A stretch of DNA of 64,000 nt from positions 187,302,001-187,366,000 of the forward strand of contig NC_091470.1 in assembly GCF_036971445.1 (NCBI RefSeq). The letters are read 5' to 3'. Under the pieces are notes generated by a model, which was not told the DNA's origin, searched no databases, and saw nothing but the letters and a program-made list of their open reading frames with translations. Source of the stretch: Narcine bancroftii. Its lineage: Eukaryota. The number at the start of each line of letters is the position of its first letter. Position 1 is the stretch's first letter. The translations under genes were made by a program, and so were the position numbers. Of the stretch, positions 1 through 64,000 are shown in pieces.

Positions 1-493
1 AGTTGAGGAGAAGCAGAGATTACCCTCTAGGATCGTGACCAGAGGGGATCAGCGGCTGAGGGATCGGCAAGGGTGGAGGGCGACTGGGGGTTGGGAGAGC
101 AGCACAGGCCGCAGGCTGCTGGAGGCTGGCTCATGGGAACCAGTTGCTGGCGCCAGGATTTGAGAGGGTGCTGAGGCCAAGCAGGACTCCCCGAAGGGCC
201 TCGGATACTGAGGGCTTCCTGATCGTGTCGGAAGTTTGGATCTGGAGCTTGTGTGAAGCTGCAGAGGCTGGAGGTGAGTCCACAGACACTCAGACTCCAA
301 AAGGACTTTCTTTTACTTCTCTTTCTCTCCTACTGTGTGGGACGCCAGGCGACACTAAATTGCAACACTTTGCCTGCCTCACAATTTTGTGTCATATTAT
401 ATGATCTGTACAATATTTCAATCAAAGAATTTTGAATCTTGAAACCTTGTGACAGGTGAGGTAAACAGGACAAATGCCTTCTCAAATCACTCT

Positions 494-1500
494 TGTTGTG
501 AGCCAGAGGACCCCAAAACCCAGCAGCAATAGATATTCACCAAGACAATTGGTTACTTAAACAAAAGTTGCTTTTAATTATCTTTAAACATGAAAACAGA
601 AGCACACTTTAACTTATCACTATTGATATAACTAACCTAACTAATTCTAAGCGCACGTGTGTGTAATGTGTGTGTGTTCAGAAAAGTTCTCTGGTTCACA
701 GTCCAATCTCACTTCTCATTCCTCCAAGTTCACTGGTTGCAGGTAATTCTTATACTGTGCACAGAATTTAATATGTATAAAGTTCACCAGGCTTTGGTGC
801 TTGAAAGGTAAATGGTTACCGCTCAGGAAGGTTCTTGTCGGTTTAGAGAGAGATTTATTGTTCCAGGACATCCACAACTGATTCCTTTTAAATCAGCCAC
901 TCCAGTGTTTTGCCCCCTCAGAGTTCTCCAGATGATAACATCTTTCTTTCAGGTCATCACAGAGTTCCTTCTTGTTTCTCTTATTCCAAGTGAAACATTA
1001 GACAGCCAGTCCTCTCTTCTTGCATGAACCACAAGGACTTTGACCAGGCTGAACTAAGAACTCACAACACGTCTTCCAAATGGGGTTTTCCACAAGCTTG
1101 CCAGCTTTTCCTGTTTCAGTCCCAGCTGTTGTTGCTGGTTGTAACACTGTAGAAGTGAAGTGTGTGTGTGTCTCTCTCTCTCTCTCTCTGAGAAAAATCT
1201 GTTTGACTCTCTCTGCTTGCAAAACCACATGACCCTCTTAGAACAGCAAGTTCCCCTCCAGACAGAAGGTGGCTTGGACAAGTTCTTGCATCTGTTGCCT
1301 TTTTATAAACAACAATCCATTAGTGAAGTCTCTTGGGCACTCTCCAAACGTTTTGCAAAGGCTCTGAGGCCCCGACATGTCTGGCATGAGCAGAGCTCCA
1401 GTATTTTAAAAAAGATCTGTTTTAAAGTGTTTGTATATGACTTACACTAACAAACCTTTCCCCAATTTATCTCCCAAAAACATATCTATATTCCATCACA
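494..1500. mobile_element. Solo LTR (Gypsy-like), 1007 bp
   Basis: TG...CA termini and 4-bp TSD ctct (490-493, 1501-1504); a related copy starts at about 16000. Confidence 0.75.
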
Positions 1501-1877
1501 CTCTCCACTCAGTTTTCCCAAAATGGAGTTTAAGCAAGAGCAGGATAGTCCACTTGCCTGGAAGCTGTTCCCTCTTCTACATTCCATGCACGAAAACACT
1601 ATCCGAAGTTTTAAAGTAAACTTTGTAACTAAAGGAGAATCCAATTATTTCATGTTCTGAAACCCTATTTAATTCTATGAATAATGCTTTCTGGTTGCAG
1701 TTTCACAATTTAGCAACATGGAAATTCAGGGTTTAGTAAGAAGCTGTGAAAGAAACTTTAAATTCTGCTGAAATTTTATTACACAACACTCCAGCATAGA
1801 AGAGTCAATGTACTTAATCCTAATTTAGTGTCTTCCCACAATATCAAGAAATTTGACTGACGTGTTTTTTTTTTACA

Positions 1878-2070
1878 GGCAGTATGGTTAGTGTAGCAGT
1901 TAGCAGGGTGCTTTTACAGCGCCAGCAAGCTGGGTTGGAATCCGGCACTGACTGTAAGGAGTTTGTATGTTCTCCCTGTGTCTGTGTGGGTTTCCTCTGA
2001 GTGCTCCGGTTTCCTCCCACCCGACAAAATGTAAGGGATTTTAGGTTAATTTGGGTGTAATTAGGCAGGA
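1878..2070 (+). mobile_element. tRNA-derived V-SINE (HE1-like). Further copies at about 2524, 7449, 8400, 8710, 9475 (-), 10875, 11730, 11885 (-), 19920, 27230 (-), 63110 and 63780 (-)
   Basis: A/B-box-like head plus V-domain gtaaggagtttgtatgttctccc...gtgggtttcctc...ccggtttcctcccac. Confidence 0.8.
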
Positions 2071-2932
2071 TGAGAAGGCTGGTCAGCAGCTATACTCTGT
2101 GAGGAGTCTGAGGAGATTCAGCACGTCGCCAAAGACTCACTTAAACTTCTATAGGAGGACCACGAAGGCACCAACTCTCAAGACAAGAATAAACTCCAGA
2201 GGGTGTTAACTCGGCCTGTGGCATCACAGGCACCAGACCTCACTCCGATAAAAGGTGGTGTCTTAAAAACGCAGCCTCTATCCTCAAAAGACCCCCAGCA
2301 TTCAAGCCATGCCCTCTTCACTCTGCTACCATTGGGAAAATGGTACAGGAGCCTGAAGACTCAGCGGTAATCAATGAACCAAAGACAAGGCCTTACTTTT
2401 CTTGCACTGTAATTTTAATTTTTTTTGTCGTAATATTGTAAGATGGGTATAATGTGAATGTTTGTGCTATGTTCATAACAAAATTCTGATTCGACTGACA
2501 TATGTGTTTTTTTTTACAACACAGGCAGTATGGTTAGCACGGTGTTTTTACTGCGCCAGTAACCGGGGTTCAAATCCAGCACTGTCTGTAAAGAGCTTGT
2601 ACATTCTCCCCGTGTTTGCATGGGTTTTCTCCAGGTTCTCCGGTTTCCTCTCACCCTTTGAAACATACCAGGGGGTTGTAGGTTAATTTGGGCGTAAATG
2701 AGCAGGACGGGTTTAAATAGAACCATAGAACAGTATAAAACAGGCCCCTTCGGCCTTCTAGTCTGTCCTGAGCCTTTTTTTGCCTAGTCCCACTGACCTG
2801 CTCCCAGTCTATAGCCTCTGTAATGGCTGGAATCAGCTTCTACTGTGCTACAATGTTTTAATTTGATTTTTTTTAACACACACTTGCAGTAAATGTGAGC
2901 AGGTTGTCAGATACCCACATCATTCCACATAC

Positions 2933-3067
2933 CTGACTGATGCTTCCTCCAAGATGCGACTTCCTTGCCTTATGGACCTCAGGATAGTCCCCTGGAGCCA
3001 GGACACTGGTCTCCATCTCCTCAGCAACGTCTCTGAGTGGTTGGCTGCTCATTTTCATGGCCAATGC
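2933..3067 (-). CDS. EHMT2: EHMT2 extra ARKS exon 3 (135 nt, phase 0-0; ALAMKMSS...EVHKARKSHLGGSISQ)
   Basis: Acceptor ctttgttctgactgacccacag| and donor CAG|GTATGT; 45 codons; ARKS at 2957-2968. Confidence 0.8.
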
Positions 3068-6000
3068 CTGTGGGTCAGTCAGAACAAAGGGTCAGGTGCA
3101 GGGGACAAAGAACAAATGGCGAAAAGCAGAAGTAAGTGAAGGAAACAACAATGTGAGGGAAGGAGGTGGGAGGGAGAGAGAGGAGGAAGGGTTGAGGGCA
3201 GGGATGGGGAGGTGAGAGAAGGAGGAGGGTAGGGAAAGTGGAGAGGAAGGATGGGAGTGAGAGAAGGAAACTAGCTAGCAGCGAGCAACTACATTCTACA
3301 TTCAAGCATGCAACATCAAGGATCACCACAGGGAGGGAAGGAGGTGGGGAGCAAGTGGGTGAGGGAAGGAGGTGGGGAGCAAATGCATGAGGGAAGGAGG
3401 TGGGGAGGACGTGGGTGAGGGAAGGAGGTGGGGAGGACGTGGGTGAGGGAAGGAGGTGGGGAGGACGTGGGTGAGGGAAGGAGGTGGGGAGCAAGTGGGT
3501 GAGGGAAGGAGGTGGGGAGCAAGTGGATGAGGGAAGGTGGTGGGGAGGACGTGGGTGAGGGAAGGAGGTGGGGAGGACGTGGGTGAGGGAAGGAGGTGGG
3601 GAGGACGTGGGTGAGGGAAGGAGGTGGGGAGCAAGTGGGTGAGGGAAGGAGGTGGGGAGCAAGTGGGTGAGGGAAGGAGGTGGGGAGCAAGTGGGTGAGG
3701 GAAGGTGGTGGGGAGCAGGTGGGTGGAGGAAGTGGGTGAGGGAAGGAGGTGGGGAGGAAGTGGGTGAGGGAAGGAGGTGGGGAGGAAGTGGGTGAGGGAA
3801 GGAGGTGGGGAGGAAATGTGTGAGGGAAGTTGGGGAGGAACTGGGTGAGGGAAGGAGGTGGGGAAGAAGTGGGTGAGGGAAGGTGGTAGGGAGAAAGTGG
3901 GTAAGGGAAGGTGGTGGGGTTTGAAGTGGGTGAGGGAAGGAGGTGGGTTGGAAGTGGGTGAGGGAAGGTGGTGAGGAGGAAGTGGGTGAGGGAAGGTGGT
4001 GGAGAGGAAGTGGGTGAGGGAAGGTGGTGAGTGGAGGAAGTGGGTGAGGGAAGGAGGTGGGGAGGAAGTGGGTGAGGGAAGGTGGGGAGGAAGTGGGTGA
4101 GGGAAGGTGGTGGGGAAGAAGTGGGTGAGGGAAGGTGGTGGGGAGGAAGTGGGTGAGGGAAGGTAGTGAGCGGAGGAACTGGGTGAGGGAAGGAGGAGGG
4201 GAGGACGTGGATGAGGGAAGGAGATGGGGAGCAAGTGAGTGAGGGAAGGAGGTGGGGAGCAAGTGAGTGAGGGAAGGAGGTGGGGAGCAAGTGAGTGAGG
4301 GAAGGAGGTGGGGAGCAAGTGGGTGAGGGAAGGTGGTGGGGAGAAGGTGGGTGAGGGAAGGTGGTGGGGAGAAGGTGGGTGAGGGAAGGAGGTGGGGAGG
4401 AAGTGGGTGAGGGAAGGAGGTGGGGAGGAAGTGGGTGAGGGAAGGAGGTGGGGAGGAAGTGGGTGAGGGAAGGAGGTGGGGAGGAAGTGGGTGAGGGAAG
4501 GAGGTGGGGAGGAAATGTGTGAGGGAAGTTGGGGAGGAACTGGGTGAGGGAAGGAGGTGGGGAAGAAGTGGGTGAGGGAAGGTGGTAGGGAGAAAGTGGG
4601 TAAGGGAAGGTGGTGGGGTTTGAAGTGGGTGAGGGAAGGAGGTGGGTTGGAAGTGGGTGAGGGAAGGTGGTGAGGAGGAAGTGGGTGAGGGAAGGTGGTG
4701 GAGAGGAAGTGGGTGAGGGAAGGTGGTGAGCGGAGGAAGTGGGTGAGGGAAGGAGGTGGGAAGTGGGTGAGGGAAGGTGGGGAGGAANNNNNNNNNNNNN
4801 NNNNNNNNNNNNNNNNNNNNNNNNNNNNNNNNNNNNNNNNNNNNNNNNNNNNNNNNNNNNNNNNNNNNNNNNNNNNNNNNNNNNNNNNNNNNNNNNNNNN
4901 NNNNNNNNNNNNNNNNNNNNNNNGAGGAAGTGGGTGAGGGAAGGAGGTGGGGAGGACGTGGGCGAGGGAAGGTGGTGGGGAGGAAGTGGGTGAGGGAAGG
5001 AGGTGGGGTGCGTGAGGGAAGGTGGGGAGGAANNNNNNNNNNNNNNNNNNNNNNNNNNNNNNNNNNNNNNNNNNNNNNNNNNNNNNNNNNNNNNNNNNNN
5101 NNNNNNNNNNNNNNNNNNNNNNNNNNNNNNNNNNNNNNNNNNNNNNNNNNNNNNNNNNNNNNNNNNNNNNNNNNNNNNNNNNNNNNNNNNNNNNNNGAGG
5201 AAGTGGGTGAGGGAAGGTAGTGAGCGGAGGAAGTGGGTGAGGGAAGGAGGTGGGGAGGACGTGGGTGAGGGAAGGTGGTGGGGAGGAAGTGGGTGAGGGA
5301 AAGTGGTGGGGAGGAAGTGGGTGAGGGAAGGTAGTGAGCGGAGGAAGTGGGTGAGGGAAGGAGGTGGGGAGGACGTGGGTGAGGGAAGGTGGTGGGGAGG
5401 AAGTGGGTGAGGGAAAGTGGTGGGGAGGAAGTGGGTGAGGGAAGGTAGTGAGCGGAGGAAGTGGGTGAGGGAAGGAGGTGGGTTGGAAGTGGGTGAGGGA
5501 AGGTGGTGAGGAGGAAGTGGGTGAGGGAAGGTGGTGGAGAGGAANNNNNNNNNNNNNNNNNNNNNNNNNNNNNNNNNNNNNNNNNNNNNNNNNNNNNNNN
5601 NNNNNNNNNNNNNNNNNNNNNNNNNNNNNNNNNNNNNNNNNNNNNNNNNNNNNNNNNNNNNNNNNNNNNNNNNNNNNNNNGAGGAAGTGGGTGAGGGAAG
5701 GAGGTGGGGAGGACGTGGGCGAGGGAAGGTGGTGGGGAGGAAGTGGGTGAGGGAAGGAGGTGGGGTGGGTGAGGGAAGGTGGGGAGGAAGTGGGTGAGGG
5801 AAGGTGGTGGGGAGGAAGTGGGTGAGGGAAGGTGGTGGGGAGGAAGTGGGTGAGGGAAGGTGGTGAGGAGGAAGTGGGTGAGGGAAGGTGGTGGGGAGGA
5901 AGTGGGTGAGGGAAGGTGGTGGGGAGGAAGTGGGTGAGGGAAGGTGGTGGGGAGGAAGTGGGTGAGGGAAGGTAGTGAGCGGAGGAAGTGGGTGAGGGAA

Positions 6001-9000
6001 GGTAGTGAGCGGAGGAAGTGGGTGAGGGAAGGAGGTGGGGAGGACGTGGGTGAGGGAAGGTGGTGGGGAGGAAGTGGGTGAGGGAAAGTGGTGGGGAGGA
6101 AGTGGGTGAGGGAAGGTAGTGAGCGGAGGAAGTGGGTGAGGGAAGGAGGTGGGGAGGAAGTGGGTGAGGGAAGGTGGTGGGGAGGAAGTGGGTGAGGGAA
6201 GGTAGTGAGCGGAGGAAGTGGGTGAGGGAAGGAGGTGGGGAGGACGTGGGTGAGGGAAGATGGTGGGGAGGAAGTGGGTGAGGGAAGGTGGTGGGGAGGA
6301 AGTGGGTGAGGGAAGGTAGTGAGCGGAGGAAGTGGGTGAGGGAAGGAGGTGGGGAGGACGTGGGTGAGGGAAGGTGGTGGGGAGGAAGTGGGTGAGGGAA
6401 GGTGGTGGAGGGGAAGTGGGTGAGGGAGGGAGTCAGGAGGTAAGGAGGAAGCAGATGGGAAGGAAGCAAGTAAGAAGATAAAGGGAATGATATGAAATGG
6501 AGGGTGGTGGTGTGACTAGATAGCAATGGGAAGGTGGATGAGAAGTGAAAGGGAGGAGGGAGCGGAGAGAGGTATGACTGTCAATGGGAGGTGGTGAATG
6601 GGAGGGGGAGGGCAAGGCCTGGAGGAGGAATGATTGAGGGAAGAAAAGAGAGAGCAACCACAATCCGTAGCATCCTCCTCCCACATTCAAACGCAGTGAC
6701 AACCCTCATTCAACACAACTGCAACGGAGCAGAACTCCCTCTGTCACACCACACTTCACCCACCGCGCGCTCGGGGTGGGGGGGGTGTGTGTACCTGACT
6801 AAAGCCCCCTTTCATTATCGACTTCCTGGCTCTGTGGACCTCCTGGTTCTCATCCTGAGGCAGGCCCGTGTGCTCCACCTCTGCAGCCCCTCCTGGGGGC
6901 TGGCTCGCCCGCTCAATGGGCAAGCTGCCCAATTTCTCTGCCAAGCTCTGTTAGGCAAAGAACGGGGGAAGATACTCAGTCACAAACTCACATTCATCAT
7001 GAACACATGTGTGGCTGAGCATGCGCCCAAACTGTACCTCCCTTAACTGTACGATGTAACTCAACATCTTCCTCACACAGTTATTTTTCCTGAGCCATAC
7101 ACAAATGTGCCGAAGAAACTCACAGCAAACATGGTGAGTAAAGGGTAATCAACGTTTTGGGCCTCAAGGTATGAGCAAAACGCAGATGGGTGACTGGGAA
7201 GGGAGAGGAGCACAGGCTCAGAGTTAAGACGTTACAGGTGGGGTAAGGGGCACAGATAGCGGTGACAGATAGGAGGGTAGCTGAGAAGTGATGGGGAAAG
7301 GGTACCCCTCTGATGGGAGAGGGAAGGGGATGGGGAGCTGGTGGGAAAGAGACTGGGGGATAGGGAAAGAAAGAGACTCTCAGGGAAGGGGTTCAATGGA
7401 AACTGTTGATTTTAATGTCAATCTGGTTGGAGAGTGCCCAGAGGGAATAGGTACAGTTGGCACAGCGGTTAATGTAACACCTTTACAGCGATCAGGACCG
7501 GGGTTCGAATCCCACACTGTCTGTAAGGAGTTTGTATGTTCTCCCCGTGTCTGGGTGGGGTTTCCCCAGGGGCTCCAGTTTCCTCCCACCATTTGAAACA
7601 CACTGGGTTAATTGGGCAGAATGGACTTGTGGGCCAAAATGGCCTGTTACCATGTTGTTTCTCCAATTTACAGTTTGGCTTTGCACAAGGCCATGGATGG
7701 ACATGTTGGTGTGGAAATGGTATGTGTTGAACTGAAAGGGTTGGCACCTGAGAGGCAGCGAACTGAGCGAAGATGCTCAACGAAACAATCTCCCAGTCTG
7801 TGTCCGGTCTCAGTGATGTAATTCTGCCCAGATATCTCCAGCTCTCCCTCCTGCATCATCTCCCCAGCCATGCATTGACCCTCCTGTTTCAACACTCTGA
7901 ATTCCCAACCCTTATCTCTGGCGTGGCACAGCTCCATACCTGACTGAAGCTGCCCTTTAATATCGACTTCCTCGCTCTGTGGCCCTCCCGGCTCTCGTCT
8001 TGAGACTGGGCCACGTATTCCACCTCTGCAACAGCACCAGGGGTCTGGCTCACCCACTCGGAGGCGAGGCTCCCCATCTCTGCTGACGTTCTCTGTACAC
8101 AAATGGACAGAAATAGGTGAGATGAAACACGAGGAGGTGAAACAGGGTTCTTGACAACGAAGTGCCTGAGGACCAAGAACTTAAACTCAACCAAGCAGAT
8201 TTCTGCATGCACAACAAAGGCTTGACGAGGCCTCAAGGTTGGAGTCTTCATATGGGTGAGCTGGTGAATGTTAACAGGGTGAGCGGAGGATGTTTGTATA
8301 GAACAGGAAAGTAAGTTGGAGAAAATTAATCTGTGCAGTTAATATACTGATACTCAGAGTACCTCACTGTATTTAACCAGCAGAAATTTGTACCGCCCCT
8401 CAGGGCACTGTGGCCAGATCGGCATGGTGCAACACTGTTACCCACTGCCTGGGTTCGAAACCAGTGCTGTTTTGTCGTTCTCCCTGTGTCTGCGAGGGTT
8501 TTCCCCGGGTGCTCCAGGTTTCTCCCACAATCCAAAACGTACAAGGTTAATTTGGGTGTAATTGGGCGAACGGGTTTAAATAGCCGGAATCGTGCTGCAA
8601 ATATATTTTTTAAAAATTTAAACATTTAATTCCTCCCACCGTTCAAAACATTTGGGGCAGCACGGGCTTGTGGCTCGAAGGGGCCTGTTAGCATGCTGAA
8701 TGTCTCAAGGCCGGTACAATTGGTGTCGCGGTTAACACAACGCCTTTACAGCGCCAGCAGCCAGGACAGGACCGGGGCTCGAATCCCACACCGTTCGCAA
8801 GGAGTTCTCCCCGTGTCTGCTTGGATTTTCTCCGGCGGCTCTGGTTTCCTCCCACCATGTAAAAACGTATCGAGGGTATAGACTAATGGGGTGTAAATTG
8901 CACGGACCTGTAGACCAAAATGGCTGATTAACATGCTGTTATGTCTAAATTTAAATCTTCTCATTCACAGGCTCAGCAGCCAATGAAGAGCTAAATCCCT

Positions 9001-12000
9001 TCTTGTGATGCAGTCACATGGCATGTAACTCCATGCATAGCACCGTGACAATGTATCATCTGTTTCAGTACTGACAATCGGGTACAAGAATCTGATGTTT
9101 AAACCAGGTCATGGCACTCCCTCAGCACTCAACTGGAGTGTCGGATGGAATTTTGCTCCAAATGTTTGGAGTGGGATTTTTCAAGTTAACAAAACCCTTG
9201 CTGTTCCGAGGCCGGTGACTTAGGAGGAGAGCTGGAGTTGTTTTCTTGGAAGAAATGATGTGAGGTGATTTAATTCAAGACTGCAAAATTCTGAGAGGCC
9301 CCTGCGGGGATCAGGAAGGATCCATTTCCCTTTGTAGAGAGGTGTGTGACAAGCAAGACTGCTTTAAATTAATTGACACTATGGGATGGAACTTCCTGCC
9401 TTAAGTCTGCCTCAGGCAGTCCCCTGACAGTCACCGAGTGAAATTTTAAATTAATATTTTAAAAAATTTACTCACACAACACAGCATCAGGCCATTTTGG
9501 CCCACGAGCCCTTACCACTCAATTATACCCAATTGACCTACAACCCCCTCCCTCCCTCCATAGGTTTTGAACAGTGGGAGGAACTCAGAGGATTCAGAGG
9601 AAACCCATATGGGATACGGGGAGAATGTACCAACTCCTTACAGTAGGTGCAGGATTTGGACCCCTGCCCCGATCGCTAGCGCTGTAACAACGTCGTGCTA
9701 AGCACTGCACCAACTGTGCCCCACCCTGTGTTTTCAGTTGATCTGTCCACCAGCTCACAGAACTCTGTGACTCACGCTCCCACCCACCTCTAGCCTCAAC
9801 TGGTGACCACTCTGAGGAGGCAAGTCTCCCTTCCCTGTTCACCCCGTCTGAACCACAAGGATGGGTGCCATTGTGCCTACACATTTACCCTACACTGCCC
9901 GCAGGCGTGGCACACGTGTCGTACCTGAGCAGCGCTGGGCCTGGATATCGATTTCCGCGCCTTGTGGACCCTGGGCTTCTCATCCGGAGCCAAGTTCAGA
10001 GTGGGCGCCGGAGCCGCGGTTGAAGCTGGAGAAGGAGCTGGAGGTGGTGCCGCCTCGTTGCCAGCCCTGCTACTCGGCACGCTCAGCAGCTTCATGGCGA
10101 GGCTCTGGATGGAGCTGGGAGACTTACTGATCCCGGTTAGTGTCATCTTGGCACGGTTGGCCCCCAGAACCTTGCTGGGGGAGGCAGGGAAGGTTTTAGC
10201 AGCATGACCTGTAGGTGACAGGAACCATTAGATCAGAACAGCACAGGAAAAGGACATGTTTACTCCTAATTGGCTCTTTTTGTTCTACTTTCTCCCTCTT
10301 TCCCTGCAATATTTATTCAAGTTTTCACACCAACCCCTTTCAAAAGTTCCTATTAAACCCTCTCAACAGACACAATCACACACATTTACAGTAAAAGTAA
10401 TGAGTGGTATCGAGCAGTAGTTTTCAAACTTTTTCTTTCACTCACATTTCACCTTAAGTAATCCCTATGCTGTCGGTGCTCTGTGATACATAAGGGATTG
10501 CTTAAGGAGGGATGTGAGTGGAAAGAAAAAGTTTGAAAACCATTGTTTTAATCGTCCCTCATTGACTCATTTTGTGCACGGTTTCATCGCTCCAATGAAA
10601 ATGGGCCAATGACCATTTTTCTCAAGTAAAATATTTCAGAAACAATGGGGTCGAGAGCAGTGGTTCTCAACCTTCCCTTCACTCACCGACCACCTTAAGT
10701 AACCCTTCCTAATCAGAGCACCTATGGCATAGGGATTATTTAAGGTGGTTAGTGAGTGGAAAGAAAAAATTTGGAAACCATTGGTATAGAGTGAATTAAA
10801 ACAGGCTTTTAACACTGGGGTTAGGTGAGACAAGAACTAAAAGGTCAAAGTTAAGGGTGAAAGGGAAACATTAGGAGTGGCACAGTTGGCATTGGTCAGT
10901 ACACTTAGGATAATGGTCAGTGACTCAGGTTCAAATCTGGTGCTGTCTGTAAGGAGTTTGTACCTTCTCCCTGTGTCTGCGTGGGTTTTCCCCAGGGGGG
11001 TGGGGGGGGGGTCTCCGGTTTCCTCCCATCCTTCAAAACCTTAGGTCAGTCTGGTGTAATTGGGCGGCAAGGGCCTGTGGGCAGGAAGGGCCGGTTCCCA
11101 TGCTGCATGTCTACATTAAAAAAATTTTTAAATAACCTCGACGCAGAGAGTGGTGGGAGGGTGGGACGAGCTGCCAGATGAAGTGGATGAACTCGGCCTT
11201 AATTTTGTAATTTAAGAAACATATGGATGGGAGGGGTATGGAGGGCTAGGTGCAGGTCAATAGGACCAGGCAGAATAATAGTTCAGCACAGACTAGACGG
11301 CCCAAAGGGTCTGTTTCTGTTCTATGGTTCTACAAGTGGTATCAATGCATGTGACTCCCCACACTCTCCCAACCTCTTGATTAATTAATAGTGGCAGAAT
11401 AAAATCTTCTGTTTTATTTATTTCATTAACAATGTAGTGTAATATTTTGCAATTTCACTGCTTGCAGTAGAGTAAAATATTAAACCCACAAGAAAATGTG
11501 GCCACTTTGAAAAATAAATATTTATTCTGCCTTGTCTAATGCTATTCCATAAATAGACTCGTTAAAGGGCCTTAGTTCTTTCATCCACCCCAAGTCTTTC
11601 ATGGCTTCCAAAAATACCCAGAAATCAGACTTGAGACAGTTATCATTGCACACTGCTTTTCACATAATGCAAGATCCTACACTGCTTCCGGAGAGTGCCC
11701 GAAACTTAAACCCCAGCTACAAGACTTTGGTGGCATGGTTTGCCCAGCGGTTAGTACAATGCTATTACGCTGCTAGTGACCCAGGCTCAATATCGATACT
11801 GTGTGTAAGAATATGTTCTCCCCGTGTCTGCGTGGATTTCCTCTGGGTGCTCTGGTTTAAATTTTAAAATATTTTTTTAATTTGAAATTTAGACATGCAG
11901 CAGATCCTTTTGGCCCACGATTGACCTACGATTCCTGGTAGGTTTTGAAAGGTGGGAGGAAAATGGAGCCCCCAGGGAAAACCCATACAGACGGGGGGGG

Positions 12001-15000
12001 GGGGGGGGGGGGGGGGGGAGGGGGGGTGGGGGGGTGGGGAGAGAATGTACCAACTCCTGACAGACGTGAGATTCCAACCCCAGTCCCAATCACTGGCACT
12101 GTAACAACGTGGTGTGAAAACTGTGCCACCATCCCACCTTCTAAAAGTAACAGGGTTTGGTAGGTTAATTGGGGTGGCACAGGTTTCAAGGACCAAAAGA
12201 ATCATCTACCATGCTATATAATTGAAATAAAAAGCAGTAGTTATTGCTACAAATGTCCAGAAGCTTGGTTAAAGAGACCAGTTTTAAGTGGGACAAGTTT
12301 TAGTGAGAGAACCCAGGAAGCTCCTCCACTCAATCAGATCAAACCTTGTCCTCATTACAATGCTCGTGCCCCTACCCCATAACCCTAAACTATACCCACA
12401 GACCATTATCTACTTTGGGCTTCTCTGCAATAGGGTCTCTGCGGATCCCTTGAGGTAGGGTGAGGGGAGAATCTCCTCGTCTCTTAGTTTAAATGAGCAA
12501 CTCCTTTTCTGAGAAACTATGCCCAACACATTGACGATGTTAAGGGCCTTATGAATTTCAAGGGAATAAACTCATTCTTCTCAGCTCCTGTGAATGTCAG
12601 CCCAACTTGACGCAAGATAATCCCAGGAATGAATATAGTGAAGTTTCTCTGAACTGCCCGCTAGGGTAAATATACCACCGAGAGATTTAAAAAATAGCGA
12701 GAGGCAAAGGTAAGTTTTTTCCTCAAAATTAGAGGGCAGAGGTTCAAAGTGAGAGAGGAATTATTAAAAGGGGTTGAAACTTAAAAGTTTTCAGCTGCTG
12801 TGATTCTAGTAACAACGCACAGAAATGCTGCAGGAACTCAGCCGGTCTCGCTGACATATATTCCCCTCTCCTCTTTCTGCCATCATGACTACTTCACCCA
12901 TTCCTCCATCCCCACCGACCGTCCCCTTGGCACTTACCCTGGTGACTGCAAGAGGTGGTCCACTTACACCCACACCTCCTCCTTCACCGCCACTGCAGCC
13001 CTTCCAAGTGAATCTGCAGGGGGTTCCCTATTCATCCGGTGCAACTGTTGTGGTCTCCTCTACGTTGGAGAGACTGGGTGATCGCTTCATTGAGCACCTC
13101 GACTCTGTCCGCCACAATAGCGTGGATCTCCCGGTGGCCACCCATTTCAATTTACCGACCCACTTCCTTGCTGGCATGTCTGTCCATGGTCTCGGGCACT
13201 GCCAGACTAAGGCCACCCCCAGATTGAAGGAGCAACACCCCATCTTCCATCTGGGTACCCTCCAACTGTTTGAGCCCCTTCATCTTCCTCCCTGCCTCCT
13301 TTCCTCTAGTTTTCTCTCTTCCCTTGTCTTCATTCAGAGCCAAAATCAATTCTCACTTTTCCTCATATCCAATTAACACCGATTGATCTGGACTCCGCCA
13401 CCCCCCCCCCCCCCCCCACCGCGACCCCCCTAACCATTCTTCCCCCTTTCTCTCCCCAATCTTTAATTCAGGTGCCTGCCTGCTTTTTGCTTACACCCCC
13501 CCCCCCCCACCTCCAGTTTTAATTCCATACGGAATATTTTGGAAAGTCAAGGACCAAGAGCTCAAGCCTGAAACATGGGTAATATATCTTTACCACCACT
13601 GGACGCTGCGAGACCTGCTGACTTCCTCCAGCAAGTCTGAAGATTTCACAGGAACCTGAAGCATAACAAAGGATGGTGGTGGTGGGATGTGGAGTGAGCT
13701 GCCAGAGGAAGTGTTGACAATTACAATGATTAAAAGACCTTTAGGCGGTGATGTGGATTGGAAAGATTTCCAGGGACGTGGACCAACCCAATGTGGGCAA
13801 ATGGAACTAACTCAGATAGCCAGCTTGACCGGTGTGGAGGGTTTGGGCAGATTTAGTATTTGTGCTGCAGTAATTTGACCTCCTCAAATAAGGAGATGAG
13901 GTGTACAGGTGATGGTCAAATTAAGAGCATGAGGTGGTGGGGGTGGCTGAAGAGAACTGGAAAGCCTGAGGGAAGAGGGGCCCAGGTGGGAAGGCAGAAG
14001 GAACTTCACTGGAGATACCTTTGGGAAGTGGTTGAGCTGTGGTTCGACTGGTGGTCCCTGCTTCCGAGGACTGGGGTTCAAAGCCCAGGCAGATCTCCTC
14101 GGGTTTGCAGGGTGCCTCTCTGCTGTTCGAACTGTCCTCCCGGATGGGTGAACCTGTGTCAGCTTCTGCCTCAGGGGTCTCTGAAACAGCATCCTGACCG
14201 GTGCCGGAGCAAGGCGATTCCTTGTTGTTCTGTGAGGCAATGTTTCCCATCAGGACGCCAGTCTTCACCGTCAGATTTGTCCCCTGTCCCAGTCTCCTGG
14301 AGGCTGTTTCATTCACGTCACCAGTGCCTGCAGAAGTAAAAGCCCCACCACGTTTATTCCCTGGATTATAGAGCATGTGCACATCACACCCTCTCCCCAG
14401 TGATACCCAACATAAGGGAGAGACAAGGGAGGCAAAGGTGTGAAATTAGAACCATAGAACCTAGAACATTACAGCACAGAAAACAGGCCCTCTGGCCTTT
14501 CCAGTCCATGCTGAGTTATTTTGCTGCCTGGTCCCACTGTCCTCAATACCACTCCCATCCACCTCCAGGTGCTCCTCATCTTACGATAGGGTCACATTCC
14601 GGCAAACACATTGTAAGTCGATAAAGAATCTCACACCTCCCACACTATAAAACCCATTAAGGCACACAGCTGAAAGCACACTGGACTTGAAGAATATATG
14701 AAACATCGAACTAAAATTAACTGCTGGATGGTGGCGATGCGCAGGAACAGATCGGAATTCAAAATTGAAAGTACGGATTCAAACCAATTGTAAGTCGGAT
14801 CATCGGAAGAAGGGGAGCCCCTGAACCTGTCCAAATTAAATGTTAAAATTGAACCCACATTCACCACTTCAGCTGGCAGGTCGTTCCACACTCCTGCTAC
14901 TCACTCTCTTAATTTTTTCCCCTTTTACTCATGACCTCTAGTTTGTATCTCACCTCCCCTTAATGGAAAATGCTCACCTATATTGACTGTCTATACCCCT

Positions 15001-18000
15001 CATAATTTTAAATACCTCTGTCAAATCTCCCCTCATTCTTCTACACTCCAGAGAATAAATTCCTAATCTGTTTAACCTTTCCCTGTAACTCAGTTCCTAA
15101 AGTCCCAGCAACATCTCCTCTGCACTCTTTCAATCTTCTTGACCTCTTTCCTGTAGTTCAGTGACCAAAACTGCACGCAATTCTCCAAATTTGGCCTCAC
15201 CAATGTCTTTTATAACTTTACCAGAACATCCCAACTCCTGAACTCAATACTTTGATTTATAAAGGCCAATGTGCCAAAAACTCTCTTTATAACCCTATCC
15301 ACCTGTGATGCCACTTTCAAGGAACTATGTATCTCTCTGTATTCCCAGATCCCTCTGTTCTACTGCGCTCCTCAGTGCACTACCATTGACCACATACATC
15401 CTTTCTTGGTTTGTCCTTCCAAAATGCAACACCTCACACTTGTCTGCATTAAATTCCATCTGCCATTTTGCAGCCCACTTTTCCAGCTGGTCCAGATCCC
15501 TCTGCAAGCTTTGAAAACCTTCCTCGCTGTCCGCTACGCCTCCAATCTTTATCCCATCTGCAAACTTGCTGATCCAATTTACCACATTATCATCCAGATC
15601 ATTTAATTGATATAGATGATGGTCCCAGCACCGATCCCTGAGGCACACCCCTAGACACAGGCCTCCAGTCTGAGAAGCATCATCCACTACTACTCTCTGG
15701 CTTTTCCCCTATACCCAATGTCGAATCCAGTTCACTACTTCACCATGTCTGACTTTTACAGAATAATCGCTGAGAATTAACCGCATTATTATACAAGAAA
15801 AGCCCTGTTATCCGGAATTCAGCAACTGGCAGCCTCAAGCGACTGACCAAAAAAAATTGCAGAAAATAAATAGGTAAAAAATACAGAAGAGTAAAATTGG
15901 CACGCCTCGCCATTAGTTCTCCAATTCACGCAACGCATAATCTCAAACAACCAGAAAATTTACTTATCCAGCAATGACCAATCCCCATAGGGGTTTGACT
16001 GTCTGGAGTCCAGAGGACCCCAAAACCCAGCAGCAATAGATATGCACCACGACAAAGAGTAACTTAAACAAAACTTGCTTTTAATTATCTTTGCACATGA
16101 AAACAGAATCAAACTTTAACTTATTACTATCAACTTACTTAACCTCCCTCCAATTCTAAGCGTACGTGTGAATAATGTGTATGTAAGTGTTGAAAAGTTA
16201 TTTGGTTCACAGTCCAATCTCACTGGTTGCAGGCCATTCTTGTTCTGTGCACAGAAGTTAGCATTAATAAAGTTCACCAGGCTTTGGTGCTTAACAGGCA
16301 AATGGTTACCACTCTCAGGAGGGTTCATGTTGGTTTTCAGAGATTCCTTTTGTTCCAGGACATCCGCACCTGATTCCTTTTTAATCAGTCTTGCTGATGG
16401 AACTTCTCCCCTTCAGGGTTCTCCAGATGATCCTCTTTCTTTCGGGTCACCACAGAGTCCCTTTCAAACAGCCAGTCTTCTCCTTCCAAAGTTTGCCAGC
16501 TTGTCCCTCTGGAACTGAAGCCTCTGTCTCTCTCCTCTCTCTCTCTCACTCTCTACCTCTCTTTTTTTTTTTTTTTTTAATTTTTTTTATTTTTCACACC
16601 ATAAATCACATTAGCCATGATATACACAATTTCTTTTTCACACATATACAGTGACTTTTTCTCCCCCCCCCCTTTCCTCCCAAACCACCCCCCCACCCCC
16701 CCTCTCATCCATTTTAGGTATACAATCTAGGTTGCATTAATCCAGTCAGACAATGTTGTCATTCAACAAAATTACACCAGAAATTCTACTGAGTCCATTC
16801 TTTTCTTTCCTTCTCCTTCCATCAACTTAGGTAATGTTTGTCCCCGGTAGGTTTTCGCTATTGTATTTAATGTAAGGCTCCTATACTTGTTCGAATATTT
16901 CAATATTATTTCTTAACCAATATGTTATTTTTTCTAATGGAATACATTTATTCATTTAAATTTGGTAGTTTATTCCTTTTAATTTGGTTATGTATTCCAT
17001 TAATATTTAAAGACATATAGTTCAGCGTAGCCCTTTTATATTTTGTTTATCTTCTCTTTCCGTTTTTCCATCATTACCTTTCCTCCTTTTCCATTTCTGT
17101 TTTCTTATTTTCAACTCTTTATAAGACAACATTCCTACAACATCCAACATTTTCCTTATTCTCCTATTTCTATCTTATTTATTCCCAATCTCCCATTCAC
17201 CTCCTGAGTTGTCCTTTATCCCTTGTCGGACAACCACATCTCCCCTCTCCATTTGGATTTGCGAATCCACTCGCAAGCGTCAACTGATTTTGCAGTGACC
17301 GCTATTTCCCCCCACCCCGCCTCCCCCAGAAAAGATTTCACTTTTCATATGTCACAAAGGTCACTCTTTTAATTCCCTCCTTATTCTCTCTATTCCATTA
17401 CCTTCCCTTATTAATTCTTGTCTATACTATCTATATTTTCCTCTAAGTACAGATACATTCACGTATGCTCCTTGTCTCTATTCACTCTTATACCTCTTTA
17501 CCCGCATACATATCAATCGTGATCATTTTTACTCTCATTACCCGTCTTCATCCCTCAGTCTATTTTTGTCTTTACCCACATACATATCAATTGTGATCAT
17601 CTTAACTCTCATTACCCGTCTTCCTCCCTCAGTCTATTTTTGTAATTGTTCTGCAAATTTTCGTGCTTCTTCTGGATCCGAGAATAGTCTGTTTTGTTGT
17701 CCTGGAATAAATATTTTCAATACCGCTGGATGCTTTAGTATGAATTTATACCCTTTCTTCCATAAAATCGCCTTTGCTGTATTGAACTCTTTTCTCTTCT
17801 TTAGGAGTTCAAAACTTATATCTGGATAAATGAAGATTTTTTGCCCTTTATACTCCAGTGGTTTGTTGCCCTCTCTTACTTTTTCCATTGTCTTCTCCAG
17901 TACCTTTTCTCTTGTAGTATATCTTAGGAATTTTACTACAATCGATCTTGGTTTTTGTTGTGGTTGTGGTTTAGAGGCCAATACTCTATGTGCCCTTTCT

Positions 18001-21000
18001 ATTTCCAATTCTTGCTGTAGTTCTGGACATCCTAGGGTCTTAGGGATCCACTCTTTTATAAACTCCCTCATATTCTTGCCTTCTTCATCTTCCTTAAGGC
18101 CCACTATCTTTATGTTATTTCTTCTGTTATGGTTTTCCATTGTATCTATTTTTTGAGCTAGTAGTTCTTGTGTCTCTTTAGTTTTTTTATTAGATTTCTC
18201 CAATTTCTTTTTTAAGTCTTCTACCTCCATTTCTGCTGCTACTGCCCGCTCTTCCATCTTGTCCATTTTCTTTCCCATTTCTGTTAAGGTCATCTCCATT
18301 TTATTTATTTTCTCTTCTGTGTTGTTTATTCTTTTTCTTAAATCCTTAAATTCCTGTGTTTGCCATTCTTTAAATGATTCCATGTATCCTCTAATAAGAG
18401 CAAGTATATCCTTTACCTTGCCTCTCTTTTCTTCTATTTCACCATACTCTTCCTCTTCTTCTTCCTCTGGGTTGGTCATCTGTTGTTTCTTTGTTGCCCT
18501 TTCCTCCTCTTCTATCTTGTTTCTGTTGTCTTCTGTGGTCTCTTCTTGCTGCAGGTGTTCTGCAGCTGTCGTTGCCGGCTGTGGAGATCGACTCCCCAGC
18601 TGGTCCCCCCTCCCGTCGGTGTGTTTTTTTTCATTCGCATCGCGCATGCGCGAAGTTTCGCGCATGCGCGGTTGCGCACTTTTACTCGGCTCTGCGAGCC
18701 ATTTTTGTAGTCCATTATTTACCGACCTGAGGGAGCGGGTTTCTCTCTCCGCAGTGGGCCTCTTCGGACAGGTAAGGCCTTCACCTTTTTCCTCCTTTGT
18801 CTTCTCTTCCTCTCTTCTTACCGTTGCTTTCGACTTTTCTTTTTTTGTCGCCATCTTCTTTCCACCTTTATACTCACTTTTCTGTAACTTTTATTTCTGT
18901 GCCTTTGTGTTTTCTCTCGTTTTTCCCGACTTTTCTGGAGAGGGCTGGAGTTCACCGTCCGGCCACTACTCCATCGCGTGACTCCTCTCTCTCTCTCCCT
19001 CTCTGAGACCAAAGCTGTTCTGCCTCTGTCTGCCAAGATCACATGCTCTTCCAGACAAGCTGCTGCAGTATGTTGCTACTTTGTTGCCTTTTGCAAACTA
19101 GCACTCACATTTTCTGTGCAATCTGCTCTAACAATCATCCCAACCACTTGTAAATGCTCTGTCACACCACACACACAGCGTTCCTCTGGAGGGAAACAGC
19201 ACATTTTGAATACGGGAGATCTCTGGTTCTGGCTGCACTCTGGAATGCCCAAGCCTGCCTTCCTCTTCCAGCTCACCAGAGAGGTCCTTTTACCCTAGCT
19301 TAATAGAGTTGAATATAAAGTCTGCAGATGCTGGGGAGGAGTGCAATGCACAAAATGTGCTGGAGAAACTCAGGCCATGCAGCTTCCATAGGAAGTGAAG
19401 GGTAACCAATGGTGTTTAGGTTTGCGGTGCAGCAGGCTATCAAGAAGGCAAATGGAGTGCTGGTCTTCATTGCTAGAGGGATTGAATTTAGGAGCAGGGA
19501 GGTTATGCTGCAACTGTACAAGGTATTGGTGAGACTGCATCTGGGGAACTGCATGCAGTTCTGGTTTCCTTATTTGAGGAAGGATGTACTGGCTTTGGAG
19601 GTGGTGCAGAAGAGTTCACCAGGTTGATTCCAGGATGAAAGGGATAGCCTATGAGGAGAGAGTGGGTTGTCTGGGACTGTACTCACTTGAATTTAGGAGA
19701 ATGAGAAGGAATCTCATAGAAATGTATAAAATTATGAAAGGTTGTTGCCATTGGTGGTGGAGACCAGAATTAGGGGACATAGCCTCAAGATTCAGGGTAG
19801 TAGATTTAGGACGGAGATGAGGAGGAACTGCTTTTCCCAGAGGATGGAATTCTCTGCCCGTTGGAAGCAGTGGAGGTGACCTCAGTAAATACACTTAAGA
19901 CGAGGTTGGATTAAAAAAAAACATGGTTGGCGTAGTGGTTAACGCAATGCCTTTACAGCTCCAGCAATCGGGATCGGACCAGACTTTGAATCCCACACTG
20001 TCTGTAAGGAGTTTGTATGTTCTCCCCGTGTCTGTGTGGGTTCTCTCCAAGGGCTCTGGTTTCCTCCACCGTTCAAAATGTACCAGGGGTGTCGGTTAAT
20101 AGGCTTCGCCTGATCCTGTCTCCCTGGGCAGCTCACTCTCAGACCAGAAATAACAGGTAACTGACCTCGAGTAGTTAAAGCTAGCATCGTTGACTAAATT
20201 GCATAAAAACTGTAGACAACATTAAAATAGAGATAAGAATACGCATTGGAGAAGAGCTGGTTGCCCTTAAGTGGAAGGTACAGACCGTAAAAAAAAGGCA
20301 ACTTGTGACTGAAAAAGTATCCAGACTGAGAGAAATTAAAGACATTGTTGGGGAAATAGAACACTCAATGTCAGGGTGTACCAATGTAGGATATTAGCTA
20401 TAGAATATCTAATTTGGGGAATTATGATGAAGAAACTATCACACAGACTTTTCCAGTAAGAAAGATAGGAGGGAGAGGAGAAAAGAGAGAAACCAAGGAC
20501 AGAATCAATTTTCATCTATTTTGCTGAGCCATTTCCGAATGCCTGCCTGGTCTCTTTAACACAACAGTGCTAACTGACTACTACCTGCTAGACGTGATCT
20601 AAAGGCTGCAATAAATGTCCAGCACCACTCAGTCCCTGAATGGCATTGTTTCAGTGTTGAAGTTTTGGTCACCATTGTCAACTTCAAGAATCTAAAGCCG
20701 CTTTCAGGTGGAATCGCCGGGAGAATGCGGCTCTGGAGCCAGCTGCAGGTGTCTGCGAAGGGACGTTCAGGTGGCAGTGCTGAAGGCGGTGTTCTTCACC
20801 TGAAAGGTCCGCAACAGGGACAGGTGTCATGGAGCAAACGCCGGCTCCTGAGCCGGGGAAGAGACAACTGGTTGACAGCACCCCTCCCCGCTGCCGACAA
20901 CCCCCCTCCCTGTGCTTGACAGAACCTCGGCACAGGACTACGGGGCTAGGGCAGCCGGGGGTCTGTCAGGCAGCGGGGCTGTCAGGCACGGGGGGGGTTG

Positions 21001-24000
21001 GCTCACCGGCTGACTGTCATCACCCTGCTAGGCACCTGAAAGCTGCTGGCTGCTTTGCCTTGCTGCTTTCAGGTGCCAAGGGAAAGCCCTCAGAAGCGGA
21101 GAATATACCTCCCCGAGGTGGGTTGAGTAAGTGTTCCTCGGGGACAGCTTCTCCGCTTTCAGGTGGCCTCCCGACAGCAGCATTCGGGTATTCTAGGTGG
21201 CTTTACATTCAGGTATTCTGGCCACCTGAAAGCAGCCTAAGATTACTAGGAAACTAGCCATTAACGTGTGTAAATTGGAATCCAGAAATTAGCCAGCCAG
21301 AGAATAGATACTAATGTATACTGTGAGGAACCCTTCCAGACTTCTGTTGATTTTTTGTAGACCAGAAGGATGTTCTTAATTATAACTGGTACCTAAGATT
21401 AAATGGCCAACAACAAAATCATTTCCCTGTGTTTAGGAAGAGGATATGCAAAATGTAAAACATAACCTTCAAAGAAACATTATCCAATTTGTATGCAGGA
21501 AAATGCCTTAAATATTGCACCCTGTGACTGTGTTCTTTGAATGAGACCAAACAGTCTTAGTGAGGTGACCTTGTCTACCCAACACTACAGACTGCTCATT
21601 CCTGCTGGCGTTATTCAAATTAAGGTCTGTTTGAATTGTACTGTGTGGCTTGGTTGTACTTTTCGTATCTTGACTTTAACGCCATGGCATCTGCTCAATG
21701 CAAAAGAAAATTAAAACTCACTGCCGACAATGCTGAAACTGGAAAATAGATGTGAGGATTTGGATGCGAGGTCCCAGAGAAATAACAACTCAGGATAGTG
21801 GGGGGGGGTTCCCCGAAGGAACTGGCAGCACCCAGTATCTTGAGGGAAAAAGAGAAACCTCAAAGATTTTACATTTGTTACATAATGGATCATTAAAATG
21901 GAGATACGTATTGGAGAAGAGCTGGATGAAGACCGTAGAAAGGCAATGTGTAGCTAAGAAAGTATCCATGGACAACAGACAATGGACAAATGTTGCTGCC
22001 ATTTTGAACAACTACTAGACTAGACTACACTTTTTCTCATTTGATTCTATATCAGATAAAAGTTTGTTTAATTAAGAATGATTATATTACAGAATATGAT
22101 GTCCGAGAATTGTAAATTCCCTTTTATTTTAAATAAGGGTAATTTTTTTTTAATAACGTACTAACAAGTAATTATATTTTCTTCTTCCTCTTTTTTTTGT
22201 GCGGGGGGGGGGGGGAACCACCTTGGCACTTACACTCAATCAGGGTGGTGCAGCCCACAAAATCTAAATGAATCCAAGCACTCCTGGCGGGGAGAGAACG
22301 CCTATCAGATTTCTCAGGTGGAATGTCAGAGGAATGGGAAGCCCTGTCAAAAGATTCAAAGTTTTTTACCATCTGAACCGGTTAAATAGAAATTGAGGAG
22401 AACCCATGGGAAGAAGCTATCGAGAGAATTCGTTCTACTGCACGTCCTGCGCTTGCTTGGGACTCATTCCGTTCAAGGAGCTGCACAGAGTTCACTTTTT
22501 AAAATCCAGACTGTCAGCCATTTATCCTGAAATAGAGGACAAATGCAATAGGTATAATGCTCCCCCCACCCCTGCCACCTAAGTTTTATCAGTGCCCCAA
22601 AATACAGGGGTTCTGAAGCAGAGTCTTTAGCACAATATCGAAAAAGACCAGATTCTTCAACACACTATCCAGTTAATTTGTAACCCTGCCTGCTGGAATC
22701 TTCATCAAATCCCTCAGTTCCCGACGCGATGGCATTTACATCCCTATTAGCCAAGCACCTAACCTTGTTACACTGGAAGTGTGATAGGGGTCCTTCTATT
22801 ACACAATGGATTAAGGATATGTTTCTTTATTAAACTGGAGAAAATCAAATACGCATTAAGAGGGTCTTCCAGAATACCTTTCCACAAATGGCAACCCTTT
22901 ATGTGTTATTTCTCTGAATTACGATCGGTAATATGCCGATGATGCAGTCAGCAAAGGAGCCAAGGTGATCAGATGTGTACCTGGGAGTGTATGTGAACAT
23001 TTCTGTATGTGTGTGGAGGGGCACAACGTACATTGAGGAGATACTCAATAAATATATTTTGAAAAAAAAAGAAAATTTCAGACACAGTGGGAAAATGAAT
23101 ATCGTATATGCCAGCATATAGGATGACTCTGTATAGGACACCCCCCCCCCTCCCCCAGATTTTCCACCTAAAATGTAGGTTTTGAGCTATCCCCTTTGTA
23201 TAGGGCAACCACCTCCCCCCCCCCCACCCACCCAAAGAAAAATCTGGCACTTACCACTGACCGTTGGAGTGATGCTGTCACAATACTTTAATACCAAATT
23301 ACCCTGTAAAGGTTTTAATTTTATTAGCATATTTTAAAATAAACTACCATCGGCAACTGTGACAAACTGTTTAAAGCCTGCACAGAACTGACAATGGGAT
23401 GGACCCCGCGGGGGAGCACTGAGAATTTGTGGGACAAGTGCAGGTTTGCCCCACTGAAATAAGTGCACATTCTTTTTGCCATGGAAGGTGTGCCTGACCG
23501 GGACCCTGGCGTGGAGGTGAGTCAGGTTGTCAATGCGAACTGGGATCCTGGTGTGGAGGTGTGTCATATTGGGACGGAGATTCCACTGGAGCACCGTGAG
23601 TGCTTAGTTAATTATTTATAGCGGAAGTTGACCAACCTACGGCCCCTAAGGCTAGCTGCAGCCTGTTGCACATTTTAAATAACTACTAGACCGACTGTTG
23701 CAATGTTATTCATCAATGAAAGCGTTTACCTCAGTTAAAAAAAAAACATTTATCTCAGTTGATTGAACACAGCAGAACTAAAAGGACGGAAAATAGCAAG
23801 GGGGATGCCAAAAGTTTTAGACACAGTGGGAATACTTTTTCACAGAAGTCAAGGGGAAGTGTGTTTGTTTGATTTGCAAGGAATGTGTTAACTTTAATAG
23901 TCTGTCCAGAGATTTGCACGTTGCATCATTAAGATGGACACTTGGGCCATGAACTGTATTCACTGAGAGGTGGCCTTGTCCCTTTCTTGATCTTTTCTCC

Positions 24001-27000
24001 TGTTTTTATTTTGCACCCAGCTTTTTATTTTGCATGAGAATTTTAAAGAGTTTGATTGTATTCATTTAAATTAAATTTACGAGCAGCAGATACCGAAACG
24101 CCCACTGTAATATGTGAGCACATCAATAAACTACTGTAATGTCAGCAGTTAAACTGTTCAGTGCTGTCAGTTTGATCGAAAATAAATTTTCGATGGCGCG
24201 GGGGTTTTCTGGTCTAAAAACACAATTTTGTTTTTGCAGTGTAACTGGTTGAAAACTACTGGGATTAACAGTGTTTGGCCCGTGACTCCTTATATTTTTC
24301 TGTATGTGCTCCACAACCAAGACAGTTTGGCCACCCCTGGCCTAGATCAGCCATTCTCAACCTTTTATTTTGGCTAAGGCTCCTGGCCCCCTTAGGATTC
24401 TGCTCAAAGTTTATGGGCCTCCTTCCCTGTAAAACAGACATGTTCAGATGTTTTTTTTTCCCTGTACTTTCCTCCAACCAACAACTTAAAGATATTTAAT
24501 GACTTAATTCCGCACCCCCCCCCCCACCCCAAGAAGGTCTTGCAGTGCCCATTGAGAATGGCTGGTCTAGATCACGTCAAGACATGGCAAAAGAGAGAAC
24601 GTCATATCACAGCTGCATGCTCCCTGAGAAGCAGTCCATTATTAGCTTAGGAGCACAGCTTGGGGTTCTTGGCAGCTTTCTGCCTCACTGACCACTTGCC
24701 CATTATACAGATACCTTCCCCATACAGTGAGACAACCAAAGCCCTTGGTTACAACCGACACGATGCACACATTACCCTTCCCCCCCACCGGGATTTCGCC
24801 GTGGTTGAATTGACTGATAAGACCCCGCTGGGCATATTGAGAAAGCGGCCTCACCAATACTTCCTTTGCTGATGCCGCTCGCTTCCAGTCTGGCGGTCTC
24901 TGGTTCTGCCGCAGTCTGGGATGTGGTGCTGGCTTCGCACTGGGATGAAGAGGAAAGAAAGGAGTAACTCAGAGAGGTTTTTTAAGGCCATAAGACATTG
25001 CAGCAGAAATAGGCTATTCAGCCCAACGACTCCACCCTGCCATTTAATCATGAGCTGATCCATTTCCCCACTCAGCCCCACTGCCTGGCCTTCACCCCAT
25101 AACCTTTGATGTCCTGGCTAATCAAGAACCTATCACACCAGCTCGTTTATTATCATCTGAATGTACAAGTACAACCGGACAAAACAGTCCTCGGTGAAAA
25201 ACGCGCAGACACAAAACCAGATGTTACACATATTACAGACAAACAATACCACATGCAGGACAAGTATTCATTAATACAAATAAATAAATGATGGTCCATG
25301 ACCCTGAGAGACTCAGATGATCAGTGCGAGCAGTTCCTTTGGTCATTCAGCATTGTCACTGCCCATGGGAAGAAGCTGTTCCTCAGCCTGGCGGTGCTGG
25401 CTCTGATCCTCCTGGATCTCTTTTCCGATGGGAGCAGCTAATGATGCTGTGTGCGGGGAGGAAGGGGCCCTCCACAATTTTATGCGCCCTCTTTAGACAA
25501 CGATCCTGGTAGACAACGTTGATGGGGAGGGGGGGGGGAGAGGGAGGGAGACTCCAGTGATCCTCTCTGCCGCTCTTGTGGTCCTGTGGATTGACCTCTG
25601 ATCCATTTCTCTGCAGCAACCTGTGATGTAGTCGGCCAGGACACTCTTGATAGAGCTCCTGTAGAAAGTTGACATATCAACCTCTGTCTTAAATACACCC
25701 AATGACGTAGCCTCCACAGCTGACGGTAACAACAGATTCACCAGCTTCTGGCTAAAGAATTATATTGTTCTAAGTGGACACCCTTTGATCCTGAAATTGT
25801 GCCCTCTTGTCCCAGACTCTCCCACCGTGGGGAACAAGCTTTCTGCATCTATTCTGTCCATGCCTTTCAACATTTGGAATGTTTCAATGTGATCCCCTCA
25901 TTCTCCTTTCCATCACTAAAAGGAAAGCAAACTGTTCAAGATTTATCAACGATTCCACACTCCTGGCGAGTGGTCCAAAAAACAATGAGATCATAAAAAG
26001 ACCGTGTACCATTTGCCTTTTTTGCCTGCGCCTCCATGATAATATCGAATAACGAGGCCATTCAGCCCCAATCCTCCTGTTCAGCATTTCTGTTCCATAT
26101 GAACCCCTAGCCATCTTTATTCCTCAGTACCTGACCCATCCCCCAAGCTTTATTGCTTTTGGTAGGGGGTATACGAGCGTGAGTGGGACATGGGATCGTG
26201 CCGGGGAAGGGAACACAATGGAGATGATTAACCGTGCCAAATCGACAAGCAGTGGTGTCAAGGGTCACTCATCAGCCAATGTTCTGCATTCTCACAGGAG
26301 AACAAGGCGTCCTGCTCTGAGGGACACAATGAGGTGAGATACCGAAGCTCTGTCTATAGAACACTACAGCACTGTACAGACCCTTCGGCCCTCAACGTTG
26401 TGCCAACCAACCTACTTCATAACCCTCTATTTTTCTTTCATTCAGGAGGCTAAGAGTCTCTTACCAGGCAACGTCCTGGTAAATCTCTCCATAGCTTCCA
26501 CATCCTTCCTGTAACGAGGTGACCAGATCTGAACACAATACTCTTAAGTATGGTTGCACCAGAGATTTGTAGAGTTGCAACATGACCTCTCAACTCTTGA
26601 ACTCAATCCCCCGACTAATGAAGCCCAGCGTCCCATAGACCTTCTTAACTCTATCAACTTGCGTGGCCTCCTTCAGAAATGTATGGATTTGGACCTCTAG
26701 TTCATCTAATAAGCCACACTACCTGCTCTGCTTTGTGTCAGACCAGCCTGTCTGCTCGCCATCAGGCTCCTCGTTTCTCTGGCTTAAAGCCATGCTTCTC
26801 TTTTAGTGATGAGAACTCCTTTCCTGAAACTGATTTTCACCAGCCCCAGTCTTCTCAATATTAATCATCCAAATAGCAATTATACCCAGAGTGGCGAGTT
26901 CTCCAACAGAGGGCTTTGCCCTCCAGTACGTGCTGACTTCCCAAGACGAATGCTCCTGCTGCCACAGGCTCAGGAGGTTTGGAACCCAAGTGCTTGCGGC

Positions 27001-28686
27001 AGGATCCTTCAGTGGGAACCGGTTGTGAGGGAGGCAACAGGAAGGTGAGAAGAGGGTAGAGATTGAGCGATATAGGCAAATATCTAGCAAATCGAGTAAA
27101 ATAGGAGAAAGTATCCACCAAGAAAATTAAAAAGATTATCTAAATGGCGAGAGATTACACATCTCTGAGGAGCAGAGGGGCCTTTGTGTTAAATTTTTTT
27201 TTCACGTTTTAAAAGTTAAATGTTTAAATTTGGATATACAGCACGGTAACAGGTCAAATTCCTTAAAGACAGCGCAGGATTCGAACTTGGATCGTTGGCA
27301 CTGTAATGGTGTTGCGCTAACCACTACACCAACTGTACCATCCCACAGTTCTGGTGCACAATCCACAAGAGACGAGGGTGCACACACAGTGAGTAATCAG
27401 GAAAGCTAGCAGAACGTACTCTTTAGCGTAAAATCAGAGACTAGGCTTTACTTAAGCAAGGCACATCCGGAGTCCTCGGTCTTAGGTTTCCTGATCGTGT
27501 CAGAGGATCGGACCCACTGATGGGTGAGCAGGGTGAGGCTGCAGGAGCGCTGGAGGCAAATCCACAGACCTTCTGTGTCCCAGAGGGGACTGGCTTCTCT
27601 TTATCCTATTGTTAGGGGGTACCAGGGCAACATTTTTTTCTGCCTTAAGGCAATTTTGTGTAATATTAGATGTTCTGTACTTTTACAAGTTGAACCTCTA
27701 TTAATCAGCGCTCTGATAGACAATTAACAAGGTGCATTGTTTCTGTACTTGAAAAAAAATCTCTACATGGTTGCTATAAGTTTAAAAATCACTAAAGCAT
27801 GTGCATCTTATAGATCTGGGGCAATAAAACCCCAGCAATTACAAAGCTGCAAATTGTTGTCAAAAGAGATACCTAAACAATAAAGGGGCGGCCTCGCACC
27901 CCAAACCATGTATAGAGTGTGTTCAGAGTGAAAAGGGAGGAAACTCGTACGCCACACAAGGTGCAGAGTTACACATTCATTCCAATACCATCTCTCACCC
28001 AGTACTCTGCATACTTCATGCCACCCAACGGGGGCTCCAGATGTCAATCAAAGTCTGCCCAATTCTGCATCACCTATGTTATTTTAAATAGGAACGGGTG
28101 GCAGCATGCTGTATCCAGGGCGCAACTGTCAATTGCCTATCAATTCTCCCCTAACCCCGCATAGCGCATAATCTACAGCGGGAGAAAACCGAAAACCAAT
28201 GCGCTACACCGTCACCCGGGTTCCGGCACTTGATGACCCTCCGCTTTGACCCGCACTGCGAGCCCCGCACCGTGTATTTCCCACTAGGAGCACGCAAGCT
28301 GCGGGCAACCACCCGCCCCGTCGCCGACACATGAATACCGCATGCCTCCAACGTGCGGGGGAGGAGAGGGCGAATGAGGTAGCCAGGGTCCGGGGTGCCG
28401 CGCGTCAATCATTCCGCCCCGCCCCCGCCTTTTCGCTTCACAAAGCGCCAGACCCATGGCCGCCGTTCGCTCGGAGCCGACTCGGGGCCCAAGGTGGGGG
28501 AAATGAGGCCTCGGTTCCGGGCAAAAGGGGGATCGGACTGGGCGATAAAAAAAGGCAGGGCAGCCCGAAAGAAGGAGCGGGGAGGGGTGGATCGATGGGG
28601 AAGGGGGGGTGGGGGGGGCTTCTCTTGAAGCGGAGGCAGAATCCATCTCCTCCGCTCTCTCTCACCTCAGCATCCAGGGAAGCCAT
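2933..28686 (-). CDS. EHMT2: Histone-lysine N-methyltransferase EHMT2 (G9a), 5' part. Seven coding exons (28666-28686, 24855-24939, 14019-14327, 9925-10208, 7940-8092, 6795-6947, 2933-3067) give 380 aa; the gene continues beyond the left edge
   Basis: All junctions are GT-AG with compatible phases (0,1,1,0,0,0,0) and no stop codon. Exon 4 (GHAAKTFPASPSKVLGANRAKMTLTGISKSPSSIQSLAMKLLSVP...KPRVHKARKSISRP) matches recalled human G9a GHATKSFPSSPSK...RAKMSMTGAGKSPPSVQSLAMRLLSMP...QPKVHRARKTMSKP. It lies next to ZBTB12 homologs, as in the MHC class III region. Ankyrin and SET exons are not in the window. Confidence 0.9.
3330..6430. repeat. G/A-rich minisatellite, about 28-nt unit (gtgggtgagggaaggaggtggggaggaa), containing three assembly gaps
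   Basis: Directly visible. N runs at 4788-4923, 5033-5196 and 5545-5680. Intronic in EHMT2. Confidence 0.95.
6795..6947 (-). CDS. EHMT2: EHMT2 extra ARKS exon 2 (153 nt, phase 0-0; SLAEKLGSLP...EVHRARKSIMKGGFSQ)
   Basis: Acceptor ttctttgcctaacag| and donor CAG|GTACAC; 51 codons; ARKS at 6819-6830. Confidence 0.8.
7940..8092 (-). CDS. EHMT2: EHMT2 extra ARKS exon 1 (153 nt, phase 0-0; RTSAEMGSLA...EGHRARKSILKGSFSQ)
   Basis: Acceptor ctgtccatttgtgtacag| and donor CAG|GTATGG; open frame of 51 codons; ARKS at 7964-7975. Confidence 0.8.
9925..10208 (-). CDS. EHMT2: EHMT2 coding exon 4 (284 nt, phase 1-0), carrying the ancestral automethylation/histone-mimic motif VHKARKS
   Basis: Acceptor cctgtcacctacag| and donor CAG|GTACGA; strong similarity to the recalled G9a N-terminal region. 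Confidence 0.92.
10415..10783. mobile_element. hAT-type MITE, same family
   Basis: Same internal sequence; TSD gtatcgag/gtatagag (7/8). Confidence 0.8.
12860..13640 (+). mobile_element. Penelope-like element fragment (GIY-YIG end). Others at about 7660-7820 (-), 28860-29530, 33540-34220, 54150-54710 and 62090-62600 (-)
   Basis: Peptides CCGLLYVGETG and RLGDRFIEHL...PVATHFN...EQHPIFHLGTLQ. Confidence 0.75.
14019..14327 (-). CDS. EHMT2: EHMT2 coding exon 3 (309 nt, phase 1-1; low-complexity, probably disordered N-terminal region)
   Basis: Acceptor tttacttctgcag| and donor AAG|GTATCT. Only the phase-1 frame is open (ORF track 13921..14382), and it joins the G|HAAK start of exon 4. Confidence 0.75.
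14820..15745 (-). mobile_element. CR1 LINE 3' fragment
   Basis: RT C-terminal peptide ISKFADGIKIGG...[30 protein letters not shown]. Confidence 0.85.
16562..18984 (-). mobile_element. L1-derived non-autonomous retroelement: 5'UTR, intact ORF1, inter-ORF region, internally deleted ORF2, 3'UTR and poly(A)
   Basis: Poly(T) on the plus strand at 16562-16594. The ORF2 endonuclease start (ATLNYMSLNINGIHNQIKRNKL) is joined directly to the ORF2 C-terminus (KCIPLEKITY...F...*EPYI). Confidence 0.8.
17634..18854 (-). CDS. LINE-1 ORF1p (coiled coil + RRM + CTD, Transposase_22-like), 406 aa, intact
   Basis: Motifs ENHNRRNNIKIVGLKE, IERAHR, PRSIVVKFLRY and IFIYPDIS preceded by a heptad-rich coiled coil. 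Confidence 0.9.
   Translation of the reverse strand: MATKKEKSKATVRREEEKTKEEKGEGLTCPKRPTAERETRSLRSVNNGLQKWLAEPSKSAQPRMRETSRMRDANEKKHTDGRGDQLGSRSPQPATTAAEHLQQEETTEDNRNKIEEEERATKKQQMTNPEEEEEEEYGEIEEKRGKVKDILALIRGYMESFKEWQTQEFKDLRKRINNTEEKINKMEMTLTEMGKKMDKMEERAVAAEMEVEDLKKKLEKSNKKTKETQELLAQKIDTMENHNRRNNIKIVGLKEDEEGKNMREFIKEWIPKTLGCPELQQELEIERAHRVLASKPQPQQKPRSIVVKFLRYTTREKVLEKTMEKVREGNKPLEYKGQKIFIYPDISFELLKKRKEFNTAKAILWKKGYKFILKHPAVLKIFIPGQQNRLFSDPEEARKFAEQLQK
20696..21237. mobile_element. PIF/Harbinger-type MITE
   Basis: TIRs agccgctttcaggtgg / ccacctgaaagcagcc, TAA TSD on both sides, and repeated internal ttcaggtg/cacctgaa motifs. Confidence 0.75.
22370..23070 (+). mobile_element. Degenerate L1 ORF2 3' fragment; a similar fragment at about 50200-50720
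   Basis: Decayed C-terminal ORF2-like coding (...LEKIKYALRGS...WQP) followed by aataaa and an A tract. Confidence 0.55.
24348..24564. mobile_element. Short hAT MITE next to a larger decayed hAT remnant (about 23330-24339)
   Basis: TIRs cagccattctcaa / ttgagaatggctg; TSD gcctagat/gtctagat. Confidence 0.7.
24855..24939 (-). CDS. EHMT2: EHMT2 coding exon 2 (85 nt, phase 0-1; CEASTTSQTAAEPETARLEASGISKGSI)
   Basis: Acceptor tttctttcctcttcatcccag| and donor TTG|GTGAGG; its phases bridge exon 1 and exon 3. Confidence 0.7.
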
Positions 28687-28740
28687 GGCTCCCGGCCCGT
28701 GACGTCAGTGCGTATAAGCGTGGGGCGGGGCCTAATGAAT
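28180..28740. promoter_or_regulatory. CpG-island promoter of EHMT2, possibly bidirectional
   Basis: CpG-rich stretch around the start exon. Perfect CRE TGACGTCA at 28700-28707 and GC box ggggcgggg at 28722-28730. Confidence 0.7.
28666..28686 (-). CDS. EHMT2: EHMT2 coding exon 1 (MASLDAE)
   Basis: Strong Kozak context gggagccATGG followed by donor GAG|GTGAGA, inside a CpG island. The 21-nt phase-0 coding exon resembles the short first coding exon of EHMT family genes (EHMT1 MAAADAE, recalled). Confidence 0.8.
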
Positions 28741-29639
28741 GGAGGGGGGGTGGTTTAAAGGTCCCCTTGTGCTCACCCACCAGCCTCCTTGTCCATCACA
28801 TCCTCCTCTGCCAATTCTGCCTCCTGCGATGTGACCCCACCACCACCCAAATATTCCCCTCCACCTTCCGCAGGGACCGCTCCCTCCATGACTCCCTGTC
28901 TACTCCACCAATCGTGCCCTTGGTCCCCCCATTCCTGTGACCGCAGGAGTTGCTCCACTTGCCTCTTGCCTCACCACCGTTCAGAGCCCCAAACAGTCCT
29001 CCTCAGTGAAGCAACATTTCACTTGCGAGTCTGAAGAGGAGCCCCCGTTGGGGTCTCTTCTGCCCCTCAGCGTGGATCTCCCAATGGTCACCCATTTCAA
29101 TTCCCCTTACTGGTATGTCATGCACTGCCAGACTGAGACCACCCGCAAATTGGAGGTACAGCACTTCATCTTCTATCTGGGTGCCCTCCAACCGGCTGGC
29201 TTCCGTTAAACGCACCTACTCTTCTTCCCTTGTCACCTTTTCCTCCAACTCTGTCTGTCTGTCTGTCTCTCTCTCGCTTCCCTCTTTCACAGAGCCAAAA
29301 TCAATTCTCACCTCTCCTCTTAACACCTTTTGTTGGTCTGGACTCCTCCCCCAGCCAGCCTTATCTTTATTCTGAGGAGCCTTCCTGTTCTTTGCTTGTT
29401 TCTTGAAGGAGGGACTCAGGCCTGAAACGTCAGTAATATATCTTTTCCTCCTATTGGCTGAGTTCCTCCAGCATTCCTGGGTGTTTTTAACTCCAATCAC
29501 AGTGTCTGCAGACTCTTTTGTTTCACTCCACCCCAACCTTGGCTCAGGATCCCACCTCTCCTGCCCCCCAAGTCGTGACATGAACGCCTTGTAACCCCAC
29601 CCAGTGTGCTATTGCTGCATGAGATATGGAGAGTATGCA

Positions 29640-30450
29640 GAGAGATTTAGATAGGTTAAGTGTCTGGCAGATGGAGTGCAAAGTTGGTAATTGTGAGGGT
29701 TTCCACTTTGGAAGGAAAATGTGGAAGATCAGATTATTATTGAAATGGTGAGCGATTGCAGCGTGCCATCATGCAGGAGGACGCGGGAGGGCTTGTGCAT
29801 GAATCACAAAAGATTGCTTTGCAGGTACAGCAGGCAATCAAGAAGGGAAATGGAATGTTGGCTTTCATTGCTAAATTTAGGAGCAGGGAAGTTAAGATGC
29901 AATTGTGCCCGGTCCTGGCGAGGCCGCATCTGGAGAACTGCGTGCCGTTCTGGTCTCATGACTTGAGGAGGGATGTACTGGCTTTGGAGGCAGTGCAGAG
30001 GGGGTTCACCAGGTTGATGAAGAGGTTGGCCTCTGAGGAGAGATCGAGTTGTCTGGGGCTGTTCTCACTGGAATTTAGAAGAATGAGAGCGATCTTATAG
30101 AAAGGTATAAAATTATGAAGGGCATAGATAAGATAGTAAGCTTGTTTCCATAGGTGGGGGAGACCAGAACTAGGGAACATTGCCTCAAGATTCAGGGGAG
30201 TAGATTTAGGACGGAGATGAGGAGGAACTGCTTTTCCCAGAGGGTGGTGAATCTGTGAAATTTGTTGCCCATTGAAGCAGTGGAGATGACATCAGTAAAT
30301 ATATTTGAGACAAGGTTGTATAGATTTTTACATAGTTGGGGAATTAAAGGATATGGGATAAAGGCAGGAGGGTGGAGATTAGCCGGGATCTCATTGAATG
30401 GCGGAGCAGGCTCGACAGGCTGACTCCTGCCCCTGTTTCTGATGTTCTTA
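29640..30450 (+). mobile_element. CR1 LINE 3' fragment. Others at about 19410-19910, 31470-31780, 39550-40070 (-), 46580-47110, 55210-56030, 58010-58670 (-) and 60590-61790
   Basis: Peptide QVQQAIKKGNGMLAFI...RPHLENCVPFWS...LEAVQRGFTRL. Confidence 0.8.
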
Positions 30451-30552
30451 TGTGCCCACCTTCCACACACTCCATCACAACTTCCAGTGAAGTCTTTTCC
30501 CCCTATTTTATTGTGTTATTTTTGCACAGGAGACCATTCAGCCCGTTGGCAT

Positions 30553-31117
30553 TGTTTAGCACATGGGATCCAAACGGGAGAACATTAAATGGTACTCGAT
30601 TACTAGTTCACTTAAGCAACGATATAGACATTCAGATCAGACCAAGTTGGACTCCGACAATAGTGAACCTCGACACGCTCACACACTTGAATACACACAT
30701 TACAAACAGGGGCTCTTACACACACCTGGTTCCCTTATCAACAAGGGTGCGGCTCCCTGCCAGTATTGATCTATCGCAGTACTACAACTCAGCTTCAGTG
30801 CAGTGCACACCTTACCCGTGACGCTGCCAGCAATGTCCACAGTAGTGACCTGGCGCGGAGCGATTTTCAGGGCAAAGAGAAAGAATGTGCTGTGCGTTGG
30901 TGTTATATACAATATTAATCTGTGCTTCTAGCCAATAATGACCGTAGATGATTTAGATCAGCCAACAGTGAGGTGTGCACTAATTAGTGGCCGGAGTCCA
31001 ACCTCATCTGAGAGGTGATGTGACTTCAGAATAAGTTTCGGACGGGGAGGTCACGTGACCACCCAGAATACACGCATTCCAGTCAGGCAGGGATGGCACG
31101 TTTCCTCCACACACACA
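30553..31117. mobile_element. LTR-like repeat; second copy in the same orientation at 47518-48042
   Basis: The two copies share aaatggtactcgat...ttcacttaagcaac...gtggccggagtccaacct...caggcaggga and have TG...CA ends; no TSD seen. Confidence 0.55.
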
Positions 31118-31849
31118 AAATTAACCGGGGATTCCAGTTTCCTTCCACCATTCAAAAGGTTCACTCCTAGTCAGGAGTGAAGATTGTAATCGGGACCGGC
31201 GGCAGTGAGGAGGCGTTAGGAATTGGCAGCAGCAGTGGGGAGGTGTCGGGGGACCAGCGAGGTCTAATACTATTGGGCTGTTATGGGGGTTTTTTCGTTT
31301 TTGTTTCGATAATGTAAAAAAGCCCCAAAAACCGAACAATGTCTGGTCCAAAGCATTTCAGATATGGGGAAATGTTCTGTATAATTGTAGGCCAGCACCG
31401 CTAAACTGTATGGTATTGTCCATGTCTGGATTGCCTCAGCTCTCGGACCCCTGTCCACGTCACTGCCTAAGTAAGAAAGTTGTTTCCATTGGTGGCGGAG
31501 ACCAGAACTAGCCTCAAGATCCAGATTTAGGACAGAGATGAGGAGGAAGTACTTTTCCCAGAGGGGGGTGAATCTGTGGAATTTGCTGCCCATTGAAGCA
31601 ATGGAGGTGACCTCAGTAAATATATTTAAGACAAGGTTGGATAGATTTTTACATAGTACAAGAATTAAGGGATATGGGGGAAAGGTGGGTTGGTGGAGAG
31701 ATCATCAGATCACCCATGATCTCATTGAATGGCGGAACAGGCTCGATGGGCTGGATGGCCCACTCATGCTCCTGTTTCTTGTCTAGATGTCCCCTGTGTT
31801 GGTCCATGATGTGACACAGTGCTTTCTCCCCCACAGCTGGTGAGCAGGG

Positions 31850-32797
31850 ATGGGATCTGCCGAAGTCCTACACTTCCAGTTCGCCCAGCACGACTCCCGG
31901 GCGCTGCGGCGGATGAACCAGCTGCGCCTGGAGGAGCGTTTCTGCGACGTGACCATCGTGGCGGAGAGGCTGCGCTTCCCGGGACATCGGGTGGTCCTGG
32001 CTGCCTGCTCGCCGTTCCTGCGCGACCAGTTCTTGCTCAACCCAATGCGGGAGGTGAGGGTGGCGCTGGCCAACAGGCCCGAGCTGGTGTTCCGCCTCCT
32101 GCTCTGCTGCTACACCGGGGCTCTGGACTTCCCCTTCACGGACGTGGTGAACTACTTGACGGCCGCCAGCCACCTTCAGATGGACCATGTAGTTCATGAG
32201 TGCCGCCGGGCGCTGTCTCGGTACGTCGACCCACGCATCGTGATCGAAGAAGGTGGCAGCCCTAGACCAGGCACTAGGACCAAGCCGGAGTCGGCAGAGA
32301 GCAGCGGGGTTTACGTGGTGATCGAGCCCGACTCTGAGGTGTCCGAGGAGGAGGAAGGGTCGGGGCTGGCTGGCGACGAGGAGAGCTCAGCCAGCGACGG
32401 GGGCCTAGGGTACCGTGCCGCTATGTCCTGTGGCGAGTGCGCCGAGTCCTTCGCCCGGCCCGAGCAGCTTGCAGCCCACCTGGAGACCCACAAGGTGTTC
32501 AGCTGCCCTCGGTGTGGCAAGACCTTCAGACAGCGGGTGAACCTGACGCGGCATGGCCACGTTCACGCCGGCCTCAAGCCCTACCGCTGCCTCACCTGCG
32601 GCAAGACCTTCACGCAGAACCGCTCGCTCAAGGACCACATGAACCTGCACAGCGGCGAGCGGCCACATCGTTGCCTCTACTGCCGGGCGTGCTTCGCGCA
32701 CAAGCCCGCCCTGCGCCGGCACCTCAAGGAGCAACACGGCAAAACCTCGGCCGACAACTGCCAGCTCGCCTCCCTCCTGCCACCTGGCCCTCTATAG
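31850..32797 (+). CDS. ZBTB12: ZBTB12-like BTB/POZ + 4 C2H2 zinc-finger protein, copy A (315 aa, single coding exon)
   Basis: [20 protein letters not shown]...[16 protein letters not shown] and last finger [18 protein letters not shown] are near-identical to recalled human ZBTB12. Splice acceptor ctttctcccccacag| ends at 31836, just upstream of the ATG. Confidence 0.88.
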
Positions 32798-34560
32798 GGC
32801 ACTCCAACCTTCCCCCAGGCCAACCCAGTCATCCCAAAAGGGGACCGTTCCGCCCATCGCCTTGGTACTGGTCAGAATCTGGATGGACCGTCCCCTAGAA
32901 CATAGCGCCCAGTGAGAGACACGTTCTCAACGAGGGGCCTAACTGTGGCACATTTAAGGCGAGGCACGAACTGATATCATTAAATATTTGTCTGTCTTTT
33001 ATGTAGTCGGTAGGACATAAGTACTGAAGGTACAAACTAAACTTCTTCATTCATTCAGGTGCCTTGGTGTCTGGCATGGGCGATCATGTCTCTCCATCCG
33101 TTACGATCTCTGACCCTCCGAATTGGAGTTGTTGCCTCCCCAGTTCTCCTTCGGTGAACGCTCCGTCTTTGAGCTGAGACCGTCGTCTATGTTGACTTTA
33201 TGATTACCCAAGGGGAAAAATACTTCAGTGGGTTCCCGTTGCCTTCTTTAGTTGCAGTGTCCACACGGGATGGGTCACCCTGGCCACTGTCCAGCATTTT
33301 TAGTTTTACCACCATGAATTCCAGTTTGTAGAATCTGCCTGTAAAATCCATCCACCAACTGCAATCCATGGCTTCACATAACCCCAATTGGGAGGCTAAA
33401 CAAGTGCTGCACCTTCCCTAAGGGTGACCTGTTGGCTATCGGTCGGAAGGAGTGCCTGACACCTCCTTTCGCTGAGCAGTCGCGCTGCACTGACACTAAC
33501 AACTAAACGTAATGAAACACTAAAGTCCACAGATGCTGTGGAGATTACGCAGGAGACACTCCGCTTGCACCCGCACCTCCTGCCTCACCGCCATTTGGGG
33601 CCCCCCAAACAGTCCTTCCAAATGAAGCAACACCTGGGAATCCGCAGGGGGGTCGTCTATTTCATCCGGTGATTCCATTGTGGCCTCCTCTACATCGGAG
33701 ACACTGGGCGCAGACTGAGAGATTGCCTCGTTCAGAACCTCGGCTCTGCCTGCCGCAGTAGCGTGTGGCCACCCATTTCAATTCCCCGCCTCATTCCCTC
33801 ACCAGCATGTCTTGTCTGTGGTCAGACAGCCAGACTGAGACCACCCGCAAATTGGAGGTGCCACACCTTGTTTTCCATCCGGGCTCCCTCCAACTGGATG
33901 CCATTAACATCAACTTCTTCAGTATCTGTTAAACTCCCCCTCCCTTCTTCTTCTGCCATCACCTCTCCCCCCCACCCCCACCCCCACTCTGTATCTCTTC
34001 CCTTATCTCTCCTTTCACAGAGCCAAAATCAATTCTCACCTTTGTTGTTTTGGACTCCTCCCCCAACCAGTCTTCTGTCTCTTTATTCTGACACCTTCCT
34101 GTTCTTTGCTTCTTCCTTGAAGAAGGGCTCGGGCCTGAAACGTCGGCGATATATTTTTACTTCCTATGGACACTGCGAGACCGGCTGAGCTCCCCCCCAG
34201 CTTTTCTGTGTGTGTTTTAAATCAACTAAACTTGACTGCTTCACAGGGAAGGAGGGCCCATAAACTTTGAGTGGAGTCCTAAGGGGGCCATAGCCAAAAA
34301 AAGGTTAAGAATGGCTGGACTAGATAGAGGAAACCGAGGCCTAAAGCGTTGTTTACCCTTCCTATGGACCTGCTGCGTGACCTACTGAGTTTCTCCAGCA
34401 CGTTGATGCATTCCACTCGACCCCAGCATCTGCAGAATTTCTTGTTTAACTTTGAACAGAGGAAACTATTTCCCCAGCTGGAGACAGGAATTGGGATCAT
34501 CTGGGGGAAAAAGACATCTGCTGTGATGACTGGGTATTGAATTTTGTGTTGGCATTAACG

Positions 34561-34915
34561 CAGTGGTTTTCAAACCATTTTCTTTCCACTCATAGACCGA
34601 CTTAAGTGATCTCTATGCCATAGGTCCTCTGCGATGAGTAAGGTGGTCCATGGGTGAGAAGGGAAGGTTGAGAGTCACTGCTCTTTTTACTGAAATATTT
34701 TGCTTGAGAAAAATTGTAATTGGCCCATTTCCTATGGAGTTCTGAAACCGTGCACATAACGAGTCAATGAGGGACAATTAAAACAGGGGCTTTCAAACTT
34801 TTTCTTTCCATTCACATCCCACCTGAAGCAATCCCTTACTCATCACAGAGCACCGATGGCATAGGGAATACTTAAAGTGGGATGTGAGTGGAAAGAAAGA
34901 GGTTGAAAACCACTG
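34561..34915. mobile_element. hAT-type MITE, same family
   Basis: TIRs cagtggttttcaa / ttgaaaaccactg; TSD cattaacg/cattaaca. Confidence 0.8.
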
Positions 34916-35552
34916 CATTAACACCAGCTATATTCAAGTGTTTCCATCAACCTTTGAGCCTCTTCCCTGTGGCCCTCGGATTGCCGCAGGAGGACCCTTG
35001 CCACCCAGCATCAACCTCCCAGGTTCGAATCTGACCTCCGGTGCTGTTTCCCTGCCCCTCCCTCCCCCCCCCCCCCCCGCCATTTTGGGCTGCTTTCATT
35101 CTCTCTAACCCCCTGCAAATTTCCAGCAGCACATTCCGAATGCCTGGGAAAAGAGTGGAGTGGGTGAATAGTTTGTAGGGAAAATGGCAGGGGTTGGAGA
35201 TGATGCGATCGCTATGGGAACCAACGTAAATTCAACGGGCAGAATGACTTTAGTCTACGCCAAGAAAAATAAAATAATATAAAAAGCCTTGGAGTTCTCT
35301 CTCAGGCTATCTGCTTTCTTTCGGATGAAAGGGGAATCATGTATAAGAGTAAAGAGGTGTTGATGTGGCTCTATGGGGCATTGCTGAGACCTCATTTGGA
35401 GTAACTGTGTGCAGTTACTCCAAATGGGCCTTTAAGAAGGGATGTAATAACATTGGGGAGAATACAGAGATTTACCAGGATAAAATTTACACGGTTTATG
35501 TTGTATTTGACAACTATAACAGAGATACAGGGCATATAAGAGCCAAAATGTG

Positions 35553-35831
35553 CTTACCTTGTTCGTCTGCGTCCCAGGGCCTGCAGGCTGGGCTCAGCCA
35601 TCTTGATTCCTGTGCACATGCGCAGTGGGTTCACGTACTGGAGTTTGGTTGGCGCATGCGCGAGAGTTAAAGGCGTGAATTCAATATCACCTAGGCGCGT
35701 AACTCTCGCGCATGCGCCAACCAAACTCCAATGCGCGAATCCATCACGCATGCACCCACCGAAGGCTCGCGCATGCGCAGATGAATCAAGATGGCCGCGC
35801 CCAGCCCTAGGACACCGACTAACAAGGTAAG
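35553..35831. repeat. Nested inverted repeat with NRF1/YY1 motifs and outward-facing splice donors
   Basis: Perfect 31-bp arms (35639-35669 / 35700-35730), 22/24 middle arms, and perfect 11-bp outer arms cttaccttgtt / aacaaggtaag. Confidence 0.8.
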
Positions 35832-36369
35832 TTCGGACCAGAATGTGGAAAGATTTGATAAGGTTGATGGACAAATTCAGGAAGCTTTTAAGTTGTTATT
35901 GTCAAATCTACAATGAAAGAAAGATTTGATTAAAAAGTTTGCTTTAAGTCTTTGGTGCCCCACACACACGGGCAGAATTCCGATGCGTCCATTTCGAGAT
36001 CCTCTGGTCGCAATTACAGTCCTAAGTCGGGAGTACCTGTACCTACATGGCACTACACTACGGGCGAGGCAACAGTCACTTAGAAGTCGGTACCAGGTGG
36101 GACTGCAGGAGCAGAGCGTATTCCGGCAACCATGGCCAACACTGTATCTGGGCTCCCTCTCCTTGGAGCTAATGGGATAGGGAAAGCACACTCTTCCTCA
36201 GCGAAGCGTGGTGAGGCATCCAACTGCAGGGAGGGGCGAGCTGAGAAATGAGTAAATAGAAAGCACCTCTTCCAGGTCAACTGCCAGAATCAGATGTGAA
36301 GGGTTGAGAGGAGAGACGTGGTAAAGTGTCTGACTGGGTTCTGAAGCTCACAGACAGAAACACTGATAT

Positions 36370-37481
36370 CACTGGACAATGAAGATTTTGCTTACAGAAC
36401 ACTTTTAGGTGTATTTTATGGATATTGGGTTGCTGTTCTCAAAAAGAAATCACCTTAAAAGTTCCCTATCACACACAGTTTTTGAGATATAACCTATTCT
36501 CATGATTTCCTGTCATTTTTAAAGTCTATTAGCCATGTATTGCCCACAAAGCAAGTTGTTTTGGTCAGTCCAAGCCTACCTGGGCATGCAATCAGTGCGG
36601 GTGCTATGCAATTGTTGTCTTAGGCCTGGACATGCTTCATCGGGATAGATGCAGACAGGCTATAAAAGCAGCTCACATATACAGATGTTGTGCATTACAT
36701 TGATTATACATTGTATGCATGTTGAAGTACATGTTCTTCAGGCGAAAGCACTGTGAGTGTACTTAACATGGTCTGTAGGAAGATTCAATTCAGCAGAAAT
36801 GTCTACCTACCTCCCGCACAAATCACCAATATTTGAGCCAAAATGCCTGGCGTTGACTACTCACACGAGGGAATCTAACCACCTAAGCTTGATAATGAAT
36901 TACACTGCATGATGAAGATTTATCTTCCTGAACAATTTTGGGTATATTTTATGTATTTTTGGGCTGCTGCTCACCTTAGAATGTTTCTATCACCTACCAG
37001 TTTTTAGATACAACCTATTCTTGTGATTCCCTGTCATATTTTAAGTTTACTTCAAGCACCCGTGACCCTGAGCTGCAACGCATCATTGAAAATTCACGTT
37101 CTACTTTCGCACTTCTTCCCCGTTGATCTTGAGCTGGCTAGTGACGGACACGGTGAAAGGTTTAGCCGGGACATTGCGGCCATGGAAATGCAGTATCAGG
37201 GCAACTGGAATCCATCAATGCTGGCAGACTATTGTTGGACACTGATGCGAGATTCAAATGAAAAACCGGCAAAACATTTTTAGGCCGGTTGAACTAACGC
37301 AATGTGCCAGCATCATTATGAGATTAAACATGCTAAATTCAATAAAAGTTCATGTTTCTACAACTTCCTACGTGATGCAACAAATCTGAAATTTTCTTTG
37401 TGTTCAGCTTGAAGTTCCCTATCATAACCTCCAGTTTAACTTCAGGAAGCAGACATATTGAAAAACAATTGTTGTCCCGTG
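36370..37481 (+). mobile_element. Deleted DNA transposon, probably CMC/Chapaev3
   Basis: Termini cactggacaa...ttgtcccgtg and a transposase C-terminal remnant SLKIHVLLSHFFP...GERFSRDIAAMEMQYQGNWNPSMLADYCWTL. The family assignment is from memory. Confidence 0.55.
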
Positions 37482-39084
37482 TTTCCTCCAGGGATCAATA
37501 CTGATCAAAAATTCAACTGCAGGATATTGTGTCTATAAAAGGGTTCGGGTCTGCATGACGTGTGGAGAATTACTCAACTCCTGATACCCCAAGGCCTTTC
37601 CTCCATTGACATGGCTCTTGACTGGATGTGTATATGGCTCCAGCGTCTCTCAGGAAGGTCATCACTAGCAACAACAGAGGAGCTCGCTTCGACCCCAATG
37701 AGCATCCAAACACTCTGTTCACCACTGGGGCACAGTGTCTGCAATCTGCAAAATGGACCACAGTTAACCAACCAGGCATCTCTGAAAGGACCTCCCAAAC
37801 TGGCTCAACCTGGTGATCTGGTAAATGATGTGAGCTTAGCCCACTCCTCTATTTATTACTGTGTGGCCAGGTAAAATTCAAAGATGGTGATGATGCGTAC
37901 AAAAGGAAGATAGATCAGCTCGTTGAGCAGTGTCACACCAGCAATTCTGTGCCCTACATCAGCAAAACCAAGGAGATGATTGTGGACTTCAGGAGGAAGT
38001 CAGGGGAACATGACCCAGTCCTCATCAAGGGCTCAGTAGTGGAGAGGGTCAAGAACCTCAAATTCCTGGGGTGTCAACATCTCCGAGGATCTGTCCTAGA
38101 GCCTCCATGACGACGCAATCACGAAGAAGACTCGACCGTGGCTATATTTCGTGAGGAGTTTGAGGTATGTCATCAAAGACTCTCCAGGTGGACCGTGAAG
38201 AGCATCCTGGCTGGTTGCATCACTGCCTGGTACGGAGGTGCTAACGTTCAGGACAGGAAAAAACTCCAGAGAGTTGCTAACTCGGCCTGCGACATCACGG
38301 GGCACCAGTCTTCACTCCATTGAGGTCGTCGACATGAGGTGATGTCTTTAAAAAGCCCCCTCTATCTTCAAAGCCGACCCCAGCACTGGGGCCAGGCCTC
38401 CTTCACTCTGCTACCATCAGGAAAAAGGTCCAGGAGCCTGAAGACGAGCACGCAGCGGCACAAGGACAGCTTCTTCCCCTCCGCCATCAGATTCCTGAAT
38501 GAACAACGAACCAAAGGCTTAGACTTTTCTTGCACTATTTTCATTTATTTGATAAGCTGGTTGATATAGCCAGAAGATGGCAGAGCTGCCCCTGGTGTGG
38601 ACCCATGGGGAGCAAGGAGCGGTGATGCAGTGCTCCCTTGGGGTCCAACCGCCCCGGTAGGCTGCCGTCAGCTCCACAATGGCCATTAAAGGATCCATAT
38701 CGGTGGTTCCATTTAAAATCCCGCCACCTGTGGCCAAGATGGCGGCGCCTCTGATCGGCAGCGGCCACAAGGGGGAGTGGAGGACTGGAGCAGGGCACCG
38801 GAAAATGGGTAGACCCCCCCCAACCCGGCTGAGAAGGAGAGGAGATGACGACCAAGGCTGGCGGACCAGCGAGGGTCATGCAGCGGGGCTGCTGGCGACT
38901 GGCTGGAAGGGAACCAGGATAAGAGGGGCGCTGAAGGTTTCCTGACCACGTCGGGGAGGCGGTTCGGACCTGGAGCTCGGGTCGCCAATGGTTCGGACTG
39001 GGCTGTGTGTGGCTGCGGAAGCGCTGGAGGCGAATCTACGGACACTCGGTGCGGTCTCCTGTGGAAGGAGAGGGGAAACAAGCA

Positions 39085-39236
39085 TTGGGGAACTCCGGGC
39101 CAGCGCCTAGTCGGCCACCCGCTCGTCGACGTCCAGGAGTGGCCCGCTGTTGGTTTCACTCGGCCACCCGCCGCTGGCTTTGCCTCAGCGTTCCGCCAAC
39201 AACACAAGAGAGCCGCGGATCCGCCGCCCGGTGAGT
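39085..39236 (+). promoter_or_regulatory. Probable promoter and non-coding exon 1 of ZBTB12 copy B
   Basis: CpG island with donor CCG|GTGAGT at 39230/39231, 3.6 kb upstream of the copy B acceptor; homologous to 51425-51551. Confidence 0.6.
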
Positions 39237-40085
39237 GCCCGCCGCGCTGGGAGGGACGGGGGCAGGCGGGGAGGGAGAACGGAGAACGGAGGCGGGCGTC
39301 GGGCTCCCTCCCCACCACCCCGACCCCATCTCCCCTGACACGGGGCCACAGCCGCCTCACGCCCCGGCGAAAGGGCGCCATGGTGGGGGCCCCCTTAAAG
39401 GCGACCCTTCTTCAGCCGGCAGGAAGAAGGAGAGAGAGGGGAGGGCGCGCCTTCCCCTTTAAGAGCCGTCCTCTTAAAGGCGGTAGCCGCCCTTGCGTGA
39501 GCCGGTGGGGTAACGGACGCTTAGGGGCGCCTTTCCCTTTAAGAGCACAGAACCTTCAGAAATTGGAGCAGGGGGTTGGCCATCCGGCCCGTCGAGCCTG
39601 TTCTGCCATTCAGTGAGATCATGGCTGATCTGATGATGGTCCTATCTGCACCGACCTGCCTGTTTTCCATAGTTTTTAATTCCCCCTACTATGTAAAAAC
39701 ATCTATCCAGCCTTGGCTTAAATATATTTACTGAGGACATCGATGGGCGGCGAATTCCACGGACTCACCACCCTCTGAGAAAAGCTTGTCTCCGTCCTAA
39801 ATCTGGATCTTCAGGCGATGTCTCCTCGTCCTGTCTCCCCCACCAATGGGAACAACTTATCAGTCTCTATCGTATCTCTGCCTTTCATAATTTTATACGT
39901 TTCCACTCTCGTTCTTTTGAATTCCAGCAAGTGCAGTCCCAGACGCCCCAATCTCTCCTCACAGGCCAACCCCCTCCTCCCTGGAATCCACCTCTGCACC
40001 GCCTCCAGACCAGAATTGCACGCAGATCCCCAGATGCGGCCTCGCCAGGACCCTGTACGGTTACAGCAGAACTTCCCTGTCCCCA

Positions 40086-42393
40086 CTGTGGCTTCCATAA
40101 TGTTTTGTTTTCTCCTTTATTTGCCCTTGTCCTGCACAGTTTTACATTTGTAATGAAACAACATGTACGTAATTAAAGTGCACGTTCTAGATTTCACTCA
40201 AGGTTATTTGTATACGTCTTGGGTTTGACCACGTGGAAATGACAGCATTTTTTTTATAAATAGTTCCCCCATTTCAGGGCACTGTAGTGTTTGGGACATT
40301 TGGTTTCACAGGCATTTGTGAGTAGTCAAGAATGTTTAAGTCAGTGATTCTCAACCTTCCCTTCCCACTCACATACCACCTTAAGCAATCCCTTACTAAT
40401 CACAGAGCACTGATGGCAGAGGCATTACTTGAAGTGGGATGCGAGTGAGACACTGGTTTAATTGCTTCATTGGTGCTGGTTTAAGAGAGCTAGGCTTGCT
40501 TTTGATCACCTTTCGAGTCAATTGTTGCCATTTTTCAACCCGAGGATTCAAGTTGTGCCAAGGGAAGTCAAAGAAGCCAAGATGAGGCTGAAAACCAAGA
40601 ATAAAATAGTAAGAGACATCGCCCAAACCTTGGGGTGACCAAAATCAACAGGTTGGAACGTCTTTAAGGTGCACCGATGAGCTCAGTAATTGCTAAAGGA
40701 CTGGTACTGCAAGGAAGGCCTCCTCTCCCGATGATACAGGAATTCTCGTCATAATGAAGAAAAATCCCCAAGCTCCTGTCCGACAGATCAGGCACACTCT
40801 TCAGGAGGCAGGTGTGGACGTGTCAATGGCTCCTGTCCACAGAAGACTTCATGAACAGAAATACAGAGTCTACACTGCAAGATGCCAACCACGGCAGAGG
40901 TAGTCTGCTTTGGATCTTGGGCAGTTCCTTTACGCCTCCACACTTTGCTCTTGACATCACTCTGACACAGGTTAATCATGCTCTCGTCTGTCCGCAAGAC
41001 CTTTTTCCAGAATTTTTCAGTGTCTTTTAAATACTTCTTGGCAAACTGTGATCTGTCCGTCCTGTTTCTGTGGCGAACTAGTGGTTGGCATCTGCAGCGC
41101 AGCCTCTGCGTTTCTGTTCATGAAGTCTTCTGCGGACAGGAGCCATTGACACGTCCACACCTGCCTCCTGAAGAGTGGTCCTGATCTGTCGGACAGGAGC
41201 TTGGGGATTCTTCTTCATTATGACGAGAATTCCTGTGTCATCAGCAATGGTTGTATTCCTTGGCCGACCAGTCCCTTTGCGACGACTGAGCTCACCAGTA
41301 CACGTTTTCTTCCTAATGGTGTTCAACGCTGTTGATTTTGCTTATCCTAAGGTTTAGGCAATGTCTCTTACTGTTTTATTCTTGTTTTTCAGCCTCATCA
41401 TGGCTTCTTTGACTTTCATTGGCACAACCCCCAAGTTGGGGAATCAGAGGTGGAGAGGGTGAAAGCACGTCAGCGTCTCTACTTCCTCAGGAGATTGCAG
41501 AGGATTAGTAATGACACCAGAAATTTCTACAGAGATGCAGTGGGAAGTGTGCTGACCAGCTGCATTACATTCTGATATGGGGGGACACCAATGCCCCTGA
41601 GTGTAAAGCCCTCCAAAGGGTAATGGACACAGCCCAGGACACCACAGGCAAAACCCTCTCCACCATCGAGAATTTCTGCTGGGGACACTGCTGTCAGAGG
41701 GCAGTAGCAATCATTAAAGATCCTCACCACCCAGCACACGCTCTGTTCTCGCTGCTGCCATCAGGGAAGAGGTCGGGGTGCCTTAAGACTCGCACCTACC
41801 AGGTTTGGGGACAGCAGCTACCCCATCAGACTCCTCAATGACAAACTCAATCAGGGACTCATTTAAGGACTCTTACTTGTGCACTTGATTGATTTTTCTT
41901 TTTGTTCTCTCTGTATTGCAGTTTGTTTACATACATTATTTGTTTACAGTTTATTTGTTTACATGTTCACGCTACAGTTTTTTTGCACTACCAATTGATG
42001 GTAATTCTGCCGTGCCCACATGAAAAAAGAATCTCAGGGTTGTATGTGATGCTATGTACTCGGACAATAAATCTGAAATCTTGTGTTGAAAAATGGCAAC
42101 GACAGTCTCCAAAGGTGATCAGAAGCTTAGAAACAGGCCTAATTCTCTTATACCTGGTCCAATGAAGCAATCAAACCTACCTGAGTACTCACAAACAAAT
42201 GTCCCAAACACTATGAGGCCCTTTTAGAACTATGTCTAAAAAGTGCTGCAATCTCTGCAGGGTCAAACCAAAATGTACATAAATAACCTTGAATAAACTC
42301 TGGTACATGCACTTTAATTACATGTGAATTGTTTGATTACAAATTTAAAACTGTGGAGCACGGGGGCAAATAAAGTGTCTTTGGGGGCCACTG
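40086..42393. mobile_element. Tc1/mariner derivative with an internal inverted duplication (fold-back) and a nested Rex/Babar fragment
   Basis: Long TIRs (right end gccactg|TA). The transposase N-terminus KGTGRPRNTT...MKKNPQAPVRQIRTTLQEAGVDVS is present on both strands (about 40560-40880 plus, 41080-41430 minus). Confidence 0.7.
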
Positions 42394-42833
42394 TAAATTC
42401 CACCCCTCCAGCAAGGAAAGGCCAACGGTAATTTGCCTGCTACACCTGGCCAGCCAACGTTTTACGAGCAAACTGATCCCCATCCCACCTGAAGCGATCC
42501 CTCTGCCGTCGGTGCTCCCGTGATTAGTACGGGATTGCTTCAGGTGCGAGTGGGGAAGGAAAAGCATTGACTAGTCATGTGCATAGCTTCATCGCTCCCA
42601 ATGGAAAAGGGCCAATGGCAACTTTTCTCAAGCCCAATAATTCAGTGACAACCGGGTCTAGAGCAGTGTTTCTCGACCTTCCCTTCCCACCCACATCCCA
42701 CCTTAATCAACCCTTTACTAATCGCAGAGCCCCCGATGGCACAAAGTGGGATGCGAGTCGCCGTGGGGGGGGGGGGGGGGTGCGCTGGTGGGCGCCTGTC
42801 AAACGCTGGCTTGCGTGTCTCTCGCAGGGGGCG

Positions 42834-43895
42834 ATGGCCAGCGGGAAGCTGCTCCGTTTCCAGTTCCCCGAGCACGAAGGCTCGACCCTGCGGCGGATGA
42901 ACGAGCTGCGGAGGGAGGAGTGGTTCTGCGACGTGACCATCGTGGTGGGCGGCCTGCGCTTCCCGGCGCACCGCGTAGTGCTGGCCGCCTGCTCGCCCTT
43001 CCTGCGCGACCGCTTCCACATGGACCCGTCGCGGGAGGTGCAGGTGTGCCCCATGGCCGGCGCCGAGGTGGTGCTGCGCCTGCTGCTCTCCTGCTACACC
43101 GGCGCCCTGGAGTTCCCCTTCCGCGAGATCGTGGACTACCTGGCGGCCGCCAGCTGCTTGCAGATGGAGCATGTGGTGGAGAAGTGCCGTCAGTCGCTGA
43201 ATCCCTGCGTGGCTTCCCTCCTGGTCGAGGAAGGGGACGGGCGCCCCTCCACCCCGCAGATGGCCTCCTCCTCCTCCTCCGGCCGGGTCCCGGAGCCGTG
43301 GCCCGGCGCCGAGGGAGCGGTGAAGCAAGAGCAAGACGGCCACCAGCCCACCCTACCCGAGCCCGATCCCCGCATCCATTCCACGGTGGGCGCCAAGGCC
43401 GAGGAGCCGGCCGGCGCTGAGGTGGAGCTGCCCGAAGAAGACGACGAGAGCTCGGCCAGCGACAGCCTGCAGCGGGGGGGCGAGGAGCTCCTGACCCCGC
43501 CCGAGGTCAAGCCGGCCCGCTGCTCCGAGTGCCCGGCTGCCTTCGAGCAGCGGGAGCACCTGGCCGCCCACATGGTCACCCACCGGCTCTACATGTGCCT
43601 GCTGTGCGGCAAGGTGTTCAAGAAGAACGCGCTCCTCGCCCAGCACATCAACGTGCACACTGGCTTCAAGCCCCACTGCTGCGCCGTGTGCGGCCGCACC
43701 TTCACCCAGAAGCGCTCGCTCAAGGACCACATGAACGTGCACAACGGCGACGCGCCCCACTGCTGCAACTACTGCGACATGCGCTTCACCCACTACAACA
43801 CGCTGCGCGTCCACCTGCGCGACCTGCACGGCAAGACCACCACCAGCAACTCCAGCGACAGCCGGCTGGCCGAGATCAAGGTGGTCGTTCCTTAG
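42834..43895 (+). CDS. ZBTB12: ZBTB12-like BTB/POZ + 4 C2H2 zinc-finger protein, copy B (353 aa, single coding exon)
   Basis: MASGKLLRFQFPEHEGSTLRRMNELR...LLLSCYTGALEFPFREIVDYLAAAS resembles ZBTB12 ([27 protein letters not shown], recalled). Acceptor gtgtctctcgcag| ends at 42827, Kozak gcgATGG; C-terminus RLAEIKVVVP. Confidence 0.86.
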   Translation: MASGKLLRFQFPEHEGSTLRRMNELRREEWFCDVTIVVGGLRFPAHRVVLAACSPFLRDRFHMDPSREVQVCPMAGAEVVLRLLLSCYTGALEFPFREIVDYLAAASCLQMEHVVEKCRQSLNPCVASLLVEEGDGRPSTPQMASSSSSGRVPEPWPGAEGAVKQEQDGHQPTLPEPDPRIHSTVGAKAEEPAGAEVELPEEDDESSASDSLQRGGEELLTPPEVKPARCSECPAAFEQREHLAAHMVTHRLYMCLLCGKVFKKNALLAQHINVHTGFKPHCCAVCGRTFTQKRSLKDHMNVHNGDAPHCCNYCDMRFTHYNTLRVHLRDLHGKTTTSNSSDSRLAEIKVVVP

Positions 43896-46126
43896 GGCAG
43901 GTGGGCGGGCGAGGCCGGGAGGGAAGTCCGCCTCGCTCGCCCCGGGGGGTGGCGACCGCGCCCGAACTGCAGTCGCCCCCCTCCCCATCCGCCGCCGCCG
44001 CCTGTGGATTTGGTGTCCGGGGTGGTGGACCGAGACGAGACCACCCCGGCTGACACGCGCACGCCAACATTCCTAGAACATCAAACAGGTTGAAGCCACT
44101 GCATTGCCAATCCGCCGCCTTGCAACGACCCCCTCCCCCTTCTATGCTCCATTCGCCCTTCCCTCCAGGCAGGGCCCGAGCGACCGTGAAAACACTCGAC
44201 CTCTTTCACCCCGTGTGCTGATCGCGCCCCCCCAACCCGCCACTCGAAGCAGTTTTGACTCGTCTTCCCTCGGTTTGTTGTAGCCCGTGTTGAACCCACC
44301 CATGCCTGCTGTTGACAGAACACTCCCGCTCATCCTCAAGGCCGACCCAACTACCATCTCCAGTGTGTCCTGGACCATTCTGTGTGGAAGTAAAACACAC
44401 GGATGCCTGCAGGCAAAAACGCAACGCTGGAGAAACTCAGCAGGTCAAACAGCGTGCTTTATATTAGCAGAGGTAAAGGTCCAGAACCAAGGTTTCAGGC
44501 TTGAGCTCTTCATCAGGGGTGTGATCTTTTGGCAAAGGGCTCAAGCCCGAAATGTTATCTTTGCTACATGAAGTCCACTGTTTCTCCAGTGTTGTGTTTT
44601 ACCATTCCGAATGGGAAGGTTTGACCTCCCATCGCCCCACCCAGCGCTTTAATTCTGTGCCACCGTCCCGTGAACATCTCCCCTCTGGACTCACCCACTC
44701 TGGTCCCGTCCAACACTACCCCCTCCCCCCAAAAATCTCCCAACCTTCACTCTCCAAGAGGAACTGCCCTGGATTGTCCAGTCTGCACCCCCTCCGCCCT
44801 GGCGCTGGAACCGTGGCGCAGCCCGTCCCGCGCTCGACTGCCTCCAATCATCGTGGAAGCATTACAGCACAGAAAGCAGGCCTTTCGGCCCTTCTATTCT
44901 GTGCCGAACTATCATTCTGCCTAGTCCCACTGACCTCCACCCAGTTCATACCCCTCCCACCCATGTCAAAATTGAGCCTGTGTTTACCACCTCAGCTGGC
45001 AATTCCTACCACTCTCTGTTACAAACTTCCTTAACGGGAAGCAAACCCTTCTTTGTTGCCTTGTCTGTTGTAATTACACTTCGCTGCACTTGTTTAAGGA
45101 ACTCAAACTCTCTTCGCAGAGCCTCTTTAATTTTAATCGGTGCGTGCTTCTTTGTCAAATAAACCATAAACCAAAGTCCACCATCGCCGGACGCACCTTC
45201 TCGGTGCCTCACCGCCTAGGCGAGGTACCACTGATGGTACCTGCACCAATTCATTGCACTGCCTTTTCGCTGGGGTGCATCTGGACCTCATCTCCCACTC
45301 TGCCCATTGACATCACACGTACATCTTGCATTTTCCAGGAGACCTCTGGAAAAACCATTGTGAAGTTCTAAAAATATTTTATCATTCATGAAATTAAATT
45401 CCCCCTCCCCCCTCTCCCTTTTGCAGCCTAGGGCAATTTGAGGGCAGATTTATAGAAATAAAATGTTTATATTAAAAAAACTGTGTTTGTCTGACGGACT
45501 CACCGCTGATCTCAAACTCGGGGCTCGGGTCCAAACCATCACTCCGGCAGAACTCTGAAACAAGCGGGGAACCCATTGGAGGTTGTGAGGCCAGGCAGCG
45601 TCTGCGGAGGCTGGGGAAAAACCTACCAGAAGCATAGAGGCCAACATTACCTGCTGGCGGAACTTGGCGAGGTCAGCAGCCCATCAGCGGGAGAAAAAGA
45701 GTAAACAAAATGAGAAGGTGGATGGGCTCGACGGGTTTTGATAAAGGGCTCCAATGAGGAAAATGTTTTCCCACCGCATCTCCCCACGGTCTGAGTGTCG
45801 AGTATGGATGTTCTGGTAAGGTGGTACACGACAGTATGGTGCGGTCAAATTTGGAGTATGGTGTGCAGTTTTGCTCACTTAACTACAGGAAAGATATGAA
45901 TAAGATTGAAAGATTTACTAGGATGTTGCCCGGACTTCGGGGACGGAGTTACAGGAAAAGGTTAAGTATGAAAGGTCGCTGAATATTTGCAATCATAGTA
46001 CGACAAGAAAAACTGTGTTTCCTTGCGTGCAGAAAGTTTTCTGTTCGGTCAACTAGTAAGGGGAAGACTTCCAGAGGTAGATGGTCATGGGGGGGCGGGG
46101 GGGGGGGGTTATTCTTGAGCCTAGAC

Positions 46127-46576
46127 CAGTGGTTCTCAACCTTTTTCTTTCCACTCACATCCCACTTTAAGCATTCTCTATGCCGTCGGTGCTCTGTGAT
46201 TAGTAAGGGATTGCTTAAGGAGGTATGTGGGTGGAAAGAAAAAGTTTGAAAACCACCGTTTTAATCGTCCCTCATTGACTCGTTATGTGCACTGTTTCAG
46301 AACTCCAAAGAAATGGCCAATGACCATTTTTCTCAAGCAAAATATTTCACTGACAATTGAGTCTCGAGAAGTGATTCTCAACCTTCCCTTCCCACTCGCA
46401 TCCCACCTTAAACAATCTCTCACTAATCACAAGCATAGGGATTACTTAAAGTGGGATGTGAGTGGAAAGAAAAAGGTTGAGAACCACTTACCTATTCCAA
46501 AGGTGCTCTGCACTTAGTAAGGCATTGCTTAAGATGGTATGTGAGTGGGAATTAAAAAAAGGGCAGAGAACCACTG
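46127..46576. mobile_element. hAT-type MITE, same family. Further copies or fragments at about 40342-40455, 42470-42760, 48294-48400, 50935-51160, 54725-55064 and 60796-60917
   Basis: Shared cagtggttctcaacc...gattgcttaaggtgg...gagaaccactg sequence. Confidence 0.75.
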
Positions 46577-49260
46577 GTCTAGGATGTCATGTTGAAGTTG
46601 GTGAGGCCAAATTTAGATATTATGTGCAGTTCTGGTTGCCAGACTACAGGAAGGATATCAATAAGACTGAAAGATTGCAGAGAAGATTTACTGGAATGTT
46701 GCCAAATTTTCAGGAGTTGAGTTACAGGGAAAGATTAAATAGGTTAGGGCTTTATTCCTTAGAGCGAAGAAGAATGAGGGGAGATTTGATTGACATTTAC
46801 AAGATTATGAGAGGAGTAGACAGAGTGGATGTGAGGAGGCTTTTTCCACAGACGGGGGAGATAAATATGAGAGGCCATAGTTTTAAGCTGAAAGAGAGAA
46901 AGTTCTTAATTCGGATAGTGATTGGAATGTGGAATGAGTTGCCATCTGATGTGAATGCGGGCTTGATCTTGAATTTTAAGAAAAATTGGATAGATGGGAG
47001 AGGTCTGGAGGGTGATGGAATGGGAGCAGGTCAATGGAACGAGTGGATAATGGTTGGCACAGACTAGAAGGGCCGAATGGTCTGTTCTTCTGTGCTGTAT
47101 CATTCTATGGTTTTAAGAACTGGGTTATGTAGAGATCTAGTGTCAAAGGAACACTGCAAGAAGTAAACAATACAGTGAGTGCAGAATGACTCTGCCCAGA
47201 GTGACCCATTACAGAAAAGATCTGCTTACAGAATCCACCTCTGGGGGGGGGGGGGGGGGGAAGGAAATCCCATTGCAGGCAGGTCTGGTGCAGAGTCATC
47301 CATCTTGCAAGGTGGCCTATTAGTTATCTGCCAGCAGTGGCTCCATCCAAGTAATCTAGTTGCAGAGGGGGGCAAGGTGCAGTGATCCTCGACCATGATC
47401 AAGATTCTGGGCGGCCCAACACTGTCAGCCAACTGCAGAGCTGCAAGTGCAGTGATTGTCCTGTTGGGAAGAGAATCAGATTCGATGGGTTGACAGAGAG
47501 ATGATTCTGGGCACAAGTGTTACAATCACACTTCTATTAACAAACAGGGAGAATGTTAAATGGTACTCGATCACCATTTCACTTAAGCAACAACATCGAC
47601 ATTCACCTCGGATTTGGGTCGGACTCCAACTACGGTAAACCTATACCCAACACGCTCACACACTACAAACACACACCCGATTCCCTGACCAACAGGGGTG
47701 CTGCAAGTATTGATCTATTGCAATACTACACCCACACTTACCATGACCCTTCCCGCGGTGTCCACAGTAGTGACCTGAAGTGGAGTGATGTCCGGGCTTG
47801 GACCACGAGGCAGAGAGACAGAGTGTGCTGGTGCATTGGTGATAATCTGTGCTTCTAGCCAATAATTACCCCAGATCATTTAAATTAGCCAAAGGCAAGA
47901 TATGCCTAATGGGTGGCCGGAGTCCAACCTTGACTGACAGGTGATATGACTTCTAAATAAGTTTCAGATGGGGAGGAACATGTGATTATCCTCAATACAT
48001 AAATTCCAGACAGGCAGGGAGGACACGATTCCTGCACACACATTAAACCCCTTGGAAGTCATATTCCTCTGCGATCAATATGAAGACAATCAATACTCTA
48101 GGTACATGTTATAACTATAAAAAAGGAAAAGGAAAAAAACCAATACCAATCAATATGTGCCTTCCTTATGGTGGACAAGGCACATAATTGGATTCAATGA
48201 CAATGTCTCTCTCCTCGACCAAACAGGATTGCTGTGTTCCTGATAGAGCAGGGTGATGTGGTGCCCCAAGAACCTGTGTTGGATCCCTGTAATGCAGTGA
48301 TTCTCAACCTTCCCTTCCCACCCACATCCCACCTTAAGCAATCCCTTACTGATCACAGAGCACCAATGCCATAGGGATGACTTAAAGTGGGATGAGAGCC
48401 GGAAGGAGTCAGAATTGAACATTAGCCAATTTGTGATTTTAAGTAAAAGCTCCTGAAGACCCCACCCCGTGAGATACAGGCTGAGTCTCCAAAATCCAAA
48501 ACTTTTTCCGTCTGTGGTCTTATAAGGTAAAAGAGTTCAGAAATCCAGATCAGAGAGGATGTTAGTAGTGTATTATAGTTGCATATATAAATATTTTTTT
48601 ATTTTAAAGTGAACACCTGTATCTTTAAGTCTGAGTGAATGTGTGCATTTTTAAAATGGTGTTCCAAAATCTGAAAGCTTCCAGTCCCATGCATTTCAGA
48701 TAAGGGGTACATGACCTGCATTTGTTTCTGTGAGGGTTGGTGGGGACGCTGCCATTGTCAAGTGAAACAAAATATATGTTTCTTTATAGTGCAGTGGTTC
48801 CAAAACCCTCTCAGGCTGCGCACCACCCTGGCTCCAAGATCACAATCCCCGCCCTCGCCCCACGCACACACACCTCTTTCTTACTGACAATATAAAACAA
48901 CAACTAATCTGACACTATAAACAAGCTTATGTATTTCACAATGAAACTTATAGTAGACTAATTTATTTAGCCAATTGAAAGGGTCAATTTATATGGCACC
49001 TGTAACTACAATACAAGTCTGAAGATAACTTGTGATGCTCACAGAACCCTCACCGCACCCCCCCTCCCCCCCCCCCCCAACAACCCGTAACCCATCCGCG
49101 ACTAAATGCATGATCACCCGTCCCCCAGCACCATCCACTGTTTGACCTGGCTGAGGAGTGGCGCGTGTCCTGTCCAGACCACGGCCGCTTATACATTATG
49201 CAGAGTAGATGCCCCATCTCAGGGGGCTGTTAAAAAAAAGGTCCATTTTAAAGGCTGTAC

Positions 49261-49610
49261 TGTTACAAGATCAAACCAACAACCACAAAGAAGGCATATC
49301 ACACAGGGGTAAAGATGAACAATTACTTTATTAACAAAAATTCACCTTCAAACTTTAATTCAAATCCCCCTTTTATAACAATGCCCACTGGTTACTATGC
49401 AAATTTCTATAACAGGGTAAAACTAATAAATTCCCCACCCTAAATATAAAATGTAATTAAAGTCGAAGTTATATTTCCAACCAGCCCACAGAAAAACTTA
49501 GACACAAAACAAACACAAAATATACAAGAATCACAAGACTTCGATCTCAACGAAGCAAAGATCATAAACAAAATACAGTTGGTTTGGTAAACTGAGACCA
49601 AAAGATATTT

Positions 49611-49641
<31 letters not shown>

Positions 49642-49978
49642 GGGAGGTTGTCTTGTGTTGCTGCAGAGAGAGGAACCACGGCTTGGTCCAGATCCTTCTG
49701 GCTGCCTTCGGAATGTTCATCCCTTTTAAAATGCCCAACATTCTAACTGTCCTCCAGACCATGACTCATGGTCTGTGCCTCCTTCCACTCCACAGCACTA
49801 CCTACTGGTGGTTTATCGTTCAAGTCCAGACATTTCTAGATCATCTTCTGCACATGCCCAGTCCATCTCCCATTCCTCAGCAGTCCACCTTCACCCTGGC
49901 TCTCCAAGGCAAACTGTCACTTTTTAACATAAAACCACACAACACATACGTCAATACACAACACAGAACTCTGTAACA
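49261..49978. mobile_element. Solo LTR-like element
   Basis: Inverted termini tgttaca...tgtaaca and an internal (GA)n tract; TSD not evident. Confidence 0.5.
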
Positions 49979-51424
49979 GCTGCGATAAAAAAGTGATGCA
50001 ACTCAAAATTTATGCGAGGCAAAATTAGATGCCATGCACATTTGATGCCACATAAAAGAAGTTAAAACACGATGCTGGAGAAACTCCGCAGATCAAACAA
50101 TGTCCTTTTTATAGCAGAGATAAAGTCACATAACTAACGTTTCAAGCTTGAACACTCCAACAATGTATTTATTTTTATTTAGACATACAAAGGATCTGAA
50201 TCTTTCATTGCCCGATGAGGCTTGGGGCTCCATTTGATTAACACAAATTCCTTTTGTGTATGGCTTTGTTTGCAGCAATTTAAGGTGGTCCATAGAGCAC
50301 ATATGTCTAAAGTTAAATAGTCTAATTTCTACTCAGACACAAATCCTCTATGTGACAAATGTAAAACAGGTGATGCTTCTTTAGTTCATATGTCTGGACC
50401 TGCCCTGACTTAGCAGAATTTTGGAAAGATGTTTTTCGAACACTATCGGTAATTCTTAAGATAAAATTGGAACCTGCCCTTTAATTGCACTATCTGGATC
50501 ATCTCAAGATGTTGAATTTTATCTTTTTCTTCAGTGATAGCCAGACATAGAATTTTGATTAAATGGAAAGATAGTACTCCGCCTACACACACACACAACG
50601 GCGAAAGGATATTATGTCTCATTTAACTCTGGGGGATAAAAAATTAGATGAGCTATCAAGGATACAAGCATTCGGTTTCAAAAGATATGGTGCCTATTTA
50701 TGGACGATGATCGTAATCTGTAGCTTTATAGTTCTGGAATTTTAGCGCTGTGTTGTCCCTCTCCAAGTTGGTGGGGGGGTGGGGGGTTCATTTGGTTCAT
50801 ACATGTCAACTTTCATTTCTTTTTCAATCTTTTTTATTGTTTTTTTTTTTAATAATGAATACAGTACAACAAAGAAAAGGGAATGAAACTGAAAATACAA
50901 TATCACAAGCGTATGTATGTCAAGATAAAACTTTCCAATGGTTCTTTCCTCTCCCATCCCACTTTAAGTATTCCCTGAGCCATCTGTGCTCTTGGATTAG
51001 TAAGGGATTGCTTAAGGTGGTCTGTGAGTGGGAAGAGAAAGTTTGAAAACCACTGTTCTAATTGACTCGTTATGTGCACGGTTTCATCGCTCCAAAGGAA
51101 ATGGGGCCAGTGACAATTTTTCTCAAGCAAAGTATTTCAGTAACAATCCGGTCTAGAGCAGTGATGGTTTGCCCTTGATGAAGGGCTCAAGTCCGAAATG
51201 TTGGTTCTGTGTCTTGATCTTTGCTCTGTAAAGGACACTGTTGGACCTGCTGGGTTTCTCCTGCATTGGGTTTTTACTTCAACCACAGTGTCTGCAGACT
51301 TGTGTTTTACTCCATTGCCTTACTTTGCCTCTTTTTCTTGCATTATTTTGGAAGGCAGGTTGCATGAGCTGCGGAGTTGGCGCAAAACCCCGAATTTCGA
51401 CAATTCCTTGTGCGGTCTGCCTCC

Positions 51425-51551
51425 GGGAACTCCGGGGCTGCAATGGTTGGCCCGCACCCTGGCCTTCGAGGGAGCCCGGAGTTGCAGCCTCGGCTTTCGC
51501 TCGGCCACCGTTGCCGCCGCTCGGAGCCACGGATCCGGCGCACCGGTGAGT
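51425..51551 (+). promoter_or_regulatory. Paralogous promoter/non-coding exon 1, possibly of a third ZBTB12 copy downstream of the window
   Basis: CpG island sharing gggaactccggg, tttc(a/g)ctcggccacc and gagcc(a/g)cggatccg...ccg|GTGAGTG with the 39.1-39.2 kb element; donor at 51545/51546. Confidence 0.55.
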
Positions 51552-51964
51552 GTCCGCCAGGCCGGGGGTGGGAGGCGGCCGTCGCCGCCCGCTTCGTGCC
51601 GATCGGTCCGCCGCGGCCGCGGTGAGGCCTCCCCCGGGTCCGTCTCACCCATGGGTGCCGCCTGGCCCTTCCCACCCACCCACTCACTGGTAGTGGGTGT
51701 CCTGCCCTGAGGATTGTGGGTGATCAACCCTCAGCCGTAGTGGGCGCCCCCCCACCCAGGGGTGCACCCTCTTGCTGGCATGGGTGCCCCTTGGCTCAGG
51801 GATGCACCAGGTTGGCCCTCCTACTGAAGGGCAGGGATCCCCTCTCCACCCTGCCACCACACATGGGTGCCCCCTTATGCAGGGATGCACCCTCTTGTTT
51901 AACTAGTCATGGAATTGAGAGCCCCTTCCCCACCCTACTTCCAGTGAACAGAGGGCACCTACTC

Positions 51965-53820
51965 TTCTCCACCCCTTCCTCCCCCTTCTCCCTCTTTCCC
52001 CTTCCCCCTCTCTCCCCTTCCCCCTCTCTCCCCTTCCCCCTCTCCCCTTCCCCTCTCTCCCCTTCCCCCTCTCTCCCCTTCCCCTCTCTCCCCTTCCCCC
52101 TCTCTCCCCTTCCCCCTCTCTCCTTCCCCCTCTCTCCCCTCCCCCTCTCTCCCCTTCCCCCTCTCTCCCCTTCCCCCTCTCTCCCCTTCCCCCTCTCTCC
52201 CTTCCCCCTCTCTCCTTCCCCCTCTCTCCCCTTCCCCTCTCTCCCTTCCCCCTCTCTCCCCTTCCCCCTCTCTCCCCTTCCCCCTCTCTCCCCTTCCCCC
52301 TCTCTCCCCTTCCACCTCTCTCCCCTTCCCCCTCTCTCCCTTCCCCCTCTCTCCCTTCCCCCTCTCTCCCCTCCCCCCCCTCTCTCCCCCCTCTCCCCCC
52401 TCTCTCCCCTTCCCCCTCCTCTCCCCTTCCCCCTCTCTCCCCTTCCCCCTCTCTCCCCTTCCCCCCTCTCCCCTTCCCCCTCTCTCCCCTTCCCCTCTCT
52501 TCCCCTTCCCCCTCTCTCCCCTTCCCCCTCTCTCCCCTTCCCCCTCTCTCCCCTTCCCCCTCTCTCCCCTTCCCCCTCTCTCCCCTTCCCCCTCTCTCCC
52601 CTTCCCCTCTCTCCCTTCCCCTCTCTCCCTTCCCCCCTCTCTCCCCTTCCCCCTCTCTCCCCTTCCCCCTCTCTCCCCTTCCCCCTCTCTCCCCTTCCCC
52701 CTCTCTCCCCTTCCCCCTCTCTCCCCTTCCCCCTCTCTCCCCTTCCCCCTCTCTCCCCTTCCCCCTCTCTCCCCTTCCCCCTCTCTCCCCTTCCCTCTCC
52801 TCCCTTTCCCCCCTCTCTCCCTTCCCCCTCTCTCCCCTTTCCCTCTCTCCCCTTCCCCCTCTCTCCCCTTCCCCCTCTCTCCCCTTCCCCCTCTCTCCCC
52901 TTCCCCCTCTCTCCCCCTTCCCCCTCTCTCCCCTTCCCCTCTTCCTCCCTTTCCCCCTCTCTCCCCTTCCCCTCTCTCCCTTCCCCTCTCTCCCCTTCCC
53001 CCCTCTCTCCCCTTCCCCCTCTCTCCCCTTCCCCCTCTCCCCTTTCCCCTCTCTCCCCCTTTCCCCTCTCTCCCCCTTTCCCCTCTCTCCCTTTCCCTCT
53101 CTCCCCCTTCCCTCTCTCCCCTTCCCCTCTCCTCCCCCTTCCCCCTCTCTCCCCCTTCCCCCTCTCTCCCCTTCCCCTCTCTCCCCCTTCCCCCTCTCTC
53201 CCCTTCCCCCTCTCTCCCCTTCCCCCTCTCCCCCTTCCCCCCTCCCCCTTCCCCCTCTCTCCCCTTCCCCCTCTCTCCCCCTTCCCCCTCTCTCCCCTTC
53301 CCCCTCTCTCCCCCTTCCCCCTCTCTCCCCCTTCCCCCTCTCTCCCCCTTCCCCCTCTCTCCCCCCTTCCCCTCTCTCCCCCTTCCCCTCTCTCCCCCCT
53401 TCCCCCTCTCTCCCCCTTCCCCTCTCTCCCCCTTCCCCTCTCTCCCCCTTCCCCTCTCTCCCCTTCCCCCTCTCTCCCCTTCCCCTCTCTCCCCCTTCCC
53501 CCTCTCTCCCCTTCCCCTCTCTCCCCCTTCCCCCTCTCTCCCCTTCCCCCTCTCTCCCCCTTCCCCCTCTCTCCCCCTTCCCCCTCTCTCCCCCTTCCCC
53601 ACTCTCCCTTCCCCTCTCTCCCCCTTCCCCCTCTCTCCCCCTTCCCCCTCTCTCCCCCTTCCCCCTCTCTCCCCCTTCCCCCTCTCTCCCCCTTCCCCAC
53701 TCTCTCCCCTTCCCCCTCTCTCCCCCCTCCCTTCCCCTTTTCTCCCCCCCCTCTCCTCCCTTCCCCCTTTCTCTCTTTCCCTTCCTCTTTTCCCCCTCCC
53801 CCCCCTCTTCCTTTCCCCCT
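51965..53820. repeat. Near-pure polypyrimidine tandem array ((cccctctctccccttc)n-type units)
   Basis: About 1.85 kb of almost exclusively C/T on the plus strand. Confidence 0.95.
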
Positions 53821-55456
53821 CATGCTGGGGGAGCCCCACTCCCCTTTCCCCGTCTGTATTTGCTCTCCTTCCCTCTTGGTTCTCCTCTCCCCATTCACTG
53901 TCAATCTGCAACCTGTTCTAATTAAAATAGTGTATTGTCATCTGATTGTACGCGTACAACCTGACGAAACAAGGTTCTCCGGTCCTTGGTTCAAAACACA
54001 CAGCCAGACATAACCCACATACAGACAATACACAGGCAGTACAAGTAGTCATATATTCAAATAAAGACATCCCACCCCCAAGGACCTTTCCTCCTCCCAT
54101 TTCTGTTTCAAGGTTTGACCCAAGCCTTGATTAGTGACAAGGTCCGGGGAAGGTGTGAGTTACTGTTCTACGGGCGGCTCTGGATTGGAGAGGCCGGAGG
54201 TCACTTTGTTGAGCACTTTGGCTCTGTCCGCTGCAATAGTGGGGATCTCCCAGTGGCCGCTTGTTTCAATTCCCTGTCCCATTCCTTTGATTTCATGTTT
54301 GTCCATTGTCTCGTGCACGGCCAGACTGAGACCACCCGCAGCTTGGGGGAACAGCACCTCGTCTTCTGATTGGGCAGCCTCCAACTGGATGGTATTAACA
54401 ACCTCTCTGGCTTTCATTCACCCCCCCCCCAACTCCTCCCTTACTTCTTCCCTCATTGTCTTCCCCATGTCTTTTCACACAGACACAATAAATTCTTACC
54501 TTTTCTCTTATCTTCAATTAACACCCTTTGTTGGTCTGGATTCCTTCCCCAGCAGCACTGTTTGAATTCTGAGATTTCCTGCTTATTCCTTGATGAAGGG
54601 CTCAGGCCAGAAATATCAGCAATATATCTCTGACTTATGGCCGCTGAAAAGATCAGCTGAGTTCCTCCAGCATTTCTCTGATTTTTAAAAAAAAACTACA
54701 ATCACAGTGTTTCACTGTCTAGACCAGTGGTTTTCAAACTTTTTCTTTCCACCCACATCCCACTTGAAGTATTCCCTATGCCCTCTGTTTCAGGGATTAC
54801 TTCAGGTTGTCTGTGAGTGGAAAGAAAAAGTTTGAGAACCACTGTTTTAATATCGTCCCTCATTGACTCATTATGTGGACGAGTTCATTGCTCCAAATGA
54901 AATGGGCCAATGACCATTTTTCTCAAGCAAAATATTTCAGTTACAATTGGGCCCAGAGCAATGGTTCTCAACCCTCCCTTCCCACTCACATCCTAGCTAT
55001 GCCATCGGTGCTCGGTGATTAGTAAGGGATTGCTTAAGGTGGGATTTGTGTGGAAAGAAAAAAGGTCTAGACCGATTGCTGCTAATCTCTGCATCTCCCA
55101 AGTTCCCAACCTCCCCACCCCAACACCCACTGACCCAGTTACTCATCCCCATGTTAAAAGCCACAATTTTGCTTTTAAATCACCCTCCGCCACGCTCCTC
55201 AACCACTGATTTACAATAAAGATATCAATAGATTGAAAGAGTGCAGAGAAGATTGTTGCCCGGAGTTCAGGAACTGAATTACAGGGAAGGGTTAAACAGA
55301 ATAGAACTTTATTCCCTGGAGCGTAAAAGAATGAGGGGAGATTTGATAGAGGTATTTAAATTTATGAGTGGCAAGTAGGCTTTTTTCCCCCACTGAGGGT
55401 AGGTGAGATACAAACCAGAGGATATGGGTGAAGGGTGAAAGGGAAAAAGTTTAGGG

Positions 55457-55803
55457 CAGTGGTTCTCAACCTTTTCTTTCCACTCCTAACCTATGCCATT
55501 GGTGCTCTGTGATTGCTTAAGGTGGTCTGTGAGTGGGAAGGGAAGATTGAGAACCACTGCTCTAGACCCAATTGTTACTGAAATATCTTGCTTGAGAAAA
55601 ATTGTCATTGGCCCATTTCCTCTGGAGTTCTGAAACCGTGCACATAATGAGTCAATGAGGGACGATTAAAACAGGGGTTTTCAAGCTTTTTCTTTCCACC
55701 CACATCCCACCTTAGGCAATCCCTTACTAACCACAGAGCACCGATGGCATTGGGATTACTTAAAGTGGGATGTGAGTGGAAAGAAAAAGGTTGAGAACCA
55801 CTG
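55457..55803. mobile_element. hAT-type MITE (cagtggttctcaa family) inserted in a CR1 fragment
   Basis: TIRs cagtggttctcaacc / ggttgagaaccactg and perfect 8-bp TSD gtttaggg. Confidence 0.85.
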
Positions 55804-58800
55804 GTTTAGGGGGAACTTTTTCACACAGAGAGCGTTGGGAGTGTGGAACGAGCTGCCAGTTGGCGCAGGCTCAATTTTAACATTTATGAAAGAATTTGGA
55901 CAGGTACAATGATGGGAAGGGTCTGGAGGGCTGTGGAATGGGTGCAGGTCAGTGGGGCTAGGTAGAATAATAGTTCAGCTAAGACTAGAAGGGCCGAAGA
56001 ACCTGTTACTATGGTGTAGTGTTCTGCGGTGCTATGATTGCTGTTAATCTCTGCAGCCCTCCCAAGTTCCCAACCTCCCTACTCCAACACCCGCTGACCC
56101 AGTTACCCATCTCCTTTTTAAAATCCACAACCTTGCTTTTTGAACCCTCCCCCTCCCTTCCTCTCCACAGTCTGAAATTTATCCATCAAGTTCAATATTG
56201 TGCCGAGCTCTGGAATTTCCTCCTTTGCGGATGCCTCTCAAATCAGTCCATATCGAGTCTGCCCCACCATTTAATCATGACCTGATCCATTTTCCCACTT
56301 CCCTGATCCACGTCCCACTGCCCGGCCTTCTCCCTGTAACCTTCGATGCCCCCAGCTAATCCAGAACCAGTCAATCTCTGTCTTAAATACACCCGATGAC
56401 CTGGCCTCCACAACTGCCCGTGGCAACAAATATCCCCTGGCTGAAGAAATTCCTCAGCATCTCTGTTCTCAGCTGCGGTCCGTGGTAGCAACAGCCGGGC
56501 TGCGTGCAGCAGGGTTTCCATGTGGCATGATACTGCGCCTCCTTGATTCGTGTAAGGAACAGGAGCCAGAGTGCTCACTCACTCATATCTACTCTGCTGA
56601 CATCAGGATTATATTTGATCTTGCACTTCCAGTTGCATTTTCTTGGCTCGATCCCAGACGTCCCTCGATTAATGTCCAGAAATACATACAATCAATGATT
56701 GGGATAGTTTCCGGGGTACTGCAAGCAATTAGGAATGCGAACAACATGCTGTCGTTTATTGCAAAGGGAATTAATTATAGGAGAAAGAAAAATTATGCTT
56801 CGTTTGGTAAGAGAATTAAACCAGCTGTTGAATGAACTTAGCCAGTCAGGCATTGTCCGTGGACACAAGAGGCCGGTCAGCGATTTGGGCCTCCCCTCCC
56901 CCTCATAGACGCTGCTCGAACCGCTGAGCTCCCCCAACGATTTGTTTTCACTGCGGATTCCAGCAGCCTCATGTGCCGCCAGTGACGGGACCTCTTCTGC
57001 AAGGCAGCATGTGCCACTCATCTTTGCCCATCCCGTTGAGGTGTTCAGGGAGGGGTCTGTGCCCTGCTCTCGGGGAAGGGCGTGTTGCCTTCAGATTTAT
57101 TGTCCGAGTATGTACACACAATCCTGAGATTCTTCTTCCTGTGCGTGAGGCACGATTACCACATCCTGGCAGTGCAAAGAAAAAATAGCTGACTCAACGT
57201 ACACATGTAAACCAATAAAGAAATGTAAACAAACTGTGCAATAGAATAATATCCATCCCATAGGATGATGACTCTTCCTTTCAGTCAGTTTGTGGGGTTT
57301 GGTACGAGGATACCCCGCTCCACAGAAAGGAATAGCGTGTACGTGAATGGATTTTTAGGTGAGTGGGGGTTGCACAGGTCGAAACCCACCCTCTCGGGGA
57401 GATCCAAGGCGGCTGGGGGAAATTCTATGGCAGTGAATGGCCAGACCATGCTTCGATGCAAGGGTCATCGACCCTACGAGAGGGTTCATCCGTCCTTTGA
57501 CTGGAATCTGCGTCCTGCAGGGTGTCTACCCACCCTGTGCACCAGGAAGCCAACCATGTGACAGGTAGTACTGGGTTACATGGTACCAGTAGCACTCAAA
57601 CAAGTGACCTGATCCTACTGTGCAATACAGAGAAGAAAAAAAAGCTATAAAGTGCATAAGCAAGAGTCCTTAAATAAGTCCCTGATTGAGTTTGTGAACC
57701 GCTGGCTGATGAGGAGAGATTAGACAGGCCTGGATTACATCCAGTAGAGTTTGCAAAAAAATAAGAGGGACTTGTCTCACGCATGAAAGATGCTCTGTAA
57801 TGTTTCTAAGGTGGTTGGATAGAGGATGTCTCCACTGGTGGGAGATTGTAGAAGAAAGGGGTCATTGTTTTAAAATAGAGATGAGGAGATTTATATTGAG
57901 GGTTGTGAATCTTTGGAGCTGATGAAGGTCTTTGACTTTTTTTTAAACACAAAGGAAGGCTTTAAAAAAATTGGCTGTTGATGGGAACGCTGGTAAAATT
58001 GTATTCGCAGAGCACTACAGCATGCTACAGGCCCTTAATATTTCCTACCAAAAAAACGAAACCTCTTAACTTTATTTTTCTTCCATCCATGTGCCTAAGA
58101 ATCTCTTAAATGCCCCCTAATGTTTCAGCCTCCACCCCACCCCCGGCAGGGCATTCCAGGCACTCTCTGCATTTATTTAAAAATAACATACCCCTGATGC
58201 CTCCCCCAAACTTCCCTCCTTTCACTCTGTACGGATGTCCTCTGCTGTTTGCTTCTCCTGCCCTGGAAAAGAAGGTGCTGGCCGTCCACCTTACCTACGC
58301 CTCTCATAACCTTGCAGACCTCTCATCCTTCTTCGCTTCAAAGGAAAGAGTCCCTGCTCTGCAAACCTTGCTCACAAGATCTATTTTCCAATCCTGCAAA
58401 ATCTCCTCTGCACCCTTTCCATACTTTCCACATCCTTCCTCATATTCTATGTGTGGTCTCACCAGAGCTTTGTAGAGCACCTCGCAACTCCTGAACTCAG
58501 TCCACTGACGAATGAAACCCCGCACCCCATAGGGCTTCTTAATTGTCCGATCAACCTTCGCGGCGACCTTGAGAGATATAATGGATTTGGACCCCAAGGC
58601 CCCTCTGTCTTCGACCTTCAGGTTTGACCTTCCAAAAATGCATCACCTCACACTTAACGGATTGAATTCAGTTCACCCACAATTTTAGGCCTGAAGGGGC
58701 TGAGGAACCTTCTCCCAATTTGGGTGTTCACTGAAGCTATACAGTTATCCTCTGAATGCAAGCTCCTCTCCTCAGTGGTCAACCACATTGTTTGAGGCTG

Positions 58801-59029
58801 TGAGCTTCCCCCCGCCCCCCACTAGTTTGTAATCTCTCCAGCTAGGGGAATCATCTTCCCTGACGCAACCAGTCTGTCAAACCCAAGAATGCTTTCCAGA
58901 GACAGAATTTATTGTCATGAACACATCACAAATTTCTTTACTTTGTAGCTGCATCTCAGTGCAAACATTTAGATAAACCATCTTAGAAAATAAATTAAAA
59001 TAGTGCAAGAAAAAGACTAAGGCAGTGTC

Positions 59030-60080
59030 TGTGGTTCATTCAAGAAGTTGATGGCAGTAGCGAAGAAGCTGTCCTTGTGCTGCTGAGTGCTTGTCTTTAG
59101 GCTCCTGTACCTTTTTCCCGATGTTAGCAGAGTGGCCTGAGTGGTGGGGGTCCTTGATGATAGAGGCTGCTTTCTTGAGGCACTGCCTCTTGTGGATGTC
59201 CTCGATGGAATGTAGACTGGTGCCCCATGATGTCGCAGGCCAAGTTAGCAACCCTCTGGAGTACTTTCCAGTCCTGAGAGTTGGAGTCTCCGTACCAGGC
59301 ATTAATGCAACCAGCCAGAATGCTCTCCATGGCACACCTGTACAGGTACACGATCCTTTATCCAGACATCTAAAATCCAGAAAGCTCCAAAATCTGGCAA
59401 GTGGGGAGAGAGGAGGCAGCGCGAGTTGGGTGAGCGAGGTGGGGGGAGATCGGCAGCGCGAGTCAGGCGGCTGAGAGACCAGTAGAGCAAGTCGGGTGGT
59501 TGAGAGACCAGTAGAGCGAGTCGGGCGGCCGGGAGAGCAGCATCATGAGTCAGGCGCCCAAGAGACTGGCAGAGCAAGTCGGGCAGGCGGGGGGAGATTG
59601 GCAGTGCGAGTCGGGCGGGCAAGGGGGGGTGGGGGAGTCGGCAGGGCGACTGGAAGGGGTCGGGGGTGGATACAGCAGCACAATTCGGGTGGGCTTAAAT
59701 TTGGCTTTCCAAAATCTTGAAAAATCCAAAATTCGGAACACACTGTCCCCCCAGGGGTTCCGGATAAAGGATCATGTACCTGTAGAAGTTTTCTTCGGTG
59801 GTGTACCGAATCTCCTCAGGTACTTCACAAAGCATAGCCACTGGTGAGCTTTATTAGTGATTGCATCGACGTGGAGGCTCCAGGTCAGGTCCTCGGAGAT
59901 TTCAACAGCCAGGGATTTAAGGTTCTCTCCGCTGCTGACCTGCTGATGAGGACTCTTCATGTTCTTCTAATTTCCTCATGAAGTCTACAATCAGCTTGTT
60001 GGATTTGCTAGCGTTCAGTGCAAGGTTGTGAATGTGACACCACTGAACAAGCTGATTCATCTCCCTCCTGTACACCTCCT
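59030..60080 (-). mobile_element. Rex/Babar-type LINE 3' fragment. Others at about 2085-2480 (+), 25140-25676 (-), 37870-38520 (+) and 41440-42075 (+)
   Basis: Remnant peptides ESILAGCINAWYG and AASIIKDPHH; the 37.9 kb copy encodes KTKEMIVDFR. Confidence 0.7.
59343..59782. mobile_element. Tigger/pogo-like MITE inserted into a Rex/Babar LINE
   Basis: TIRs caggtacacgatcctttatcc / ggataaaggatcatgtacctg, TA TSD; removing it restores acacctgtagaagtt. Confidence 0.8.
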
Positions 60081-60365
60081 CGTTCCCCCTCAATGAGCTG
60101 ATCCATCTCCCTCCTCATTCCCCCTCAACGAGCTGATCCATCTCCCTCCTGTACACCTTCTCATTCCCCCTCAACGAGCTGATCCATCTCCCTCAATGAG
60201 CTGATCCATCTCCCTCCTCATTTTCCCTCAGCGAGCTGATCCATCTCCCTCCTCATTCCCCCTCAGCGAGCTGATCCATCTCCCTCCTCATTCCCCCTCA
60301 ATGAGCTGATCCATCTCCCTCCTGTACACCTCCTCGTTCCCCCTCAACGAGCTGCTCCATCTCTC
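60045..60365. repeat. Minisatellite (gagctgatccatctccctcct...ccccctcaa) expanded from the end of a Rex/Babar LINE fragment
   Basis: About 8 imperfect copies visible, contiguous with the LINE fragment. Confidence 0.8.
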
Positions 60366-63300
60366 CTGAGCATTTCCTTATTTTGCTTCATCATTCAATA
60401 AGATCCATTCTCCTTATTTTAAAGTCTGAAGAGGCACAGACTGCTCCATCTCTCATGTGACACATCTATCAGCCCAGGGACCAGCCTGGTGAACCTTCAG
60501 AGCACTTCCTCTGCATCAAGTATACACTTTATAGGTAAGGAGACTACACTTATTTAGTGGTCTACGTCAATGTCTTGACATCAATGTAATGGCCATAATG
60601 AAGATGTTTATTGATGGCATTAAAATGTGTGTGGTTGTAGATGACGAGGATTGTCTCAAGTTACAGCCCATGACATGGATCAGTTAGATAGCTGGGCGGG
60701 AGAAAGATGGATCAGCTCGTTGAGGGGGAATCAGTTAGATAGCTGGGCAGGCGAACTTAATCCTGACGAGATCGGAGGGAGGAATTAGGCTAGGGCAGTG
60801 GTTCTCAATTCCCCCCACCCCCCCCACCTTACTTACCACCTTAAGCAATCCCTTACTAACCACAGAGAATGTATGGCATCCTGTGGTGGGGGGGGATAAA
60901 AGGGTTGAGAACCACTGGGCTAGGACATACACAGTAAGTGGTGGGGTTGGGGGGTCTGTTGGTGACCAGAGGGATCTTGGCAGTACACCTACGGATCTCT
61001 GAATGGGGACAAAGGAACAGGGACACCATCTAAAACACTGTTCCAGTCACACCTGGAGTATGTGTGCAATCAATGTCCCTGAACCATGGAATGGTTTCTG
61101 CAATCCAGAGAATATGCCTACGGGATGCTGGGCTTCATTAATAGGGGGATTGAATTCAGTAGTTGAGAGGTCATGTAACTCTACAAATATTTGGTAAGAC
61201 CACACTATTGTGTTCAGTTCAGATCACCTCATTACAGAAGGATGTGCAGAGGGGATTTACCAGGTTACTGCCTGGATGGGGAAACAAGTCTTACACGACA
61301 AGGTTAGCAGAGCTGGGACTGGGTTCAGAGTTGCGAGGTGCTCTACAAAGCTCTGGTGAGAAACATGTAGAATATTAGGAAGGTTGTGGGAAGTATGGAG
61401 AGGGTGCAGAGGAGATTTCCCAGGATTGTAAAATAGGTTAACAGAGCTGAGACTCTTCCCTTTCGAGTGAAGAAGGATGAGAGGCATAGTTAGGGTGGAC
61501 CTTTTCCATGACAGGAGAAGCAAACACCAGAGGACATCTGTAGAAAGTGAAGGGAAGGAAGTTTGGGGAGATGTCAGGAGAGTGGTGGGTGCCTGGAATG
61601 CCTTGCCAGGAGTGATGGTGGAGGCTGAAACATTGGGGGCATTTAACAGACTTTTAGACAGGCTCATGGATGAAAGTAAACAGAGGGTTATGGGGTAGGA
61701 AGGGTTTGAACCTTTTTTTGGAAGGAATACACGGGTCAGCACAAGATTGAGGGCCGAAGGGCCTGTACTGTGCTGTATTGTTCTATGTTATATAAAGTAC
61801 ACAGTGTGACCAATTGAGTTTCTCCAGCAACGTGTTCTTACTTCAATCATGGTGTCTGCAGACTCTAGTGTTTTACTCTGTTCTCCCTGGAGCTTAGAAT
61901 CCTGGGGTTGACCTTAGGGACATAATTAAAATCATGAGGGGCTTAGTTTTTCCCCAGGGAAGGGGAAGTCCAAAACTAGAAGGTCGGCATGGGGACAGAC
62001 GGGCTGAAAGAACTGCAAAGCTCGCTGTCAAAATGATGGGAGAATGAAGTGTCAAGGAGAGAGGGATCTCAGAGAGCATATCGGGGTGTTGCACCAGTGG
62101 GAAAATGCTGGAGGAACTCAGCAGGTCTCCCAGCATCCACAGGAGGTAAAGATATATTACCGACGTTTTGGGCCTGTGCCCTTCCACAAGGAATGAGCAA
62201 AAAGCAGGCAGATGTCTCAATAAAGACCAGAGAGAGAAAGGGATAAGAATGGGAGGGGGAAGGAGTTCAGACCAACAGACAAAAGTGGTTAATTGGATAT
62301 GATAAGAGGAGAGGTGAGAACTAATTTTGGCTCTGGGAAAGGAGACTGAGGGAAGAGAAAGAGAGAGGGGGAGGGAAAGGTGATGGGGGAAGAAGGGAGG
62401 GCTAACAGAAACCGGAGAAGACGACGTTAATGCCATCAGTTGAAGATGAGGTGTTGTTCCTCCAATCTGCAGGTGGTCTCATTCTGGCAGTGCACCAGAT
62501 CATGGACAGACAATGTCGATCAGGGAATGAGACAGGGAACTGAAATGGGTGGCCTCTGGGGAGATCCACTTGACTACAGGTGGACAGAGCTCAGGTGCTC
62601 TACAAAGCTGGGGGAAGTGACGAACAGACTATTCGGCCAGAATTTAAAGGGGAGGGCAGATGCTGGGGTCTGGAGCAAAACCCGCTCAGCTGGAGGTCAA
62701 GCCACTGATCGCCATTTCATTATAACTGTTTAAAGCTCCATTCTGCAGTGAGGGAGCAGAGTATGTTTACAACTGTCGTGCCAGGTGAGAAGAATTCCAG
62801 ATGTAGGAATGACATCTACATGGGGTAGAGACTGAAGGGATGGAGACAGAGATCACAGGCAGCAACTATCCCTCAGCGGGGCATTTCATAGAAGGATTGG
62901 GGGGGAGTAGTCATGGGAAGAATTAATTGTACTGAGACTGATGTATGGGGTTGAGGGGGCATGAACCATTCCCATGTTTAAAAGATGGCGGGAGAACGCT
63001 TGACACATAAAGCAATGGAGCAAGGGGTGGAAAATGGGAACCAGCCAATGGAGCAGTAGAGGTACAATGGACTGAATGGTATCTGGGCATTAATTTAGTA
63101 CTTAGAAAAGGGTGGCATGGTTTGTGGAGCGGTTATCGCAACACTGTTACAGCACCAGCAATCAGGACCAGGGTTCGAATCCTGCCCTGTCTGTCAGGAT
63201 TTGGTAGGTTCTCCCCATGTCTGTGGGTTTTCACCGGGGGGGTGGGGGGGGGGGAGTTCTGGTTTCCTCCCACCAGGGGTGTAGATTAATAGGGTGTAAA

Positions 63301-64000
63301 TTGGATGGCACAGACTCACTGGACGAAGTGGCCTGTTACTGTGCTGTTAGTCAAAATCTTATTTAAAACTTGGTGGTTTCTCTCCCCACAGATGCTGTCC
63401 CACCTGCTTTTCCGGTTTCAGACTTCTTCTTACTGTTCTCTGATCACCACAGTTTGAGCTTCAAAACACTTCTCTCTCAGGCTCTTCCACCAGTGGCCCT
63501 TTCATCTGAGCCCTTTGGTCACTCATTCTCACCATTGAGATTCTTTCAATCAATCAGAACAGTTCACAATACTAGGCCATAACCTGTGAAACCTTCTCCG
63601 CTCCCGTCAATTTACTGAAACCTCTTGGTGACATTTGAGAAGGGTGGGGATGAGTAATGGAAGCTCCCTCTATATGTATGTGGAGTAAACCAGGAAAATC
63701 CACAGACACTATGGCTGAATGAAAACACGATGCTGTAGAAACTCAGCAGGTGAAACTGTGTCCTTTGTACAAATTTCTAAATTGACAGAACAGTAACAGG
63801 CCATTTTGGTCAGTGTCACCCAATTAACTTACACCACAGTACAGTACATTTTGAACGGTGGGAGGAAACCAGAGCCCCTGGGGAAAACCCACGCACACAC
63901 AGGGAGAACGTGCAAACTCCTTTCAGACAGCACGGGATTTGAAGCCCAGTCCCGACCACTGGCACTGGGGGAGGAGCACAGTCCCACAGGCAGGAGGTAA

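Follow-up and report, generated by a model that had tools for sequence, protein, structure and literature searches.

A tandem-exon array of five histone H3K9-like motifs in the G9a/EHMT2 gene of sharks and rays

The question raised by this locus is why a gene for a histone methyltransferase should carry, on one exon after another, a short motif resembling the H3K9 site, whether all of these exons enter the protein, and what such an array would do. In mammals, G9a (EHMT2) automethylates K185, HP1 and CDYL bind the methylated site, and Aurora B phosphorylates the adjacent T186 and thereby opposes binding (PMC8541646). We analysed a window (the whole stretch of 64,000 nucleotides from Narcine bancroftii shown in part above) for which a preliminary description had proposed an array of four such motifs, and we compared it with EHMT2 proteins of other vertebrates. 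The array is a real, lineage-wide expansion of a known regulatory motif and is apparently undescribed: its exons are already present in public gene models, annotated as plain EHMT2, and no description of the array was found in the literature searched, which lay mostly outside subscription journals.

The EHMT2 gene of Narcine bancroftii and its repeat exons

The gene is G9a/EHMT2, as had been proposed from the DNA letters. The canonical motif exon matches at 100% the protein P0001, whose source label is EHMT2-like from Narcine bancroftii and in which PF12796, PF05033, PF00856 and PF21533 (ankyrin, pre-SET, SET, and EHMT1/2 Cys-rich region) score above the Pfam cut-offs. By structure comparison P0001 is closer to EHMT2 (626 bits) than to EHMT1 (532 bits), and its SET region matches human G9a structures with E of about 1e-186. 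The SET domain of this predicted methyltransferase is intact, with motifs identical to those of mammalian EHMT2, and P0001 and the mammalian protein share a conserved stretch of ankyrin repeats. A separate EHMT1 with one HRARKT is found under the same species label.

The gene lies on the minus strand, and the exons of isoform P0021 were placed one after another, starting in the window and reaching about 92 kb downstream of it. The first coding exon (28666-28686) was placed by sequence; it has seven codons with the start codon at 28686 and corresponds to the N-terminus of P0001 and of other elasmobranch orthologs. Coding exon 2 (24855-24939) matches P0001 residues 8-35, and coding exon 3 (14019-14327) shares an RNA contig with the repeat exons in four of four runs. 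The canonical mimic exon, or copy 1 (9925-10208), is the homologue of the bony-vertebrate single-motif exon, with which it is placed in the tree described below (support 91/81), and carries the motif HKARKS at 9949-9966 (K224). It is followed by repeat exon 2 (7940-8092, 153 nt, HRARKS at 7964-7981, K275), repeat exon 3 (6795-6947, 153 nt, HRARKS at 6819-6836, K326) and repeat exon 4 (2933-3067, 135 nt, HKARKS at 2957-2974, K371), all in phase 0-0 and all on the minus strand.

These four exons have the AG acceptors, CAG|GTA donors and end peptides that had been read from the DNA, the numbering of their lysines agrees with P0001, and the ARKS codon usage had been given correctly. The number of copies had been set too low. 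A fifth copy, LHRARKSMF (K423), is present on a 156-nt minus-strand exon with the motif HRARKS, 2.6 kb outside the window (G000:C5:187299212-187299367 = L001:7212-7367). The distance from motif to donor, previously given as eight codons, is indeed constant in all copies, with the correction that eight codons follow the Ser and nine follow the Lys. Likewise, the linkers are diverged as claimed, yet they are still homologous, copies 2 and 3 sharing 110 of 153 nt and 28 of 51 aa in a gap-free alignment. The repeat exons are thus like other tandemly duplicated exons in being of phase 0-0, 135-156 nt long, homologous and jointly included. Since only five ARK[ST] strings occur in the six frames of the 64-kb window, and four of them are the array motifs, each at an equal distance from a donor, the array is not a product of chance.

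Transcript evidence comes from contigs assembled from four public runs of one study, presumed to be RNA, aligned over positions 6720-14400. One contig in each run spans 14017-14328, 9925-10206, 7940-8092 and 6794-6947 end to end, and the parts skipped at the joints 9925/8092 and 7940/6947 are bounded by minus-strand GT and AG; the extra exons are therefore spliced in at these two junctions in four of four runs, as had been predicted. All four contigs extend 1006 nt beyond the end of copy 3, which is exactly the length obtained by splicing copies 4 and 5 to the five exons after them, so that copies 4 and 5 are very likely included in the same transcript as copies 1-3. The extension stops at the donor before a 108-nt exon skipped in two of nine database isoforms, a place at which an assembly would branch. 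This exon, about 28.3 kb beyond the first base of the window (locus L003), probably corresponds to exon 10 of mammalian G9a, which is alternatively spliced.

Several other features were seen in the window. The intron between repeat exons 3 and 4 is filled by a 28-bp purine/pyrimidine minisatellite of about 3 kb (3331-6432), G-rich on the plus strand, which is no part of the motif array, and a second long purine/pyrimidine low-complexity tract (51863-54013) produces spurious long ORFs on both strands. Upstream of EHMT2 and on the opposite strand are two long single-frame ORFs (31850-32797 and 42615-43895, plus strand) with BTB-like starts and C2H2 zinc-finger ends. We take these to resemble ZBTB12, the neighbour of EHMT2 in the human MHC class III region, with two present here.

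Distribution and origin of the array

The array had first appeared as a peculiarity of one genome and proved instead to be inherited from a common ancestor of the sampled sharks and rays. When the ortholog count proposed in the preliminary description was carried out on H[KR]ARKS and HRARKT, five H[KR]ARKS motifs and no HRARKT were found in 75 of 76 shark and ray EHMT2 proteins examined, which represent 19 species (12 sharks and 7 batoids); the remaining protein, a whale-shark isoform model, has four motifs and is missing copy 3. All 19 species keep all five copies. At most one motif was found in the comparison set of 110 bony-vertebrate EHMT2 and EHMT1 proteins (coelacanth, lungfish, bichir, sturgeon, bowfin, amphibians, reptiles, birds and mammals, together with 21 shark/ray EHMT1): one HRARKT in 99, none in 11, mostly with short N-termini, and more than one in no protein. 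Among the shark/ray EHMT1 proteins examined, 20 of 21 have one HRARKT and one has none. Absence of the array outside elasmobranchs thus applies to the proteins examined. A profile search of 1.84 billion representatives returned 11 proteins, four elasmobranch arrays and seven single-motif EHMT2 fragments, and no unrelated protein with the array, and a search of the ESM Atlas gave no usable match. Two local variants were noted: one skate has two separate gene models (P0012 and P0078, 436 and 439 aa) consisting of the five-motif N-terminus only, which is either a local duplication or a broken assembly, and in both devil rays (P0058 and P0066) copy 4 keeps HRARKS, with three residues fewer behind the motif and a Gly following the Ser.

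A tree was built from 101 units (95 elasmobranch and 6 bony-vertebrate; units of sturgeon and caecilian, in which the start motif was not located, were left out) on 52 columns. Copies 1, 2, 4 and 5 each fall on one side of a branch, copy 1 together with the bony-vertebrate units. Copy 3 requires two changes because its batoid units fall with copy 2, a placement that may stem from an old conversion or from poor resolution on 52 columns. Because the units group by position in the array, the array is older than the shark-ray split and its copies have been kept separately since. Concerted evolution is thereby rejected as the cause of motif identity for copies 1, 2, 4 and 5. A dispersed repeat was also rejected, as a genome search with copy 2 matched only copy 2 itself and copy 3 (two candidates scored). 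The array arose after the split from bony vertebrates and before that of sharks and rays, unless bony vertebrates lost copies; the bracket is broad, since no chimaera or cyclostome EHMT2 is among the matches listed, and indeed no chimaera, lamprey, hagfish or invertebrate EHMT2 is among those of the homolog searches (one of them the best 120 of 911) and the representative search.

The likely source of the repeat exons lies inside the canonical exon, at an in-frame Gln codon (CAG in Narcine, 10105-10107, minus strand). From this Gln to the end of the exon there are 52 aa in all 12 sharks, a repeat-like length, and the first 15 aa of copies 2-5 score best directly after it (offset 0 of 25 for all four). 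The same Gln is kept in all 60 of the non-elasmobranch EHMT2 sequences in which the pattern was found. The array therefore likely arose by duplication of the 3' part of the canonical exon, with the CAG of the Gln becoming the new acceptor. In this scheme, the Thr of an ancestral single motif would have changed to Ser, most simply as the first step, given the Ser in all five copies; the 3' part of the exon, together with its donor, would then have undergone four tandem duplications before the shark-ray split, and the internal in-frame CAG would have been taken up as a phase-0 acceptor. The intron flanks of the five exons share no real homology, with matches of 21-22 nt only, and the breakpoints of the duplications are consequently not mappable.

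Conservation of the motif and its predicted readers

Selection at the protein level had been suggested from the codons of one species, and conservation across 19 species agrees with it. None of the 95 units departs from His(-4), Ala(-2), Arg(-1), Lys(0) or Ser(+1), position -3 is R in 75 units and K in 20 and nothing else, and every unit contains the hexapeptide H-[RK]-A-R-K-[ST], made up of the chromodomain-contacting residues. Away from the motifs, 16 of 157 linker columns are invariant, as are 16 of 138 columns in the N-terminal 138 residues. Among the five copies in the DNA of Narcine alone, the core codons differ only synonymously (pS 0.83, pN 0.00; flanks pN 0.45-0.50), a comparison in which pN 0.00 is partly circular, the core columns having been chosen after the alignment was viewed. 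Independent support is given by the coincidence of the conserved stretch with the six G9a residues, HRAR(K185me3)T, that are buried in the groove of Cbx3 (HP1-gamma), where the His ring forms a bond with Asp68 and a small pocket takes up the Ala (PMC3325965). Judged from sequence, this conservation shows that the copies keep an ancestral interaction; it is not evidence that they act together, since the same six residues are also conserved in single-copy G9a.

The reading that we favour, and consider fairly probable, is that the five copies form a multivalent dock for HP1-type chromodomains in a predicted-disordered tail, methylated by G9a/GLP and switched by Ser phosphorylation. Each of the five copies would be methylated by G9a or GLP, and the motifs, 45-52 aa apart, could engage several chromodomains simultaneously. 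Multivalency would raise avidity for HP1 dimers or keep different readers together, and phosphorylation of the adjacent Ser would release the readers. Earlier reports are in accord with this: the kinetics of G9a are similar on ARKS and ARKT peptides and HP1 binds the motif once methylated (PMC2175347), G9a requires Arg at -1 (PMC2797608), and SETDB1 has two such motifs, the loss of either lowering HP1 binding (bioRxiv 2025.01.21.634156). Two findings of PMC2175347 count against it, as mutation of the +4 Lys lowers methylation of mouse G9a, and a similar mouse site without the Arg (K167, ATKS) was unmethylated in vitro. Copy 4 has no +4 Lys in any of the 19 species and is variable at +2, which likewise counts against the dock.

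Candidate readers are encoded in the same genome. Two HP1 loci have chromodomain exons with the aromatic and acidic groove residues, the HP1 chromodomain being split over two exons in this genome, and CDYL-like chromodomain exons are present as well. The motif region is predicted to be unstructured and accessible: an AlphaFold2 model of the N-terminus of a skate ortholog has a mean pLDDT of 46 with one short helix, where a low pLDDT from an alignment of 19 rows is weak proof, and no Pfam family was found in the N-terminal 436 aa of this protein. Each unit also holds a degenerate copy of a conserved SLAMKLL stretch (10075-10104 of the window, and at the starts of the repeat exons), the only N-terminal helix predicted, which may be a second repeated binding element.

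A stronger version of the dock would give elasmobranch G9a a self-written "pseudo-chromatin" tail, whose five H3K9me-like sites cross-link HP1 dimers and seed or spread heterochromatin without prior histone marks. We regard this as rather unlikely. If it were true, mimic valency would be an evolvable dial, raised once in the ancestor of sharks and rays and perhaps suited to their large, repeat-rich genomes.

The preliminary description had also offered binding by the enzyme's own ankyrin reader and competition with H3 as possible roles, and the invariant residue set favours a chromodomain dock over both. In its fuller form this proposal is of a built-in decoy, in which the enzyme would have its SET groove or its ankyrin methyl-lysine cage filled by its own five tails, so that H3K9 methylation is tuned or delayed. 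Every copy has the Arg-Lys that G9a requires, the ankyrin stretch is conserved as described above, and the activity of Clr4 is regulated by automethylation (cited in bioRxiv 2025.01.21.634156). However, mammalian G9a activity is unchanged by automethylation (PMC2175347; PMC8541646), and the invariant His(-4) is explained by chromodomain contact. A decoy therefore appears improbable.

We also give little credence to a Ser-driven array, that is, a multi-site Aurora-B phospho-switch that would eject G9a sharply from its partners at mitosis, with methylation secondary. The presence of Ser in 95 of 95 units, against Thr in the 99 single-copy motifs examined, would suit such a switch. So would the Arg at -2 and the hydrophobic residue that follows the Ser, both of which fit the Aurora consensus; in batoid copy 4, however, the following residue is His or Gly, and the invariant His and Ala of the motif are not needed by a kinase site. 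Phosphorylation of T186 of human G9a by Aurora B (PMC8541646) speaks for the switch, which complements the chromodomain dock more than it excludes it.

Basic patches amid mostly acidic linkers in a predicted-disordered region could also serve another ligand (importins, RNA or DNA), the likeness to H3 being incidental, but charge binding would allow Arg/Lys swaps at -1 and 0, of which there are none in 95 units, while position -3 does swap, and we hold this to be very improbable. Hardly any weight is left for tolerated duplicate exons with 3' ends conserved as splicing signals. In favour of this, the motif is purine-rich and within 45 nt of the donor, and copy 3 is missing from one of 76 isoforms (the whale-shark model); against it, the third codon positions of the motif vary freely among the five copies with amino acids fixed, conservation is lower in the seven codons between motif and donor than in the motif itself, and no copy is lost in any of the 19 species.

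Significance and comparison with known histone mimics

What histone mimics do on chromatin enzymes is a matter of continuing debate, and off-target modification has been raised as an alternative (bioRxiv 2025.01.21.634156). That one lineage has multiplied the mimic five-fold, with no copy lost in any of the 19 species sampled, speaks for a functional motif whose copy number matters. With the chromodomain dock as predicted, one shark or ray G9a molecule would likely hold several heterochromatin reader proteins at once, and the one to five copies among vertebrates would provide a natural valency series in which reader avidity can be set against the silencing and coactivator roles of G9a. The array is also a clear case of new symmetric exons that likely arose from part of an exon, a Gln codon being recruited as acceptor.

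The closest known system is the automethylated mimic of mammalian G9a (K185) and GLP (K205), with which the array shares the gene, the exon, the hexapeptide, and the domain order of Cys-rich region, ankyrins, pre-SET and SET. It differs in having five motifs, each on its own exon, instead of one, and Ser in place of the mammalian Thr, which gives the exact ARKS of H3K9. SETDB1 is alike in that it is an H3K9 methyltransferase whose unstructured parts hold more than one H3K9-like motif, and in that these motifs are automethylated and bound by HP1 (predicted on the shark/ray side); two reports link its mimics to HP1 binding and heterochromatin spreading (bioRxiv 2025.01.21.634156; bioRxiv 2025.10.22.683908). 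SETDB1 has two motifs per report, not known to be paralogous exon repeats, whereas shark/ray G9a has five regularly spaced duplicates limited to one vertebrate lineage. ATF7IP and DNA ligase 1 have single G9a-methylated ARK-type motifs read by MPP8 or UHRF1; these are single sites on substrate proteins, in contrast to shark/ray G9a, where the array is carried by the enzyme itself.
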